This document shows, in pieces, positions 1 to 64,000 of a stretch of 64,000 nt of DNA (position 1 is the stretch's first letter; every line of letters starts with the position of its first letter). Origin of the DNA: Candidatus Eiseniibacteriota bacterium (GTDB lineage: Bacteria; Eisenbacteria; RBG-16-71-46); NCBI GenBank assembly GCA_044222065.1, contig JBGAOA010000001.1, positions 1 through 64,000 on the forward strand, in the 5' to 3' direction. The notes under the pieces were generated by a model, which did no database searches, had not been told where the DNA came from, and saw only the letters and a list, made by a program, of their open reading frames with translations. The position numbers and the translations under genes were made by a program.

Positions 1-24
1 CGTGTGGATGAAGAAGCGGGCGAA

Positions 25-495
25 CTAGGCGCCGTCTCGTGAAGCGTCGCCGTCTTCGGCACGGCGGCGGGCCTCGGACAGGTATCCGGGCTTGAGATCG
101 AGCAGGTGGGCGAGTTTGCGCGCGAGCTGGGTCTCGTGTTCCGAGAGTCGGCCGTCGGCGCCGATGACACGCCACATCAGCTCGGCCAGCACCATCCGCT
201 GGCCCTCGTCGTACTGGGCGCGCACGACTTCCGTGAACTGGTGCAGGTCGACGGACTCGCGACGCGCTTCGTCGGCCACCGCGATCAGCTCCCGTGCGCC
301 GGCCTCGTCCAGGTCGAAGTGCCGCATCGCCACGTCCTCGACGAGTCGCCGCTCCTCGTCGCTGAACTCGAGGTCGGCGTGAGCGAGTTCGAGCAGCAGC
401 GCACAGGCCGCCAGATGGAGCGGGTTCGGACTCGTGACGGCATCGGGGGCCGTCGCAGCGGTGCGCGCGAAGAGGCTCTTGAGGGCGTTGAACAT
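25..495 (-). CDS. TerB family (tellurite-resistance / co-chaperone-like) protein
   Basis: C-terminal 156 aa of ORF 25..1533: MFNALKSLF...ALLLELAHADLEFSDEE...LMWRVIGADGRLSEHE, the paired A-D-x3-S-x2-E motifs of TerB. ATG at 495. Confidence 0.85.
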   Translation of the reverse strand: MFNALKSLFARTAATAPDAVTSPNPLHLAACALLLELAHADLEFSDEERRLVEDVAMRHFDLDEAGARELIAVADEARRESVDLHQFTEVVRAQYDEGQRMVLAELMWRVIGADGRLSEHETQLARKLAHLLDLKPGYLSEARRRAEDGDASRDGA

Positions 496-663
496 GGGGC
501 CGCAGTCTGGCCGTTCCCGCCGACGGACGCCAGTCGTCTCGGCGAAGGCCCGCGACGCTGCGGGACCTGCTGGCCTCGCCGTCCACGCCGCGCGGATCCG
601 CCCCTCGCCGGAGCCGCGCGCGCTTTGCGCCGCGCGCCCCCGCGCCGCTACCCTTCGTGCCCC

Positions 664-1503
664 ATGGACGCTCTCTCCGCCTTCCGCCAGACGTTCGGCG
701 CGCCCCGCGCGCTCATCGGCATGATCCACGTTGGTGCGCTTCCGGGGACCCCGGCCGCGCACCACTCCATCGACAAGCTCGTGCACGACGCCGTGGCCGA
801 AGCTCGCGTCTATCGCGACGCGGGCTTCACCGCGCTCGCGATCGAGAACATGCACGACCGGCCGTACGTGAAGGCGCCCGCGGGCGCCGAGATCGTCGCG
901 GCGATGACGGCCGTCGGCCGCGAGGTGAAGCGCGAGGCCAGCCTGCCGCTCGGCGTGCAGGTCCTGGCCGGCGCCAACCGCGAGGCGATCGCGGTGGCGC
1001 ACGCGTGCGGCGCCGAGTTCGTGCGCGTCGAGGGCTTCGTGTTCGCGCACGTCGCCGACGAGGGCGTGATCGAGTCGGACGCCGGCGAACTGCTGCGCTA
1101 CCGCCGCGCGATCGGCGCCGAGGGCGTGCGCGTGTTCGCCGACATCAAGAAGAAGCACTCGGCGCACGCGCTCACGGCCGACGTGTCGCTCGCCGAGACG
1201 GCGGAGGCCGCGGCGTTCTTCCTCGCGGACGGCGTCGTCGTGACCGGCGCCGCGACCGGCAAGCCCGCTTCGCCCGCCGACGTTCGGGCGGTGAGCGCCG
1301 CCGTGGACGTGCCGGTGCTCGTCGGCTCGGGCGTCACGCCCGCGAATGTCGCCGACTACGCCGAGGCCGACGCGTTCCTCGTCGGCTCGTCCGTGAAGCG
1401 CGGCGGCGCGTGGTCGAACGCGCTCGATCCCGCGAAGGCGCGCGCGCTCGCGAAGGCGTTCGCGGCGGCTTCGCGCGCGGGCCGCAGGACGCCGCGCGCG
1501 TGA
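664..1503 (+). CDS. BtpA/SgcQ family TIM-barrel protein
   Basis: IGMIHVGALPGTP, IENMHDRPY, ADIKKKHS, ADGVVVTGAATG and LVGSGVT motifs. GCTACCCT -10-like motif just upstream. Confidence 0.9.
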   Translation: MDALSAFRQTFGAPRALIGMIHVGALPGTPAAHHSIDKLVHDAVAEARVYRDAGFTALAIENMHDRPYVKAPAGAEIVAAMTAVGREVKREASLPLGVQVLAGANREAIAVAHACGAEFVRVEGFVFAHVADEGVIESDAGELLRYRRAIGAEGVRVFADIKKKHSAHALTADVSLAETAEAAAFFLADGVVVTGAATGKPASPADVRAVSAAVDVPVLVGSGVTPANVADYAEADAFLVGSSVKRGGAWSNALDPAKARALAKAFAAASRAGRRTPRA

Positions 1504-2453
1504 GCGGTCCGCTCGATGCGCTCGCCGCCGCACGCGGCGGCGGGCCCGACCTCGTCATCCTGGGCAACCTGCTCGTGGACGACATCGTGTGGGCCGACGG
1601 ACGCTCGCTGATGGGCGAGCCCGGCGGCGCCTCGACGTACGTCTCGCTCTCGGCGCGGCTCTGGGGCGTGTCGGTCGGCATCGTGAGCGTGCACGGCGAC
1701 GACTACCCGCGCGCGATGCTCGAGGCGCTCGAAGCGCGCGGCGTGTCGCTCGCGGGCGTGCGCGAACTCGGCGGCAACGGCGTGCGCGCGTGGCTGCTCT
1801 ACGAGCGGCTCGGCCGCAGGATCGTCCACCAGCTCGGCTGCCCCTCGCACGAGGACGTGAGCCCGCGGCTCGACGACCTGCCGCGCGCGTGGGCCGCGCC
1901 GAAGCTGTTCCACGTCGCGCCGATGCCGTTCGCGCGCCAGCGCGAACTCGTGCGCGGGCTCGCGTCGCACGCGGGTTCGGCGCTGACGCTCGATCCGCAC
2001 GAGCCCGTGCGCGAGGACAACCTCGCCGAATGGCGCGACGTGCTGAAGGACGTGGACGCGTTCTTCCCGAACGAAGACGAGCTGCTCCTGGACGGCGTGG
2101 CCGACGATCCGCGCGCCGCACTCCGGCGGCTCGCGGGCGGGAGGCTGCGCTTCGTCGCGTACAAGCGCGGCCGCGAGGGCGGTCTGCTGTTCGACGCGAA
2201 GGCCGACGCGTTCGTGGAGTGGCCCGCGGTGCCGCGGCTCACGGGCGACGCGACCGGCGCCGGCGACTCGTTCGCGGGCGGCTTCCTCGCGGGGCTCGTC
2301 CTCGGGACCGGCCTCGAACGCGCGCTCGAACAGGGCGTCGTTGGCACGAGCTTCTGCCTCGAAGCGCTCGGACCGCGCGGGTTGCTCGAGGCGACACCGG
2401 AAGAGGCGCGACGCCGGCTCGATGCCTGGCTCGACGCCGGGAGTCACGCATGA
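1500..2453 (+). CDS. PfkB/ribokinase-family carbohydrate kinase (candidate pseudouridine kinase)
   Basis: PGGASTY, FFPNEDE and DATGAGDSFAGGF PfkB signature. GTGA overlap with btpA and ATGA overlap with psuG. Confidence 0.85.
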   Translation: MSGPLDALAAARGGGPDLVILGNLLVDDIVWADGRSLMGEPGGASTYVSLSARLWGVSVGIVSVHGDDYPRAMLEALEARGVSLAGVRELGGNGVRAWLLYERLGRRIVHQLGCPSHEDVSPRLDDLPRAWAAPKLFHVAPMPFARQRELVRGLASHAGSALTLDPHEPVREDNLAEWRDVLKDVDAFFPNEDELLLDGVADDPRAALRRLAGGRLRFVAYKRGREGGLLFDAKADAFVEWPAVPRLTGDATGAGDSFAGGFLAGLVLGTGLERALEQGVVGTSFCLEALGPRGLLEATPEEARRRLDAWLDAGSHA

Positions 2454-3358
2454 ACGAACTGTTCGAACTGTCGTCGTTCGTGGACGCGGCGCTGCGCGCG
2501 CACCGTCCGGTCGTGGCGCTCGAGACCACGCTCGTCACGCACGGCCTGCCGCATCCGCGCGGCGTCGAGGCCGCGACGGAACTCGAGAGCGTGGTGGTCG
2601 CGCACGGCGCGGTGCCCGCGACGATCGGCGTGCTCGACGGCCGCGTGCACGTCGGCATGCCGCTCGAGGGCCTGCACCGGCTCGCGACCGCGAGCGAGAC
2701 GCGCAAGCTCAACCTGAGCAACTTCGCCGCCCAGGTCGCCGCCGGCGAGCCCGGTTCGACGACCGTCGCCGCGACGATGTTCGTGGCCGCGCGCGCCGGC
2801 ATCGAGGTGTTCGCGACCGGCGGCATCGGCGGGGTGCACCGCGGCTCCGAGGCGACCGGCGACGTGTCGGCGGACCTCGAGGCGCTCGCCCGCTACCCGG
2901 TCGCCGTCGTGTGCGCGGGCGCCAAGGCGATCCTCGATCTGCCGAAGACGGTCGAGCGGCTCGAGACGCTCGGCGTGCCGGTGTTCGGCTTCGGCACGGA
3001 ACGCTTTCCGGCGTTCTACCGGCGCGACAGCGGCCTGCCGGTGGATCGGCGTTTCGACACGGTCGAATCGCTCGCCGACGCCGTGCGCGCGCACTTCGTT
3101 CTGGGGCTCGGCACGGGCGTCGTGATCGCGAACCCGATTCCCGAGACCGACGAGATGCCCGCCGATCTCTACGAGCGCACGCTCGCGCGCGCGCTCGAGG
3201 ACGCGCGCGCCGCGGGCGTCGCGGGGCGCGACGTGACGCCGTTCCTGCTCGGGCGCATGGAGGCGCTGACGTCGGGGTCGAGTGTGGACGTCAACCTCTC
3301 GCTGCTGCGAAACAACGCCGCCGTCGGCGCCGCGCTCGCCTCGGCGCTCGTGCGCTGA
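2450..3358 (+). CDS. psuG: Pseudouridine-5'-phosphate glycosidase
   Basis: VVALETTLVTHG, TTVAATM, FATGGIGGVHRG, DVSADL, CAGAKAILD, VTPFLL and NNA motifs. Confidence 0.93.
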   Translation: MNELFELSSFVDAALRAHRPVVALETTLVTHGLPHPRGVEAATELESVVVAHGAVPATIGVLDGRVHVGMPLEGLHRLATASETRKLNLSNFAAQVAAGEPGSTTVAATMFVAARAGIEVFATGGIGGVHRGSEATGDVSADLEALARYPVAVVCAGAKAILDLPKTVERLETLGVPVFGFGTERFPAFYRRDSGLPVDRRFDTVESLADAVRAHFVLGLGTGVVIANPIPETDEMPADLYERTLARALEDARAAGVAGRDVTPFLLGRMEALTSGSSVDVNLSLLRNNAAVGAALASALVR

Positions 3359-3446
3359 TCCGGCCGTTCCGTTCCGCCGCGCTCCGCCGTTCGTCCCGCC
3401 GAATGCGCCGTTCGTCGGGCCGCGCGCCGGGCGCCCGGCGCGTTAG

Positions 3447-3477
3447 CAACCTTCCGGGCGCTCGTCCCGTCGAAGCC
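3447..3477 (+). promoter_or_regulatory. Putative ECF sigma promoter (CAAC-N18-GTCGAAGC)
   Basis: caac-cttccgggcgctcgtccc-gtcgaagcc; near-identical motif at 19306-19336(-) and 23997-24027(+). Confidence 0.5.
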
Positions 3478-3516
3478 CACGTCCGCACACCTCCGTCCAA
3501 CCCGGAAGCCAAGGCC

Positions 3517-6159
3517 ATGCGACAGCTGCTTGCCCTGTTCTCGCTCGCGCTCGCCGCTTCGACGGCGGCCGCCCAGGCGCCGCCATCGTCACTCCCGCCC
3601 GTCCGCGCCGTGCGCGCGAACGCCCCGATCCTGATCGACGGCCGGCTCGACGAGGCCGCGTGGCAGACCGCGCCGCCGGTCGGCAACTTCAAGCAGCGCG
3701 ACCCGAACGAGGGCGCGCCGGCGAGTCAGCGGACCGAGGCGCGGATCATCTTCGACGACGACGCGATCTACGTCGCGGCGCGCATGCACGAGGCCGCACC
3801 CGATTCGATCATCGCGAGGCTCGCGCGCCGGGACGACGAAGTGCCCGCCGACTTCTTCGCCGTGTACCTCGATCCGTTCTTCGACCGCCGCAGCGGCTAC
3901 TACTTCGCCGTCAACGCGGCCGGGGTCCTGTACGACGGCACGGTCTCGAACGACGGATTCGAGGACAACTCGTGGGACGGCGTCTGGCAGGGGCGCGCGC
4001 ACGTCGACGAGAACGGCTGGACGTGCGAGATCCGCGTGCCGTTCTCGCAGATGCGCTACGCGGGAGGCGCGGCGCCGGTGTGGGGCGTCAACTTCGTCCG
4101 CAAGATCCAGCGCCTGAACGAGACCGACTACGTCGTCTACACGCCGAAGAACAGCTCCGGGTTCGTGTCGCGCTTCCCGGAACTCCAGGGCCTCGAGAAC
4201 CTGCGCCGCTCGAACTCGATCGAGATCACGCCGTACGTGACGAGCAAGGCGAAGTACCTGCAGCACGACGCGAACGATCCCTTCAACGACGGCTCGAGCT
4301 TCTCGGGCGACGCCGGCGGCGACCTGCGCATGAGCGTCGGGAGCAAGCTCAAGCTGAACGCGACGGTGAATCCGGACTTCGGCCAGGTCGAGGTGGATCC
4401 GGCGGTCGTGAACCTGAGCGACGTCGAGTCGTTCTTCCAGGAGAAGCGGCCGTTCTTCGTCGAGGGCATCCAGAACTTCCGCTTCGGGAACGAGGGCTCG
4501 AACAGCTACTGGAACTTCAACTGGCCCGAACCGATGTTCTTCTACAGCCGCCGCATCGGCCGCGCGCCCCAGGGCTCGACGCCCGACACGACGTTCGCCG
4601 ACGTGCCGCTCGGCACGTCGATCCTCGGCGCCGCGAAGCTGACCGGAAAGCTCGGCGAGCGCTGGAACTTCGGCACTCTGCACGCACTCACGGCGAGCGA
4701 GCAGGCGAAGATCGCCTTCGGGCCCGAGCGCTGGAAGCAGGAGGTCGAGCCGCTCACCTACTACGGAATCGCGCGCGGCCTGCGCGAGTTCAAGGACCGG
4801 CGCTTCGGCTTCGGCGTCCTCGGCGACGCGGTCGTGCGCGACTTCGACGGGCCCGCGCTCGAGGACGCGCTCAACTCGCGCGCCTACGTCGGCGGCGTCG
4901 ACGGCTGGGCGTTCCTCGATCCGAAGAAGGTGTGGGTCGTGTCGGGCTGGACCGCGATGTCGCGCGTCGAAGGTTCGACCGCGAGGCTCACCGACCTGCA
5001 GACGAGTTCGCGGCACTACTTCCAGCGCCCCGACGCCGGTCACGTCGAGGTGGATCCGAACGCGACCTCGATGACGGGCTGGGGCTCGCGCTACTGGCTC
5101 AACAAGCAGGAAGGCCGCGTGATCTTCAACGCCGGGCTCGGCGCGATCAGTCCCGAGTTCGAGGTCAACGACCTCGGCTTCCAGTCGCGCACGGACGTCG
5201 TCAACGGGCACGTCGCGACGGGCTACAAGTGGAACAAGCCGACGAAGACCTACAAGAACAACGCGGTCTACGGCGCGCTGTTCGGGAGCAAGAACTTCGC
5301 GGGCGACAACACCTGGCTCGGCGCGTTCCTCGGCGGAGACACCGAGTTCGCGAACAACTTCAGCCTGAGCTACAGCAGCGCGTACAACCCGCGAACGAAG
5401 AGCGACCGGCGCACGCGCGGCGGGCCGCAGACCGAAAACGCGCCCGGCTACGAAGTGAACGTGTATCTCGACACCGACGGCAAGCGGTCGCGCTTCTACT
5501 ACGTGAGCTACTACGGGTACACGCAGCCCGAAGCGGACTCGTGGAACTGGAACGTGAACCCGGGCGTCGAGTTCAAGCCGGTCTCGAACCTGTCGCTGAA
5601 CATCGGGCCGTCGTACGAGCACGTCCACGAGGACGCGCAGTACCTGAGGACCGTCGAGGACCCGCTCGCGAGCGCGACCTACGGCTCGCGCTACGTGTTC
5701 GGCGTGCTCGACCAGAAGACGTTCGCCGCGAGCGTGCGGTTCAACTGGGCGTTCACCCCCGCGCTGAGCGTCCAGATGTTCGCGCAGCCGCTCGTCTCGT
5801 CGGGCTCGTACACGGACTTCAAGGAGCTGGCGCGGCCGGGCGGATACGACTTCACGCACTACGCTTCGTCGGGCGGCACCTACGATCGCGACGCTGGCGT
5901 GCTGGACCCCGACGGCGCGGGGCCGGCGCCCGCGTACGGACTCGACAATCCCGACTTCAACTACAAGTCGCTTCGCGGGAACGCCGTGCTGCGCTGGGAG
6001 TACGGTCCGGGCTCGACGCTGTTCCTCGTGTGGACCCAGACACGCGAGGACTCGGAGACGCTCGGCGACTTCCGCTTCCGCAAGTCGCTCTCGCGGCTCG
6101 TGGACCAGAAGCCGGACAACATCTTCCTCGCGAAGGTGACCTACTACTTCACGCCGTAG
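3517..6159 (+). CDS. Outer-membrane protein, CBM9-like N-terminal domain plus DUF5916-type beta-barrel
   Basis: Signal peptide; IDGRLDEAAW, NATVNPDFGQVEVD, EKRPFF and FYSRRIG motifs; ends KVTYYFTP. Confidence 0.85.
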   Translation: MRQLLALFSLALAASTAAAQAPPSSLPPVRAVRANAPILIDGRLDEAAWQTAPPVGNFKQRDPNEGAPASQRTEARIIFDDDAIYVAARMHEAAPDSIIARLARRDDEVPADFFAVYLDPFFDRRSGYYFAVNAAGVLYDGTVSNDGFEDNSWDGVWQGRAHVDENGWTCEIRVPFSQMRYAGGAAPVWGVNFVRKIQRLNETDYVVYTPKNSSGFVSRFPELQGLENLRRSNSIEITPYVTSKAKYLQHDANDPFNDGSSFSGDAGGDLRMSVGSKLKLNATVNPDFGQVEVDPAVVNLSDVESFFQEKRPFFVEGIQNFRFGNEGSNSYWNFNWPEPMFFYSRRIGRAPQGSTPDTTFADVPLGTSILGAAKLTGKLGERWNFGTLHALTASEQAKIAFGPERWKQEVEPLTYYGIARGLREFKDRRFGFGVLGDAVVRDFDGPALEDALNSRAYVGGVDGWAFLDPKKVWVVSGWTAMSRVEGSTARLTDLQTSSRHYFQRPDAGHVEVDPNATSMTGWGSRYWLNKQEGRVIFNAGLGAISPEFEVNDLGFQSRTDVVNGHVATGYKWNKPTKTYKNNAVYGALFGSKNFAGDNTWLGAFLGGDTEFANNFSLSYSSAYNPRTKSDRRTRGGPQTENAPGYEVNVYLDTDGKRSRFYYVSYYGYTQPEADSWNWNVNPGVEFKPVSNLSLNIGPSYEHVHEDAQYLRTVEDPLASATYGSRYVFGVLDQKTFAASVRFNWAFTPALSVQMFAQPLVSSGSYTDFKELARPGGYDFTHYASSGGTYDRDAGVLDPDGAGPAPAYGLDNPDFNYKSLRGNAVLRWEYGPGSTLFLVWTQTREDSETLGDFRFRKSLSRLVDQKPDNIFLAKVTYYFTP

Positions 6160-6187
6160 TCGCGGCCCGTCGCGGCGCGAAAACGAG

Positions 6188-6218
6188 AGGCCCGGCGATC
6201 GAGAGATCCGCCGGGCCT
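6188..6218. terminator. Hairpin between convergent genes (probable bidirectional terminator)
   Basis: aggcccggcgatc-gaga-gatccgccgggcct, GNRA loop, A-run upstream. Confidence 0.6.
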
Positions 6219-6246
6219 TCTCGCGGGCAGGGGCCCCTTCCGACGA

Positions 6247-7215
6247 TCAGCGCGCGAGCGTGATGCGCCGCGAATACGTCCGGCCGTCCCCGGGCGCCTT
6301 GAGCCTGAGGAAGTAGAGGCCGTTGCGCGCGAACGAGCCGTCGTTCTGCCGGCCGTCCCAGTACGTGCCGTGCGTTCCGGCGGAGCGGAAGCCGTGCAGG
6401 ATGCCGCGCACCTGCCGGCCCTGGACGTCGAACACCGCGAGGTCCACGAGTCCGCCGCGCGCGATCGTGAAGTCGATGCTCGTGCACTTCACCATCGGGT
6501 TCGGGAACGGGGCATCGAGCGCGTTCGTGAGCTGGAGCGGGCTCGGGTGGCTCGGCACGTCCACGTTGCTGCCGTAAGTCGTGCTGTCGACCGCGGTGAA
6601 GATGAAGTCGCCGGAGCCGACCGAGACGCCGTCGCCGTTCGAGGAATTGCCGGCGGCGAAGAAGTACACCTTGCCGCTGTCGCCTGCGGGCGCCTTCCAG
6701 TTCACGACCCACTCGACCGGGCTCGAGGCGCCGTAGCGGGTCGAGCCGTCGGGATCCACCGGGTTCGTGACGTCGCGCGTGTGCGAGAGGTACCAGCGCT
6801 TGTTGTACGCGCCGACCGCGGGTTTCTGAAGCTTGAAGGTGTCGGGCGGGGTGTTGGCCCCGCGCACCCAGAAGCCGGCGCTGTCGCCCGTGGCCTTCGC
6901 GACCGCGGTGATCTCGAAGCCCCAGCGCAGCGGCTGCGGCGGCAGCGGGCTCCACGCGTGCGTCAGGCGAATCCGGATCGGGTAGATCGCGTTCGCCTCG
7001 TACTGCGCGGGCACGCCGAGAAGCTCGAGCCGGCCGCTCGGATCGTTGAGCGGACTGCCCGTGTGGCACAGCGTGCAGTTCGATTCGGCGGCCTTGTTCG
7101 CGACCGCGAAGGCGCCCGTGCGGCTCGCGGGCGGTCCGGTGGACAGCGCCCATGCGAGGGTCGAGCCGGTGAGGAGGGTGCCGACGATGGCGGCCCGGAC
7201 GAAGACGTGGCGCAT
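6247..7215 (-). CDS. Secreted Reeler / choice-of-anchor-V-like protein with one CxxCH and a C-terminal FlgD-Ig-like domain
   Basis: Signal peptide, TGA...CTLCH, WGFEITA, WKAP, FFAAGNSSNGDG; C-terminus PNP...VFDVQGR...WDG...GLYF. Confidence 0.75.
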   Translation of the reverse strand: MRHVFVRAAIVGTLLTGSTLAWALSTGPPASRTGAFAVANKAAESNCTLCHTGSPLNDPSGRLELLGVPAQYEANAIYPIRIRLTHAWSPLPPQPLRWGFEITAVAKATGDSAGFWVRGANTPPDTFKLQKPAVGAYNKRWYLSHTRDVTNPVDPDGSTRYGASSPVEWVVNWKAPAGDSGKVYFFAAGNSSNGDGVSVGSGDFIFTAVDSTTYGSNVDVPSHPSPLQLTNALDAPFPNPMVKCTSIDFTIARGGLVDLAVFDVQGRQVRGILHGFRSAGTHGTYWDGRQNDGSFARNGLYFLRLKAPGDGRTYSRRITLAR

Positions 7216-7497
7216 GATGCGAACACCTCGAGGATTGGGGGATGGAGGCGAGGGTCGGGCGCGAAAAGGATAGCGAACGGACGCGCGCCCGCGCATGGAT
7301 TTCTTCTCGAATTCGAGACGTTCGGGCGGCGAACCGCGCCCGCGTGGCGACGCGATCGCGGGCCTCTCGTTTCGACAACGTCACGACGGCCGCGCGGAAC
7401 GCGGCCGCGCTCGACCCTCGCGCGAACGCGTCGCTATACTGCCGCCGAATCTCGCCGCGGGTCCCCTGGACCCGCCCGATCCACCGGGGAACCCACG

Positions 7498-8646
7498 ATG
7501 ATCTCGACTTCTCGCACCCACGTCCGGGAGCTCCGGCTGCGCGATCCGCTCGTGCGGGCCGCCGGCCAGAAGCTGCTCGACGGGGGCCGCCTCACCCAGG
7601 AAGAGGGCGTGCGGCTGTTCGACGCCGACGTGCTCGAACTGGGGCGGCTCGCGAACGCCGTCGCCCGCGACCTCCACGGCGACCGCGTCTACTTCACGGT
7701 CAACCGCCAGCTGAATCCCACGAACGTGTGCGTGCTGTCGTGCAAGTTCTGCGACTACGCCAAGCGCCCCGGCGCCTCCGACGCGTACACGATGACGAAG
7801 GACGAGATCCTCGCCCACGTGGACCCCGAGATCTCCGAGATCCACATCGTCGGCGGGCTGCACAACAAGTGGCGCTTCGACGACTACCTGAACGTCGTGC
7901 GGTGGGTGAAGGAGAAGAAGCCCACGCTCAGCGTGAAGGCCTACACGGCGGTCGAGATCGACTTCTTCTGCCGGCTCACGAAGATGCCGGCCGAATGGGT
8001 GCTCGAGCAGCTTCGCGAAGCGGGCCTCGACGCGCTGCCCGGCGGCGGCGCGGAGGTGTTCAGCGAGCGCGTCCGCCGCGAGCTGTTCCACCAGAAGATC
8101 GGCGGCAACCGCTGGATGGAGATCCACGAGATCGCGCACCGCATCGGCATTCCGTCGAACGCGACGCTGCTCTACGGTCACATCGAGACGCGCGCCGAGC
8201 GCGTGCAGCACGTGATCTCGCTGCGCGACCTGGAAGACCGCGCGCCCGGGTTCTTCGCGTTCATCCCGCTCGCGTTCCAGCCCGGAAACACGGGGCTCGT
8301 GCGGCGTCAGGCGAGCGCGATCGAGGACCTGAAGACGATCGCGATCTCGCGGCTCGTGTTCGACAACGTGCCGCACGTGAAGAGTTACTGGGTGATGCTC
8401 GGCGCCGACACCGCGGCGATCGGGCTGAACTACGGCGCGAGCGACCTCGACGGCACGATCGGCGTCGAGAAGATCGCGCACGCGGCGCAGGCGAAGAGCC
8501 CGGTCGGGCTCGCCGAGGCCGCGATGGTGCAGACGATCCGCGAGGCCGGCAAGACGCCGGTCCAGCGCGACGCCCTCTACCGCGTCGTGCGCGAGTACGC
8601 GCGCCGCGAGGAACCGGCGGCCGCGCTCGCGGCGGGCGCGCGTTGA
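7498..8646 (+). CDS. mqnE: Aminofutalosine synthase (radical SAM, CofH/MqnE family)
   Basis: NPTNVCVLSCKFC, EIHIVGG, KAYTAVEI, PGGGAE, NATLLYGHIE, FIPLAF, HVKSYWVM and DLDGT motifs. TATACT at 7435-7440. Confidence 0.9.
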   Translation: MISTSRTHVRELRLRDPLVRAAGQKLLDGGRLTQEEGVRLFDADVLELGRLANAVARDLHGDRVYFTVNRQLNPTNVCVLSCKFCDYAKRPGASDAYTMTKDEILAHVDPEISEIHIVGGLHNKWRFDDYLNVVRWVKEKKPTLSVKAYTAVEIDFFCRLTKMPAEWVLEQLREAGLDALPGGGAEVFSERVRRELFHQKIGGNRWMEIHEIAHRIGIPSNATLLYGHIETRAERVQHVISLRDLEDRAPGFFAFIPLAFQPGNTGLVRRQASAIEDLKTIAISRLVFDNVPHVKSYWVMLGADTAAIGLNYGASDLDGTIGVEKIAHAAQAKSPVGLAEAAMVQTIREAGKTPVQRDALYRVVREYARREEPAAALAAGAR

Positions 8647-9032
8647 GCGCGCCGGCGGCGAAGCACCACGCACCCGGGTTCCTCGCGCTCGTCGCCGACG
8701 CGAAGTCGCGCGTCCGCGAGGTCACGATCGAAGAGCTGCGCGCGCGGCTCGCCGCGGGTGAGGGCTGGGTGCTCGTGGACAATCGCGAGGACCGCGAGTG
8801 GGACGCGGGACATCTGCCCGACGCCCTCCACCTGAGCAAGGGCACGATCGAGCGCGACATCGAGCAGGCGATCCCGGACAAGAACGCGCCGGTCGCGTGC
8901 TACTGCGGCGGCGGATACCGCTCGGCGCTCGTGTGCGACAACCTGCAGAAGATGGGCTACACGAACGTCGTGACCGTGGCCGGCGGCTATCGCGGCTGGG
9001 TCGCACTCGGCCTGCCGGTGACGAAGGACTGA
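8643..9032 (+). CDS. Rhodanese-like sulfurtransferase
   Basis: KHHAPGFLALVADAK, VDNREDREW, GHLP, YCGGGYRS; TTGA overlap with the mqnE stop. Confidence 0.88.
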   Translation: MSAPAAKHHAPGFLALVADAKSRVREVTIEELRARLAAGEGWVLVDNREDREWDAGHLPDALHLSKGTIERDIEQAIPDKNAPVACYCGGGYRSALVCDNLQKMGYTNVVTVAGGYRGWVALGLPVTKD

Positions 9033-9067
9033 AGAACGGGCGGCCGCACGGCCCCTACATTTTTCCG

Positions 9068-9097
9068 TTGATACGTGACCAAATGGTCACGTAATGT
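9068..9097 (+). promoter_or_regulatory. Sigma70-type promoter overlapped by an ArsR-type operator palindrome
   Basis: TTGATA (9068-9073) N18 TAATGT (9092-9097); perfect inverted repeat TACGTGACC-aaat-GGTCACGTA at 9072-9093. Confidence 0.75.
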
Positions 9098-9104
9098 CCC
9101 CGCC

Positions 9105-9860
9105 ATGGAAGACGTCTTCCGCGCCCTCAGCGACCCGAGCCGACGCCTGCTCCTCGACCAGCTGTTCCGCAAGGACGGTCAGACCGTGACCGAGCTGGAC
9201 GCGGCGCTGCCCGAGGTCACCCGGTTCGCCACCATGAAGCACCTGCGGATCCTCGAGGCCGCCGGACTCGTGGTGACGCGCCGGGTCGGACGCGAGAAGC
9301 GGCACTTCCTGAATCCCGTGCCCATCCGCCTCGTGCACGACCGGTGGATCCGGAAGTACGCCGAACCGATCGTCGGGGCGATGAGCGAACTCAAACGCAC
9401 GCTGGAGGCAGAGGACATGAACGCACCGACGCATGTCTACGAAGTGCTCATCCGCACGACGCCCGAGAAGTTGTGGAAGGCGCTGACCGACCCCTCGTTC
9501 ACGCAGAAGTACTTCTACTCGAGCCGCGTCGTTTCGACGTGGAAGCCGGGAGCCGCGATCGAGTACCTGCTCCCGGGCGACGTGAAGGCGATCGAAGGCA
9601 CGCTGATCGACGTCGTGCCGAACCGGAAGTTCTCGCACTCGTGGCACGCGCTCTGGGACGAGAAGATCCGCGCCGACGCGCCGAGCAAGGTGACGTGGGA
9701 GGTCACGCCGATGGGCGGCGTGTGCAAGCTCACGGTGACGCACGAGGACCTGGGCGCGGAGACGCGCCGCCAGATCACGGGCGGCTACGTGAACATCGTG
9801 AGCGGGCTCAAGTCGCTGCTCGAGACGGGCGAGCCGCTCGTCATCGAACAGATGTCGTAG
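9105..9860 (+). CDS. ArsR/SmtB HTH regulator fused to an SRPBCC (AHSA1-like) domain
   Basis: VFRALSDPSRRLLLD...KHLRILEAAGLV...GREKRHFLN, then YEVLIRTTPEKLWKALT...SGLKSLLETG. Confidence 0.9.
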   Translation: MEDVFRALSDPSRRLLLDQLFRKDGQTVTELDAALPEVTRFATMKHLRILEAAGLVVTRRVGREKRHFLNPVPIRLVHDRWIRKYAEPIVGAMSELKRTLEAEDMNAPTHVYEVLIRTTPEKLWKALTDPSFTQKYFYSSRVVSTWKPGAAIEYLLPGDVKAIEGTLIDVVPNRKFSHSWHALWDEKIRADAPSKVTWEVTPMGGVCKLTVTHEDLGAETRRQITGGYVNIVSGLKSLLETGEPLVIEQMS

Positions 9861-9920
9861 TCCGGAGACGGGCGGCCCGCGGTGCGCACGCGCCGCGGGC
9901 GCCGGCTCCGTCCGCTCGGC

Positions 9921-12089
9921 TCAGGCCGCGCGGCGATCCGGCGGGGCTTCGGCCGCCGCCGCCCGCGTCGCGGCGCGGTCGCGCCAGGCGAGCGACGGCA
10001 TCACGTGGACGACGTGGGCCGCGACGGACGCGAGCCACACGTCGAGCGCGCCCGCGCCGGACCAGGGCAGGATCGGCAGCCGCACGACGAGGCACGTCAC
10101 GACGGCGAGGAACCCCGAGAGCAGCGCGAGCGAGACGAAGGCGCGCGCCTGCACCGCCTCGTGCGGTTCGGCCGCCGTGACCGACCAGGCCTCGGGACCG
10201 GGCGTGCCGTCGTCCGCGAGCAGCGCCGCGTGCGACGCGAGCGCCGACGCGCGCCACTCGCCGAGCGCCGACTCGAGCCGGCCGAGCGCGCGATCGAACT
10301 CGAACAGCGAGGCGGCCTCGAGCGCCGTGAGTCGGAACGACCCGCGCACGCCGTCCGTGCGCGCCCACGTCACGAGCAGCGCGTGCGTGCGCACCCAGCC
10401 GGGCGGGCCGTCCACGCGCTCGACCGCGAGCAGTTCGTCCGCCGCGAGCGCGAACGACACGCCGTCGCCGCGGTAGCGCAGGCGCGCGCCCTCGAACGTG
10501 ATCACGCCGACGTCCCAGTTGTAGAACCCCTCGTACACGCGCGGCCCCGCGTGCGGCGCGAGTCCGACGAAGTGGCGCGGCGAGCCCTCGGGCCCGGGAT
10601 AGCGGGCCTCGAGCGCCGAACGCAGCCGCGGGAACGCGGCGATCGCGAGCCGTCCCGAGAGCAGCACGAGCGCGGCGAGCGCGGACAGCGCCGCGAGCGC
10701 GAGCGCGCCGAGCCGCGCGAAGCCTCCGAGCTGCGCGACGTTCACGATCCACGCGCACAGCGTCGCGACCGCCGTGCTCCCGAACAGCAGCAGCCACGCG
10801 TTCCGGTACAGCGTCGCGTGCCTGTAGGGCGTCGTGAACGCGCGCACGTCGCCGGCCACGACGGCCGGCACCGCGTATCGGTCGCCCGCGAGCGCCTCGC
10901 CCGCGAGCAGCGGCGCGATGCGCTCGGACGCGAGCAGACCGCGGGCCGCGAGCGCGCGGGCGCGCGACTCGACCGAGGGGTGCGTGAGCAGCATCCCGGT
11001 CCACCGGCTCCAGCGCACGGGCAGCCGGGCGACCGACGCCAGCTTCACGAGTCCGGCGATCAGCGCTTCGCCGTCTCCCGAGAGCGCGACCGCGCGCCGG
11101 TCCGCGTCGAACTCGAGGTGGCGCCGATGCGCCATCGAGACGTACCAGCCGGCGAGGAGCAGGCCGAGGCCCACGAGAGAGGAGGGCAGCGCGAGAACCG
11201 CGACGATTCCGGGCACGAGCGCGAGCGTGCCGACGAGCGACAGCCGGCGGGGATGTCCGCCGGCGAGATGGCCGACCTCGTGGGCGAGCACGGCGTTCAC
11301 TTCGCGGCGCGTGAGCCGCTCGAGCAGCAGGTCCGTGAGCACGACGACGTTGCCCTGCACGGCGAACGCGTTCGCCATGCGCGAGCGCTTCATCGGCACC
11401 ACGTAGAGCTGGCGGAAGCGCACGCGCGCGCGCGCCGCGAGCCCGAACACGGCTTCGCGCAGTTCACCTTCGTCGGCGGCGTGCGGCGTGTAGCCCACGC
11501 TGCCGCGCCAGCGGCTCGCGCAAAACACCGCCGCCGCGACCGTCAGCACCGCGAACCCGACGGCGAGCGTCCACTGGAGCCGCGTCGCGGACACGATCGC
11601 GTTCACGAACGCGAACGACGGCACGGCGAAGAGCGCGAATGCCCACGCGCGCTCGCTACGCGTGTCGGCTTCGGCGCGGTCCGAGACGCCGAGCTTCCGC
11701 GACAGTTCGCCGAGCGCGGACGTCGCCGCCGTCGTCGCGAGCAGGAGCGGCGCGAATGCGACGCCCCAGAGCGCCGGGCCGAGCGCGGCGTGCGGCACGC
11801 CGCGGAACCAGTACCAGGACAGCGGCGCGTGGCCCGCGGCGCCGAGCGCTCCGAACCACGACAGCCACATCGCGAGGAGCGCGAACTGCGTCACGAGCAG
11901 TTGACCGAGCCACAGGCTCGCGATCGGATCGTCGCCGGGGACGCGGGCCGCGCGCGGCGAGGCGGCGCGACGGAGCACGACGGCGCGCGACAGCGCGATC
12001 GCCGCGAGCGGCAGCGCGAGCGCGCCAGCGAGGTCGGCGAGCGCCGCGACGTCCCGCGGCACGAGGGTGAGCGGCCCGACGGAGAGCAT
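9921..12089 (-). CDS. M48 family membrane zinc metalloprotease
   Basis: ANAFA, AVLAHEVGH, EFDADRRA, THPSVESR; many transmembrane segments. Confidence 0.8.
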   Translation of the reverse strand: MLSVGPLTLVPRDVAALADLAGALALPLAAIALSRAVVLRRAASPRAARVPGDDPIASLWLGQLLVTQFALLAMWLSWFGALGAAGHAPLSWYWFRGVPHAALGPALWGVAFAPLLLATTAATSALGELSRKLGVSDRAEADTRSERAWAFALFAVPSFAFVNAIVSATRLQWTLAVGFAVLTVAAAVFCASRWRGSVGYTPHAADEGELREAVFGLAARARVRFRQLYVVPMKRSRMANAFAVQGNVVVLTDLLLERLTRREVNAVLAHEVGHLAGGHPRRLSLVGTLALVPGIVAVLALPSSLVGLGLLLAGWYVSMAHRRHLEFDADRRAVALSGDGEALIAGLVKLASVARLPVRWSRWTGMLLTHPSVESRARALAARGLLASERIAPLLAGEALAGDRYAVPAVVAGDVRAFTTPYRHATLYRNAWLLLFGSTAVATLCAWIVNVAQLGGFARLGALALAALSALAALVLLSGRLAIAAFPRLRSALEARYPGPEGSPRHFVGLAPHAGPRVYEGFYNWDVGVITFEGARLRYRGDGVSFALAADELLAVERVDGPPGWVRTHALLVTWARTDGVRGSFRLTALEAASLFEFDRALGRLESALGEWRASALASHAALLADDGTPGPEAWSVTAAEPHEAVQARAFVSLALLSGFLAVVTCLVVRLPILPWSGAGALDVWLASVAAHVVHVMPSLAWRDRAATRAAAAEAPPDRRAA

Positions 12090-12211
12090 GCGGCCGTTAT
12101 CGGCCCGCGCCGCGGACCGCTGAAGCGCGCGAACGGGGCGGTCCGCGCGGCCGCGCGCGTGCTATCGTGCGCGCCCGCCTCGCTCCGCCGCTCCCGTCCA
12201 TGGAGGGACCC

Positions 12212-13744
12212 GTGCTCGAATCCACCGCCCCGCTCTTCCACGCGGCCAAGTACTCGGATCCCCAGGCGGTGCTCGAGGCGATCTTCGGTTACCGCGAGTT
12301 CCGCCCCGGCCAGCGGAAGATCATCGACGCGGTGCTCGCGGGGAAGGACTGCATCGGCGTCATGCCGACGGGCGCGGGCAAGTCGCTCACGTTCCAGGTC
12401 CCGGCGAAGATCCTGCCGGGCGCGGTGCTCGTCGTCTCGCCGCTGATCTCGCTCATGAAGGACCAGGTCGACGCGCTCACGCGCTACGGCTTCCGCGCCG
12501 CGGCGCTCAACTCGACGATCGAGTTCGAGGAGCGGCGCGCGATCCTCGCGTCGTTGCGCCGCGGCGAGATGGAACTCGTGTACCTCGCGCCCGAGGCGCT
12601 CGAAGGGGGGCTGCGCGATCTCATCGCCGGCTGCCCGATCGCGCTCGTCGTCGTGGACGAGGCGCACTGCATCAGCCAGTGGGGGCACGATTTCAGGCCC
12701 GCGTACCGGCAGCTGCGCGACTTGAAGTCTCACCTCGGCGACATTCCGGTGCTCGCGCTCACCGCGACCGCGACGCGCAAGGTGGTCGGCGACATCCTGC
12801 GCCAGCTCGGCATGAAGAAGCCCGACGGCTTCAAGGGCTCGTTCTTCCGCGCGAACCTCGTCATCACCGCGCAGCGGAAGGGTGGCGGCCGCAACAGCCG
12901 CAAGGACCTGCTCGGCGTGATCGCGCGACACCGCGGCGAGAGCGGCATCGTGTATTGCATGAGCCGGCGCAGCGTGGACTCGACGACCGAATGGCTGCGC
13001 GCGCGCGGCGTGAAGGCCGCGCCCTACCACGCCGGCATGCCCGACGAGGAGCGCCACCGCTCGCAGGACGCGTTCGCGCGCGACGAGGTGGACGTCGTCG
13101 TGGCGACCGTCGCGTTCGGCATGGGCATCGACAAGAGCAACGTGCGCTTCGTCGTCCATCGCGACATGCCGAAGAGCGTCGAGGCCTGGTACCAGGAGAT
13201 CGGGCGCGCCGGCCGCGACGGCCTGCCGAGCGACTGCGTGCTGTTCTACTCGTGGGCCGACGTGATCGGCTACGACTCGTTCCTGAACGACGTGACCGAC
13301 GCCGCGGTGCGCGAGGACACGCGCCGGAAGACCGTGGACCTGTTCCGCATGGTGGACGGCGGCGGCTGCCGGCATCAGGCGCTCGTGCGCTACTTCGACG
13401 AGGCGATCGAGCCGTGCGGCGGATCGTGCGACGTGTGCCGCGGCGCCACGCTCGACGACCTCGTCGTCGTGACGCGGCCCGCGAGCCTCGGCCCCGCGCG
13501 CCGCGCCGACCCCGACGACGTCGCGGACCCCGAGCTGTTCGACCGGCTGCGCGCGCTCCGCAAGCAGCTCGCCGACGCCGAGGGCGTGCCCGCGTACATC
13601 GTGTTCAGCGACGCCGTGCTGAAGCAGATGGCGCGCTGCGTCCCGACGACGCGCGAGGGCCTCGCGCTGCTCTCGGGGATAGGACCCGTGAAGCTCGAAC
13701 GCTATGGGGAGGCGTTCCTCGAGGTGCTACGCTCCGCGCGCTGA
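12212..13744 (+). CDS. recQ: ATP-dependent DNA helicase RecQ with HRDC domain
   Basis: MPTGAGKS, VDEAHCISQWGHDFRP, ATVAFGMGIDK, QEIGRAGRDG, Zn-binding cysteines, HRDC (VPAYIVFSD). GGAGG precedes GTG 12212; ATG 12200 is an alternative start. Confidence 0.93.
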   Translation: MLESTAPLFHAAKYSDPQAVLEAIFGYREFRPGQRKIIDAVLAGKDCIGVMPTGAGKSLTFQVPAKILPGAVLVVSPLISLMKDQVDALTRYGFRAAALNSTIEFEERRAILASLRRGEMELVYLAPEALEGGLRDLIAGCPIALVVVDEAHCISQWGHDFRPAYRQLRDLKSHLGDIPVLALTATATRKVVGDILRQLGMKKPDGFKGSFFRANLVITAQRKGGGRNSRKDLLGVIARHRGESGIVYCMSRRSVDSTTEWLRARGVKAAPYHAGMPDEERHRSQDAFARDEVDVVVATVAFGMGIDKSNVRFVVHRDMPKSVEAWYQEIGRAGRDGLPSDCVLFYSWADVIGYDSFLNDVTDAAVREDTRRKTVDLFRMVDGGGCRHQALVRYFDEAIEPCGGSCDVCRGATLDDLVVVTRPASLGPARRADPDDVADPELFDRLRALRKQLADAEGVPAYIVFSDAVLKQMARCVPTTREGLALLSGIGPVKLERYGEAFLEVLRSAR

Positions 13745-13778
13745 TCCGACCGGGCTCGCTCCAGTTCGGAGGTTGGGT

Positions 13779-14390
13779 GTGAGGCGGTGGCCAACCGCAA
13801 TCGTGAGCGGCGTCCTGCTCTTCCTGCTCGCGCCCCGTTCCTCGAGCGCCGCGCCGATATTCGTAGAGGCCCTGCTCGGCGCGGGGGCCGGCGCGCCACC
13901 GAGCGAGGCTTCCTCGATGGGACTGCTCACGCTCGAACTCGACGGCACCGTGGGCTGGTACGCCGACGATCGAACGACGTACTCCGCGACGCTGAGCGGA
14001 ATGGAATGGCCGTGCTTCTGTGCCACGATTCCCGAAGCCACTCTTCTCGAGTCCGAGAGCTGGAGCGTCGTGATTTCGCGCGAGTGGGGCGGTCGCCCCG
14101 GAAGAGCGCGAATGCTCTCGGTCGGGCTCGGCGCCGGTCGGATCCGCACCGAGGGGCACGTCGCCCTCGATCCGCCCGCCGTCGGTCGCAGGGACGAGTC
14201 CCGTCGCGAGGTCGGCCCTGCCCTCGCGCTGGAGTTCGGACAGCGCTGGCTTCCTCGTCCGGGTCCGATCGGACTCGCGGTGCGCGCTCGCGCTCACGCC
14301 GTGGTCGCGCGGCACAGCAGCGTCTGGGGGGCGACGATCCTCTTCGGACTGGCCGTCCATCCGCAGGGGCCACGGACGCTGAATCGCTAA
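13779..14390 (+). CDS. Hypothetical exported protein (possible small beta-barrel)
   Basis: GGAGG RBS, signal-like N-terminus, amphipathic beta-strand patterns. No recognised family. Confidence 0.45.
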   Translation: MRRWPTAIVSGVLLFLLAPRSSSAAPIFVEALLGAGAGAPPSEASSMGLLTLELDGTVGWYADDRTTYSATLSGMEWPCFCATIPEATLLESESWSVVISREWGGRPGRARMLSVGLGAGRIRTEGHVALDPPAVGRRDESRREVGPALALEFGQRWLPRPGPIGLAVRARAHAVVARHSSVWGATILFGLAVHPQGPRTLNR

Positions 14391-14435
14391 ACTGCCCACT
14401 TGTGCACCGCGCCCGCGCTCGCTAATTTCGCGGCC

Positions 14436-15338
14436 GTGCGCGTCGAGTACCGCATCGAGCCCTGCCGGTCGGCCCTGAACCGCGTCAGCGGAATGGGCTT
14501 CGAATGGTCGCTCAACCCCTACATGGGCTGCGCGCACCGCTGCGCCTTCTGCTACGTGCGCGGCTTCGAGCGCCGCGCCGAGCGGCCGGCCGACGACCGC
14601 TACGGCGCGAGCATCCGCGTGAAGGCCAACGTCGCCGACGTGCTCAAGCTCGAACTCGCGCGGCCGTCTTGGAAGCGCGACTCGGTCGCAGTCGGCACCG
14701 CGACCGATCCGTACCAGCCGGCCGAAGGGAAGTTCCGGATCACACGCGCGTGCCTCGAGGCGCTGTGCGCCGCGCGCAATCCGTACGGCCTCATCACGCG
14801 CGGGCCCCTCGTGCTGCGCGATCTCGACGTGCTGCAGGAATCGTCGCGGCGCGCGAAGGTCGGCGTGAGCGTGAGCATTCCGACGCTCGATGAGCGCGTG
14901 TGGAAGACGACCGAGCCCGGCACGTCGCCGCCGGCGGCGCGGATGCGCGCGGTGAAGGCGCTCGTGAGCGCCGGCGTGCGCGCCACGGTCGCGATGGCGC
15001 CGATCCTCCCGGGACTCTCGGACCGGCCTGAGCTCCTCGCCGACGTCGTGCGCGGCGCGCGCGAAGCCGGCGCGTGCGGCATCTGGGTCGGCGTCGTGAA
15101 CCTGCGCGAAGGGACGCGCGAACACTTCTTCGAAGTGCTCGCGCGCGAGTGGCCGGAAGAGCTGCCGCGCTACGAAGCGATGTTCGGCGCGCGCGCCTAC
15201 CCCGCGAAGGCGGTCACGCGACCGATCGAGGAGCGCGTCGCGGCGCTCAAGCACGAGCACGGCGTCGCCGACCGCCGCGCGCTCCGCTGGACGCCGCCCG
15301 AGGACGCGGTGCAGATGGAGATTCCCGGGTGGAGGTGA
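14436..15338 (+). CDS. Radical SAM protein, SplB-like (PA0069/Rv2578c-type)
   Basis: SLNPYMGCAHRCAFCY, GTATDPYQPAE, APILPGLSD. Confidence 0.88.
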   Translation: MRVEYRIEPCRSALNRVSGMGFEWSLNPYMGCAHRCAFCYVRGFERRAERPADDRYGASIRVKANVADVLKLELARPSWKRDSVAVGTATDPYQPAEGKFRITRACLEALCAARNPYGLITRGPLVLRDLDVLQESSRRAKVGVSVSIPTLDERVWKTTEPGTSPPAARMRAVKALVSAGVRATVAMAPILPGLSDRPELLADVVRGAREAGACGIWVGVVNLREGTREHFFEVLAREWPEELPRYEAMFGARAYPAKAVTRPIEERVAALKHEHGVADRRALRWTPPEDAVQMEIPGWR

Positions 15339-15422
15339 GCGGGCGAGGGCGGTAGGGTTCGCGCCGGCGCGAGGCCGCATCGCACGGCCCTCCGCGCCGT
15401 ACCTCCCACCCCCGGAGGCGAC

Positions 15423-16346
15423 ATGCCCCGACCGCTCTTCGCCCGTGGAGCGCATGGATTCCTGATCAACCGCCTGCAACAGTCGCTCGCGACCGACGGC
15501 CACTACACCGGGAACCTCGACGGCGACTTTGGCGGCGGCACCGAACGTGCGGTCGCATCGTTCCAGCGCACGTCGCGTCTCGCCCCGACGGGCCGCGCCG
15601 ACGACGTGACGTGGCGGCGCGTGACGCACACCTCGATTCCGTCGCTGTTCGAGCGCTGCCTGCAGCTAACGGCGAGTCTCGAAGGCCACGGCTTCGGCAT
15701 CGTGCAGGGCAACTTCGACGGCGCTGGACTCACGTGGGGACTCATCGGATTCACGCTGTCGAACGGCGAGATCGCGCGACTCGTGCTCGCCGCGCAGGCC
15801 GCGCAGCCGGTGGTCGTGCTGCGCGCGTTCGGCGACCGGACGACCGAACTGCTCACGCGCATGCGCCAGCCGCTCGCGCGCCAGGTCGCGTGGGGCGATT
15901 CGCTCAGCTCCGGGCGCTACAAGACGGTCGTCGCCGAGCCGTGGCGGAGCGCATTCGCGCGCTTCGGCGCGGAGCCGCTCGTGCAGACGCTTCAGATCCA
16001 GCGCGCACACGACGTGTACTACGCGAACGCGGTCGCGCTCGCCGGCACGCTGGGTCTGGCGAGTGAGCTGGGGGCGGCGCTGTGCTTCGACATCGCGGTG
16101 CAGAACGGCGGCGTGCGTACGGCGGCGAAGTCCGAGATCACGCGGCGCTGGGCGGCGGCGCGGCCGAAGCGCGAGCCCGCGCTGCGGCTCATCGTCGCCG
16201 AGGCGGTCGCGAACGCCGCGAAGGCGCGCTGGCGGTCGGACGTTCTCGAACGCAAGGGCGCGATCGCCCGCGGCGAAGGCTCGATCCACGGCGCGGCGTA
16301 CCGGCTCGAAGGCCTCGGGCTCACCGAAGCGCGCGCGGAGTTCTGA
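15423..16346 (+). CDS. Peptidoglycan-binding domain protein with a putative lysozyme-like catalytic domain
   Basis: LQQSL...LDGDFGGGTERAVASFQ...TGRADDVTW (PG_binding_1), then LEGH...GNFDGAGLTWGLIGFT and FDIAVQNG. Confidence 0.75.
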   Translation: MPRPLFARGAHGFLINRLQQSLATDGHYTGNLDGDFGGGTERAVASFQRTSRLAPTGRADDVTWRRVTHTSIPSLFERCLQLTASLEGHGFGIVQGNFDGAGLTWGLIGFTLSNGEIARLVLAAQAAQPVVVLRAFGDRTTELLTRMRQPLARQVAWGDSLSSGRYKTVVAEPWRSAFARFGAEPLVQTLQIQRAHDVYYANAVALAGTLGLASELGAALCFDIAVQNGGVRTAAKSEITRRWAAARPKREPALRLIVAEAVANAAKARWRSDVLERKGAIARGEGSIHGAAYRLEGLGLTEARAEF

Positions 16347-16464
16347 CGCGGCCGAGCCGCCGCGCTGGAAGTACGTGAACGTGCGGCGGCGGTTCGTATT
16401 CGTCGAAGCTTCGCTCGATTGAGGTACGCGGTGGGCGGTGTTCGAGCCGAATGGGGCGGCGTGG

Positions 16465-17661
16465 TCAGCCGCGCTTGCCCCCGAGCCGCGCGATGCTCGC
16501 GATGCCGAACGCGGGACCGAGCGCGAGGATCGGGAACGCCCACGCCCAGCCGAGCCGCTGCGACAGGACGGGGACGAGCTGGATCGTCGCCATCGTCAGC
16601 AGGAAGCCGAGCGAGGTCTGCAGCATGAGCGCCGTCCCGACGGCGTGCGGCGGCGCGACCTCGGTGATCAGCGCGCTGAACTGCGCCGAGTCGGCGACGA
16701 CGAAGAAGCCCCACACGCACACGAGCGGCACGAGCAGCCAGGGCGAGTGGCCGAACGCGAAGCCGGCGCCGACACAGCACGCGCCCGAGATCGCCATGCA
16801 CCACGTGACGACGCGCGCGTAGCCGAGCCGCGTCGCGACGAGGCCGGCCCACACGCAGCCGAGCGCGCCGCTCGCGATCGCGACGAAGCCGTAGAAGTCG
16901 CCGAGCGCCTGTGCGATCCCGGGTGACGTGCGCTGGAAGCTCGCGGTGAGGAACGCGGGCAGCCACGTCCACATCGCGTACAGCTCCCACATGTGGCCGA
17001 GGTAGCCGCCGAGCGCGAGCCGCGTACGCCGCTCGCTCACCGCTTCGGCGGCGAGCGTCCAGTGGAACGGCCGCCGCGCGAACGGGAACGGCCCGTCGCG
17101 GTAGAACGCGCCGACGGCGATCGCGCCGAGGAGCGCGAGCGCGGACGCGAGCGGGGCGATGTCGCGGCCGGGACGAGCATCGAGCGTGTGATAGAGGTAC
17201 GGCCCCGCCTTGCCGAGCGTGAGCGCGCCGACGAGCGTGCCGATCGCGAGGCCGCGCCGCTCCTTGAACCACGTCGCCATCATCTTCATGGCCGGCGGAT
17301 AGACGCCGGCGAGGAAGAAGCCCGTGAGGAAGCGCGTGACGAGCGCGGCGCCGTAGCCGGGAACGATCGAGAGCGCCGCGTTCGCGAGAGCGGCGAGCAC
17401 GGCGGAGACGGCGAACAGCGCGCGCCCGGGCACGAGGTCGCCGAGGTTCAGCAGCGCCGACAGCGCCGTGCCCGCGACGAAGCCGAGCTGCACGACCGCG
17501 GTGAGCCAGCCGGCGGCGTTGGCGTCGAGCGACCAGCGCTCGCGCAGTTCGGGCAGCAGCGCCGAGCCCACGAACCACAGCCCCATCGCGGGGAGCGTCG
17601 AGAGCGAGACGAGGCCGAGCGCGCGCCAGCGGCCACCGTCGGAGCGAGTCGAGGAGGTCAC
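16465..17661 (-). CDS. MFS transporter
   Basis: About 12 transmembrane segments; LAGVYPPAMK, GYLGHMWELYAMW, ADSAQFSA. Confidence 0.9.
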   Translation of the reverse strand: MTSSTRSDGGRWRALGLVSLSTLPAMGLWFVGSALLPELRERWSLDANAAGWLTAVVQLGFVAGTALSALLNLGDLVPGRALFAVSAVLAALANAALSIVPGYGAALVTRFLTGFFLAGVYPPAMKMMATWFKERRGLAIGTLVGALTLGKAGPYLYHTLDARPGRDIAPLASALALLGAIAVGAFYRDGPFPFARRPFHWTLAAEAVSERRTRLALGGYLGHMWELYAMWTWLPAFLTASFQRTSPGIAQALGDFYGFVAIASGALGCVWAGLVATRLGYARVVTWCMAISGACCVGAGFAFGHSPWLLVPLVCVWGFFVVADSAQFSALITEVAPPHAVGTALMLQTSLGFLLTMATIQLVPVLSQRLGWAWAFPILALGPAFGIASIARLGGKRG

Positions 17662-17808
17662 GGTGCCGGGAAGTTAGCGGCGCGGGGGAGCCGCGTCGAA
17701 CGCGAGGAACGCGTCGGCGCGACCAATTTCCGCGCGGTCGAACGACGCGAAATGCCGGGGCATGCCGCCTCGACGCCCCCGATCGCCGGCGCTATCTTCC
17801 GGCCCGCG

Positions 17809-18609
17809 ATGACCCCGCCCGCCTCGAAGCTCACGACCTCGACGATCGCCGCGCGCATCCCGTACGCGAACGCCGCGCCGTTCTACGCGCTGTGGAACGA
17901 CGCGCCGTTCGCGGTTCGGAACCTCGTGCCGCGCGACCTCGGCCGCGAAGCGGAATCGGGCGGCGTGGACATGGGGCTCATGGCGACGGGCGACTACCTG
18001 CGGCTGCGCGAGCAGTTCGAACCGATGGAGCCCGCGATGGGCGTCGCGACTCGCGGCGCGGTGTTGTCGGTGCTGATGTTCTCGCGCCGGCCGGCCGCGG
18101 CACTCGCGAACGCGATGGTCTCGGTGACGCCCGAGACGAGCACGTCCATACGCCTGCTGCGGCTCCTGCTCGACGTGCGCCGCGGGCTCGAGGGCGTGCG
18201 CTACGTGCGCGGACTCGAGCCCGCGCAGGCGGACGCACTGCTCGTGATCGGCGATCGCGCGATGCGCATGCGCGACAAACGGCCCGAGGGCTTCACGCAC
18301 ACGCTCGACCTCGGCGCCGACTGGCTCGAGTGGACGGGGCTGCCGTTCGTCTACGCGCTGTGGGTCGTGCGGCGCGCGCTCGATCCCGAGATCCGTCACG
18401 AGCTCGGCCAGTTCCTGGAAGCCTCGCTCGCGGCGGGCCTCGCGACGCTGCCCGAAATCGCTCGCCAGCAGACCGAGCCGGGCTGGAGCGCGCTCGAGAC
18501 CGAGTCGTACCTGCGGCGCTTCAACTACCGTCTCGGTCCCGAGCACCTCGAAGGCATGGCGCGCTTCGACGCGCTGCTCCAGCAGCACGGCCTCGTCGAG
18601 CAGGGCTGA
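17809..18609 (+). CDS. mqnA: Chorismate dehydratase (futalosine pathway)
   Basis: IPYANAAP, GAVLSV, STSIRLL, LVIGDRA, DLGADWLEWTGLPFVYALW. Confidence 0.88.
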   Translation: MTPPASKLTTSTIAARIPYANAAPFYALWNDAPFAVRNLVPRDLGREAESGGVDMGLMATGDYLRLREQFEPMEPAMGVATRGAVLSVLMFSRRPAAALANAMVSVTPETSTSIRLLRLLLDVRRGLEGVRYVRGLEPAQADALLVIGDRAMRMRDKRPEGFTHTLDLGADWLEWTGLPFVYALWVVRRALDPEIRHELGQFLEASLAAGLATLPEIARQQTEPGWSALETESYLRRFNYRLGPEHLEGMARFDALLQQHGLVEQG

Positions 18610-18630
18610 GCGCGCGACTCGCGCGCGGGA

Positions 18631-19257
18631 CTAACCGCGGCGCGACCTTGCCGTGACCGGGCGCCGCAGGCTTCCGGACGTTCCGCGCACCGTGCCCGTG
18701 ACGTTCTCGAAGCGCACGTCGCCGCCGCCCGTCGAGACCCGGCCGTCGAGATCGGAATCGGTCACCTCGATCGAGCCGCCGCCGGTGCGCAGGTCCACGC
18801 GACCCTTGAGCTGCCGGAGCTCGAGGCTCCCGCCGCCCGTCGTGCCCTCGATCTCGCCGCTCACGCCCTCGATTTCGATCGAGCCGCCGCTCGACTCGAG
18901 GTGCACGTCGAATCGTCTCGGCACCATGACTTCGATCGTCATCGAGCACGAGTGGCTGTTCCCGGTGTCCGGACGGTAGTCCGACGTCACTTCGACGCCG
19001 CGCTCGGTCGCGTTCACCTCGACGTCGGCGTCGGGGCAGTCCTCGATGTCGCGATGACAGACGACGCGCACCTCGTTGCGGTCCCAGGCGTGGATGACGA
19101 CTCCGCCACCGGACTCGAGATCCACTTCGAGCCGCTGGCCGGGCCGGACCGTCTCGGTGCGCGAGAAGTCCTGCGTTCCGGCGCTGCGGTTGCCCGCGCC
19201 GGCGAAGGCGAGCGCGGGAACGAGGGTCAACAAGGCGGCGGCGGGGGCGAGGCGCAT
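18631..19257 (-). CDS. DUF4097-like beta-strand repeat exported protein
   Basis: Signal peptide; repeated (S/T)GGGS(I/L)E units; IHAWDRNEV. Confidence 0.75.
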
Positions 19258-19305
19258 GGAGTCCTCCGAGGATCGAGCGAGTGGCCGACGGAGTGCCGGT
19301 CTCCC

Positions 19306-19336
19306 GGCTTCGACACCGGCGGCGGTCGGAACGTTG
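19306..19336 (-). promoter_or_regulatory. Putative ECF sigma promoter (CAAC-N18-GTCGAAGC)
   Basis: Minus strand reads caac-gttccgaccgccgccggt-gtcgaagcc, about 50 nt upstream of the DUF4097-like gene. Confidence 0.5.
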
Positions 19337-19533
19337 GAACGCGCCGCCGGGCCCCGAGAAACGCCGGGACGACGCCGGGAGAATCGTCTACCGTCCCCGC
19401 GTTTTCGACGCCGCGCCGCCGCGGATCCTCCGGCCCCGGGGGCAACCGCGCGGCCGGCAACTTACGTAGAGAGCATCCGAGTCGCCCGAAGGTCCGCGAA
19501 CGCGGACCGCGCGGCGCCGAGAGGAGGACGGAC

Positions 19534-20331
19534 GTGGCGCAGATGCACGAGATCGACTACCAGATCATTGGCGAGGACATGCAGTTCGTGAAGGTCGAGC
19601 TCGATCCGGGCGAGGCGGCGATCGCCGAGGCCGGCATGATGATGTACATCGAGGACGGCATTCAGATGGACACCGTCTTCGGCGACGGCTCGGCCCAGAA
19701 CAAGGGCTTCATGGGCGCGCTGATGGGCGCCGGCAAGCGCCTGCTCACCGGCGAATCGCTGTTCACGACCGTCTTCCACAACGAGTCGCAGGCGAAGCGC
19801 AAGGTCGCCTTCGCGGCGCCCTATCCCGGGCGCATCATGCCGGTGCACCTCGCCGAGATCGGCGGCGAGCTGATCTGTCAGAAGGACTCGTTCCTGTGCG
19901 CGGCGAAAGGCGTCGCGCTCGGCATCGCGTTCAACAAGCGCTTCGGCGCCGGCCTGTTCGGCGGCGAGGGCTTCATCATGCAGCGGCTCACGGGCGACGG
20001 CTGGGCGTTCGTGCACGCGGGCGGCATGCTCGAAGAACGCGTCCTCGCGCCGGGCGAGACGCTGCGCGTGGACACGGGCTGTCTCGTCGCGCTCGTGCCG
20101 ACGGTGACCTACGACATCCAGTTCGTGGGCGGCTTGAAGACCGCGCTGTTCGGCGGCGAGGGTCTGTTCTTCGCGACGCTGAGGGGCCCCGGCAAGGTGT
20201 GGCTCCAGTCGCTGCCGTTCAGCCGTCTCGCGAGCCGCATCTACGCCGCGGCGCCGCAGACCGGGCGCGGCGGGCGCGAGGAAGGCTCGATCCTCGGCGG
20301 ACTCGGCAACCTGCTCGACGGCGACAACTAG
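19534..20331 (+). CDS. TIGR00266 / AIM24 family protein
   Basis: [56 protein letters not shown]. Confidence 0.92.
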
Positions 20332-20343
20332 ACGCTCTCGCAC

Positions 20344-20381
20344 CGCGGCCCCGGCGGCGACGCCGGGGCCGCGCGTGTTTT
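20344..20381 (+). terminator. Intrinsic terminator
   Basis: cgcggccccggcg-gcga-cgccggggccgcg followed by gtgtttt. Confidence 0.65.
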
Positions 20382-20393
20382 CGGACGCCGCGC

Positions 20394-21659
20394 TCAGCGA
20401 ACGCCGAGCGCCGCATCGAGCGCCGGGTCGCGCGCGGCGCGGAAGTCGGACCAGCGCAGCGGCACGCGCACCTTGGGCTCGAGCAACGGCGGGTCGCCGC
20501 TCACGGCGCGGAAGTAGCGGGTCGAGTGCGTCACGATCAGGTGCGAGTTCGGAAGGCGGAACGACTGCAGCTCGCCCCACGTGTTCGGCCGCCCGCCCGA
20601 GGGTTCGCCGACCAGCACCGCCCGCAACTCTCCGCGCAGCTCGATCGCGTTCAGTGTCGCCGACGAGCACGTGCGCCGTCCGATCAGCGCGACGAGTCGT
20701 CCGTCGCCGCGTGCGAAGCCGCGGCGCTTCAGCCCGTCCATGAGCGGCGACAGGAGTCGCGAAGAGCCCCCGGGATTCGCCCGCAGGTCGATCACGATCT
20801 TCCCGGGGCGGTGGTCGTCCACCCACGCGAGCACGTCGCGCGTGAAGGCGTCGAAGGGGAGCGACGCGTCGTCCACGGCGCGGTTGTAGCGGATCAGCAG
20901 CGCGCGCGCGTCCGGAATCTCCGCGAACCAGTAGTTCGCGTTCGGCCGGCGGCGCGCGAGCGCGGGCTCGGTCCCGCGGGCCCGCTCGTACGTCGTCCAG
21001 TGCACTGTGCTGTCAGCGACCGCCTCCACGTCCACGTCGCGTCGCGCGCCGGAGTCGTCCGCGAGCGACAGCGTCACGCGCGCGGGGTCCGCCGGAACGC
21101 CGGCGGCGGCGAGCAGGGCGGGGCTCGTCATCGCCGTGCCGAGCTGGGCGAGCAGCCACCACGAGGTGTCGTGCGGGATGAAGGGTGCGAGTCGGCGCGC
21201 AACCTCCTCGATGCCGGCGCCGCCGATGGCCGTGACGCGCGAGCCGACGAGTTCCATGAGCGTCGTGTCCGCGGCGAACACGTACCAGCCCTCTTCGAAC
21301 CTCGAGAGCGCGATCGGCAGCCGGGGGAGCGCCGCTTCGGATCCGAGCCAGACGACGCCCGTGTGGGCGTCCGTCATCGCGCCGGCGAGCACGAGCCCCG
21401 TCAGGAACTGGGCGTCCGTGAGCGTCGCCGCCGAGCGATCGAGCGAGTCGAGTACGGAGTCGAAGCGCTTCCGGTCCACGAGCGTCGCAAATCCCGGATG
21501 ACGCTTCGGCAGCTCCTCGCGCAGGAAACGGACGTCCTCGCGCCAGTGCGCGACGCGGACGTCGGGCGAATCGCCGGCGGCGCGGGTTCCGCTCGGCGCG
21601 ACCAGCCCCGCGAGCAGCGCGAGGCCGCACGCGATTCGAAGCCGGGAGGAGACGATCAC
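20394..21659 (-). CDS. Secreted S41-like peptidase
   Basis: Signal peptide, DAHT, IVIDLRANPGG, RTCSSA, VGEPSGG. Confidence 0.7.
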   Translation of the reverse strand: MIVSSRLRIACGLALLAGLVAPSGTRAAGDSPDVRVAHWREDVRFLREELPKRHPGFATLVDRKRFDSVLDSLDRSAATLTDAQFLTGLVLAGAMTDAHTGVVWLGSEAALPRLPIALSRFEEGWYVFAADTTLMELVGSRVTAIGGAGIEEVARRLAPFIPHDTSWWLLAQLGTAMTSPALLAAAGVPADPARVTLSLADDSGARRDVDVEAVADSTVHWTTYERARGTEPALARRRPNANYWFAEIPDARALLIRYNRAVDDASLPFDAFTRDVLAWVDDHRPGKIVIDLRANPGGSSRLLSPLMDGLKRRGFARGDGRLVALIGRRTCSSATLNAIELRGELRAVLVGEPSGGRPNTWGELQSFRLPNSHLIVTHSTRYFRAVSGDPPLLEPKVRVPLRWSDFRAARDPALDAALGVR

Positions 21660-21867
21660 CGCGGCATCCTCGCCGCTCGCGCGGGGGTCGCGCAATGCGG
21701 GCGCGGGTTCCCGCTCGCGCCCGCTCGCACCTCGAATCCCCGCATTCGTCGGGAAGACGTCCGCTCCGGGCTGGCCCGCGATGCACGCGCCCGGCTACTG
21801 TCCTGCGCGCTTCGACACGCCCACACGGGCCGACCGCCCTCCGCCACCTCCCGCACAGGAGTTCCCC

Positions 21868-23931
21868 ATGATTCGCCCATCGCGCCTCCTCGCCGCGCTC
21901 GCGCTCGTCGCGCTCGTGCCGGCCTCGGCGCTCGCTCAGCAACAGAACACGATCAACAAGGGTTACATGGACCCGTCGTGCTCGCCGTGCAAGGACTTCT
22001 ATCGGTACGCGATCGGGGCGTGGATGGACACCGCGCAGATCCCGGCCGCCTACACCGGCATCGGCGCGGGACGCGAGATGGCGGACCGCAATACCGCAGC
22101 GCTTCATCGCGTGCTGGAGAACGCGGGAAAGAACGTCGCGACGGCGAAGGACGTCGACGTGAAGAAGCTCGGCATCTTCTACAACACGCTCATGGACTCC
22201 GCGCGCGCCGACCGCGAGGGCGCAGCACCCCTTCAGCCGTATCTCGCGCGCATCGAGAAGATCGCGAGCAAGGCCGACCTGCAGCGCGCGTTCGAAGCGA
22301 GCGTGCTCGACGGCGTCGGCGCCGGATTCTTCGCGAGCGGGCTGCCGTTCCCGATCGGCCCCGAAGCGGATCCCAAGGCGAGCACGCAGACGATCGCGCA
22401 GCTCTTCCAGGGCGGGCTCGGCCTGCCGGAGCGCGACTACTACTTCCGCACCGACGGCAAGTCCGACACGCTGCGCCGCGACTACGTCGCGTTCATCGGA
22501 CACATGTTGCAGCTCGCGGGCGAGAGCGAGGCCCAGGCGACCGCCGACGCCGACAAGATCATGAAGCTCGAGACGGCGCTCGCCGAGTCGTCGCTCACGC
22601 GCCTGCAGATGCGCGATCCCGAGAAGCTCTACAACAAGCTGACGGTGAAGCAGCTCGGCGCGATCGCGCCCGCCATCGACTGGGCCGGCTACTTCAAGGC
22701 CGTCGGCGTGCCTTCGCTCGCGAACGCGGACGCGCAACTCGACGTCTCGGTGCCGATGTTCCTCGCGCAGGTCTCGAAGCAGATCGAGGCGACGCCGCTC
22801 GACACGTGGAAGGCGTACCTCAAGTACCACTACACGCGCGCCGCGGCGCCGTGGCTGTCGCAGAAGTTCTTCGACGAGTCGTTCGCGTTCCAGGCCAAGA
22901 TCCTCGGCACGCCGCAGCCTCTCCCGCGCTGGAAGCGCGCCTCGGGCGCGATCGACCGCGCGATGGGACACGCGCTCGGCAAGGCGTACGTCGCGACCGA
23001 GTTCCCGCCGTCGTCCAAGGCGCGCATGAACGAGCTCGTCGACAACCTCATGGCGGCGCTCGACGAGCGCATCGCCTCGCGTCCGTGGATGAGCGACGCG
23101 ACGAAGAAGCAGGCGCACGCGAAGCTCAAGGCGATCGCGCGCAAGATCGGCTATCCCGACAAGTGGATCGACTACTCGAAGCTCGCGGTGGACGAGAAGT
23201 CCTACGGCGTCGAGCTGATGCGGCGCGCGACGGAGTTCGAGACGCGGCGCCAGCTCGCGATGATCGGGAAGCCGGTGGATCGCACCGAGTGGGGCATGAC
23301 GCCACCGACCGTGAACGCGTACTACAACCCGTCGTTCAACGAGATCGTGTTCCCGGCGGGCATCCTGCAGCCGCCGCAGTTCAACCCGCTCGCCGACGAC
23401 GCGATCAACTACGGCGGCATCGGCATGGTCATCGGCCACGAGATCACGCACGGCTTCGACGACGAGGGCCGCAAGTACGACGCCGCCGGCAACCTGCGCG
23501 ACTGGTGGACGGAGGAAGACGGCAAGAAGTTCGAAGAGCGTGCGCAGAAGGTGATCGAGCAGTACGACGGCTTCGTCGCGGTCGACACGCTGCACGTGAA
23601 CGGCAAGCTCACGCTGGGCGAGAACATCGCCGACCTCGGCGGCATCACGATCGCCTACCACGCGTACCTGCGTTCGCTGAAGGGCAAGCCGGCGCCGGTG
23701 ATCGACGGGCTCACGGGCGAACAGCGCTTCTTCCTCGGCTACGCGCAAGCCTGGCGGCGCAAACTGCGCGACCAGTTGGTGCGGCTCGCGACGCTCACCG
23801 ATCCGCACTCGCCGGCGAAGTGGCGCGTGAACGCGCCGCTTTCGAACTTCTCGGAGTTCGCGAAGGCGTTCGGCTGCAAGGAGGGCGACGCGATGGTAAA
23901 CGCGCCCGAGAAGCGCGCCGAGATCTGGTAG
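21868..23931 (+). CDS. M13 family (neprilysin/PepO-like) metallopeptidase
   Basis: Signal peptide, DFYRYA, VNAYY, GHEITHGFD, GENIADLGG, DPHSP. Confidence 0.95.
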   Translation: MIRPSRLLAALALVALVPASALAQQQNTINKGYMDPSCSPCKDFYRYAIGAWMDTAQIPAAYTGIGAGREMADRNTAALHRVLENAGKNVATAKDVDVKKLGIFYNTLMDSARADREGAAPLQPYLARIEKIASKADLQRAFEASVLDGVGAGFFASGLPFPIGPEADPKASTQTIAQLFQGGLGLPERDYYFRTDGKSDTLRRDYVAFIGHMLQLAGESEAQATADADKIMKLETALAESSLTRLQMRDPEKLYNKLTVKQLGAIAPAIDWAGYFKAVGVPSLANADAQLDVSVPMFLAQVSKQIEATPLDTWKAYLKYHYTRAAAPWLSQKFFDESFAFQAKILGTPQPLPRWKRASGAIDRAMGHALGKAYVATEFPPSSKARMNELVDNLMAALDERIASRPWMSDATKKQAHAKLKAIARKIGYPDKWIDYSKLAVDEKSYGVELMRRATEFETRRQLAMIGKPVDRTEWGMTPPTVNAYYNPSFNEIVFPAGILQPPQFNPLADDAINYGGIGMVIGHEITHGFDDEGRKYDAAGNLRDWWTEEDGKKFEERAQKVIEQYDGFVAVDTLHVNGKLTLGENIADLGGITIAYHAYLRSLKGKPAPVIDGLTGEQRFFLGYAQAWRRKLRDQLVRLATLTDPHSPAKWRVNAPLSNFSEFAKAFGCKEGDAMVNAPEKRAEIW

Positions 23932-23996
23932 CGGCGGCACTCGACGCCGCTCGTCGCACACGGACCGCGCTCGTCCCGAGAGGGGCGGGCGCGGTC

Positions 23997-24027
23997 CAAC
24001 CTTTCGAGGCGAAGGCCGTGTCGAAGC
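23997..24027 (+). promoter_or_regulatory. Putative ECF sigma promoter (CAAC-N19-GTCGAAGC)
   Basis: caac-ctttcgaggcgaaggccgt-gtcgaagc upstream of the serine hydrolase. Confidence 0.45.
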
Positions 24028-24091
24028 GTCGTCGCCGCCGCGCTCGCCGGATCCGCCGTTCGCGCTCGGCCGGCCGCGAAAGGAGCCGCCC

Positions 24092-25435
24092 ATGAGACGC
24101 CTGAGCGGTCGCGCCTCGCTCGCGACGCTGATCGGCGCGCTGTTCCCGCTCGTGGCACTGGCCGCGGGTCCGGCCGCCCCGAATCCCGAGCGCCTCGGAC
24201 GCGCGATCGACGCGTGGGCGAAGCCGCTCGTCGCTTCGGGACAACTCTCGGGCAACCTGCTCATCGCGCACCGAGATCGAGTGCTGATCGAACGCTCGTG
24301 GGGATTCGCGAACGCGGAACTCCGCGCGCCGAACACGCCCGAGACGCGCTTCTGCGTCGCCTCGATCACGAAGCCGATGACCATCATCCTCGCGCTGCAG
24401 CTCATGGAGGAGCGCAAGCTCGGCTATCGCGACCCGCTCTCGAAGTGGATTCCGGACTTTCCGAACGGCGACAGCATCACGGTCGAGATGCTGCTGCGGC
24501 ATCGATCGGGCATACCGCACCGGGTGACGACCGACGCCGAGCAGACGGTGCCGCACTCGGCGGCCGACATGGTCGAGTTCGCCAGGAAGGCTACGCTCCA
24601 GTTCCGGCCCGGCGAGCGCAACGCCTACAGCTCCGGGGGCTTCTCGGTGCTCGCGCGCGTTCTCGAACTCGCGAGCGGCGAGCGCTACGACGATCTGCTG
24701 CGCCGCCGGTTGTTCGAGCCGCTCGGCATGAAGCACTCCTCGCACTGGAGCTCTCGCGATCTCGTTCCCGGCCGGGCCGCGAACTACGTGCCCGAGCTCG
24801 GCGGCGTGAGCAACCCGCCGTACGAGGACCTGTCGTACCTCGTCGGCGCGGGTTCGGTCGTCATGACCGCGCGAGACCTGCTGAAGCTGCTGTGGGCCGA
24901 CGCGAGCGGAGCGCTCGGCGAGACGCAACGCCAGTCCGCGCTGCGCGGCGACGGCATTCGGTGGAACGGCAGCACGAACGGCTTCCGCGCGTTCGCGGAC
25001 TTCGACACGGCGACACGGCTGTCGGTGATCTGGACGGGCAATCTGCACACGGGTGCGGTGGATCAGCTCCAGCGCGCCGCCTGGAAGTTGTTGCGCGGCG
25101 AGACGCCCGAGCCGGCACGGCTCCCGGTGACGCGCGCGGCGTCCGTCCCCGAGACGAAGCTGCGCGAGTGCGAAGGGCTGTACGACATCGCGAACAACCC
25201 GCGGCTCGAGGTGCGCGCGAAGCACGGCGGTCTCGACGTGAACGGCTGGGCGCTCGTTCCGACCTCGGACAGCACGTTCTTCTCGCTGCGCGATTACGGC
25301 GAAGTTCGCGTCGTGCGCGGCGCCGACGGGCGCGTCGCGAGCTTCGACTGGAAGGTCGGCGGCCAGAGCTTCCCGTGCCCCAAGGTCGCCGAGCTGCCGG
25401 CCGGCGGGGGCGACGGGGCGGGTTCGCGTCGCTGA
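24092..25435 (+). CDS. Serine hydrolase, beta-lactamase/AmpC-like family
   Basis: ASITK (SxxK), LLRHRSGI, FRPGERNAYSS; signal peptide. Confidence 0.85.
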   Translation: MRRLSGRASLATLIGALFPLVALAAGPAAPNPERLGRAIDAWAKPLVASGQLSGNLLIAHRDRVLIERSWGFANAELRAPNTPETRFCVASITKPMTIILALQLMEERKLGYRDPLSKWIPDFPNGDSITVEMLLRHRSGIPHRVTTDAEQTVPHSAADMVEFARKATLQFRPGERNAYSSGGFSVLARVLELASGERYDDLLRRRLFEPLGMKHSSHWSSRDLVPGRAANYVPELGGVSNPPYEDLSYLVGAGSVVMTARDLLKLLWADASGALGETQRQSALRGDGIRWNGSTNGFRAFADFDTATRLSVIWTGNLHTGAVDQLQRAAWKLLRGETPEPARLPVTRAASVPETKLRECEGLYDIANNPRLEVRAKHGGLDVNGWALVPTSDSTFFSLRDYGEVRVVRGADGRVASFDWKVGGQSFPCPKVAELPAGGGDGAGSRR

Positions 25436-25547
25436 ACGGAAGCGCTCGTGCGCCGCGCGGGCGGGCAATGAGTGCGGGAGCGAGCGCCGTGGAGGCCTTA
25501 GGCTGCGTCATCCGACCGCACCCGAACCCCCGTCCTTGGAGCCCCGC

Positions 25548-26441
25548 ATGCGCATTCCAGGATCCCTGCTGATCGTACTCGCCGTGCTCGCCGTCGTGAC
25601 CGCCGCCGCGCTCGCGCAGAGCAACTGGGACAAGGTCCAGATCAAGACCACGCCGCTCGCCGACGGAGTCTGGATGCTGCAGGGCGCGGGCGGGAACATC
25701 GGCGTCTGCGCCGGGCCCGACGGCGTGCTGCTCATCGACGACCAGTTCGCCGAGCTCAACGACAAGCTCGAGGCCGCGGTGATGGCCGTGTCGAAGTCGC
25801 CGATCCGCTGGGTGCTCAACACGCATTGGCACGGCGACCACACCGGGGGCAACGAGCTGCTCGCGGCGGCCGGCGCGACGATCGTCGCGCACGACAACGT
25901 GCGCACGCGCCTCGGCAAGGACAGCAAGGACGAGATCTTCGGCTGGGAGAGCAAGGCGGTTCCGTCGCGCGCGTGGCCGGTCGTCACGTTCGAGGACCGC
26001 GTGACGTTCCACCTCAACGGTCACGACATCGAGTGCTTCCACGTGAAGGACGCGCACACCGACGGCGACGTCGTCGTGTGGTTCAAGGACCTGAACGTGA
26101 TCCACGCGGGTGACGTGATGTTCACGAACATGTACCCGGTGATCGACGTCGCGACGGGCGGCTCGATCGACGGCATGATCGCCGGTTGCGATCGCATCCT
26201 GAAGCTCGCGAACGCAGACACGAAGATCGTCGCCGGGCACGGCGCGCTCGCGACGCGCGCGGACGTCCAGGCCTCGCGCGACATGATGGCGGTCGTGCGC
26301 GACCGCGTGCGGAAGCTCCAGAAAGCGGGCAAGACGACCGACGCGATCGTCGCCGCGAAGCCGCTCGCGGACCTCGAGACGAAGTGGGGCGGCGGCTTCG
26401 TGAAGGCCGACCAGATGGTGAAGCAGGCGGCGGCGCGCTGA
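25548..26441 (+). CDS. MBL-fold metallo-hydrolase (cyclase-like)
   Basis: NTHWHGDHTGGN, AHTDGD, HAGD, AGHG; signal peptide. Confidence 0.9.
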   Translation: MRIPGSLLIVLAVLAVVTAAALAQSNWDKVQIKTTPLADGVWMLQGAGGNIGVCAGPDGVLLIDDQFAELNDKLEAAVMAVSKSPIRWVLNTHWHGDHTGGNELLAAAGATIVAHDNVRTRLGKDSKDEIFGWESKAVPSRAWPVVTFEDRVTFHLNGHDIECFHVKDAHTDGDVVVWFKDLNVIHAGDVMFTNMYPVIDVATGGSIDGMIAGCDRILKLANADTKIVAGHGALATRADVQASRDMMAVVRDRVRKLQKAGKTTDAIVAAKPLADLETKWGGGFVKADQMVKQAAAR

Positions 26442-26453
26442 GCGCGGCGTCCC

Positions 26454-26509
26454 AGGCTCCGTTTGGAAACTCGATCGCCGCCTTGCACTCGAGTTTCCAA
26501 ATGAAGCCT
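26454..26509. repeat. Short (internally deleted) copy of an ERIC/MITE-like palindromic element
   Basis: Arms aggctccgtttggaaactcga / tcgagtttccaaatgaagcct (19/21 complementary); 17-nt core identical to 35819-35835 in the opposite orientation. Confidence 0.7.
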
Positions 26510-28400
26510 AGTTCTCTCCCCGTCCCACCCAGCAGCCCGCGCGCCGGAACGTGATCGCGGGCGCGCCGCCCGAGCGCCTCACGATGCGCATCGGGCGGGG
26601 GTCGCGCGTGAAGCCGGGATCCTCGCTCGTGAGCGTCGTGCTCCAGCGCCGCGCGGCGGGCAGCTTGAGCCGTGCGAGGTCCACGCGCATCGCGCCGTCG
26701 AACACGAACACGGCGACGAGCGGCGTCACGCCCTCGGCCTCGCGCGTGAGCACGAGCGCGTGCCGATCCACGACGCTGCACGAGAACGTCGCGCCCTCGA
26801 TCGCGCGCAGCGCGGGCTCCTTGCGGCGCAGGTCGATCAGCGCGCGGTAGTAGCGCAGCAGCGACGCGAACGGCTCGGACGTCGGCTCGTCCCAGTCGAG
26901 GCGCGAGGCCACGAACGTGTCGGGCGACTGCGGATCGGGAATGCGCGCGCGTGATGCGGCCGAGCGCAGTCCCGGCCACGAGGCGAACTCGTTGCGCCGC
27001 CCCTCGGTGATCCGCGCGCCGAGCCGGGGCCCGTGATCGGTGAAGAAGTGGAACGGCGTCGAGGCGCCCCACTCCTGGCCCATGAACAGCATCGGGGGCT
27101 CGGGCGCGAGCAGCAGCAGGGCCGTCGCGGCGCGCTCGACCTCGGGCTTCACGAGCGCCGACATCCGCTCGCCGAACGGCCGGTTTCCGGTCTCGTCGTG
27201 CGTCTGCGTGAAGAACAGGAAGCGCTTCGGCGGGATGCCGCGCGCGCTCGTGCCGCGTTTCTTCCCGCCGTGGTACTTCGACGGCTGCCCGGTGTAGAGC
27301 CAGCCGTTCTCGACGATCGTCGCGAGATCGCGCAGCGAGCCATTGAAGTCCTTGAAGTAGCTCGCGCGTTCGCCCGTGAGCATGCGGTGCAGGTGGTGGT
27401 GGAAATCGAACGACCAGTCGGCGTCGATGCCGTAGCCCCCGTCGGCCGCGGGAGTGATCACGGTGTTGAGGTTGCGGCCGTCCTCGGCGATGAGCACGAC
27501 CTCGCGGTCGGTGATCGTCGCCTCGACCCGCGCGGACAGCTCGCGCAGGAAGTGCGTCTCGCTCGCGTCGTGGATGGCGTGCGTCGCGTCGAGGCGCAAT
27601 CCGTCGAAGCGGTACTCCGTGAGCCAGTGGAGCGCGTTCTCGACGAAGAAGCGCCGCACGTGTTCGCTTCCGGGCGCGTCGAAGTTCAGCGCTCGACCCC
27701 ACGGGGTCTTGTGACGGCGCGAGAACATCTGCGGCTGGAACGCCGCGACGTACGCGCCGTCGGGGCCGAGGTGGTTGTAGACGACGTCGAGGATCACGGC
27801 GATGCCGGCGCCGTGCGCCGCGTCCACGAGGCGTCGCAGGTCGTCGGGCGCGCCGTAGCAGCGTGCGGGGGCGAACAGCGCGCCCGCGTCGTAGCCCCAG
27901 TTGCGGTCCCCGGGGAAGTCGTGCACGGGCAGCAGCTCGATCCCGGTGACGCCGAGGCGCTTCAAGTGCGGAAGCTTCGCGATCACGCCCGCGAACGTGC
28001 CCTCGGGTGTGAAGGTCCCGACGTGCAGCTCGTAGAGGATGAGCGTCTCGAGCGAGACCCCGCGCCAGTCGAGGAACGTCCACGAGAACGCGTGCGGGTC
28101 CACGACCGTCGAGGGACCGTGCACGCCGCTCGGCTGGTGGCGCGAAGCGGGGTCCGGGAACGGTCCCCGGCCATCCACGCGATAGCGGTAATGGTCGCCG
28201 GTGCGCACGTGCTTGAGCGTCGTTTCGAACACGCCGTCGCCGCGGTTCGCGAGTTCGACGATCGTGCCCGCGGCCTCGCCGGTCTCGACCAGCAGCTCGA
28301 CCTGGGCCGCTCCCGGGGCCTGAACGCGGAAGGAGGTGCCGAAGCGCGAAGGCAACGCGCCGAGGGTCAGGAACGGTTCCACTCGCGTGCGGCGCGGCAT
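26508..28400 (-). CDS. treZ: Malto-oligosyltrehalose trehalohydrolase (GH13)
   Basis: PDPASRHQPSGVHGPS, YELHVGTFT, NWGYD, LDVVYNHLGPDG, DGLRLDATHAI, LFMGQEW. Confidence 0.92.
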   Translation of the reverse strand: MPRRTRVEPFLTLGALPSRFGTSFRVQAPGAAQVELLVETGEAAGTIVELANRGDGVFETTLKHVRTGDHYRYRVDGRGPFPDPASRHQPSGVHGPSTVVDPHAFSWTFLDWRGVSLETLILYELHVGTFTPEGTFAGVIAKLPHLKRLGVTGIELLPVHDFPGDRNWGYDAGALFAPARCYGAPDDLRRLVDAAHGAGIAVILDVVYNHLGPDGAYVAAFQPQMFSRRHKTPWGRALNFDAPGSEHVRRFFVENALHWLTEYRFDGLRLDATHAIHDASETHFLRELSARVEATITDREVVLIAEDGRNLNTVITPAADGGYGIDADWSFDFHHHLHRMLTGERASYFKDFNGSLRDLATIVENGWLYTGQPSKYHGGKKRGTSARGIPPKRFLFFTQTHDETGNRPFGERMSALVKPEVERAATALLLLAPEPPMLFMGQEWGASTPFHFFTDHGPRLGARITEGRRNEFASWPGLRSAASRARIPDPQSPDTFVASRLDWDEPTSEPFASLLRYYRALIDLRRKEPALRAIEGATFSCSVVDRHALVLTREAEGVTPLVAVFVFDGAMRVDLARLKLPAARRWSTTLTSEDPGFTRDPRPMRIVRRSGGAPAITFRRAGCWVGRGEN

Positions 28401-28581
28401 TCGATCCTCGATCGGGGGCTCACGGGGTCGTGCGAAGCCGCGAATTCACCACGCCGCGAGCGAATCGCGCAAGCGCGCGGATCCGGGCAAGAAACGCGAC
28501 GGCCCGCCCTCACGGGGGCGGGCCGTCGCTCTGCGGGATCGCTCGCGGCGCCCGGACGGACGCCGCGGACGGTCCGCGTCG

Positions 28582-30780
28582 TCAGTTCTCGAGCACGCTC
28601 ACGCGCGCGAACAGCGTGCGTCCGAGCGCTTCGACGCGCGCGAAGTACAGGCCGGGCTTCACGGCCGAGCCCGAGGCGTCGCGCAGGTTCCACGACGCAC
28701 GGAGCGGCCCGGCGCTCGCGTGGCCGCGATACGGCGTCGCGATCTGCCGTCCCTGGACGTCGAACATCTGCAGCGTCACGTCGGCGTCCTCGGGGAGCGA
28801 CAGTTCGAACCGGGCCTCGATGCGCACCGGGTTTCCGAGCAGCGCGAGCTGCAGCTTCGTCGCCGTGGGGGCGGACTCGATCACGATCGGCCCGAGAACG
28901 GCTTCGGTGCCGGCGCACGAGCGGGCCGCGAGCCAGTAACGGCCGCCGGTCGCGCCGGAGCGGTCCACGAAGCGGAACGTCGCCTCGCCGTTCGCGCTCT
29001 CGAGGCTCGCGTCGTTGCCGACGAACACGAGCGCGCCCGCGGCGTCCTCGCGGTACACGTTGAAGCCGTCCACGTGGTCGTTCTCGCCCACGGTCCAGAC
29101 GAGCCGCGGGCCGATCGGCAGCGGCGCGCCTTCGACGCGGCGCAGCGTCGAGAGCGGGATCTGCTTCGCGATCGCCTCGGCGTCGAGCCGCTCGGCGTGA
29201 ACGTGCCCGTCGTGCTCGTCGTGCAGCGCTGCGGTGAACGCGTCCACCGAGCCGTCGATCGCCGAGACGGGCGCCTCGAGCGCGGCGGCGACGGCCGCCG
29301 CGACGTTCCGGTCCACGTCCGAGGCGATGAACATCGGCGCCGTGCCGCTCGTGTAGTCGTACTCGAACGCCATGTAGTCGCCGCGGCACGTGTAGCTGCC
29401 GGCCGCGCGCGTGCTGCCGCGCACGCGGAAGCGCACCTCACGCGAGGCGGACACGTAGTTCGCGGGCGTCGACGTGGACCACGTCTTCGTGACGTCGGTC
29501 GTGCTCACCGTCCCGCTGTTGATCTGGTCCCACACGCTCGTGGCCCAGTTCCACAGGTACAGGTACTGGGTGCGCGAGACCGTGAAGTTGCCGTCGTACG
29601 TCACCGTGAGGTTCAGCGGCGGGTGATCGAGGAACGCGTAGCCGTACCAGTCGGTCACGTACGCACTGCTCTCGACGCCGGCGCCGACGGAGACGCGCAC
29701 CGCGTCGTTCACGGCGAGCCGCGTGTAGTCGCCGGTCGTGATGCTGCCCTTCAGCATCGTCATGCCCTCGGCGACTTCGGTCGTGTGGATCGGCGGCGGC
29801 GGGGGCGTTCCGCCACCGTTGTAGTACGTGTCGGTGAAGCCGGAGCCCGCCACGGTGTACGCGGCGCCGCTCTGCCAGTCGGCCTGCACGACGATCGTGC
29901 CGCCGACCTTGTCCCACGACGGGTCGGGCGTCGCGCCCGCGCCGGTCTCGGTCCAGTAGGTGTGGACGCCGTGCGCGTGCAGCCGGCCGAGCGCGCTCGC
30001 CGTCGGATGCCCGTAGGAGTTCCCGTTTCCGCACTGGATGATGCCGACCTCGGGCGTCACCGCCGCGAGCCAATTGTCGTTCGACGAATACGCCGAGCCG
30101 TGGTGGTGGACCTTGTAGATCTCGACGTCGCCCGTCTCGGGTCCGATCGTGGTCTCGACGTCGTTGTTGTTCGCGACGCTTCCGGTGAGGTCGCCGCCGA
30201 TCACTTCCTGGAAGTCGCCGTAGCTGACGAGGTACACGGCGCTCTTCGCGTTCTCGTCCGAGCCGCTCACCGAGTAGACGCCGGCGCCGTTCAGGTCCAC
30301 GCACTTGATCGTGACGGGGTGCGCCGAGGCGGCGTCGAGCGTGACGACCTGGTCCTTCGCGATCGTCGTGCGCTTCGCTCCGAGCGTGTTCACGTACGCC
30401 GTGTACGTGCCACTCGAATAGGAGAAGCCGCGGTCGTAGCCCGCGGTGCCGATCGTGATGCCGATCGCGGCGAGGTCGTCGATGCAGCCGAGGTGGTCCG
30501 AGTGGTAGTGCGACATGAAGTGGTAGTCCACCGTCGTCACACCGAGGCCCTGCAGGTAGGTCTTGATGCCGGTGCAGTTCAGGTAATTGCCGTCGTCGAA
30601 CAGCGCGGTCTGGCCGTTCGGCGAAATCAGCAGCATGCCGTCGCCCTGGCCGACGTTGACGTGGTGGATCTGCAGGTGGCCGTTGCCGGCGATCGCGAAC
30701 GCGACGGCGGGAGCGAGGAGGACGGCGGTGGCGGCGCACGCGACGCGCCGCAGGGTCCGGAGAACGGGGGGCATTCTCAT
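28582..30780 (-). CDS. Secreted ComEC/Rec2-like MBL-fold hydrolase with a C-terminal FlgD-Ig-like domain
   Basis: NVGQGD, SHYHSDHLG, ENAKS, GGDL, KVHHHGS, NSYGHP; C-terminus NP...MFDVQGR...WN...GLYF. Confidence 0.8.
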   Translation of the reverse strand: MRMPPVLRTLRRVACAATAVLLAPAVAFAIAGNGHLQIHHVNVGQGDGMLLISPNGQTALFDDGNYLNCTGIKTYLQGLGVTTVDYHFMSHYHSDHLGCIDDLAAIGITIGTAGYDRGFSYSSGTYTAYVNTLGAKRTTIAKDQVVTLDAASAHPVTIKCVDLNGAGVYSVSGSDENAKSAVYLVSYGDFQEVIGGDLTGSVANNNDVETTIGPETGDVEIYKVHHHGSAYSSNDNWLAAVTPEVGIIQCGNGNSYGHPTASALGRLHAHGVHTYWTETGAGATPDPSWDKVGGTIVVQADWQSGAAYTVAGSGFTDTYYNGGGTPPPPPIHTTEVAEGMTMLKGSITTGDYTRLAVNDAVRVSVGAGVESSAYVTDWYGYAFLDHPPLNLTVTYDGNFTVSRTQYLYLWNWATSVWDQINSGTVSTTDVTKTWSTSTPANYVSASREVRFRVRGSTRAAGSYTCRGDYMAFEYDYTSGTAPMFIASDVDRNVAAAVAAALEAPVSAIDGSVDAFTAALHDEHDGHVHAERLDAEAIAKQIPLSTLRRVEGAPLPIGPRLVWTVGENDHVDGFNVYREDAAGALVFVGNDASLESANGEATFRFVDRSGATGGRYWLAARSCAGTEAVLGPIVIESAPTATKLQLALLGNPVRIEARFELSLPEDADVTLQMFDVQGRQIATPYRGHASAGPLRASWNLRDASGSAVKPGLYFARVEALGRTLFARVSVLEN

Positions 30781-30943
30781 GCGGGGGGCCTCTGCCTTGA
30801 GGTGCTGGCCGCGGTTCCTTCCGCGAGGTGTCGTGCTCGATCCCACGGCCGGGAGGTCGCGGCGTGCGTGGGGGCGCCGCGCGTGAGCGACGTGCTGCTG
30901 AGCGTGGTTATACGCCTTCCCGGATCGCGAGTCGCGGGAAAAA

Positions 30944-32488
30944 TCAGCGCGCGTCGGGCGAACCCGGGCCGGAGGAGTCGGCGGCGGCGTCCGGTTCGAT
31001 CGGCCGATACAGGAAGCGCGGCGTGCTGCCGTAGCCGTCGAGCGCGCGGAGCGAGGGCTCGAGCGGCAGTGTGTCCGCGAGCCGGTAGGAGAACCGCAGC
31101 GAACGCCAGTAGGGGCCCGAGCGGTCGCGGAACGAATCGAGCGGCACGTCGGTGAACAGCACCGGGCGGCCGGGGCCGCGGCGCAGCGGTTCGAACAGCT
31201 TCGCGATGAACTGCGGGTCGCGCTCGAGCAGCGAATTGCCGTGCGAGCGCAGGATGTCGTCGATCGGCAGCAGGCTGATCGAGGGTCCCTTGCCGGCGAG
31301 CGTCGTGTACCAGCCGTGGTACGGCATCAGCACGGGGCCGGGCTCGGCGGCGAGGCGCGCGACCCACGCGGCGCGCGCCTCGCGGCCGTCGTCGCGGCGC
31401 ACGTGCCCGGCGAGCGGGTGGTAGAGGATCGCGAGGAACTGCAGCGCGAGCGCGCAGCAGGCGAACGCTTCGCCGCGCCAGCGCGCCGTCGTCTCGCCCG
31501 CGATCAGCAGGCGGTGGATCGCGATCGGTCCGGTGATCGCGAGTGCGGCGAGCACCGGCATGAGCACGTGGAAGTACTGGTACGGGTCGAGCGTCGCGAG
31601 GAACCCGCAGCCGATGCCGCCGAGTCCGGTCCACCACCAGAAGCTCACGGGCTCGTTCCACAGCTTGCCGCCGCGCGCGAACGCGAACAGCGCCGGCAGC
31701 GTGAGCGGCGAGAACGACCCGAGCAGCCGCAGCTGCAGGAAGTCGAGGATGCGCACGCGGTCGAGCTGCGACCAGTGCGACGGGACGTCGTAGACGTAGA
31801 AGCGGAACCACGGGCCGAGCCACGCCGAGAGCACCGCGAAGCCGCCGCCCGCGGCGGCCGCGAGCGTGAGCAGGTACGGCAGGAAGCGCTTCCGGTCGCA
31901 GAGCAGCAGCCACGGTAGCGGGGAGCACGCGAGCACGAGCCCGTGCTGCTTCGTGAAGAACGCCGCGGCGCCGAGCAGGGCCGCGAGCACCGCGCTCGTC
32001 GCGCCGCGGCCGTAGCGCAGCACCGCGAGGCCGAGGAACGCGAAGAACAGCATCGGCGGGTCGCTGCGGATCAGGTCGTAGCCGCCGGCGATGAGCCCCT
32101 GGCCCCACAGCCAGATCGCGCCCGCGGCGAATCCGAGCAGCTTGCTGCCCGTCTCGCGACGCACGATCCAGAGCATCAGCAGCGCGAGTCCCGTGGCCGC
32201 GCCCATCGCGACGGCGCGGCCGACCCAGAACTCGAGCCCGAGCACGCGTGACAGCAGCCCGACGATCGTCGTGTAGAGCGGCATGTACGCGAACGGCGTG
32301 AACCCGAGCGACGGCTCGACGTAGAGCGGCTGGCCGTGGGCGATGCGCGCCACGTGGTCCATCATGAGGCCTTCGAGATTGCCGTTCTCGACCGCGCACG
32401 GCAGCCGCCGCAGCCCGACCCAGAAGAAGGCGGCCCACACGAACGCGCTCACGAGGAACAGCGCCGACTTGAAGAGGCGCGCGATCAC
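30944..32488 (-). CDS. GT-C-like (ArnT/PMT-type) membrane glycosyltransferase
   Basis: E...LY...YMPLY, RSD, FFTKQ; multiple transmembrane segments; GTGA overlap with the upstream gene. Confidence 0.65.
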   Translation of the reverse strand: MIARLFKSALFLVSAFVWAAFFWVGLRRLPCAVENGNLEGLMMDHVARIAHGQPLYVEPSLGFTPFAYMPLYTTIVGLLSRVLGLEFWVGRAVAMGAATGLALLMLWIVRRETGSKLLGFAAGAIWLWGQGLIAGGYDLIRSDPPMLFFAFLGLAVLRYGRGATSAVLAALLGAAAFFTKQHGLVLACSPLPWLLLCDRKRFLPYLLTLAAAAGGGFAVLSAWLGPWFRFYVYDVPSHWSQLDRVRILDFLQLRLLGSFSPLTLPALFAFARGGKLWNEPVSFWWWTGLGGIGCGFLATLDPYQYFHVLMPVLAALAITGPIAIHRLLIAGETTARWRGEAFACCALALQFLAILYHPLAGHVRRDDGREARAAWVARLAAEPGPVLMPYHGWYTTLAGKGPSISLLPIDDILRSHGNSLLERDPQFIAKLFEPLRRGPGRPVLFTDVPLDSFRDRSGPYWRSLRFSYRLADTLPLEPSLRALDGYGSTPRFLYRPIEPDAAADSSGPGSPDAR

Positions 32489-34092
32489 GGAGCGGAGGTC
32501 GCGGACGAATCGCCCGCCGCGGCGACGGCGCCGCGCGGCGCGTACCACGTGCCGAGCGGACCGCGGCGCACGGGCTCGAAGCGTTCGTCGAGCAGGCGTC
32601 GGAACGACGCCGAGCGTTCGAACACGGGCGGATGGTCGAGCGTGAAGTCGCGGTGGATGAACACGTACGCGGGGCGCGAGTCCACGAGCGCGCGCGCGCA
32701 CGCTTCCCATTCGGGCGGCTGCATGAAGTCCATGAGCATCGAAGGATTGCGCGGCCCCGCTTGATCGCGGCCCGCGAGGTAGGTGAAGAGCGGGTTTCCG
32801 ATCTCGAAGATCGGCCCGGGGCGCGCGCCGGGCTCCGAGAGGAACTTCACCTCGTCGAGCACCTTGCCGTAGACGCCGTCGCGGCTGAAGCGCAGGTGCG
32901 AGCGGTGCTGCGCGCTCGCCGTGCGCAGGAAGCCGTCGTGCACGAAGTAGAGCGCCTTCGTCGCGCCGGCGATCACGGCCCAGCCGCACACGAGCGCGAC
33001 GAGCACGCCGACGCGCAGGGAGGCGCGGCGGTCGCCCGAGCGCTCGAACGCATCGCGCAGCACGTCCACGCCGCGCGCGGCGAGCGCGCCGAGCGGCACG
33101 ACGAACATCATGAAGTGGTACTGCCAGTAGGAGAATCGCTGCACGAGCAGCACGCCGGCCGCCGCGACGAGCCACAGCGTGAAAGCGATCGTCCAGCGAT
33201 CGCGCCGCACTCCGCGCGCGAGGCCCAGGAACGCGAGGCCGAGGACCGGCGCCCAGCGCGGCGCGAACCACAGGAAGCCGTCGAAGAGCGTCTTGAAGCG
33301 CACGCCGCGCATCTGCGAGAACACCGAGCGCGGGTAGTCCACGTAGGTCCACTTCGCCTCGGCGAGCGTGCCGTCGCGCACGAAGGTGGCGACCACGAAC
33401 GCGAGCACGGCCGCGAGCCCGACCGCGACGGCCGCGGCGTTCGTGAACGCCGGCGGCCAGCCGCGCGCGCGTTCGTCGTCGCCGGCCTCGGCGCCGGGCC
33501 ACAGCGCGACGAGCCACAGCAGTCCGACGAGCGGCAGCAGCGCGAGCTTGAACACGAGCGCGACGCCGCCCGCCAGCCCCGAGAGCAGCGCCCACGGCAG
33601 CGAGGTGCGCGACGCGCCGCGCGCGCGCATCGCGGCCGCGAGCGCAACGAACAGCGGCAGCCCCGTGAGCCACTCGACCTGGCTCAGGTGGCTGCCCTCG
33701 GCGAAGGCGTAGCCGTAGCCGATCGACAGCAGCGCGGCGACGGAGGCGAGCCAGCCGCGTCCGAGCCAGCGCGCGAGCCCGGCCCGGAGCGCGATCGCGA
33801 GCGTTCCCATCCACACCACGTCGAGCGCGCGGATGCCGATCTCGCGGAACCCGAACAACCGGCCGCCGGCGAGGAAGAACCAGAACAGGCCCGGCTGCTT
33901 CACGTCCCAGACGTCGCGGTAGAGCTTCGCTCCGGCGGCGAGCTTCTTCGCGCACAGCGTGAAGAACGCGCCGTCCCAGATGAACGGTTGCCCGAGGTTG
34001 ACGACGGCGAGCCCGAGCACGGCCGCGAGCAGCAGCGCGTCCGGCCACGACGCGCGGGGGGCGGAGCGCGGGGCGTCGGTGCTCGCGGCCAT
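32485..34092 (-). CDS. GT-C-like membrane glycosyltransferase
   Basis: WDGAFF...LYRDVWDVKQPG, QVE, LVFK, YHF; multiple transmembrane segments. Confidence 0.7.
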   Translation of the reverse strand: MAASTDAPRSAPRASWPDALLLAAVLGLAVVNLGQPFIWDGAFFTLCAKKLAAGAKLYRDVWDVKQPGLFWFFLAGGRLFGFREIGIRALDVVWMGTLAIALRAGLARWLGRGWLASVAALLSIGYGYAFAEGSHLSQVEWLTGLPLFVALAAAMRARGASRTSLPWALLSGLAGGVALVFKLALLPLVGLLWLVALWPGAEAGDDERARGWPPAFTNAAAVAVGLAAVLAFVVATFVRDGTLAEAKWTYVDYPRSVFSQMRGVRFKTLFDGFLWFAPRWAPVLGLAFLGLARGVRRDRWTIAFTLWLVAAAGVLLVQRFSYWQYHFMMFVVPLGALAARGVDVLRDAFERSGDRRASLRVGVLVALVCGWAVIAGATKALYFVHDGFLRTASAQHRSHLRFSRDGVYGKVLDEVKFLSEPGARPGPIFEIGNPLFTYLAGRDQAGPRNPSMLMDFMQPPEWEACARALVDSRPAYVFIHRDFTLDHPPVFERSASFRRLLDERFEPVRRGPLGTWYAPRGAVAAAGDSSATSAP

Positions 34093-34202
34093 GGATCGGG
34101 GTCTCCGGGTCGTGCGAAGGGTGCTCGCGTGCGCGTGCGCGGGCGGTCGAGCGCGAAGAAATAGCACTCGCCGCCGTGTCTGTCGCCCCGAATTCGCGCG
34201 CC

Positions 34203-35678
34203 TCAGTGCGGCTCGCTCGCGCGTCCTTCCCACAGCGTGACGGGCGGAATGATCCAGCGCCGCCCGTGCGCGGCCGCGGCGATCGCGCGCGCCTGCGCAG
34301 CACCGGCTCGCGTCACCTGGTCGCGCGCGACGCGCGCGCGATCCACTCCGACGCCCCACCACGCGGCGCCGCCATCCACCTCGCGCGCGAACGCGGCGGT
34401 CGTGATCCGCGCCGACACCGGGATCTCGAGGCCGCCGTCGAAGTACTCGGTGCCGCCGTCGCCGAGCAGCAGCCGATGGCGGCCCGCGGGGTCGTAGTAG
34501 AGGGCGGTGAGGATCGAGTGCGACTCGGCGTGCACCACGAGGTCGCCGGGCGCGCGCATCGCGGCGAGCCGCGCGAGCGACGCGCGCAACGCGACGCCTT
34601 CCGGGAACGGCGGCGCCTGCCAGCTCCAACGCGCGGCGAGCGCGACGAGCACGGCGGCGAGCGCGAGGCGGAGCCCTCGGAGCGGGCGGCCGTCGACGCC
34701 GGCCGCGACGAGCGCGAACCAGATCGGCGCCGCGAACAGGAACTCGTTCGGGAACGACACCGGCAGCACGCGGATCGCGAGCGGCGGCAGCAGCACGAGC
34801 GTCCACGCGATCGCGGCCGCGCGGCGGCGCGCGCGGTCGAAGAGCGGCACGAGCGCGAGGATCGCGAACGCGGGCAGGAGCGGCGTGTGACTCAGGCACA
34901 GCTTGCGGATGTAGTCCGCGATCTCGTGGGGGCGGGGGAACTTCGCGAGCGACAGCGTGCCCTCGCGCGCGAGCTGCTCGAGGAACACGGGCAGCTGGGG
35001 CAGGAAGCCGGCGAGGATCGCGAGGTGCAGGAGCAGCAGCGAGCGGCGCCGGCGCGCGTCGCCGCGCAGCGCGACGAGGCCCCACGCGAGCAGCAGCGCC
35101 TGCACGGCGAGGAACGCGTAGTGCGTGTAGAGCGCGAGCAGCGACGCGGCCACGCCCGCGATCGCGGCGCCCGCGCGGTCGTTCTCGAGCCACGCGGTCC
35201 ACGCGTCCACGACGACGAGCGCGAGCAGCCACTGCACCGGGTACATGCCGACTTCCTGTCCGTAACGAACGAGCGCGAACGCGACGGCACTGAACGCGAC
35301 CGCGAGCAGCGCCGCGCGCGTGCCGAACCAGCGCCGGAACAGCCGGAACGCGAGCGGCAGGCACGCGAGCGTCAGCGCGATGGAGAAGCCCTTGTTCCAG
35401 GCGGCGCCGTCTCCGCCGAGCCGGATCCACGCGTGGCGCACGAGGAAGGCGAGCGGCGGGTGGATGTCGCGCGAAGCCGTCGTCCACACCTCGTGCGCGG
35501 GCCGGCGCGACAGCAGCACGAAGTAGATCTCCTCGAACCAGAGCGGCGAGCGCAGCGCGAGATGGACACGCAGCGCGCCGGCGACGAGCACGAGCAGCGC
35601 GAGCGCGGCGTACACCGCGCCGCCTTCGCGCGCGCGGGCGGCGGGGGCCGCCGTCGGGCCAGCCGAGTCGGGACTCAT
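34203..35678 (-). CDS. GT39/PMT-like membrane glycosyltransferase
   Basis: LWFEE, DIHPPL, YGQEVGMY, LYTHY. Confidence 0.75.
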   Translation of the reverse strand: MSPDSAGPTAAPAARAREGGAVYAALALLVLVAGALRVHLALRSPLWFEEIYFVLLSRRPAHEVWTTASRDIHPPLAFLVRHAWIRLGGDGAAWNKGFSIALTLACLPLAFRLFRRWFGTRAALLAVAFSAVAFALVRYGQEVGMYPVQWLLALVVVDAWTAWLENDRAGAAIAGVAASLLALYTHYAFLAVQALLLAWGLVALRGDARRRRSLLLLHLAILAGFLPQLPVFLEQLAREGTLSLAKFPRPHEIADYIRKLCLSHTPLLPAFAILALVPLFDRARRRAAAIAWTLVLLPPLAIRVLPVSFPNEFLFAAPIWFALVAAGVDGRPLRGLRLALAAVLVALAARWSWQAPPFPEGVALRASLARLAAMRAPGDLVVHAESHSILTALYYDPAGRHRLLLGDGGTEYFDGGLEIPVSARITTAAFAREVDGGAAWWGVGVDRARVARDQVTRAGAAQARAIAAAAHGRRWIIPPVTLWEGRASEPH

Positions 35679-35799
35679 GCGGGGCGGAACGCTACTCCCG
35701 GGGCGTCGCGGTGTCGAAACCGCCGCGCGTGCGCACCGCTCGACGCCCGCGCGGCCGCGCCGCTATCATCCGCCGCACTTCTCGCCGCATTTCGAGGCT

Positions 35800-35924
35800 T
35801 GGACTCCGTTGGAAGACCCGAGTGCAAGGCGGCGAGGGAAAGTGGAACGAGGTGTATCCGCAGGATACTCCGCAGTGACGAGTGACCGAGCCAACGCGGC
35901 AATCGGGTCTTCCAACGGAGTCCA
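35800..35924. repeat. 125-bp ERIC/MITE-like palindromic element in the mqnC leader
   Basis: Perfect 22-bp terminal inverted repeats (35800-35821 / 35903-35924), central hairpin gtatcc-gca-ggatac, second related copy at 26454-26509. Confidence 0.75.
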
Positions 35925-35940
35925 GCCGAGGTACGTCCCC

Positions 35941-37161
35941 GTGTGGTCCCAGATCGAATCGAAAGTCGCGAACGGTGAGCGCCTCACGTCCGAGGAGGGC
36001 GTGTTCCTGCTGACCGACGCTCCGCTCACCGACCTCGGCGCGCTCGCGAACGAGATGCGCAACCGCAAGAACGACCCGAAGGTCGTGACGTACGTCATCG
36101 ACACGAATCCGAACTACACGAACGTCTGCACGGTGGACTGTCACTTCTGCGCGTTCTACCGCAAGCCGGGCGCGAACGCGTCCGACGCCTACACGCACGA
36201 CGTCGAAGGCGTCATGAAGATGATGGCGGACGCGGACCGCCTCGGCGCGACGACCGTGCTGCTGCAAGGGGGGCTCAATCCTGCGATCGCGTGGGAGTTC
36301 TATCCGGCGATCGTGCGCGAGGCGCGGCGCCGCTACCCGCACATCACCCCGCACTTCTTCTCCGCGCCCGAGATCCACCAGATGGCGGAGGTGTCGGGCC
36401 TGACGATCGAAGGTGTGCTGAAGGCGCTCTACGAGGCGGGCCAGACGACGCTGCCGGGCGGCGGCGCCGAGATCCTCGCGACCCGCGTGCGCAAGCGGAT
36501 CTCGGTGAAGAAGGGCGGACCCGACGCGTGGCTCGACGTGCACCGCGCGGCGCACCGCGTCGGCATGGTGTCCACGGCGACCATGATGTACGGCCACGTC
36601 GAGACGCCCGAGGAGATCGTCGAGCACCTCGGCTACGTGCGCGCGCTGCAGGACGAGACGCGCGGCTTCACGGCGTTCGTGCCGTGGAGCTACAAGCGCG
36701 GGAACACGCCGATGGAGTCGAAGGTGAAGCACATCGCGGGGGCCTCGATGTACCTGCGAGTGCTCGCCGCGAGCCGGCTGTTCCTCGACAACTTCGATCA
36801 CGTGCAGGCGTCGTGGTTCAGCGAGGGCAAGAAGACCGGCCAGATCGCGCTGCACTACGGCGCGGACGACTTCGGCGGCACGCTGTTCGAGGAGAACGTC
36901 CACCTCGCGACCGGGCACGTGAACAAGACCACGATCGCCGAGATCGAGACGCTGATCCGCGAGTCGGGCTACACGCCCGCGCAGCGCACGACGCGCTACG
37001 AGATCCTGCGCGTCGGCGAGGGTCCCGAGGCGCTCGCGAGCCTGAGCGCCGACGTGCCGCTGTTCGTCGAGAGCCTGCGCGAGCTGCCGGCCGAGTACCC
37101 GGACGTGATCGAAGGCGAAGAGTCCGCGCCGGCGAACGGCGGGCTCGTGATGCCGCGCTGA
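35941..37161 (+). CDS. mqnC: Cyclic dehypoxanthinyl futalosine synthase (radical SAM)
   Basis: NYTNVCTVDCHFCAFYR, LLQGG, PGGGAEIL, TATMMYGHVE, FTAFVPW, HVQASW, GADDFGG, EENV. GTG 35941 follows GAGG; GTG 35875 is an alternative start. Confidence 0.92.
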   Translation: MWSQIESKVANGERLTSEEGVFLLTDAPLTDLGALANEMRNRKNDPKVVTYVIDTNPNYTNVCTVDCHFCAFYRKPGANASDAYTHDVEGVMKMMADADRLGATTVLLQGGLNPAIAWEFYPAIVREARRRYPHITPHFFSAPEIHQMAEVSGLTIEGVLKALYEAGQTTLPGGGAEILATRVRKRISVKKGGPDAWLDVHRAAHRVGMVSTATMMYGHVETPEEIVEHLGYVRALQDETRGFTAFVPWSYKRGNTPMESKVKHIAGASMYLRVLAASRLFLDNFDHVQASWFSEGKKTGQIALHYGADDFGGTLFEENVHLATGHVNKTTIAEIETLIRESGYTPAQRTTRYEILRVGEGPEALASLSADVPLFVESLRELPAEYPDVIEGEESAPANGGLVMPR

Positions 37162-37167
37162 CGCGCG

Positions 37168-37218
37168 GGAAACGACACGGCGCCCCGGAGCTCGCCGCTC
37201 CGGGGCGCCGTCGTTTCC
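37168..37218. terminator. Long hairpin between convergent mqnC and ccmF (bidirectional terminator)
   Basis: acggcgccccggagc-tcgcc-gctccggggcgccgt flanked by ggaaacg / cgtttcc. Confidence 0.7.
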
Positions 37219-37245
37219 GGTCCGCGACGCGTGCGCCGCGGCGAA

Positions 37246-39462
37246 CTAGGCCGTGTGCGTCGCCGCCTGCGCCGGGACTTCGGCGGGCGCTTCGACGCGC
37301 CGACGCACCGCGGTCGTCTGCTCCTGCGCGCGCCGCACTCCGGCGAGCGCCGTGCCCAACAACGTGAGCAGCGCGCCGACCCACACGAGGTTCACGAGCG
37401 GCTTCACGCTGAAGTCGATGATCGCCGTCGGGATCGCCGCGCCGACCGAGGGCAGGAGCACCGCGATGCGCGCGTTGTCCGCATCCATGCGCGACAGCAT
37501 CAGCTTGCCGCCGCCCGGGAAGTCGGCCGGGATCGCGTGCGAGCCGTGTTCGTCGGCCGTCACCGCGGGCGACACCGTGAAACGCTCGCCGTCGCGCTCG
37601 ACGTCGATGTCGGCGTAGGCCATGAACTGCTGCGCCTCGTGGTCCATGCGGAAGCCGCGGAACGTGTAGCGCGCGCCGCCGACGTCGGTGGACTGGTTCT
37701 TCGTGAGCCACACGGGCTCGGCGTGCCCCTGCGCTTCGGTCGTGCCGACGTCCACGGGCGACACGTAGAGATCGCGCACGAGGTCGAGCGCCGGCGTGTG
37801 CATCATGCCGTCGCCGCGCGGGGACGGCATCATCTTCGGGAGCGCCGTCATGCTCCACTTGCCCTTCTCGACCTTGATCTCGAGCGCGCGCGTGTCACGG
37901 GGCAGCATCTTCGCGCCGGCATAGGTGACGCGATAGCCGAGCACGTCCTTCACCTCGCCGGCGTCGAGCTGCAGCCGCTCGGTGCGGCCGAAGCCGGTCG
38001 AGACCGCGATGCCGACCGCCATGATGGCGACGCCCGCGTGGCCGAGGTAGCCGGCGCCGTACGTCCAGCCGCGGCGGAACAGCTTCGCCGCCATCCACAC
38101 GTTGACGCCGAGCATGAGCCCGGTCGCGAACAGCAGCGCGAGCCACAGCGGATCGCGCAAGCCCGCGAAGAACGACGTCGCGAGCAGCGCGACGCCGGCG
38201 ACGAGCGCGGCCGGGAGGAACGACGTCCACGACAGTCCCTGGCGCGACGTCCAGCGCAGCGCGGGCGCGACCGCCATGAGCAGCAGGATCGCGAGCGCGA
38301 GCGGCATCGTGACGCCGTGGTAGAACTCGGGGCGCACGCTCGCGGGCTTGCCCGCGAGGCCCGTGAGCAGCGGCATCGTCGTGCCGGCCGCGACGAGCAC
38401 CGCGAGCGCGACGACCGTCATGAGGCCGAGCCACAGCGCCGACTCGCGGCTCGCGCTCACCCACTCCACCTTCTTCGGCTCGATCGCCACCCAGCGGAAG
38501 GCGAGCAGCGCGCCGCCGATGAACGTGAAGCCGAGCAGGAACGTCGTCAGCGTTGGCCCGAGGCCCGTGTCCGCGAACGAGTGCACCGAGAAGTCCGACA
38601 GCACGCCGCTGCGCGTCAGGTACGTGCCGCCGACCACCGTCAGCCAGCCGAGTGTGGCGAGCAGCAGGTTCGTGCGCGTCATCGCGCCGAGCGTGCGCTG
38701 GATCAGCAGGCCGTGCAGCATCGCGACCGCCAGCAGCCACGGAACGAGCGACGCGTTCTCGACGGGATCCCAACCCCAGTAGCCACCCCACCCCAGCACC
38801 TTGTACGCCCAGATCCCGCCGAGGACGATCCCCGTCCCGAGGCTCACCACCGCGAACAGCGACCACGGCCAGACGCGCTTGTTCCACTCGTCGTACTCGC
38901 CACGCACGAGCGCCGCGGCACCGAGCGCGAACGGCACGAGCATCGCCGCGTAGCCCACGAACAGGACCGGCGGATGCGCGACCATCCACGGGTCCTCGAG
39001 CAGCGGATTGAGTCCCGCGCCGTCCGCCGGCACGACCGGCGTCGTGACGAACGGGGACTTCGCCATGAGCAGCGCCATCATGAAGAGCTGCGAGAGCCCG
39101 ACGAACGTCATCGCCGGAGCGCTGAGGCGTCCGGGCTGAAGGAACAGGAACACGCCGACGAGCGACCCGAGCGTCGCCCACAGCAGGATGCTGCCTTCCT
39201 GCCCGGCCCACAGCGCCGCGAGCGTGAGCGCCGGAGAGAGCGCGCGCGAACTGTTGTGCGCGACGTACTCGAATTCGAAGCGATGATTGAGGAAATAGCC
39301 TGCGAGCAGTCCGAGCGCGGCGAGGAGCGACATCGAATGGAGCGCGAAGACGATGTTGCCCGCCGAAGAGCGCTCGCGACCACGGAACGTCGTGGCGTAG
39401 ATCCCGGTCGCAGCGAGCGCGAGCAGGAATGCGAATTTGAGGAGCAGGTCCCCGGTGAACAT
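37246..39462 (-). CDS. ccmF: Cytochrome c heme lyase CcmF/NrfE family
   Basis: WAGQEGSILLW, GLNPLL, HPPVLFVGY, WGGYWGWDPVENASLVPW, LTRSGVL, SVHSF, KPLVNLVW; GGAGG RBS. Confidence 0.93.
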   Translation of the reverse strand: MFTGDLLLKFAFLLALAATGIYATTFRGRERSSAGNIVFALHSMSLLAALGLLAGYFLNHRFEFEYVAHNSSRALSPALTLAALWAGQEGSILLWATLGSLVGVFLFLQPGRLSAPAMTFVGLSQLFMMALLMAKSPFVTTPVVPADGAGLNPLLEDPWMVAHPPVLFVGYAAMLVPFALGAAALVRGEYDEWNKRVWPWSLFAVVSLGTGIVLGGIWAYKVLGWGGYWGWDPVENASLVPWLLAVAMLHGLLIQRTLGAMTRTNLLLATLGWLTVVGGTYLTRSGVLSDFSVHSFADTGLGPTLTTFLLGFTFIGGALLAFRWVAIEPKKVEWVSASRESALWLGLMTVVALAVLVAAGTTMPLLTGLAGKPASVRPEFYHGVTMPLALAILLLMAVAPALRWTSRQGLSWTSFLPAALVAGVALLATSFFAGLRDPLWLALLFATGLMLGVNVWMAAKLFRRGWTYGAGYLGHAGVAIMAVGIAVSTGFGRTERLQLDAGEVKDVLGYRVTYAGAKMLPRDTRALEIKVEKGKWSMTALPKMMPSPRGDGMMHTPALDLVRDLYVSPVDVGTTEAQGHAEPVWLTKNQSTDVGGARYTFRGFRMDHEAQQFMAYADIDVERDGERFTVSPAVTADEHGSHAIPADFPGGGKLMLSRMDADNARIAVLLPSVGAAIPTAIIDFSVKPLVNLVWVGALLTLLGTALAGVRRAQEQTTAVRRRVEAPAEVPAQAATHTA

Positions 39463-39955
39463 GAGAGTGACCTCCGCGAGTGTCGGTGACAGTACGTCGC
39501 GGCCGTTCACTGCGAGATTCGTGCCCTCCAGCCGTGCACGACGCCTCGTCGCGGGCGTCGGGCGCGCGATGCCCTCGCGCCGGACGCCGTGACGCGGGGC
39601 GCACACGGACACGCCGGTCACGCGTTCGCGATCCACTAGCGCGGTGAAACGCGTGGGCTTGCGGCGCGGGCGCGCCCGGCCTCGACGCCCGCGCGCGGGC
39701 GAATGTTCGAGAGCGCAACCGCACGACGCGAGACCCGGATCTCGGATCGCAGACCGGCGAGACCCGATCACCGGCTGCACTCGACTGCGAGAGCGCCGCG
39801 CTCGGCGCGGCAGGAGCCGCTGTCAGGCTGGCAGGTCGGCCCGGGTCGGACCGTTCGCCGACCGACTGCCATTCAGGCAACTTCAAATTACGCTTCTCGT
39901 TGAGAGACAGCGGCTTCGGCCATCCCTGCGTAATCCTACGGATGTTTGTGAAGAA

Positions 39956-39970
39956 TGGCACAAGCGTTGC
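39956..39970 (+). promoter_or_regulatory. Sigma54 (RpoN) -24/-12 promoter
   Basis: TGGCAC-aagcg-TTGC, matching the TGGCAC-N5-TTGC consensus, 93 bp upstream of the NHL gene start. Confidence 0.8.
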
Positions 39971-40063
39971 CGTCTGCGTGCTCGGTGCGGTGGATGTCCG
40001 CATGCGCGCCATGGAAGGCGCGGGTTGCCACCCGATTGAGTCGACTTCCGAGGAGCACTGCAG

Positions 40064-41119
40064 GTGGTTGGTCACGAAGCTCAGATCCGCAGCGGACACA
40101 CGGTCCGCGACGCTCGAACGCCGGAAGCGGCCGCCGGGCGGGGTCGAGCGCACACCTCGAAGCTCCTCGCGCCCGCGACGCTCGTCTTCGCTCTCACGCT
40201 CGCCGCCTTCGCTCGCGAGGCTTCCGCGGCCGAGTACGGGGAGCCGGCGATCGACTCGTCGCACGTCATGGCGATGGCCCACCGCGGCCAGTCGTTCGTG
40301 CGGCCGCGGGCGATCGTCGTGGACGCCGCCCACCAGGAGATCGCGGTCGCGAACACGGGCCTCGGGCGCATCGAGTACTTCGACTTCCGCACCTGGCCGC
40401 GCGGCTACTTCACTCACGTCGTCCCCGACCCGAACGGTCGCGGGCGGGCGGGCGAGCCGTTCGCGCTCGCGCTCGATGGGCAGGACCGGCTCTTCATCTC
40501 CGACCTCTACGTGTCCTACGTGGACGTCGTGGACTTCCGCGGGCGCTCGCTCGCGCACCTGACGCTGCCCGCGCCGGACGACAGCGCCTCGGGCGAGACG
40601 GGACCGGGAGCGCTCGCGATCGCGCCCGATGGCCGGATCCTCGTCGCCTCGCGCGGCAAGCACGGGCGCATCCACGTCTTCGACTCCGAACTGCGGCACG
40701 TGAAGACGTTCGGAACCGCCGGCAAGGACCCGGGCGAGCTCTCGGTCATCACGTCGCTCGCCGTGGATGCGGGTGGACGGACGTACGTCGCGTGCGGCGC
40801 GACGCAATTCGCCGTGCAGATCTTCGACGCCGACGGCCGCTACCTCTCGGGCTTCGGCGTCCACGAAATCGGCCCGGGCAACTTCTCGTTCCCCTCGGCG
40901 GTGACGCTGACGGCAGACGGGAGGGTCTGGGTCGCTGATGCCATAAGACAGCTCGTTCAGGTCTTCGACCCGAATGGGAAGTACCTCGGGGCAGTGGGTG
41001 GAAGCGGGAACAAGCCTGGCGAGTTCACCGAGCCAAGCGCTCTGGCCGGCGATGGACACGGCATCCTGGCGCTGACCGAAAAATCGGGCGGTCGGTTCCA
41101 GGTGATGTGGACGCGCTAG
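40064..41119 (+). CDS. Exported NHL-repeat beta-propeller protein
   Basis: Repeats P-x2-(I/L/V)-(A/V)-x-D...(I/V)-x-V-(A/S)-D...VQ(I/V)FD; FGxxGxxPG spacers; hydrophobic signal segment. Start codon uncertain. Confidence 0.85.
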   Translation: MVGHEAQIRSGHTVRDARTPEAAAGRGRAHTSKLLAPATLVFALTLAAFAREASAAEYGEPAIDSSHVMAMAHRGQSFVRPRAIVVDAAHQEIAVANTGLGRIEYFDFRTWPRGYFTHVVPDPNGRGRAGEPFALALDGQDRLFISDLYVSYVDVVDFRGRSLAHLTLPAPDDSASGETGPGALAIAPDGRILVASRGKHGRIHVFDSELRHVKTFGTAGKDPGELSVITSLAVDAGGRTYVACGATQFAVQIFDADGRYLSGFGVHEIGPGNFSFPSAVTLTADGRVWVADAIRQLVQVFDPNGKYLGAVGGSGNKPGEFTEPSALAGDGHGILALTEKSGGRFQVMWTR

Positions 41120-41238
41120 CGGAGATCTCCGTCCGACGGGACGGCACCTGGGAGGTGATAAAGACCCCATCCGCAGTACCTGACTACATCGGGCCCGATT
41201 CACTCATACACGCTTCAATCTTCTAGAGGAGTTTCCCA

Positions 41239-42279
41239 ATGAGACGCCTGATCGTTCTCCTGACCGTCGTGCTGACGATGGGTGTGGGGGCGTCTGCTCT
41301 GGCGGGAGATTTCCACGTCGGTACGAACCTGGTCTGCAGTGACTGCCACATCGCGCACTACAGCCAGACTCACAGCTACTCCGGCAGTGGAACCGTGTTC
41401 CCGCCTCTCGGCGCCGGCGGTCCGTTCACCAACCTGCTCCGTGACGAAGAGGTGAAGATGTGCCTCGCCTGCCACGACGGGCAGTCGTGGGCGCCGGACG
41501 TCTTCGGTGCCAGCGCGACCAACAACCGTCGTCTCGCGGGTGGTCTGAACGCCGCCGCGGGGCACGGACTCACCAATGACGCCGGTTACGACGAGATCGA
41601 CGGCCACACGATGTTCTCGACGGCGATGCCTCCGGGCGGCACCGGAACCGCGTACGTTCCGGGCGGCGAGGGGCTCATCTGCACGAACTGCCACGCTCAG
41701 CACGGTTCGGCCTCGCAGTACCGCAACCTGCTCAACCGCGGGATCTTCGCGGGTGACACGCTGAACTACGCGATCGGCACGAACGACCTGACGAAGGCCG
41801 TGTTCGAGCGCAGCGCGGCTTCGTACGTCGAGACGGACGTCGACTTCAACGAGCCGAATCCGACGAACAGTCACTACGGCGCCTGGTGCCAGAACTGCCA
41901 CGTGGACTTCCACGGCTCCGGCGGCGCGGCGAACATGGGTGGCCAGTCGGGCGGCGTCACCGCGGCCAACACCAACCCGTGGAAGCGTCACCCCGTCGCG
42001 GACGTCAACATCGGCACGCCGGGCGCGACGTTCATCAGCAGTCTCGCGCGCTTCAATGGCCTCACGAATCGCGTGAAGGTGATGGACTCGCAGGGTCTGT
42101 GGAACGGCACGACCGCAGACAACACCGTCACTCCGTCCTGCATGAGCTGCCACAAGGCTCACGGCAACAAGAACACGTTCGGTCTGATCTTCATGATCGG
42201 TAGCGGAACGCCGACGGAAGACGGCGACGGTGGTGTGTACAAGGACCTGTGCCGTCAGTGCCACGTGCAGGGCGCGTAG
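41239..42279 (+). CDS. OmcS-like hexaheme c-type cytochrome (candidate nanowire subunit)
   Basis: Signal peptide; six CxxCH (CSDCH, CLACH, CTNCH, CQNCH, CMSCH, CRQCH); FH-x6-CxxCH-x2-H, GH...PGG...L-x-CxxCHxxHG...YR, WCxNCHxDxH...RHP, CxSCHxAH and C-terminal LCxxCH, in the order I recall for Geobacter OmcS. Confidence 0.85.
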   Translation: MRRLIVLLTVVLTMGVGASALAGDFHVGTNLVCSDCHIAHYSQTHSYSGSGTVFPPLGAGGPFTNLLRDEEVKMCLACHDGQSWAPDVFGASATNNRRLAGGLNAAAGHGLTNDAGYDEIDGHTMFSTAMPPGGTGTAYVPGGEGLICTNCHAQHGSASQYRNLLNRGIFAGDTLNYAIGTNDLTKAVFERSAASYVETDVDFNEPNPTNSHYGAWCQNCHVDFHGSGGAANMGGQSGGVTAANTNPWKRHPVADVNIGTPGATFISSLARFNGLTNRVKVMDSQGLWNGTTADNTVTPSCMSCHKAHGNKNTFGLIFMIGSGTPTEDGDGGVYKDLCRQCHVQGA

Positions 42280-42336
42280 CTCGCGCACCGGCTTCGTGAG
42301 CTGATCGGTTTCGAGAAGTCGAAGCACGTCACCGAA

Positions 42337-42362
42337 GGGTGCGGGTCATTCGATCCGCACCC
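42337..42362 (+). other. GC-rich stem-loop downstream of the OmcS-like gene (mRNA stabiliser or partial terminator)
   Basis: gggtgcgggtc-attc-gatccgcaccc, no U-tract. Confidence 0.5.
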
Positions 42363-42389
42363 GACGGTGCCGAAGGGGCGGAGGGGAGC

Positions 42390-43835
42390 ATGAACGAGCG
42401 CAGACAGCCGGGCCGCGACCGGCCGGGTCCGAACGCGCCCGTGATGCGGCTCGCCGCCTTCGCGCTGCTCGGTGGCGCCGTGATCCTGCTGTGCGCCGCC
42501 GCCCCGAAGTTCCGCGCGCCGCGCTCGGCGAAGGCGATCCAGGAACTGATGGCCGACGGACCGCACGCCGCCGATTGCGACCCCTGCCACTCCGCGCACG
42601 GCGAGGGCGCGACGCCGCAGGAGAACCTGCTGCTCGGCCCGAACGACAACAACCTGTGCCTCGACTGCCACACGGACCCGTGGACGAACGGCAGTTTCGC
42701 GGGCGCGCCGCTCTACGCCGGTTCGGCGCACGGCGCGGGCACGAACAACACGTGGCCCGGCCCGGATCCGCCCGCGCGGCTCGAGCCCGGCGCCGGCGGC
42801 AAGTGCGTCAACTGCCACGACCCGCACGGCTGGACCGACACGAACGGCCGCATCCCGCTGCTCGCGCTCCAGCGCGAAGAGAAGCTGTGCCTCACCTGCC
42901 ACGACGGTGCGCCGGCGACGACGCAGGTGATGGCGGACTTGCTCAAGCCCTTCCGGCACCCGACCACGGACTTCACCGGACGCCACACGGGACCGGGCGA
43001 GATCGCGCCGACCGACTACGGTCGCTCGCCGCTGAACCGGCGCCACGCCGAGTGCGAGGACTGTCACAACCCGCACGTCTCGCGCGCCGACGCGCCGGGC
43101 GGCCCGTCCGGCAGCGACGCGTCGCTCACGACGCTCGGCACGAGCCGCGTGATTCCGCTCAACGGCATCTCGGGGAGCGTGCCGCTCTACACGTTCGTGC
43201 CGGCCTCCGACACGCTCACGGGACCGGTCACGGAGTACCAGTTGTGCTTCAAGTGCCACAGCTCGTGGACCACGCAGCCCTCGGGACAGACCGACTTCGG
43301 GCGCGTGCTCAATCCCGCGAATCCCTCGTTCCACCCGGTCGAAGACCTCGGCAGGAATCCCGGCATCGCACCCGGCGCGTTCACGAGCGGCTGGTCGGCG
43401 GCCTCGCTCACGCGCTGCGGCGACTGCCACGGCTCCGACTTCGGCCTCACGAGCGGCCCGCACGGTTCGATCTACCCGGGCCTGCTCAAGGCGCCCTACG
43501 ACCCGTCGCCGCTCGAGCGCTCGATGGGCTCGGACGAACTGTGCTTCCGCTGCCACAGTCACGAGGTGTACGCGGACCACAACGCGCCGTCGTCGGTCCT
43601 CGAGGCGTCGCGATTCAATCCGCCCCGCGGCGAGGAGGGCCACGCGGAACACGTCGGCAAGGAGCAGATCCCGTGCGGCGCGTGCCACGCGACGCACGGC
43701 TCGACCACGCTGCCGTTCCTGCTCGTGACCGGGCGCAACCCCGGCATCAACTCGTACACGCGCACCGCGTCGGGGGGCACCTGCGCTCCGACCTGCCACG
43801 ACTCCGAGTCGTACACGGTGAACTATGCGCGCTGA
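42390..43835 (+). CDS. Multiheme c-type cytochrome (9 CxxCH + 1 CxxxCH)
   Basis: CDPCH, CLDCH, CVNCH, CLTCH, CEDCH, CFKCH, CGDCH, CFRCH, CGACH and CAPTCH; N-terminal hydrophobic segment. Confidence 0.9.
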   Translation: MNERRQPGRDRPGPNAPVMRLAAFALLGGAVILLCAAAPKFRAPRSAKAIQELMADGPHAADCDPCHSAHGEGATPQENLLLGPNDNNLCLDCHTDPWTNGSFAGAPLYAGSAHGAGTNNTWPGPDPPARLEPGAGGKCVNCHDPHGWTDTNGRIPLLALQREEKLCLTCHDGAPATTQVMADLLKPFRHPTTDFTGRHTGPGEIAPTDYGRSPLNRRHAECEDCHNPHVSRADAPGGPSGSDASLTTLGTSRVIPLNGISGSVPLYTFVPASDTLTGPVTEYQLCFKCHSSWTTQPSGQTDFGRVLNPANPSFHPVEDLGRNPGIAPGAFTSGWSAASLTRCGDCHGSDFGLTSGPHGSIYPGLLKAPYDPSPLERSMGSDELCFRCHSHEVYADHNAPSSVLEASRFNPPRGEEGHAEHVGKEQIPCGACHATHGSTTLPFLLVTGRNPGINSYTRTASGGTCAPTCHDSESYTVNYAR

Positions 43836-45537
43836 GGTCCGCGCCCGCGCGCTGCGGATCGCGGCGCTCGCGTTCACGGCGCTCGCCGCGTTCGCTCACG
43901 ACGTCCGCGCGCAGTACGTGACGGGCTACCTCAAGGGCCAGTTCCAGGTGTTCGAGGACCAGGCGCTCGTTCCGAACGGCGACGGCACGTTCCGCACCGA
44001 CTGGAAGCGCACGGAGCGCTGGACGCAGACGATCGAACTGCAGCACGTCGCGCAGCCCCGTTCCGACCTGCGCGTGATGTCGAACTTCCGCTACACCGAT
44101 CTCTCGTACTCGAAGCTGCCCGACGCGAGCCGCTCGCCGCAGGGGAGCGTCCAGGTGACGCACCCGTGGGCGAGCCTGTTCGCCGCGTATCGGCCGTCCA
44201 CGGTGACGGGCGGCCTCGGCGCCACGGGCGTGAGCGCGGGCGACTCCGCGCGCGCCGGCGCGATCACGGCGCGATCGCAGGAGACGATGCTGCTCGGGCA
44301 GATCGCGCCTCCGAACCTGCCGCGGCTCGACGTCTCGTGGAACCGCCGCCATCGGAACGCCGACGTGCTCTCGCCCGAGGAGGCGGGCGTCAACCGCAAC
44401 GCGCGCCTGTCGTGGACGCGCGGCGCGCTGTCGAGCTACGCCTCGCTCGGCGACCAGTCGATCGACCACCCGGCCCAGAACACGCGCGGGACGACGCAGC
44501 GCACGGGCGGCGCGGGTGCGGCGCTCCACCTCACGCCGACGCGGCAGACCGCGATGGACCTGCAGTACGACTTCGCCGACGCTCGCAGCGGGAACGCGAC
44601 GCTCACCGCCGGCTCGTCGCGCTCCCACAACGCTTCGTTCAACGGCACGCTGCAGCAGCGCGCCGACATGGCCTGGAACGCGAACTGGATGTTCCGCCGC
44701 TCGCAGGCGCGCGGTCCGCGCACCACGACGCTCGACGACCACGAGGCCGCGCTCAACTGGTCGTTCGATCCGCGCGGCCCGCTGCGCCTGCTCGCCGCCG
44801 GCGGCACCCGCACCGCGCGCACCGTCGCGGGCAGCGGGCTCTCGGAGTACGCCTCGGCCGTCGCGTCGCTCGACGGCGACGTGCGCCCGGGCTGGCGCGG
44901 CACCGCGACCGCCTCGCACGTCACGAACTGGGATCCCGGTCACGGCACCTACTCCGTGGACGCGGGCCGCATCGGCTCGCGTCTGCGGCTCGCGCGCGGC
45001 CTCGAAGCGAACGTGGACGCGTCGGTGACCGCGAACGGCGACACCGGCGTGCGCGACTCGCGCGTCGTGAGCGACGCCTCCGGGCGGCTGCGCGCGACGC
45101 CGCTGCGCAGCCTCAACGTCGGGCTGTCGGCCCGCATCTATCGTTCGGGCCCGACGCTCGCCGACGGAAACTCGCGCGCGCGCTCGATCCTGTGGGACGT
45201 GCGGTGGCGGGTCGTGCCGACGCTCGAGCTGACCGGTTCGAGCTCGATCACCGGCGTGCTGCCGAACGACCGGCCGCGCAACACGACGCGGCTCGCCGGC
45301 GCGCGCTGGAATCCGTTCGCGCGCGTGCAGCTCGCGGCCGACTGGTCGAAGAGCGACCAGTCGCGCACCGACAGCAGCGCGCAGCCGGTGAGCGGGCGCG
45401 AGATCGCATCCGCGCACCTGCTCGCGTTACTCTCCCGCTCGCTCCAACTCGATGCGTCGGGGAGCATCGCGGATCGCGGCACCGCGCGCGAAAATCGTCA
45501 GATGAACGTTTCGTTGACCTGGGCCCTCGGGAGATGA
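43825..45537 (+). CDS. Putative outer-membrane beta-barrel protein
   Basis: Signal peptide, alternating amphipathic beta-strands throughout, C-terminal VSLTW strand, no cysteine. Confidence 0.75.
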   Translation: MRAEVRARALRIAALAFTALAAFAHDVRAQYVTGYLKGQFQVFEDQALVPNGDGTFRTDWKRTERWTQTIELQHVAQPRSDLRVMSNFRYTDLSYSKLPDASRSPQGSVQVTHPWASLFAAYRPSTVTGGLGATGVSAGDSARAGAITARSQETMLLGQIAPPNLPRLDVSWNRRHRNADVLSPEEAGVNRNARLSWTRGALSSYASLGDQSIDHPAQNTRGTTQRTGGAGAALHLTPTRQTAMDLQYDFADARSGNATLTAGSSRSHNASFNGTLQQRADMAWNANWMFRRSQARGPRTTTLDDHEAALNWSFDPRGPLRLLAAGGTRTARTVAGSGLSEYASAVASLDGDVRPGWRGTATASHVTNWDPGHGTYSVDAGRIGSRLRLARGLEANVDASVTANGDTGVRDSRVVSDASGRLRATPLRSLNVGLSARIYRSGPTLADGNSRARSILWDVRWRVVPTLELTGSSSITGVLPNDRPRNTTRLAGARWNPFARVQLAADWSKSDQSRTDSSAQPVSGREIASAHLLALLSRSLQLDASGSIADRGTARENRQMNVSLTWALGR

Positions 45538-46136
45538 CCATGTCCGCAGCGCTGCTCCGACTCGCGCGACTCGGCGGCGCGACGCTCGCGCTCGCGACGC
45601 TTGCCTCGTGCGGGGCGTCCCCGCGGCTGTTCGTGAACAAGCAGGCCGATCTCGGTTACTACAAGAAGATCGCGGTAGTCCCGTTCGCGAACCTCGCGCA
45701 GGAGCCGAACGCGGGCGAGCGAGTGACGCGGGCGTTCATGACCGAACTCGTGATCGCCGAGCGCTTCCAGGTCGTGGAGCCCGGGGAGTTCTACGAGCGG
45801 CTCGACCGCATCGGCGGCGTGCCCGACGCGCAGGGGCACGCCGATCCGCAGAAGCTCGTCGACGCCGCGACGGCCGCGCAGGCGAATGCGATCATCCGCG
45901 GCGCCGTGACCGAGTACTCGCTCCAGCGCAACGGCTCCGACGAGTTCCCGCTCGTGACGTTCGAAGCCGAGATGCTCGACGTCGCCACGAAGCAGACGGT
46001 CTGGCGCATCACCGTGACCGAGAAGGGCAAGGGCCGCGTGCCGCTCGTCGGCGGCATGGGCGAGCGCAGCTTCGGCGCCGTCACGCAGCAGGCGTGCAAG
46101 CGCGCGGTCGCGGTCCTGAGGCGGGAGGCGTTTTGA
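45534..46136 (+). CDS. Lipoprotein, CsgG/HfaB/GNA1162-like fold
   Basis: Lipobox LASC; KIAVVPFANL, FQVVEPGE, IIRGAVTEY, MLDVATKQTVW. Confidence 0.75.
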   Translation: MTMSAALLRLARLGGATLALATLASCGASPRLFVNKQADLGYYKKIAVVPFANLAQEPNAGERVTRAFMTELVIAERFQVVEPGEFYERLDRIGGVPDAQGHADPQKLVDAATAAQANAIIRGAVTEYSLQRNGSDEFPLVTFEAEMLDVATKQTVWRITVTEKGKGRVPLVGGMGERSFGAVTQQACKRAVAVLRREAF

Positions 46137-46759
46137 GTCCCCGCGCCCCGATCCGGCCCGTGCGCGGCGCCGCGCTCGCGCTCGGCGCCGCGCTCCTGCT
46201 CGGCGGCTGCGCCGCGAGCGTCCCGCCGCCGATGCCCGTCGGCGCGCTCGCGAACCTGCCGCGCGTCGCGATGATGCCGCTCGAGAACCTGTCGGGACGC
46301 CCCGAGGCGACCGAGCCCGTGACGCGGATCTTCCTCGGCGCCCTCGGCGAGACGCGGCAGTGCCAGACGATCGAGCCCGGCGACGTCGAGGGCGTGTTCA
46401 CCGTGCTGCGCATCCGCGACGCGACCGGACTGACCTCGGACCGGGTGCCCGAGGTTGCATCCCGGCTCGGGGCGCGCTATCTCCTCGCCGGCACGCTGCT
46501 CGAGTACGGGTCGGTGCGCTCGCCGGACGGGGACGTGCCGACCGTCGGCGTGTCGCTGCGGCTCATCGACGGGAAGAACGCGCGCGTCGTGTGGAGCGCG
46601 ATGCGCGTGCGTTCGGGAGAGGATCGCGAAACGATGTTCGGGTGGGGCCGCGTGAGGAGCGTGGATCAGCTCGCCGATCGCATCGCGCGCGAGCTGCTCC
46701 GGGATTTCCGGTTGCCGGCGGAAGGGGATTCCGCGGCAGTGGGAGGGGGAGGACGATGA
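46133..46759 (+). CDS. Lipoprotein, CsgG/HfaB/GNA1162-like fold (paralog of the upstream gene)
   Basis: Lipobox LGGC; RVAMMPLENL, IEPGDV, LLAGTLLEY, LRLIDGKNARVVW; TTGA overlap. Confidence 0.75.
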   Translation: MSPRAPIRPVRGAALALGAALLLGGCAASVPPPMPVGALANLPRVAMMPLENLSGRPEATEPVTRIFLGALGETRQCQTIEPGDVEGVFTVLRIRDATGLTSDRVPEVASRLGARYLLAGTLLEYGSVRSPDGDVPTVGVSLRLIDGKNARVVWSAMRVRSGEDRETMFGWGRVRSVDQLADRIARELLRDFRLPAEGDSAAVGGGGR

Positions 46760-47286
46760 AGGGACGAACGGGAAGCGCGATGGGTTTGGCGGTGGCGTTC
46801 GCGATCGCGACGGCCGCGTGGGCGCACGGCGCCGCGCCGGCCGCGCCGCCGAAGGGCGCGCCCTCCGCGGCGAACTCGCCCGCGGGCGCGCCGCTCAAGT
46901 TGAAGACGGTGTCGCTGATGATCGGTCATCGCGCGTTCACCGACTTCCGCGACGACGTGTCGGTGCGCCCGCACACGCTGTTCCGCGTCGGCGACACCGA
47001 GTACTCCGCGAAGGTGGTCGAGTTCCAGCCCGACTTCGCCATGGACGTGAAGAAGCACAAGATCACCTCGCGCTCGAACGAGCCGAAGAACCCGGCGGTG
47101 AAGATCGTCGTGTGGAAGAACGGCGCGGCGGACGACACGTCGTGGGCGTTCCTCAACATGCCGCCGCACTTCATGCGCAAGTCCATGCTCGCGTTCCGGC
47201 TCGTGAAGCTCGAGTTCGAGAACGGCCGCGTGATCGAGGCTCCGAAGGACACGACGGCGGTCCGGACCGGGAGCGCCCATAAATGA
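46756..47286 (+). CDS. Exported protein, DUF2155-like
   Basis: Signal peptide (AWA); FQPDFAMD...ITSRSNEPKNPAV...WAF; ATGA overlaps on both sides. Confidence 0.6.
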   Translation: MKGRTGSAMGLAVAFAIATAAWAHGAAPAAPPKGAPSAANSPAGAPLKLKTVSLMIGHRAFTDFRDDVSVRPHTLFRVGDTEYSAKVVEFQPDFAMDVKKHKITSRSNEPKNPAVKIVVWKNGAADDTSWAFLNMPPHFMRKSMLAFRLVKLEFENGRVIEAPKDTTAVRTGSAHK

Positions 47287-50200
47287 ACCGCGCTCCGCGC
47301 CGCGTCCTCCGCTTCGCCGCCCTCGCGCTGCTCGCGCTCGCGGCGTTCACGCTCGTGCCCTCGGCCACGGCGTTCGCGAAGCCGAAGGGACAGGCGCGCA
47401 GCTGTTACGACTGCCACACCGAATCGAAGAAGGCGTACGCGAAGAAGTTCGTGCACGCGCCCGTCGCGAAGGTGAAGTGCGAAGCGTGCCACCTGAGCCA
47501 CGGGTTCCAGCAGAAGCTCGTTCTCGTGAAGCCGGCCGAGCAGCTGTGCTTCGACTGCCACGCGGACCTGCAGAAGCGTCCGGCGCCGAAGTTCCCGCAC
47601 GCGGCGTACGCGAAGGGCGAGTGCTACGGCTGTCACGATTCCCACGCGAGCGACACGCCGCACCTCGTGCGCGACGGCGGCCCGGCCGCGTCGTGCTTCA
47701 AGTGCCACGAGGCGACGGCGAAAGAGACGAAGCTGGCCGTCCAGCACGCGCCGTTCCTCAAGGGCGCGTGCGGCGATTGCCACGCGCCGCACGGCGGCGC
47801 CGAGGCGAAGCTGCTCACGGCGGCGCCCGACGCGCTGTGCGCGAAGTGCCACCCGGCCGCAGCCGTGGACGCGAAGCACACGAAGGTGCAGCGCGGCGGA
47901 CTCGCGTGCCTCGACTGCCACGCGGCGCACGCCTCGAGCGCTCCGAAGCTCGCGCGCGCCGGAGCGCACGCGCCGGTCGCCGAGGGCGACTGCGCCTCGT
48001 GTCACGTGATGGAAGCGGGCAAGGCGGGCAAGAAGCTCGTCGACAAGGTCCCGGCGCTCTGCCTCTCGTGCCACGACGACTTCGCGAACCTCGCGCAGCG
48101 CAAGTTCCCGCACGATCCGGCGGCCGAGGGCGACTGCCTCTCGTGCCACGACCCGCATCGCGGCGGCCCCGACGGCAAGCTGCTCAAGGCGTCGCAGAAC
48201 AAGCTGTGCGCCGAGTGCCACTCGGACACGATGGACGAGACGAAGCGCCCCGCGGTCCACAAGGCGTTCGCGCAGGGCGAGTGCTCCTCGTGCCACAACG
48301 TGCACGGCTCCTCGAACGAGCACCTCGCGAAGACGCCCGACGGCGCGATGTGCGCGACGTGCCACACGAAGGTCGCCGAGAAGATCGCGGCGCCGAAGGG
48401 CGTGCATTCGCCGGCCGGCAAGAAGGACTGCCTGCGCTGCCACACGCCGCACGCCGGCAAGCAGAACGCGCTGCTCGTCCAGGACGAGCGCACGCTGTGC
48501 CTGACCTGCCATGCGAGCACCGCGCGCAAGGTCGCCGGCAAGGGCGCGCATCCGCCCTTCAACGGCGGCAACTGCACCGCGTGCCACGATCCGCACCAGT
48601 CGAACCAGGCGAAGCTGCAGCGCGTGCCGACCGCCGAGCTGTGCGGCCGCTGCCATCCGGGCGTCGAGCGCCAGCTCAAGGCCGAGCACACGCACGACCC
48701 GGCGAAGCAGGGCGACTGCCTGTCGTGCCACGGCGCGCACGGCGGCGAGGGCAAGGGATTGCTGATTTCGAAGACGGCGACGCTGTGCGCCGACTGCCAC
48801 GACGACATCGCGAAGAAGGCGGCGGGGCCGGGCGGACACACGGCGGCGGCGACCGGAAAGTGCATCGCCTGCCACGAACCGCACGGCGGCGCGAAGCCGA
48901 AGCTGCTCAAGGCGAGCGGCGGCGCGCTGTGCAAGAGCTGTCACGCCGGCGTCGGCCAGGAAGGCGACGCGAAGCACGCGCCGGTGGAAGAGGGCGACTG
49001 CCTCACGTGCCACGATCCGCACGGCGGAGTCGCCGCGCCCGCGCTCAAGAAGCCGCCCGCGACGCTGTGCCTCGAGTGCCACGACACGGCCGATGCCGAC
49101 ATGAAGACGAAGCACCAGAACGGCGACCTCTCGGGCGGCCGCTGTCTGTCGTGCCACACGCCGCACGCGTCCAAGTCGCCCGGGCTGATCGGCGCGAACG
49201 CGCATCCGGGGTTCGCCGACAAGAACTGCACGAAGTGCCACGGCCCCGGCGCGCCGGCGGCGAAGAACCTGATCGCGGCGCCCGAGGCGCTGTGCGTGCG
49301 CTGCCACGACCAGGCGAAGCCGAAGGCCGAGGGCGCGCGCGTGCACGACCCCGTCACGAAGGGCCGCTGCGTGGTGTGCCACACGCCGCACGCGTCCGAC
49401 CGCAAGGGCCTCGTCACCGCGCCGCAGGAGCGGCTGTGCGCGACGTGCCACGCGACGGTCGCGAAGGACGCGGCGATGTCCCACGGGCACGCGCCGGTCG
49501 CCGACGGCCAGTGCGCGTCGTGCCACGATCCGCACCAGTCGCCGTGGCGCGGCCTCGTGAAGAAGAAGCCGTCGGACCTGTGCGCCGACTGCCACAAGGA
49601 CCTCGCGAAGCGCATCGCCGAAGGCGTGCCGCACGCGCCCGTCGGCCGCGGCATGTGCCTGAGCTGCCACGCGCCGCACGGCTCGGACAAGCCGGGCATG
49701 GTGCGCAAGGAAGGCGCTGCGCTGTGCTCGGGCTGCCACGATCCCAAGGGCGCGAAGCTGATCGCGAAGCACCCCGGGATGGCGATGGAGACGACGAAGT
49801 GCACGAGCTGCCACGATCCGCACGTGCAGGGCAAGAACCGGACGGGGCTCATCCGCCCGTTCCCGCACCTGCCGTTCGCGCGCGGCGAGTGCACGTCGTG
49901 TCACACGGCGAAGGGCGCGAAGACGCTCGTGCTCGACGAGAAGGACCTGTGCGTGAAGTGCCACGAGGCCTCGAAGAACTTCGCCTCGAAGCCGTTCCCG
50001 CACGCGGCCGTCACGTCGGGCGAGCGCTGCATGAGCTGCCACGAGCCGCACGCGGGTGGTGCGAAGGGGGTCCTCAAGCGCTCACCCGAGAAGCTGTGCT
50101 TCGACTGCCACGACCGTTCGGCCTTCAAGGGCTCGAAGCGCCACGAGGCGCTCGACGACGGCTGCAACGAGTGTCACGCGCCGCACGGCGGCGAAGGCCC

Positions 50201-50444
50201 CGGGCTGCTGAAGACGAAGACCGAGCGCGAGACCTGCGCGACGTGTCACACCGACCTGTCGAAGCACTACCACCCGACGCAGAGCGACAAGCCCGATCCG
50301 CGCACGGGACGTCCGATGACGTGCTCGAGCTGCCACCGCTCGCACGCCGCGGACTTCGACGGCCTGCTGCAGTTCGATCCGAAGCGCGAGCTGTGCGTGC
50401 AGTGCCACGATCCGTCCATGGCGCCGCCGCCGAAGAAGAAGTAG
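47283..50444 (+). CDS. Giant multiheme cytochrome c, 42 CxxCH (doubled-CxxCH repeats)
   Basis: 42 CxxCH counted by hand in 1053 aa; repeat unit H-x-P-x3-G-x-CxxCH-x2-H-x(n)-L-CxxCH; signal peptide. Confidence 0.93.
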   Translation: MNRAPRRVLRFAALALLALAAFTLVPSATAFAKPKGQARSCYDCHTESKKAYAKKFVHAPVAKVKCEACHLSHGFQQKLVLVKPAEQLCFDCHADLQKRPAPKFPHAAYAKGECYGCHDSHASDTPHLVRDGGPAASCFKCHEATAKETKLAVQHAPFLKGACGDCHAPHGGAEAKLLTAAPDALCAKCHPAAAVDAKHTKVQRGGLACLDCHAAHASSAPKLARAGAHAPVAEGDCASCHVMEAGKAGKKLVDKVPALCLSCHDDFANLAQRKFPHDPAAEGDCLSCHDPHRGGPDGKLLKASQNKLCAECHSDTMDETKRPAVHKAFAQGECSSCHNVHGSSNEHLAKTPDGAMCATCHTKVAEKIAAPKGVHSPAGKKDCLRCHTPHAGKQNALLVQDERTLCLTCHASTARKVAGKGAHPPFNGGNCTACHDPHQSNQAKLQRVPTAELCGRCHPGVERQLKAEHTHDPAKQGDCLSCHGAHGGEGKGLLISKTATLCADCHDDIAKKAAGPGGHTAAATGKCIACHEPHGGAKPKLLKASGGALCKSCHAGVGQEGDAKHAPVEEGDCLTCHDPHGGVAAPALKKPPATLCLECHDTADADMKTKHQNGDLSGGRCLSCHTPHASKSPGLIGANAHPGFADKNCTKCHGPGAPAAKNLIAAPEALCVRCHDQAKPKAEGARVHDPVTKGRCVVCHTPHASDRKGLVTAPQERLCATCHATVAKDAAMSHGHAPVADGQCASCHDPHQSPWRGLVKKKPSDLCADCHKDLAKRIAEGVPHAPVGRGMCLSCHAPHGSDKPGMVRKEGAALCSGCHDPKGAKLIAKHPGMAMETTKCTSCHDPHVQGKNRTGLIRPFPHLPFARGECTSCHTAKGAKTLVLDEKDLCVKCHEASKNFASKPFPHAAVTSGERCMSCHEPHAGGAKGVLKRSPEKLCFDCHDRSAFKGSKRHEALDDGCNECHAPHGGEGPGLLKTKTERETCATCHTDLSKHYHPTQSDKPDPRTGRPMTCSSCHRSHAADFDGLLQFDPKRELCVQCHDPSMAPPPKKK

Positions 50445-50464
50445 TTCGCCGTCGCTCTCGCCGT

Positions 50465-50498
50465 CGCGCCGCGCGGACCTTCGGGACCGCGCGGCGCG
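50465..50498 (+). terminator. cUUCGg hairpin ending the cytochrome operon
   Basis: cgcgccgcgcgg-a-cc-ttcg-gg-a-ccgcgcggcgcg; no U-tract. Confidence 0.5.
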
Positions 50499-50710
50499 CC
50501 CGTTCGAGGCGCGCGGCGCGGTCCCGCGACCGGTCCGGCGCTCGGACCGGGCCGGAGCGGCCGTTCACCGCCCTGCGACACCCCGACTGAATTCTCGATC
50601 CGTGGCGCTAAACCCGCGACTTTCCGCTGGGATCGGCCGGCGGCGGGGCCTAAACTCGTTCGCACTTTCCGGACAGAGACCGGAACTTCACGAACCGCAG
50701 GAGGGTCCCC

Positions 50711-51202
50711 ATGCGCCTCGTTTCTCCCCGCTCACTGCTTCTCGCCTCCGCCTGCCTTCTCGTGACGGCCTCCGTCGCGAGCGCGTGCCCGAATTCGAAG
50801 GCCGCCGCCACGAAGTCCGCGGCGTGCGCCGCGAAGGCCACGCAGACCGCCGCCGTCGCTCCGGTGCCGAACGTGATCGTGCCCGGGCTCTGGGCCTACC
50901 TCGATCCCGAGACCGGAACCCTGACGGGTTCCGTGACGGACCTCGTGGCGCCGAGCGACCTCGTGACCCCGCCGACGACGCTCGCGCTTCCCGAAGTGCG
51001 GCTTCCCGACGGGTCGTACATGGTCGACCTGCAGGGTCAGTTCATGGAGAACGTCGTGATGCACGTCGATCCGTTCGGCATTCGCAGCTTCGTGTGCGGC
51101 CGCGGCGTCAACGTGAACACGCCGGTCGCCGCGCCGAAGGCCCAGGCCCTCGTGCGCATGCCGTCCACCCTGGAGCCGGTGCCCGCGCCGGTGGAGGAGT
51201 AA
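50711..51202 (+). CDS. Small exported hypothetical protein
   Basis: Signal peptide; AYLDPETG...LPDGSYMVDLQGQF; 3 bp from the downstream protease gene. Confidence 0.7.
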   Translation: MRLVSPRSLLLASACLLVTASVASACPNSKAAATKSAACAAKATQTAAVAPVPNVIVPGLWAYLDPETGTLTGSVTDLVAPSDLVTPPTTLALPEVRLPDGSYMVDLQGQFMENVVMHVDPFGIRSFVCGRGVNVNTPVAAPKAQALVRMPSTLEPVPAPVEE

Positions 51203-51205
51203 CCC

Positions 51206-53161
51206 GTGCGACTCCACGACACGCTGCGCGGTCTCGCCGCGCTCGTCCTCGCGGGCGGGCTCGCGCTCTCTGCCGCCGTCGCCGACGCGGCGACGATCAT
51301 CATCGTGAACAACGACGGCGCGGGCGAAGGCTTCAACGATGCCACGGCCGTCGCCCCGGTCGGCGGGAATCCCGGCGTCACCCGCGGCCAGCAGCGCCTG
51401 AACGTCTTCACGACCGCGGCCAACATGTGGGGCGCGATGCTCCCGAGCGCGGTCACGATCTCGGTCGCTTCGACCTTCGATCCGCTCACCTGCACGGCCA
51501 CGAGCGCGACGCTCGGCAGCACGGGTCCGCAGACCGCGCACCGCGACTTCGCGGGCGCGATCTTCCCGGGCACGTGGTACCACCAGTCGCTCGCGAACAA
51601 GCTCGCCGGCGTGGACCTGTCGGCGAACCCCGACATGACCTCGCGCTTCAACTCGACGCTCGACGGCGGAACGTGCCTCGGCGGCCTCGTCTGGTACTAC
51701 GGCTACGACGGCCTCGAAGGGGCGAACGTCGAGCTGCTGCCGGTCGTGCTCCACGAGCTCGGCCACGGCCTCAACTTCAGCACCCTCACGAACGGCTCGA
51801 CGGGCGCGTACTTCAACCTGTTCCCGTCGGTGTTCGATCAGTTCCTGTACGACAACACCACGGGTCTGGTGTGGTCCGCCGAAACCGCGGCGCAGCGCGC
51901 GGCGTCGGCCATCGCGCTCGACAAGCTGGCGTGGAACGGCAACGGCGGCCGCTACGTCGCCGCGCACTTCCTCGCGAAGCGCAAGCGCATGGTCGTGAAC
52001 AGCCCCGGCGGCATCGCGGGCATCTACGGCGCGAACGTCGCGGCGTTCGGCCCGCAGAACTACTCGGTGACGGGCAACGTCGTGCTGGTGGACGACGGCG
52101 TCGCGCCGAACAGCGACGGCTGCACGCCGCTCGTGAACGCGGCAGCGGTGGCCGGCAACATCGCGCTGATCGACCGCGGCACCTGCACGTTCGTGTTGAA
52201 GGCGCAGGCGGCGCAGGCCGCGGGCGCGATCGCGGTCATCATCGCGAACAACGCGGCCGGCGCGCTCGCGCCCGGCGGCACGGATCCCTCGATCACGATC
52301 CCGGTCGTGGGCATCACGCTCGCCGACGGCAACACGCTCAAGGCGAACCTGCCGGGCGTGAACGTCACGCTCGACGCCGACCCGGCGCTGCTGACCGGCG
52401 CCGACAACTCGGGCCGTCCGCTCATGTACACGCCGAATCCGTTCACGAGCGGCTCGTCGGTCTCGCACTTCGACGTCACCGCGACGCCGAACGCGCTCAT
52501 GGAGCCGGCGATCAACTCGGACCTCCACACGAACGTCGACATGACGCTCGGCGTGTTCTCGGACGTCGGCTGGCTGGACTACACGGTCTCCACGACGCTC
52601 GCGACGTTCGACGCGACGAGCGACGCCGAGGGCATCCGCATCCACTGGGTGTTCTCGGATCCGAGCGACGTCCGCGTCGTGACCGTCGAGCGTGCGACGA
52701 GCGACGCCGGCCCGTGGGCGCCGGTGGCGGTCGAGATCCTCGACAACTCCTTCGGCACGGTCGCGCTCGACGCGAGCGCCGCGGAAGGCAAGACCTACTA
52801 CTACCGCCTGCAGGTCACGGACCGCGCCGGCAACACGCAGGTGCAGGGTCTCGCGACGGCGCGTCGCGAGGCGACGTTCCGCGGCGCGGCGGTGCTCATG
52901 GCGCCGCGTCCGAACCCGGCCGATCGCGGCACGGCGGTGACGTTCCGCCTCGGACAGCCCGAGTACGTGCGCCTGTCGGTGCTCGACGCGAGCGGCCGCC
53001 TGATCCGCACGGTCCACGACGGCATGCTGTCGCCCGGCGAGCACACGAAGCAGTGGGACGGCATGAGCGACGGCTCGAAGCAGGTGCCCGCCGGCCTCTA
53101 CTTCTTCGCGCTCAAGACGTCGAAGGGCACGGTGACGCAGCGCATCGCCGTCGTGCACTGA
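51206..53161 (+). CDS. Secreted zincin-like metalloprotease with PA domain and C-terminal FlgD-Ig-like domain
   Basis: VVLHELGHGLNF; PA domain (IALIDRGTCTF...KAQAAQAAGAIAVII); GSSVSHFD...LMEP; PNP...VLDASGR...WDG...GLYF. Confidence 0.85.
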   Translation: MRLHDTLRGLAALVLAGGLALSAAVADAATIIIVNNDGAGEGFNDATAVAPVGGNPGVTRGQQRLNVFTTAANMWGAMLPSAVTISVASTFDPLTCTATSATLGSTGPQTAHRDFAGAIFPGTWYHQSLANKLAGVDLSANPDMTSRFNSTLDGGTCLGGLVWYYGYDGLEGANVELLPVVLHELGHGLNFSTLTNGSTGAYFNLFPSVFDQFLYDNTTGLVWSAETAAQRAASAIALDKLAWNGNGGRYVAAHFLAKRKRMVVNSPGGIAGIYGANVAAFGPQNYSVTGNVVLVDDGVAPNSDGCTPLVNAAAVAGNIALIDRGTCTFVLKAQAAQAAGAIAVIIANNAAGALAPGGTDPSITIPVVGITLADGNTLKANLPGVNVTLDADPALLTGADNSGRPLMYTPNPFTSGSSVSHFDVTATPNALMEPAINSDLHTNVDMTLGVFSDVGWLDYTVSTTLATFDATSDAEGIRIHWVFSDPSDVRVVTVERATSDAGPWAPVAVEILDNSFGTVALDASAAEGKTYYYRLQVTDRAGNTQVQGLATARREATFRGAAVLMAPRPNPADRGTAVTFRLGQPEYVRLSVLDASGRLIRTVHDGMLSPGEHTKQWDGMSDGSKQVPAGLYFFALKTSKGTVTQRIAVVH

Positions 53162-53186
53162 GTCGACAGCCTCACCGCTGAAAGAT

Positions 53187-53226
53187 GCGGCCGCCTTCGC
53201 GAGAGCGAAGGCGGCCGTTTCGTTTC
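53187..53226 (+). terminator. Intrinsic terminator
   Basis: gcggccgccttcgc-gaga-gcgaaggcggccgt followed by ttcgttt. Confidence 0.75.
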
Positions 53227-53248
53227 CGGCGCGCGGGCGCGGTCCGCG

Positions 53249-54958
53249 TCAGGCGCGTCCGGGCTCGAGCGGTCCCAGTTCGAGCCACACGAACGTGAAG
53301 CCGTCGGCGGACTCGAACACCCGCACGTGCGACACGTTCCACTCGGGCCGGCTCGGCGCCTCGCCGGGGGCGCGCATCAGTTCGTCCCAGCCGGGCCACG
53401 CCTTCGACGGTTCGCGGAACGCGAGCAGCACGTGGCGGAAGGGACGAAGCCTGCGGCACGCATCCACGTCCTCGGGCGTGAGCGCGAGGTGGACGACCGG
53501 GTGGCGTGCGAACCACGCGAGGTTCGGCCCGAGGTTGCTCATGACGGGCTCGTCCGCCGGGATCTCGCGATCGAGCTGGATCGAGATCTGGAACAGCGTG
53601 AGCGTGGACGGCATGCCGCGCGTCGCGGCCGCCGACTCGGCCTCGGCGAGCCCGCGGTTCGTGAGCCACGCGCCCCAGCCGAGGAACAGCGCGAGCGCGA
53701 TGCCGGCGAGCGCGCGCACGTTGCGCTCCGGCGAGCCGTAGCGGCCGAGCCGCCACACGAGCGCGAGCGTCGCGATCGTGCCGCCGACGTCGGCGAGGAT
53801 GCGCGCCGGGTACAGGTAGCGGAGCTGCGGCACGCCGAACGCCGCGACCACCAGGTTGAGCGCGAACGCGGCGAGCAGCGCGAGCGCGGCGACGCGAAGC
53901 ACGCGCGGCACGTCGCGCAGTGAGGCCGTGAGCGCGAGGCTCGCGAGCGCGAGAACGCGAACGCCGCTGAACGCGTCGAGCAGCAGCCGGGGCGCGTTGT
54001 GCGCGAACTTCGCGAGCAGCAGCCGCGCAGCCTCGGCCCCGTGCGGAACCGCGGGCGGAGCGGTGCCGTGGACGAGCGAGAACCACGTGCGGCCCTCGAC
54101 GCCGTCCCACAGCGCGAGCGCCGAGAGGTCCCAGCCCGGGTTTCCGAACGCGGACCACTTGTAGAGCCACCACGGCGAGAGCACGAGCGCGTATCCCGCG
54201 AGCGTGAGCAGCGCGACGCGCACGCGCCGGCCGCGCGGCGCGCCGCTCGCCGCGGCGGTCGCGAACATCGGGGCGAGCCACAGCATGTTGCCGCGGAAGA
54301 GCCCGGCGACGCCGAGCGCGAGCCCGAACACGAACGGCCGGAGCGGCGCGACGCCGGAGGCGAGCAGCAGGAACGCTCCCGCGAGTCCGAGCGTGAACGG
54401 CATCTCGGTGAATCCGCCGGTCGCGAAGTGCTGGGATTCGGGGTCGAGCAGCAGCACGGCGGCGGCCGCGCCGCACGCGAGCGAGCGCATCCACGACGGC
54501 AGTTCGGGCGCGTGGATGAGGAGCAGCTTCACGAGCCCGAGCGCGAGCAGGCACGCGGCCATGAGGTACGACGTGAAGGACAGCGTCAGCACGAGCCATT
54601 CGCGCTGGTCGGCGCGGCGGAACTGCGCGACGTCGTGCGAGCCGATCCGCACCCGCTGCGGCGCGAGCTTGAACAGCGCGGCCTCGGCGAGCACGAGCCC
54701 GGGCTGCACGACCGAGAGCGGCCAGGGCGGCGACGGTTGGCGCGCGAGGTCGATCGGCAGCGCGAACGTGGTGCCGAGGCGCCCGGACTGCGCCAGCTCG
54801 CGGGCGGCGAGCGCGTACTGCGCGGCGTCGAAGTTGAGCGCCGGCGAGCGCCGGCCGACGTCCCACGCTTCGGCGTGCAGCATCCAGAGGCCGGTGCCGA
54901 GCACGCCGAGCACGAGCAGCATCACGAGCGCGCTGACCGACTTCCGTGTCGCGTCCAT
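53249..54958 (-). CDS. Polytopic membrane protein, GT-C-like
   Basis: FDAAQYALAARELA...G, TEMPF, FRGN, RY; many transmembrane segments. Confidence 0.6.
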   Translation of the reverse strand: MDATRKSVSALVMLLVLGVLGTGLWMLHAEAWDVGRRSPALNFDAAQYALAARELAQSGRLGTTFALPIDLARQPSPPWPLSVVQPGLVLAEAALFKLAPQRVRIGSHDVAQFRRADQREWLVLTLSFTSYLMAACLLALGLVKLLLIHAPELPSWMRSLACGAAAAVLLLDPESQHFATGGFTEMPFTLGLAGAFLLLASGVAPLRPFVFGLALGVAGLFRGNMLWLAPMFATAAASGAPRGRRVRVALLTLAGYALVLSPWWLYKWSAFGNPGWDLSALALWDGVEGRTWFSLVHGTAPPAVPHGAEAARLLLAKFAHNAPRLLLDAFSGVRVLALASLALTASLRDVPRVLRVAALALLAAFALNLVVAAFGVPQLRYLYPARILADVGGTIATLALVWRLGRYGSPERNVRALAGIALALFLGWGAWLTNRGLAEAESAAATRGMPSTLTLFQISIQLDREIPADEPVMSNLGPNLAWFARHPVVHLALTPEDVDACRRLRPFRHVLLAFREPSKAWPGWDELMRAPGEAPSRPEWNVSHVRVFESADGFTFVWLELGPLEPGRA

Positions 54959-55024
54959 GGCCGCACCCTAGCCCGGACGTTCGTCCGACGCCACTGCGGA
55001 ACGGACGCCGCCGCGCGGCGGAGC

Positions 55025-55873
55025 CTAGACGACGTCGAAGCGGGGGGCGCTCGGAATCGCGCCGGCCGCCACCGCGCGTTCGTACAGGCGCGCGATCGCG
55101 CGGCGTCCGGTCTCGCCCATCTCGAGCGTGAGTTCGTTCACGTACATGTGCACGAACGTCTTGCCCTTCTCGACGTCGAGCCCGCGGCCGAAGCGCAACG
55201 CGTAGCGGATCGCGTCCTCTTCGTGGTCGAGCGCCGCCTGAATGCTCGCGCGGAATCCCGTCGAGACCGCCCGCATGAGTTCGGAGCCGAGGTCGCGGCG
55301 CACGACGTCGAGTCCGAGCGGCACCGGCAGGCCGTCGCGCTCCTTCCAGATCTCGCCGAAGTCGAGCACTTTGACGAGCCCTTCCTCGCGGTAGGTGAGC
55401 TGGCTCTCGTGGATGATCACGCCGGCATCGAATTCGCCCGCGGCGACGCGCGCCGGAATCTGGTCGAACATCACTTCGACCGGCGTGCACTCGGGGCACT
55501 CGGTGCGCAGCAGCAGCGCCGCGGTCGTCATGGCCCCCGGGATCGCGACCCGCGCTCCGCGCAGCGATTCGACGCTGCGCGCGCTGCGCGCCACGACGAC
55601 GGGGCCGTACCCGAGCCCCATCGAGGCGCCGCACGCGAGCACCGCGTAGCGGTCGGCGAGGAACGCGTACGCGTGCGCCGAGACGGCGGTGATCTCGAGG
55701 TCGGCGCGCTCGAGCGCGCGACGGTTCAGGCTCTGGATGTCCTCGAGCACGTGCTCGACGTGACAGCCCGGAATGGACGCGAGCCCCTCGTGGAAGCCGT
55801 AGAACATGTAGGCGTCGTCCGCGTCGGGACTGTGGCCGAAGCGCAGCGTGCGAAGGGCGGAGGCGGTGTCCAT
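55025..55873 (-). CDS. mqnD: 1,4-dihydroxy-6-naphthoate synthase
   Basis: GHSPDADDAYMFY, DIQSLN, GASMGLGYGP, PGAMTTA, GVIIHE, LPVPLG, MYVN. Confidence 0.92.
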   Translation of the reverse strand: MDTASALRTLRFGHSPDADDAYMFYGFHEGLASIPGCHVEHVLEDIQSLNRRALERADLEITAVSAHAYAFLADRYAVLACGASMGLGYGPVVVARSARSVESLRGARVAIPGAMTTAALLLRTECPECTPVEVMFDQIPARVAAGEFDAGVIIHESQLTYREEGLVKVLDFGEIWKERDGLPVPLGLDVVRRDLGSELMRAVSTGFRASIQAALDHEEDAIRYALRFGRGLDVEKGKTFVHMYVNELTLEMGETGRRAIARLYERAVAAGAIPSAPRFDVV

Positions 55874-55973
55874 CGGAACTCCCCGGCTGAGGTCGAAAGC
55901 GGACGCGGAGAGTAGCGCAGCGGCCCGCCGAGCCGAAACCCGGCGGGCCGCGCGTCGCGAGCCGAACGCGCCG

Positions 55974-56297
55974 CTACATGCGGGCGTCGAAGCGCGCCTC
56001 GCCGAGCACGACGTCGGCGAACGCGCAGTAGATGCGGACCGCCGTGATGCCCTTCGCGTACGACGGCAGCGCGATCGAACGGTTCACGCGGTCGCCCGCG
56101 ACCTTGAGGCGCTGGAGCAGGTACGCGTTGCCCATGCCGTCCACGACCTGCCAGTGCGGATCGGGCGCGTCGGGAATCGTGACGTCGTTGCTGAGCGTGA
56201 GCACCTGGGTCGAGCCGTCCATCGACAGCGTGACGTTGCCCGTGCGGACTTCGGGACCCATGAAGGTCGAGCTCATCTTGCTGGCCATCGTCTGCAT
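55974..56297 (-). CDS. Small DM13-like protein
   Basis: MQTMASKMS...LTLSND...PDAPDPHW...VRIYCAFADVVLGEARF; GGAG RBS. Confidence 0.6.
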   Translation of the reverse strand: MQTMASKMSSTFMGPEVRTGNVTLSMDGSTQVLTLSNDVTIPDAPDPHWQVVDGMGNAYLLQRLKVAGDRVNRSIALPSYAKGITAVRIYCAFADVVLGEARFDARM

Positions 56298-56377
56298 GTG
56301 CGTTCTCCGGGTTCGTGGTGGTGGTGTTCGCGGGACGCCCGATCGAATGCGCCGGCGCGCCCGAGGGTTCCCTGGAT

Positions 56378-58012
56378 TCAGCGCTTCGCCATCGCGTCGA
56401 ACGTCGCGCCCGGGACGAGCATCCGGAGGCGGTAGAGTCCGGTGCGCGCGGTGAAGTACAGCGAGCGTCCGTCGGCGCCGCCCCACGCCATGTTCGCGGG
56501 CAGTTCCGGTCCGCCGATCTTCCCGAGCGCCTTGCCGGACGGGGACACGACCCACACGCCGCCGGGTCCCGAGCAATAGACGTTGCCGCGCGCGTCCACC
56601 TTCAGGCCGTCGAGCGCCTCGTCGCCCGCCGCGGACGTGAGGTCGAAGAACACGCGGCCGTTCGCGAGCGAGCCGTCGCGCTGCACGTCGTAGCGGCGGA
56701 TCACCTTCGCGCGCTCGTCCCAGTTCGCGACGTAGAGCGTCTTCTCGTCGGGCGAGAACGCGAGACCGTTCGGACCGCGGAAGTCCTTCGACACGACGCG
56801 CAGCACGCCGTCCTTCAGGCAGAACACGCCGCTGAAGTCGAGTTCGCGCGCCGGGTCGTCGTGCGCCTTCGGCAGGCCGAACGGCGGATCGGTGAAGTAC
56901 AGCGCGCCGTCCGAGCGGTAGACGAGGTCGTTCGGGCTGTTGAGCCGCTTCCCCTCGTAACGGTCGGCCAGCACGGTCACGCTGCCGTCCCTCTCGATCC
57001 GGGTCACGCGGCGGTTGCCGTGCTCGCACAGCGTGAGGCGGCCCTGCGAATCGAACGCGAGGCCGTTCGAGCCCGGCTGGTGCAGCCGCCCGACGTCGGC
57101 GCCGTCGTACCCGCTCTTCGAGCGGAACACGTCCACGGCGCCGTCCGCACCGTAGCGGTAGACGACGTTCGTGTTCGGGTCGCTGAAGAGCAGCGCGCCG
57201 TCGGGCGACCACACGGGACCTTCGGCGAACTGGAAACCGTCGGCGAGCTTCTCGAGCCGGGCGTCCCGCGCGAGCAGCGCGTCGAACGCCGGGTCGAGGC
57301 GTTCGATCACCGGCGACGTGCCCGCGAGCGCGAGCGCCTGCGGACGCGGCCGGTAGACGTCGAGCGTTGCGCCGCGAATCCAGATGTAATTGGACGGCGA
57401 AGCCGAGATCGGACCGTTGATGCCGAAGATCGCGATCGTGATGCGCTGGCCGGGTCGCACGCCGCGTCCGACGACCACGCGGTTCGGCGCGTTCCAGCCC
57501 GCGACGACGCTGCCGCCCGTCTGGCCGAGCGCGCGCGCGAGCGCGCCGTCCACCCACACCTCGGCGTAGTCGTCCACCGTGGTCTCGAGCACGAGCGTCG
57601 CGCCCGTGGGATCGAGGCCGCCCACGCGGTCGGGCACGGTGAGCGTGAAGCGATACCAGTTGAAGCACAGCTTCCCGGTCGAACGGCGTGCGGCGAGAGT
57701 CGTGGGGTCGAGCACCGGCCACGACGAATCGTCGAAGCCGGCGTCCCCGGCGTGCGGCGCGAAGTCGTACGTGCGGTTCGGCGGGCCGGACGGCTTGAGG
57801 TCGTGCCCCACGGCGCGGAAGTCCACTTCGGCGATCCGCGTGTCGCTGTAGCGCCAGGCGCCCTGGACGGCGGCGACGCCCTCGCGCGTCGCGAGGTCGA
57901 GCCGGGCGTCGGGCGTGCCCGACGGCACGGGCTCGGCGCCGGCGTTCGCGGCGAAGGCGAGCAGGGCGGCCGCGGCGAGCGCGGCCTGCGGAAGACGGAA
58001 CGCGCGCGTCAC
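56378..58012 (-). CDS. SMP-30/gluconolactonase family protein with an N-terminal sugar-binding-like domain
   Basis: Signal peptide; WYRFTLTVP...VDDYAEVWVDG; FAEGPVW, GSNGL, LNSPND, FTDPPFG, PNGLAFSPD, DGLKVD. Confidence 0.88.
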   Translation of the reverse strand: MTRAFRLPQAALAAAALLAFAANAGAEPVPSGTPDARLDLATREGVAAVQGAWRYSDTRIAEVDFRAVGHDLKPSGPPNRTYDFAPHAGDAGFDDSSWPVLDPTTLAARRSTGKLCFNWYRFTLTVPDRVGGLDPTGATLVLETTVDDYAEVWVDGALARALGQTGGSVVAGWNAPNRVVVGRGVRPGQRITIAIFGINGPISASPSNYIWIRGATLDVYRPRPQALALAGTSPVIERLDPAFDALLARDARLEKLADGFQFAEGPVWSPDGALLFSDPNTNVVYRYGADGAVDVFRSKSGYDGADVGRLHQPGSNGLAFDSQGRLTLCEHGNRRVTRIERDGSVTVLADRYEGKRLNSPNDLVYRSDGALYFTDPPFGLPKAHDDPARELDFSGVFCLKDGVLRVVSKDFRGPNGLAFSPDEKTLYVANWDERAKVIRRYDVQRDGSLANGRVFFDLTSAAGDEALDGLKVDARGNVYCSGPGGVWVVSPSGKALGKIGGPELPANMAWGGADGRSLYFTARTGLYRLRMLVPGATFDAMAKR

Positions 58013-58524
58013 GGCTTCACCTCCGATCGCACTTTGATCGTGTAGTAGAGCACCGGCGGCGCGACGTCCTTGAACCAGTGCGGCGTGCCGGCGGGGACGA
58101 CGATCACGTCGCCCTTCGCGAGCACGCGCGTCTCGCCGCCCTCGATCGCTTCGCCGCGGATCTCGTCCGCCGCCGTGTTCTTCGGCGCGCGCACGACGCC
58201 GCCCGTGACGAACGTCGCCGAGCCCTCGAGCACGTAGATGAGATCGGTGTCGCGCGTGTGCACCTCGGCGAGTCCCGGAGCGGTGCGGCGGCTCGTGTGG
58301 ATCATGTACGGGGCGTCGGACTCGGCGTAGAGCACGGCGCCCTCGGCGAACGACTTCGCCACGTTCTCGGCGCGCCAGTAGCGCACCGGCCTCGTCGCCG
58401 GCGGATCGTCGGCGCCGTAGGTCCCGGCGAGCGCGAGCGGGGCGGCGAGACCGAACGCGAGAGCGAACGGCAGGGCGCGCACGACGGCGCGCCGGGCGGA
58501 GACGATTGCGGTGAATGCGTTCAT
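58009..58524 (-). CDS. Exported cupin domain protein
   Basis: EVHTRDTDLIYVLEG...GDVIVVPAGTPHWF. Confidence 0.85.
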   Translation of the reverse strand: MNAFTAIVSARRAVVRALPFALAFGLAAPLALAGTYGADDPPATRPVRYWRAENVAKSFAEGAVLYAESDAPYMIHTSRRTAPGLAEVHTRDTDLIYVLEGSATFVTGGVVRAPKNTAADEIRGEAIEGGETRVLAKGDVIVVPAGTPHWFKDVAPPVLYYTIKVRSEVKP

Positions 58525-58547
58525 GGATCCTCCCTCGCTCGCGGCGC

Positions 58548-59048
58548 TCAGCGCGCGGCCGCGAGACGCTCCCAGTTGGCGACCGCACCGCGCGCGATCT
58601 CTTCGTCCTGCTGCGCGCTCGCGGCGCCGCTCACGCCGATCGCGCCGACCACGACGCCGCCGACGGTCACGGGCACGCCGCCCTGGAGCGGCGTCATCAC
58701 GTCCACGCCGAGCAGCGCGAGACGGCCGCCCTTGATCGCGTCTTCGAACGCCATCGTCGGGCGGCGGAACGTCGCGGCCGTGCGCGCCTTCTCGATCGCG
58801 ACGGTGGCCGCCGCGGGGAACGTGTGGTCGAGGCGCTCGAGGTAGAGCAGGTGGCCGCCGTCGTCCACGATCGCGAGCGCGCCGCCCGGGGCGCCGAGGC
58901 GCCGTGCTTCGTCGGCCGCCGCGCTCGCGACGCGCTTCGCGCCCTCGAGCGTGAGCGCGGGACGCGACTCGGTGGCGTCGGCCGCGTGGGCCGACCGCAG
59001 GGGCGCGGCGAGCAACGCCGCGGCGAACGCGATGCGAAGGAGCGTCAT
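58548..59048 (-). CDS. GlcG/HbpS family heme-binding protein
   Basis: AIVDDGGHL, KARTA, GGVPV, GAIGVSG, QDEEIA; signal peptide. Confidence 0.9.
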   Translation of the reverse strand: MTLLRIAFAAALLAAPLRSAHAADATESRPALTLEGAKRVASAAADEARRLGAPGGALAIVDDGGHLLYLERLDHTFPAAATVAIEKARTAATFRRPTMAFEDAIKGGRLALLGVDVMTPLQGGVPVTVGGVVVGAIGVSGAASAQQDEEIARGAVANWERLAAAR

Positions 59049-59181
59049 GATGGAGCCTCCGGTGGAGCGGCGCGACGCGCGGTCGGGCCGGATCGTCAGC
59101 GTGCGGCGCGGGCGGGTCCCGCGCGTCCGCCCGCTTCAATCGCGCGCGCGGCGCGGAAGTTCCCGCGCACCGCGCGACGGC

Positions 59182-60525
59182 TCACAGCTCGTTGCGCCGG
59201 ATGATCTCCGCGAGCTTCTTCGCGCTCTCGCGCGGCGTGCGTCCCTGCGTCGCGTAGTCCACTTCGATCAGCCCGAAGCGACCGCCGAACCCGTCCGCCC
59301 ACTCGTAGTTGTCGAGCAGCGACCAGTGCAGGTAGCCCGCGATCGGAACGCCCTCGTCGAGCGCGCGCGCGACCTGCCACAGGTGCAGGAACAGGAACGT
59401 CCAGCGGTCGTCGTCGCGCGAGGTCGGCAGGCCGTTCTCGGTGATGAGGATCGGCCGCCCGTAGCGCGCGTAGGCTTTGAGGAAGTGCGCGAGGCCCTCG
59501 GGGTAGATCTCCCAGCCGAGTTCGTTGCGCTTGCCGATCCGGCCGTGGTGCTCGCGGGTACAGAGGTTGCCGACGAGCCCCGGCAGCGAGAAGCCCGTGT
59601 TCTGCACGAAGTCGCGCGTGTAGTAGTTGAGCCCGATGAAGTCGAGCGTGTGCGCCTGCGGCAGCCGTTCCCACAGCAGGCCCGGCACGCGCAGCGCGCC
59701 GGTGTGGAGCGCGTCCAGGAACAGGTGGTTGAAGAGGTACTGGCGCACGCGCACCGACAGCCGGTCGAGCACGCTCTTCGGATTGCACGGCGAGAGCGCG
59801 AGCGCGTGCTTCGCCACGCTCACGAGCGCATCCGGGCGGCGCGCGTGGATCGCGTGGTAGGCGCGCACGTGCGAACGCAGCAGCGTGCGCACGACGCGGA
59901 TCGCGCCGGCGAAGTCCTGCGTGCGGCCGGGCGGCCACTGGCCGAGCACCCAGCCCTTGAACGCCTGCACGACGGGCTCGTTCAGCGTGAGCCACCAGCG
60001 CACGCGGTCGCCGTACTCGGCGACGACGCGCGCGGCGAAACGCTCGAAGCGGTCCTCGAACTCGGGCGCCTCGAGGCCGCCGCGAGCCGCGAGCCACTGC
60101 GGGATCGTGTAGTGGAAGATCGTGACGACCGGCTCGATGCCGCGCGCACGCAGCGCGTCGATCACGTCGCCGTAGTGCCGCAGGCCCTCGGCGCTGAAGG
60201 TGCCGTCCTCGGGCTCGATGCGGCTCCACTCGAGCGAGAAGCGATGGGCGTTGTGGCCGAGCGAGCGCGCGAGGTCGAAGTCCTCGCGGAAGCGGCGGAA
60301 GTGGTCGGCCGCGAGGCCCGACGGCTCCTTCACGCGGCCCGACTGCTCCCACGCCCACCAGTCGTTGTTCGTGTTCCGCCCCTCGACCTGGTGCGCGGAC
60401 GTCGCCGCGCCCCACAGGAATCCGTCGGGGAAGCGGAAGTTCGCCGAGTGGATGCCCGGACCTTCCGCGGCGTCGTGGGCGTCGTCGCCGTGCGGAGTCA
60501 CGCCGGGCATCGCGGGGGCGCTCAC
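59182..60525 (-). CDS. Glycoside hydrolase family 1 (beta-glucosidase)
   Basis: FLWGAATSAHQVEG, RFSLEWSRI, TLNEP, NYY, ITENG, WSLLDNYEW. Confidence 0.93.
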   Translation of the reverse strand: MSAPAMPGVTPHGDDAHDAAEGPGIHSANFRFPDGFLWGAATSAHQVEGRNTNNDWWAWEQSGRVKEPSGLAADHFRRFREDFDLARSLGHNAHRFSLEWSRIEPEDGTFSAEGLRHYGDVIDALRARGIEPVVTIFHYTIPQWLAARGGLEAPEFEDRFERFAARVVAEYGDRVRWWLTLNEPVVQAFKGWVLGQWPPGRTQDFAGAIRVVRTLLRSHVRAYHAIHARRPDALVSVAKHALALSPCNPKSVLDRLSVRVRQYLFNHLFLDALHTGALRVPGLLWERLPQAHTLDFIGLNYYTRDFVQNTGFSLPGLVGNLCTREHHGRIGKRNELGWEIYPEGLAHFLKAYARYGRPILITENGLPTSRDDDRWTFLFLHLWQVARALDEGVPIAGYLHWSLLDNYEWADGFGGRFGLIEVDYATQGRTPRESAKKLAEIIRRNEL

Positions 60526-61814
60526 GACGCGACCTCGAGCGCGGGCTCGGCGTCCGCGTGGAACTGGACGATGTCCTTCGTGAACGCGAGGTCGAGCGTC
60601 CAGTCGAGCATCACGCGCAGCTTCTTCTCGAGACGCGGCAGCTTCGCGAGGTACACCGTGCGCCACAGCCACCACGCGAAGAAGCCCGACACGTTGCGGC
60701 CGAGGATGCGCGCGACGCCCGTGCGGCGGCCGAGTGCGGCGAGCTGGCCGAGGCCGCCGAAGCGGAACGGCCGTGGCGACTCCCCGCGCAGCACCGCGAC
60801 GAGGTTGCGGCCGAGCCGCGCGCCCTCGCGCAGCGCGTGCTGCGCCGTCGGCGGATGGAGCCCGCCCGTTCGCACGTCGGGCACCTCGGCCGTATCCCCG
60901 AGCGCCCAGACGCCGGGCCAGCCGGGAACGGCGAGCGTCGGTTCGACCGGGATGCGCCCGCGCGCCGACACGAACGGCAGCCCGCGCACGATCGGGTGCG
61001 GCTCGGTGCCGGCCGTCCACACGAGCGTGCCGGCCTCGATCCGTGTGCCGTCCGACAGCGCGACGACGCCGTCGAGGAACGATGCGACGCGCACGCCCGT
61101 GCGGATCTCGACGCCGCGCGAGGCGAGCTTCGCGCCGGCGTAGCCGCCGAGCTCGGGGCCGAGTTCCGGGAGCACGCGCTCGCCCGAGTGCACGAGCACG
61201 ACGCGCAGTTCGGACTCGGCGAGGCCCGGGTAGTAGCGCAGCGATTCGCGCAGGAAGTCGTTCACGCCGGCGATCGTCTCGACGCCCGCGAATCCGCCGC
61301 CCGCGACGACGCAGGTGAGCAGCCGCGCGCGCAGCGCCGGATCGTCCTCGGCGTCGGCCTGCTCGAGGCGGCCGATGAGGCGGTTGCGCAGGTGGATCGC
61401 GTCCGGGAGCGTCTTCATGCCGAGCGCGTGCTCGGCGAGTCCCGGGACGCCCGCGAAGCGCGTCGTCGAACCGAGCGCGATCACGAGATGGTCGTAGGGC
61501 AGTTCGTGGGTGTGGAGGTTCTCGCCGTGCGCGATGCGGACGACGCGGCGCTCGAGGTCGACGCGCTCGACGTCGCCCTTGAAGAAGCGCACGCGGCGGA
61601 GCAGCTTGCGGATCGGATTCACGATGTGCGTCACGTCCAGCTCGCCGGCCGCGACCTCGTGCAGCATCGGGGTGAAGAGGAAGAAGTTCTCGCGGTCCAC
61701 GAGCGTGACCTCGGCGAGCGGCTCGCGGGCGAGCGCGCGCTCGAGTTCGAGCGCGCAGTAGAGGCCGCCGAATCCGGCGCCGAGGACGACGATGCGCGGC
61801 TTCGTGCCGGCCAT
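60522..61814 (-). CDS. ndh: Type II NADH:quinone oxidoreductase-like FAD-dependent oxidoreductase
   Basis: GAGFGG, FTPML, YDHLVIALG, GGGFAGVE, WTAG, ALGD, PPTAQHA, AWWLWRTVYL. Confidence 0.85.
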   Translation of the reverse strand: MAGTKPRIVVLGAGFGGLYCALELERALAREPLAEVTLVDRENFFLFTPMLHEVAAGELDVTHIVNPIRKLLRRVRFFKGDVERVDLERRVVRIAHGENLHTHELPYDHLVIALGSTTRFAGVPGLAEHALGMKTLPDAIHLRNRLIGRLEQADAEDDPALRARLLTCVVAGGGFAGVETIAGVNDFLRESLRYYPGLAESELRVVLVHSGERVLPELGPELGGYAGAKLASRGVEIRTGVRVASFLDGVVALSDGTRIEAGTLVWTAGTEPHPIVRGLPFVSARGRIPVEPTLAVPGWPGVWALGDTAEVPDVRTGGLHPPTAQHALREGARLGRNLVAVLRGESPRPFRFGGLGQLAALGRRTGVARILGRNVSGFFAWWLWRTVYLAKLPRLEKKLRVMLDWTLDLAFTKDIVQFHADAEPALEVAS

Positions 61815-61930
61815 TCGAGCTCCCGCGAACGGTGGGGCGCGCGCCTCGCGCCCGGACGGCGCGGGTCCGCCCCGCGCGACCCTCCGAATGCACGCGCGCG
61901 CCGGCGGGTTCCCGGGCGGCGGGAAGGAGG

Positions 61931-63064
61931 TCAGCCGCGCGCGGCGGCGGCCGTGCGCTCGCCCGCGCGCGACCACAGCGACTCGCGCAGTTCGGCGAGT
62001 CCGAGCCCGCGGCGGGCCGAGACCGTGAAGCAGCCGGGGTAGCGCACCCGCAGCCCCGCGAGCGTCTCGTCGTCCAGCAGGTCGCACTTGTTGAAGACGA
62101 GCACGGTCGGGCGCGGCGTCTCGAGCAGGTCCTCGAGCACGCCGTCCACCGCCTCGATCTGGCGGTTGCGGTCGGGATCGGCGGCGTCCACGACGTGCAA
62201 CAGCAGGTCGGCTTCGATCGCCTCGACGAGCGTGCTGTGGAAGGACGCGACGAGGTGGTGGGGGAGCTTGCGGATGAACCCGACCGTGTCGGTCAGCAGC
62301 GCGACGCGCCGTTCGGGGCTCACCATCTGGCGCGTCGTGGCGTCGAGCGTCGCGAACAGCCGGTCCTCGACGAACACCTGCGCGCGCGTGAGCGCGTTGA
62401 ACAACGTGCTCTTGCCGGCGTTCGTGTAGCCGACGAGCGCGGCGCGGAACTCGCGGCGGCGCCGGCGGCGCTGCGTCTCGCGCTCGCGCTCGACCGCGCG
62501 CAGGTCGTCCTTCAGGCGCGCGATCCGCTCGCGCACGAGGCGGCGGTCGGTCTCGAGCTGGGTCTCGCCCGGTCCGCGCGTGCCGATGCCGCCCGCCTGC
62601 CGTTCGAGGTGCTTCCACATGCCGGTGAGGCGCGGCAGCGTGTACTCGAGCTGCGCGAGCTCGACCTGGAGCCGCGACTCCCGCGTGCGGGCGCGGCGCG
62701 CGAAGATGTCGAGGATCAGCTCGGAGCGGTCCACGACCTTCCGGGCGAGCGCCTTCTCGAGGTTGCGGACCTGCGGCGGCGACAGGTCGTCGTTGAAGAT
62801 CACGACCTCGGCGTCGTGCGATTCGGCCGCGTCCTTCACTTCGCCGATCTTGCCCTTGCCGATGAAGTGCGCGGGATGGATGTCGCCCCGCCGCTGCACG
62901 ACGGTCGCCGCGACGCGCGCCCCGGCCGTGTCGGCGAGGCGTGCGAGCTCCTCGAGCGAACGCTCGAGGTCGTCGCCGTCGCGCTCGGCGTGGCCGACGA
63001 GCACGCAGCGCTCGGTGCGCGGAGGCGGGACGACGTCGTGCAGGGGGCGGTGACGGGCGCTCAT
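61931..63064 (-). CDS. hflX: Ribosome-splitting GTPase HflX
   Basis: LILDIF, GTRGPGETQLE, GYTNAGKS, LFATLD, DTVGFI, NKCD. Confidence 0.95.
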   Translation of the reverse strand: MSARHRPLHDVVPPPRTERCVLVGHAERDGDDLERSLEELARLADTAGARVAATVVQRRGDIHPAHFIGKGKIGEVKDAAESHDAEVVIFNDDLSPPQVRNLEKALARKVVDRSELILDIFARRARTRESRLQVELAQLEYTLPRLTGMWKHLERQAGGIGTRGPGETQLETDRRLVRERIARLKDDLRAVERERETQRRRRRREFRAALVGYTNAGKSTLFNALTRAQVFVEDRLFATLDATTRQMVSPERRVALLTDTVGFIRKLPHHLVASFHSTLVEAIEADLLLHVVDAADPDRNRQIEAVDGVLEDLLETPRPTVLVFNKCDLLDDETLAGLRVRYPGCFTVSARRGLGLAELRESLWSRAGERTAAAARG

Positions 63065-64000
63065 CCGCGCGGAACGACCTCCATTTCGACGGGGAACTCG
63101 GTCAGGTTCTCGAACGTGCCGTCGGCGCGCGCGACCACGAGATCCTCGATGCGCACGCCGATGCCGCGCTCGGGATAGTACAGCCCGGGCTCGATCGTGA
63201 TCGCGTGACCGGGCGCGATCGTGGCGGTGTTCGAGGGCGGGCCGCCGAGGCTCGGCGCCTCGTGCACCGCGAGCCCGACGCCGTGACCGAGGCCGTGCAC
63301 GTAGCCCTCCTCGGTGCCCGGGTGCGAGAGCGGCGTCCGGTGCCCGCGCGACTCGAACAGCGCACAGGTCTTCTCCTGGTACGAGCGGCAGCGCTCGCCG
63401 AGCGCGAGCGTGTCCATCGCCTGCCGGAAGGCATCGTGCACGTCGGCGTACGTGCGGCGCAGCTCGTCGCTCGCGGGGCCGACGCAGAACGTGCGCGTCA
63501 TGTCGCTGAAGTAGCCGCCGCCCGCCTCGCCGGGGAACAGATCCACGATGATCGGCGCGCCCGGGCGCACGACGTCGTCGTCGTTGCCGCGGTTGTGCGG
63601 CACGCCGGCGTCGCGGCCCTGCGCGATGATGCCGTCGCCCGACTCGGCGAGCCCGTGCGCGAGGAACGTCTCGCGCACGATCTGGCGCAGCCGTCCGAGC
63701 GTCACGAGGCCGCCGCCGTGGACGACCTTGTCGCCCGAGATGCGCGAGTGTTCGAGGTACTCCTTCACGTGGCGCATCGCGTCCACGGTGCCGAGCGACG
63801 CCTTGCGCATGCGTGCGATCTCGTCGGCGTCCTTCGTCGCGCGCGCCTGCTGCAGCAGGTCGGGCGTGGCGTCGTCGATCTCGAGCTCGGGCAGCTCGCG
63901 GCGCGCGCGCGCGATCATCTCCCACGCGCGGCCCGCGTCCATCTCGCCGTGGAGCGCGATGCGCCCGCGCATTCCGAGCAGCGCGCAGGTCTCGCCGATC
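63061..64000 (-). CDS. M24 family Xaa-Pro aminopeptidase (5' end outside the window)
   Basis: PH, DLFP...YFSDMTRT, HGLGHGVGLAVHE, TIEPGLY, GVRIED; frame stays open to the window edge. Confidence 0.88.
   Translation of the reverse strand, partial: IGETCALLGMRGRIALHGEMDAGRAWEMIARARRELPELEIDDATPDLLQQARATKDADEIARMRKASLGTVDAMRHVKEYLEHSRISGDKVVHGGGLVTLGRLRQIVRETFLAHGLAESGDGIIAQGRDAGVPHNRGNDDDVVRPGAPIIVDLFPGEAGGGYFSDMTRTFCVGPASDELRRTYADVHDAFRQAMDTLALGERCRSYQEKTCALFESRGHRTPLSHPGTEEGYVHGLGHGVGLAVHEAPSLGGPPSNTATIAPGHAITIEPGLYYPERGIGVRIEDLVVARADGTFENLTEFPVEMEVVPRG

Follow-up and report, generated by a model that had tools for sequence, protein, structure and literature searches.

The stretch of DNA analyzed here (the window: 64,000 nt, positions 1 to 64,000 of contig JBGAOA010000001.1 of a Candidatus Eiseniibacteriota bacterium) carries at 37246..50444 nine genes (Table 1) that, judged by sequence comparison, form a streamlined relative of the osc cluster of Geobacter sulfurreducens, with a putative ResB-derived domain in place of OscD/OscH. 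Sequence and modeling together indicate that the hexaheme cytochrome of this locus is a compact OmcS-family member with the OmcS fold. We regard the locus as a variant of the published osc type and not as a novel class of system. We consider it probable that this derived, streamlined osc-type system matures, exports and polymerizes the compact hexaheme into a filament for extracellular electron exchange. Because two helper genes reported to be used in Geobacter are missing, the wires, whose formation we infer, would probably be made by a simpler route than in Geobacter.

Table 1. Features of the cytochrome locus, in window coordinates
Feature	Position	Strand	Basis
CcmF-type heme lyase, second copy tied to locus	37246..39462	-	PF01578 E 7e-29, PF16327 E 9e-21
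Sigma54 -24/-12 promoter site, TGGCAC-N5-TTGC	39956..39970	+	strict consensus match
NHL beta-propeller, GSU2505-position homologue	40064..41119	+	PF01436; start codon uncertain
Compact OmcS-family hexaheme, 346 aa, predicted filament subunit	41239..42279	+	profile and structure matches
10-heme cytochrome, separate family, possible adaptor	42390..43835	+	9 CxxCH + 1 CxxxCH
Predicted outer-membrane beta-barrel, OscE-position homologue, 570 aa	43825..45537	+	hhalign, HMM
PelC-like lipoprotein A, OscF-position homologue	45534..46136	+	hhalign, PDB profile matches
PelC-like lipoprotein B, single-domain OscG-position counterpart	46133..46759	+	hhalign, HMM
Small exported protein, putative stand-alone ResB (CcsB)-derived periplasmic domain	46756..47286	+	profile matches to ResB
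42-heme cytochrome, apparent OscI+OscJ fusion	47283..50444	+	CxxCH counts, related loci

The open reading frames of a preliminary description of this DNA were all recovered in place, and its count of 58 heme-binding motifs (6+10+42) was confirmed. The three cytochromes contain 6, 9 and 42 CxxCH motifs, and the middle one, described as having roughly ten hemes, has one further CxxxCH (CAPTCH). These counts are far above those from 2000 residue shuffles of the 6-, 10- and 42-heme proteins, which gave means of 0.02, 0.05 and 0.56 CxxCH and maxima of 1, 2 and 5. The genes overlap from the 10-heme gene onward, as had been noted, with overlaps of 11, 4, 4 and 4 nt; the barrel/lipoprotein A junction depends on the start codon, being a 4-nt overlap with ATG 45534 and a 2-nt gap with ATG 45540. 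The eight-gene order recurred in full in 39 of the 55 related loci with enough flanking sequence, and a tblastn search of plasmids gave zero matches.

The only significant match of the hexaheme family profile in the PDB was OmcS (6EF8, E 1.5e-7), which was also the top Foldseek match of the structural model (E 7.9e-4, TM 0.37). Comparison of the model with OmcS by VIA gave a Z score of 11.2 over 253 aligned residues (rmsd 4.1), the next best structure being OmcE with a Z score of 3.4. A profile or a structure is needed to see this relationship, because a single-sequence phmmer search of the hexaheme against the PDB returned no OmcS match and nothing else of relevance. The features common to the hexaheme and OmcS (6EF8/6NEF) are the fold, six CxxCH motifs in the same order, an N-terminal FH-x6-CxxCHxxH and the distal His set, whereas the hexaheme is ~85 aa shorter (~322 mature residues against 407), only 15-21% identical, and has two extra conserved His residues, H45 and H225. 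All six CxxCH motifs and H26, H40, H123, H155, and H308 were invariant in an alignment of 13 compact and 10 canonical OmcS sequences; H251 lies inside an RHP/HP motif found in both groups, but was misaligned in that alignment. H40 aligned with OmcS His16 and was invariant in 23/23 of these sequences. The OmcS homology first proposed for the hexaheme is thus borne out by the profile, Foldseek, VIA and His alignment. OmcS His16 is reported to be the polymerization ligand, which coordinates heme 5 in the adjoining subunit (PMC13319180).

The osc cluster has reportedly been found to be widespread by Shen and colleagues. In G. sulfurreducens it is given as GSU2505-GSU2493 (PMC13194489; supplement table of PMC3495685), and our comparators for its components were canonical OmcS loci, used for the barrel in place of GSU2499 itself. 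The NHL protein aligned with the canonical-locus NHL proteins at 99.8% over 275 columns (hhalign), a score to which generic NHL similarity adds, and by this comparison the propeller corresponds to GSU2505, directly upstream of omcS, and not to OscD. The barrel aligned with the OscE-position protein over 530 columns (hhalign 97.5%, E 6e-12), and the HMM of the window family recovered 8/8 canonical-locus barrels (E 1e-12 to 4e-20), the reverse search being weak (E 6e-5). Its Atlas structure neighbors included outer-membrane protein clusters; its profile had no significant relative in the PDB, and a family-profile search gave no family match. Both lipoproteins carry lipoboxes (LASC and LGGC). Lipoprotein A matched the OscF-position lipoprotein (hhalign 99.7%), and its best PDB relatives by profile were 5T11/5T10 (E 7e-12) and PelC 9H80 (E 1e-8). 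Lipoprotein B scored 99.5% against the F-type and 99.2% against the G-type profile in hhalign, and its window-family HMM matched canonical G proteins at E 5e-37 to 3e-42 and F proteins at 2e-26 to 9e-30. In PelBC, a ring of lipoproteins sits under the barrel, and the window likewise has PelC-fold lipoproteins adjoining an outer-membrane barrel (PelC 9H80; related 5T0Z/5T10/5T11); it differs in having two different lipoproteins, a cargo that would be cytochrome, and a barrel with no sequence-level relative in the PDB.

The remaining genes depart further from the canonical arrangement. The 10-heme protein aligned with the second hexaheme of more distant loci (99.7%, 268 columns) and only partially with OmcS/OscC-type profiles. 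Its profile had no significant relative in the PDB, a fold search with its poor model (pLDDT 49) matched the N-terminal helix only, and as a candidate DmsE/MtrA-family decaheme it scored 48 bits against the TIGR03508 cut-off of 192.2. It lies at the omcT/oscC position, and these comparisons suggest a separate family rather than an OscC orthologue. The 42-heme protein looks like a fusion of OscI (26) and OscJ (16): GSU2495 and GSU2494 have 26 and 16 CxxCH, and one related locus (L099) has adjacent 26- and 16-heme genes with motif spacing matching that of the 42-heme protein. Three of four separate 16-heme proteins scored best on hemes 27-42, with small margins, and exactly 42 hemes were found in 43/45 complete large cytochromes of related loci. 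These profile comparisons sustain the earlier proposal that the NHL, barrel, lipoprotein and large cytochrome genes are homologous to those of canonical OmcS loci.

For the small exported protein, full-length ResB proteins were found in 4/4 weak profile matches examined, and Atlas structure neighbors included DUF2155 and ResB clusters. The protein and its relatives matched no Pfam family (best E 0.018 over 41 members), and its profile had no significant relative in the PDB. It resembles an internal stretch of full-length ResB/CcsB (System II), from which it differs in being a free-standing domain of 176 aa that carries a signal peptide; the genome encodes Ccm and gave no ResB family match. Two other identities, an H-position PPIase and the C-terminal part of CcmF, were rejected for want of a match, and none of the canonical-locus profiles matched the protein.

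Overall, the locus resembles osc in gene order (propeller-position gene, OmcS, further cytochrome, barrel, two lipoproteins, large multiheme cytochrome), in the size of lipoprotein A (198-200 aa against 199 aa for GSU2498), in its 42 hemes equaling 26 (GSU2495) plus 16 (GSU2494), and in a sigma54 link, GSU2506 being a sigma54-dependent regulator. Unlike osc, it lacks a YVTN propeller (GSU3586/OscD), a 572-aa OscH-position PPIase, omcT, GSU2502 and the downstream NHL gene; I and J are fused, its second lipoprotein is only half as large, and the barrel is ~150 aa shorter (570 aa against about 725 aa). It adds the ResB-derived domain, a 10-heme cytochrome of another family and the divergent ccmF. 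OscD is reported to affect wire morphology and OscH to serve folding (PMC13194489). The OscD YVTN propeller with its N-terminal domain was absent from the locus and from 78/79 related loci, L099 having one and L052 a weak NHL cross-match only. Across the genome and phylum, the OscD matches listed were propeller-only, with no full-length OscD-like protein in the list of 150 out of 262 matches from 206 phylum genomes. The OscH-position PPIase-type chaperone had no match at the locus and was found in 1/79 related loci (L099); unlinked PPIases occur elsewhere in the genome (best E 2.8e-15, partial). The preliminary description called the locus a complete candidate nanowire locus and took it for a homologous assembly system. 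Homology of the components stands and wire formation is an expectation drawn from it, but "complete" was an overstatement, because two canonical osc components are missing from the locus.

The predicted sigma54 promoter remains as first proposed: it is a perfect consensus, and the strict pattern occurs nowhere else in the window and 9 times in the 4.2 Mb genome, where rpoN was also found. Of 66 related loci whose flanks are long enough, 15 likewise carry a strict site 5' of the NHL gene. The search for a sigma70 promoter was negative, and the two terminator-like sites are below the number in shuffled sequence. The divergent ccmF is intact, as had been suggested, with a likely start at ATG 39462 (the longest ORF begins at 39780), and retains the WWD-type motif WGGYWGWDPVEN and the histidines of HPP, MLHG, SVHS, and GHAG. 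Partial ccmF matches in some relatives were considered as ResC and rejected, being C-terminal remnants of CcmF. Family searches of the genome found CcmE, CcmC and two CcmF but no ResB family match; CcmB was recognized by eye from its sequence, and the housekeeping ccm genes sit on another contig (C58). G. sulfurreducens has ResB/ResC and no annotated CcmF, in agreement with the contrast drawn earlier between System I maturation here and System II in Geobacter.

The secretion and assembly of OmcS wires are described as still speculative (PMC12307469; preprint discussion). Sequence supplies the components, homologies, heme ligands and gene order of our locus, from which we infer the following steps. 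The sigma54 promoter would drive the operon, and the apo-cytochromes would be exported by Sec and receive heme from the adjacent CcmF, acting with CcmBCE encoded elsewhere. In the most speculative step, the ResB-derived protein and the NHL propeller may handle apo or monomeric cytochromes, replacing the PPIase-type OscH and OscD. By analogy to PelBC, the barrel over a ring of the two PelC-like lipoproteins could pass and anchor subunits, which would join head to tail through binding of His40 to heme 5 of the next subunit, like OmcS His16, and the 42-heme and 10-heme cytochromes would conduct electrons through the periplasm as far as the wire base. This filament reading is favored by OmcS as the only significant PDB match, the retained His40, one-to-one profile matches of the NHL, barrel and lipoprotein genes, the gene order, and RNA-library contigs, which could however include DNA.

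A second reading, which we regard as unlikely, is that the hexaheme and 10-heme cytochromes form a fixed, non-polymerizing chain at the barrel, fed by the 42-heme chain, in a porin-cytochrome-like conduit. The missing OscD and OscH-position foldase argue for such a conduit and against a filament, as do the shortened, divergent hexaheme, which forms its own clade (support 98 in a quick tree, in which nine 'hex2' rows belong to the 10-heme-related family and have a distrusted placement), and the His16-type CxxCHxxH motif, which is common to paralogues of the OscC type. Paralogues of this type are not known to polymerize. The conduit is harder to reconcile with the retention of H40 in 104/104 close and 97/101 distant six-heme relatives, with the retained OscEFG-type module, which is reported to secrete OmcS (PMC13194489), and with the separate 10-heme cytochrome adjoining a barrel-like gene that the genome already has on contig C35.

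Less likely still, filaments would be made, but mainly for interspecies electron exchange or uptake, charge storage, or adhesion in flocs or biofilms rather than for mineral respiration. The sequencing runs with host DNA were labeled bioreactor, biofilm, activated sludge, and sludge, and bundled OmcE wires have been proposed for biofilm formation (preprint). In Geobacter, growth on anodes and reduction of Fe(III) oxide reportedly do not require OmcS wires (PMC13194489), which also counts against our filament reading. The near-invariant 42 hemes, however, fit a maintained conduction path better than adhesion alone. The assembly mechanism in such a role would be that of the filament reading, the two differing in purpose only. 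Finally, export of polysaccharide by the barrel and PelC-like lipoproteins, with the cytochromes as unrelated neighbors, might be suggested by PelC among the relatives of lipoprotein A and by a PMT_2-like membrane glycosyltransferase gene at 34203-35678 (weak match), but is highly improbable given that the barrel and lipoprotein genes overlap cytochrome genes, that the same module adjoins OmcS in canonical loci, and that no polysaccharide synthesis gene lies within the gene run.

Returning to the filament reading, we tentatively raise the possibility that Eisenbacteria, together with Zixibacteria, Krumholzibacteria, Latescibacterota, Ignavibacteria and others, make OmcS-type nanowires, including in activated sludge, with a smaller, self-sufficient machine free of OscD and OscH, in which a System II-derived stand-alone ResB domain and a dedicated System I CcmF would act as the apo-cytochrome chaperone and a single 42-heme protein as the periplasmic bridge. 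Such a kit, being dependent on Ccm, could be transferred to Ccm-using laboratory hosts and would there define the minimal nanowire assembly pathway. The NHL protein, barrel, two lipoproteins and 26+16-heme chain, kept across several phyla without OscD/OscH, point to a conserved core, and this natural version lacking both allows direct tests of the osc model.

The hexaheme profile matched 64/206 genomes of the phylum (presumably Ca. Eisenbacteria), extending probable nanowire-type electron exchange to ~30% of the genomes of an uncultured phylum. An Eisenbacteria-like host had been proposed, and the nearest named tree neighbors are indeed Eisenbacteria; 31/79 related genome loci bear that name, with 0/79 titled Desulfobacterota. 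The hexaheme thus proved OmcS-like, the barrel and lipoproteins osc-like, and the host apparently non-Desulfobacterota. RNA-library contigs, which may include DNA and whose gaps over other parts of the locus are no evidence of silence, cover the hexaheme gene in 3 sludge studies, and one of 1285 nt spans 41053-42337 with zero differences.

The window has 71% GC and makes up the opening 64 kb of contig C89. All nine open reading frames that the preliminary description had claimed were found in it, and the described heme-motif counts for the three cytochromes were reproduced at 6, 9 (plus one CxxxCH) and 42, far above the maxima of 1, 2 and 5 for the hexaheme, 10-heme and 42-heme proteins in residue shuffles (n=2000). 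From the 10-heme cytochrome downstream the genes overlap or abut, as described. The proposed sigma54 promoter is a strict site, one of nine in the 4.2-Mb, 94% complete genome, in which rpoN was also found; a strict site lay in a 650-bp region preceding the NHL gene in 15 of 66 related loci, which are kin and not independent. GC-rich hairpins (energies without shuffle control) follow the hexaheme and 42-heme stops, neither called by terminator prediction, and one RNA-library contig ends near the first, at 42337.

Our knowledge of osc, the omcS-companion cluster of Geobacter sulfurreducens, was drawn from parts of PMC13194489, PMC12307469 and the discussion of bioRxiv 10.1101/2025.10.22.684050. 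In the portion of the PMC3495685 supplement used, the Geobacter order is GSU2505, omcS, omcT, GSU2502, GSU2501, a YVTN propeller and GSU2499 (about 725 aa), then lipoproteins of 199 and 392 aa, GSU2496 (572 aa), 26-heme, 16-heme and an NHL protein. The sections of PMC13194489 consulted equate oscC, oscI and oscJ with GSU2501, GSU2495 and GSU2494 and assign folding to OscH, secretion to OscE/F/G and morphology to OscD; oscC and oscI are separated by five genes, to which we assign the letters D-H by inference. Reference sequences came from 34 metagenome loci picked by OmcS motif (canonical OmcS loci), and the comparisons are therefore not with G. sulfurreducens proteins themselves. Gene order and sizes in these loci are those of the Geobacter table, and one hexaheme among them is a full-length match to 6EF8 (E 7.5e-193).

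Across 72 profile pairs, the NHL protein matched the GSU2505-position protein (99.8%), the hexaheme OmcS (99.5%), the barrel the E-position protein (97.5%, 530 columns), lipoprotein A the F protein (99.7%) and lipoprotein B both F (99.5%) and G (99.2%), with pairs of unrelated classes below 3%. The homology to osc proposed for the barrel and lipoproteins was thus borne out at the E, F and G positions. In PelBC a ring lies under the barrel, and the PDB matches of the lipoprotein A profile included PelC and related lipoproteins, suggesting by analogy that a similar lipoprotein ring may sit beneath the barrel here. The 42-heme protein appears equivalent to 26 plus 16 hemes (I plus J): exactly 42 motifs occurred in 43 of 45 complete large cytochromes of related loci, and in L099, a Planctomycetota locus, motif spacing in adjacent 26- and 16-heme genes fits its two parts. 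Three of four separate 16-heme proteins fitted hemes 27-42 best, by small margins; no clear register emerged for the 26-heme part.

The hexaheme is a compact member of the OmcS family. As a single sequence it found nothing relevant in the PDB; a profile built from 104 homologues, out of 120 listed and 771 found, had OmcS 6EF8 as sole significant PDB match (E 1.5e-7). The anticipated structural similarity to OmcS was recovered with the AlphaFold2 model (pLDDT 78.7), whose top Foldseek match was 6EF8 (E 7.9e-4, TM 0.37); VIA-align over 48,161 chains also placed 6EF8 first (Z 11.2, 253 aligned, rmsd 4.1), with OmcE second (Z 3.4). When 13 compact and 10 canonical OmcS proteins were aligned, all six CxxCH motifs and H26, H40, H123, H155 and H308 were invariant. 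H40 is the counterpart of OmcS His16 and is also present in 97 of 101 more distantly related six-heme proteins. According to the passages used, His16 ligates heme V of the following subunit (PMC13319180), and a neighbour supplies one of the 12 axial histidines (Filman et al., PMC6584659). A quick tree separated the compact family from canonical OmcS (supports 98 and 99).

The claim of a complete locus did not hold, as an OscD-type YVTN protein and an H-position PPIase are absent, each occurring in one of 79 related loci, L099. An OscD profile gave propeller-part matches only, among 150 listed of 262 in 206 phylum genomes. Unlinked PPIases are encoded in the genome and could act in trans. The H position is occupied by a 176-aa exported protein whose profile matched 71 of the 206 genomes in all, the strong matches largely in hexaheme-carrying genomes; all four weaker matches examined were full-length ResB proteins, so it is a free-standing domain derived from ResB. 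The 10-heme protein takes the place of a second hexaheme present in more distant loci and is homologous to it (99.7%), but only partially to OmcS/OscC; its model was of too poor a quality to interpret.

Alongside the homologies, heme ligands and gene order observed, the reading we favour as probable is that an EFG-type channel would export the hexaheme, whose subunits would polymerise head to tail into a filament, with the 42-heme and 10-heme cytochromes feeding it; the roles as chaperones and the direction of electron flow are likewise presumed. The locus would work like osc but lacks two osc features, and it is therefore a variant rather than a complete member. Missing OscD and OscH, low identity of the hexaheme to OmcS and a His16-type motif common to paralogues count against the favoured reading, as does the reported dispensability of OmcS for some Geobacter electron-transfer tasks (PMC13194489, in part). 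A non-polymerising conduit is unlikely. That polymerised filaments serve mainly interspecies exchange, storage or adhesion is quite improbable, and we give hardly any credence to polysaccharide export.

System I maturation was confirmed: contig C58 encodes CcmC, CcmE and another CcmF, and a family search for ResB found no match in the genome. System II in Geobacter agreed with the G. sulfurreducens annotation, which lists ResB/ResC but lacks CcmF. Elsewhere in the phylum some families (L134-L137) carry full ResB genes, with ResC adjoining in two checked, so both systems are present in the phylum. In 12 related loci (L021, L022, L029, L031-L034, L036, L044, L046, L059, L080) the divergent ccmF upstream of NHL lacks the catalytic N-terminal half, leaving a C-terminal remnant of 407-459 aa. 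The sigma54 motif was found in none of these, in contrast to 11 of 13 fuller-ccmF loci, which include L026 (internal deletion) and L027 (truncated at the contig edge). Because the loci are kin, this pattern may represent a single event.

The 79 related loci, taken from the top 80 of 122 confirmed stretches, bore titles of Ca. Eisenbacteria (31), Zixibacteria (10), Krumholzibacteriia, Latescibacterota, Ignavibacteria, Armatimonadetes, Gemmatimonadota and Planctomycetota. None was titled Desulfobacterota, and the relatives' names and tree upheld the Eisenbacteria-like host. At E<=1e-20 the hexaheme profile found matches in 64 of the 206 genomes of the phylum, partial ones in two, and the full eight-gene order was present in 39 of the 55 loci whose flanks were long enough to show it. 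L099 links the Geobacter layout with that of Eisenbacteria. In other phyla (mostly Zixibacteria and Ignavibacteria), L063, L064, L067, L068, L079, L082, L087 and L096 retain many genes of the locus in rearranged order, and some of them carry extra six- or 12-heme cytochromes.

The literature searched, covered in part, yielded no description of OmcS or osc in Eisenbacteria. Shen et al. 2025 call the machinery widespread in their title and may already cover such lineages. The parts consulted elsewhere name homologues in Geobacter, Geoalkalibacter and Anaeromyxobacter (PMC10954620) and list Eisenbacteria among taxa with iron-cycling genes (PMC8478452).

Positions of the features of the locus, its surroundings and related regions
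Feature	Position	Remark
Strict sigma54 site	window 39956-39970	
Hairpin after hexaheme stop	window 42278-42345	-28 kcal/mol
Hairpin after 42-heme stop	window 50445-50560	-79 kcal/mol
RNA-run contig	window 41053-42337	
Futalosine-pathway menaquinone genes	window 35677-37161, 55025-55873	MqnC-like, VitK2_biosynth family; flank locus
Multi-pass membrane proteins	window 34203-35678, 53249-54958	flank region; one weak PMT_2 glycosyltransferase match, other no family
Post-PEP-CTERM-1 domain protein, then PA-domain protein	window 50711-53161	latter with FlgD-Ig tail
Further FlgD-Ig tails	window 6247-7380, 28582-30846	
Stand-alone seven-heme relatives of hexaheme	same genome, contigs C45:41398-42747, C78:22254-23300	H-x6-CxxCHxxH start kept
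Further multiheme cytochromes	same genome, contigs C35:27765-55713, C85:17939-22517	13, 19, 18, 9, 34, 20 motifs
Planctomycetota locus	L099:1295-15971	compact-clade OmcS genes; canonical YVTN propeller, PPIase, two-domain lipoprotein; separate 26-/16-heme genes

Sequencing runs with this DNA were labelled sludge, activated sludge, bioreactor and biofilm, and six were RNA runs. Contigs mostly or wholly covered the hexaheme gene in four of the six (three studies; 0-6 differences), with DNA carry-over possible; as these data are contigs, depth gives no basis for ranking genes. No osc-type neighbours were seen around the two seven-heme genes. An MqnC-like gene lies near the locus in only two of the 79 related loci. 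In the C35/C85 regions, a 10-heme protein beside a barrel-like gene resembles, by eye, a DmsE/MtrA-MtrB pair.
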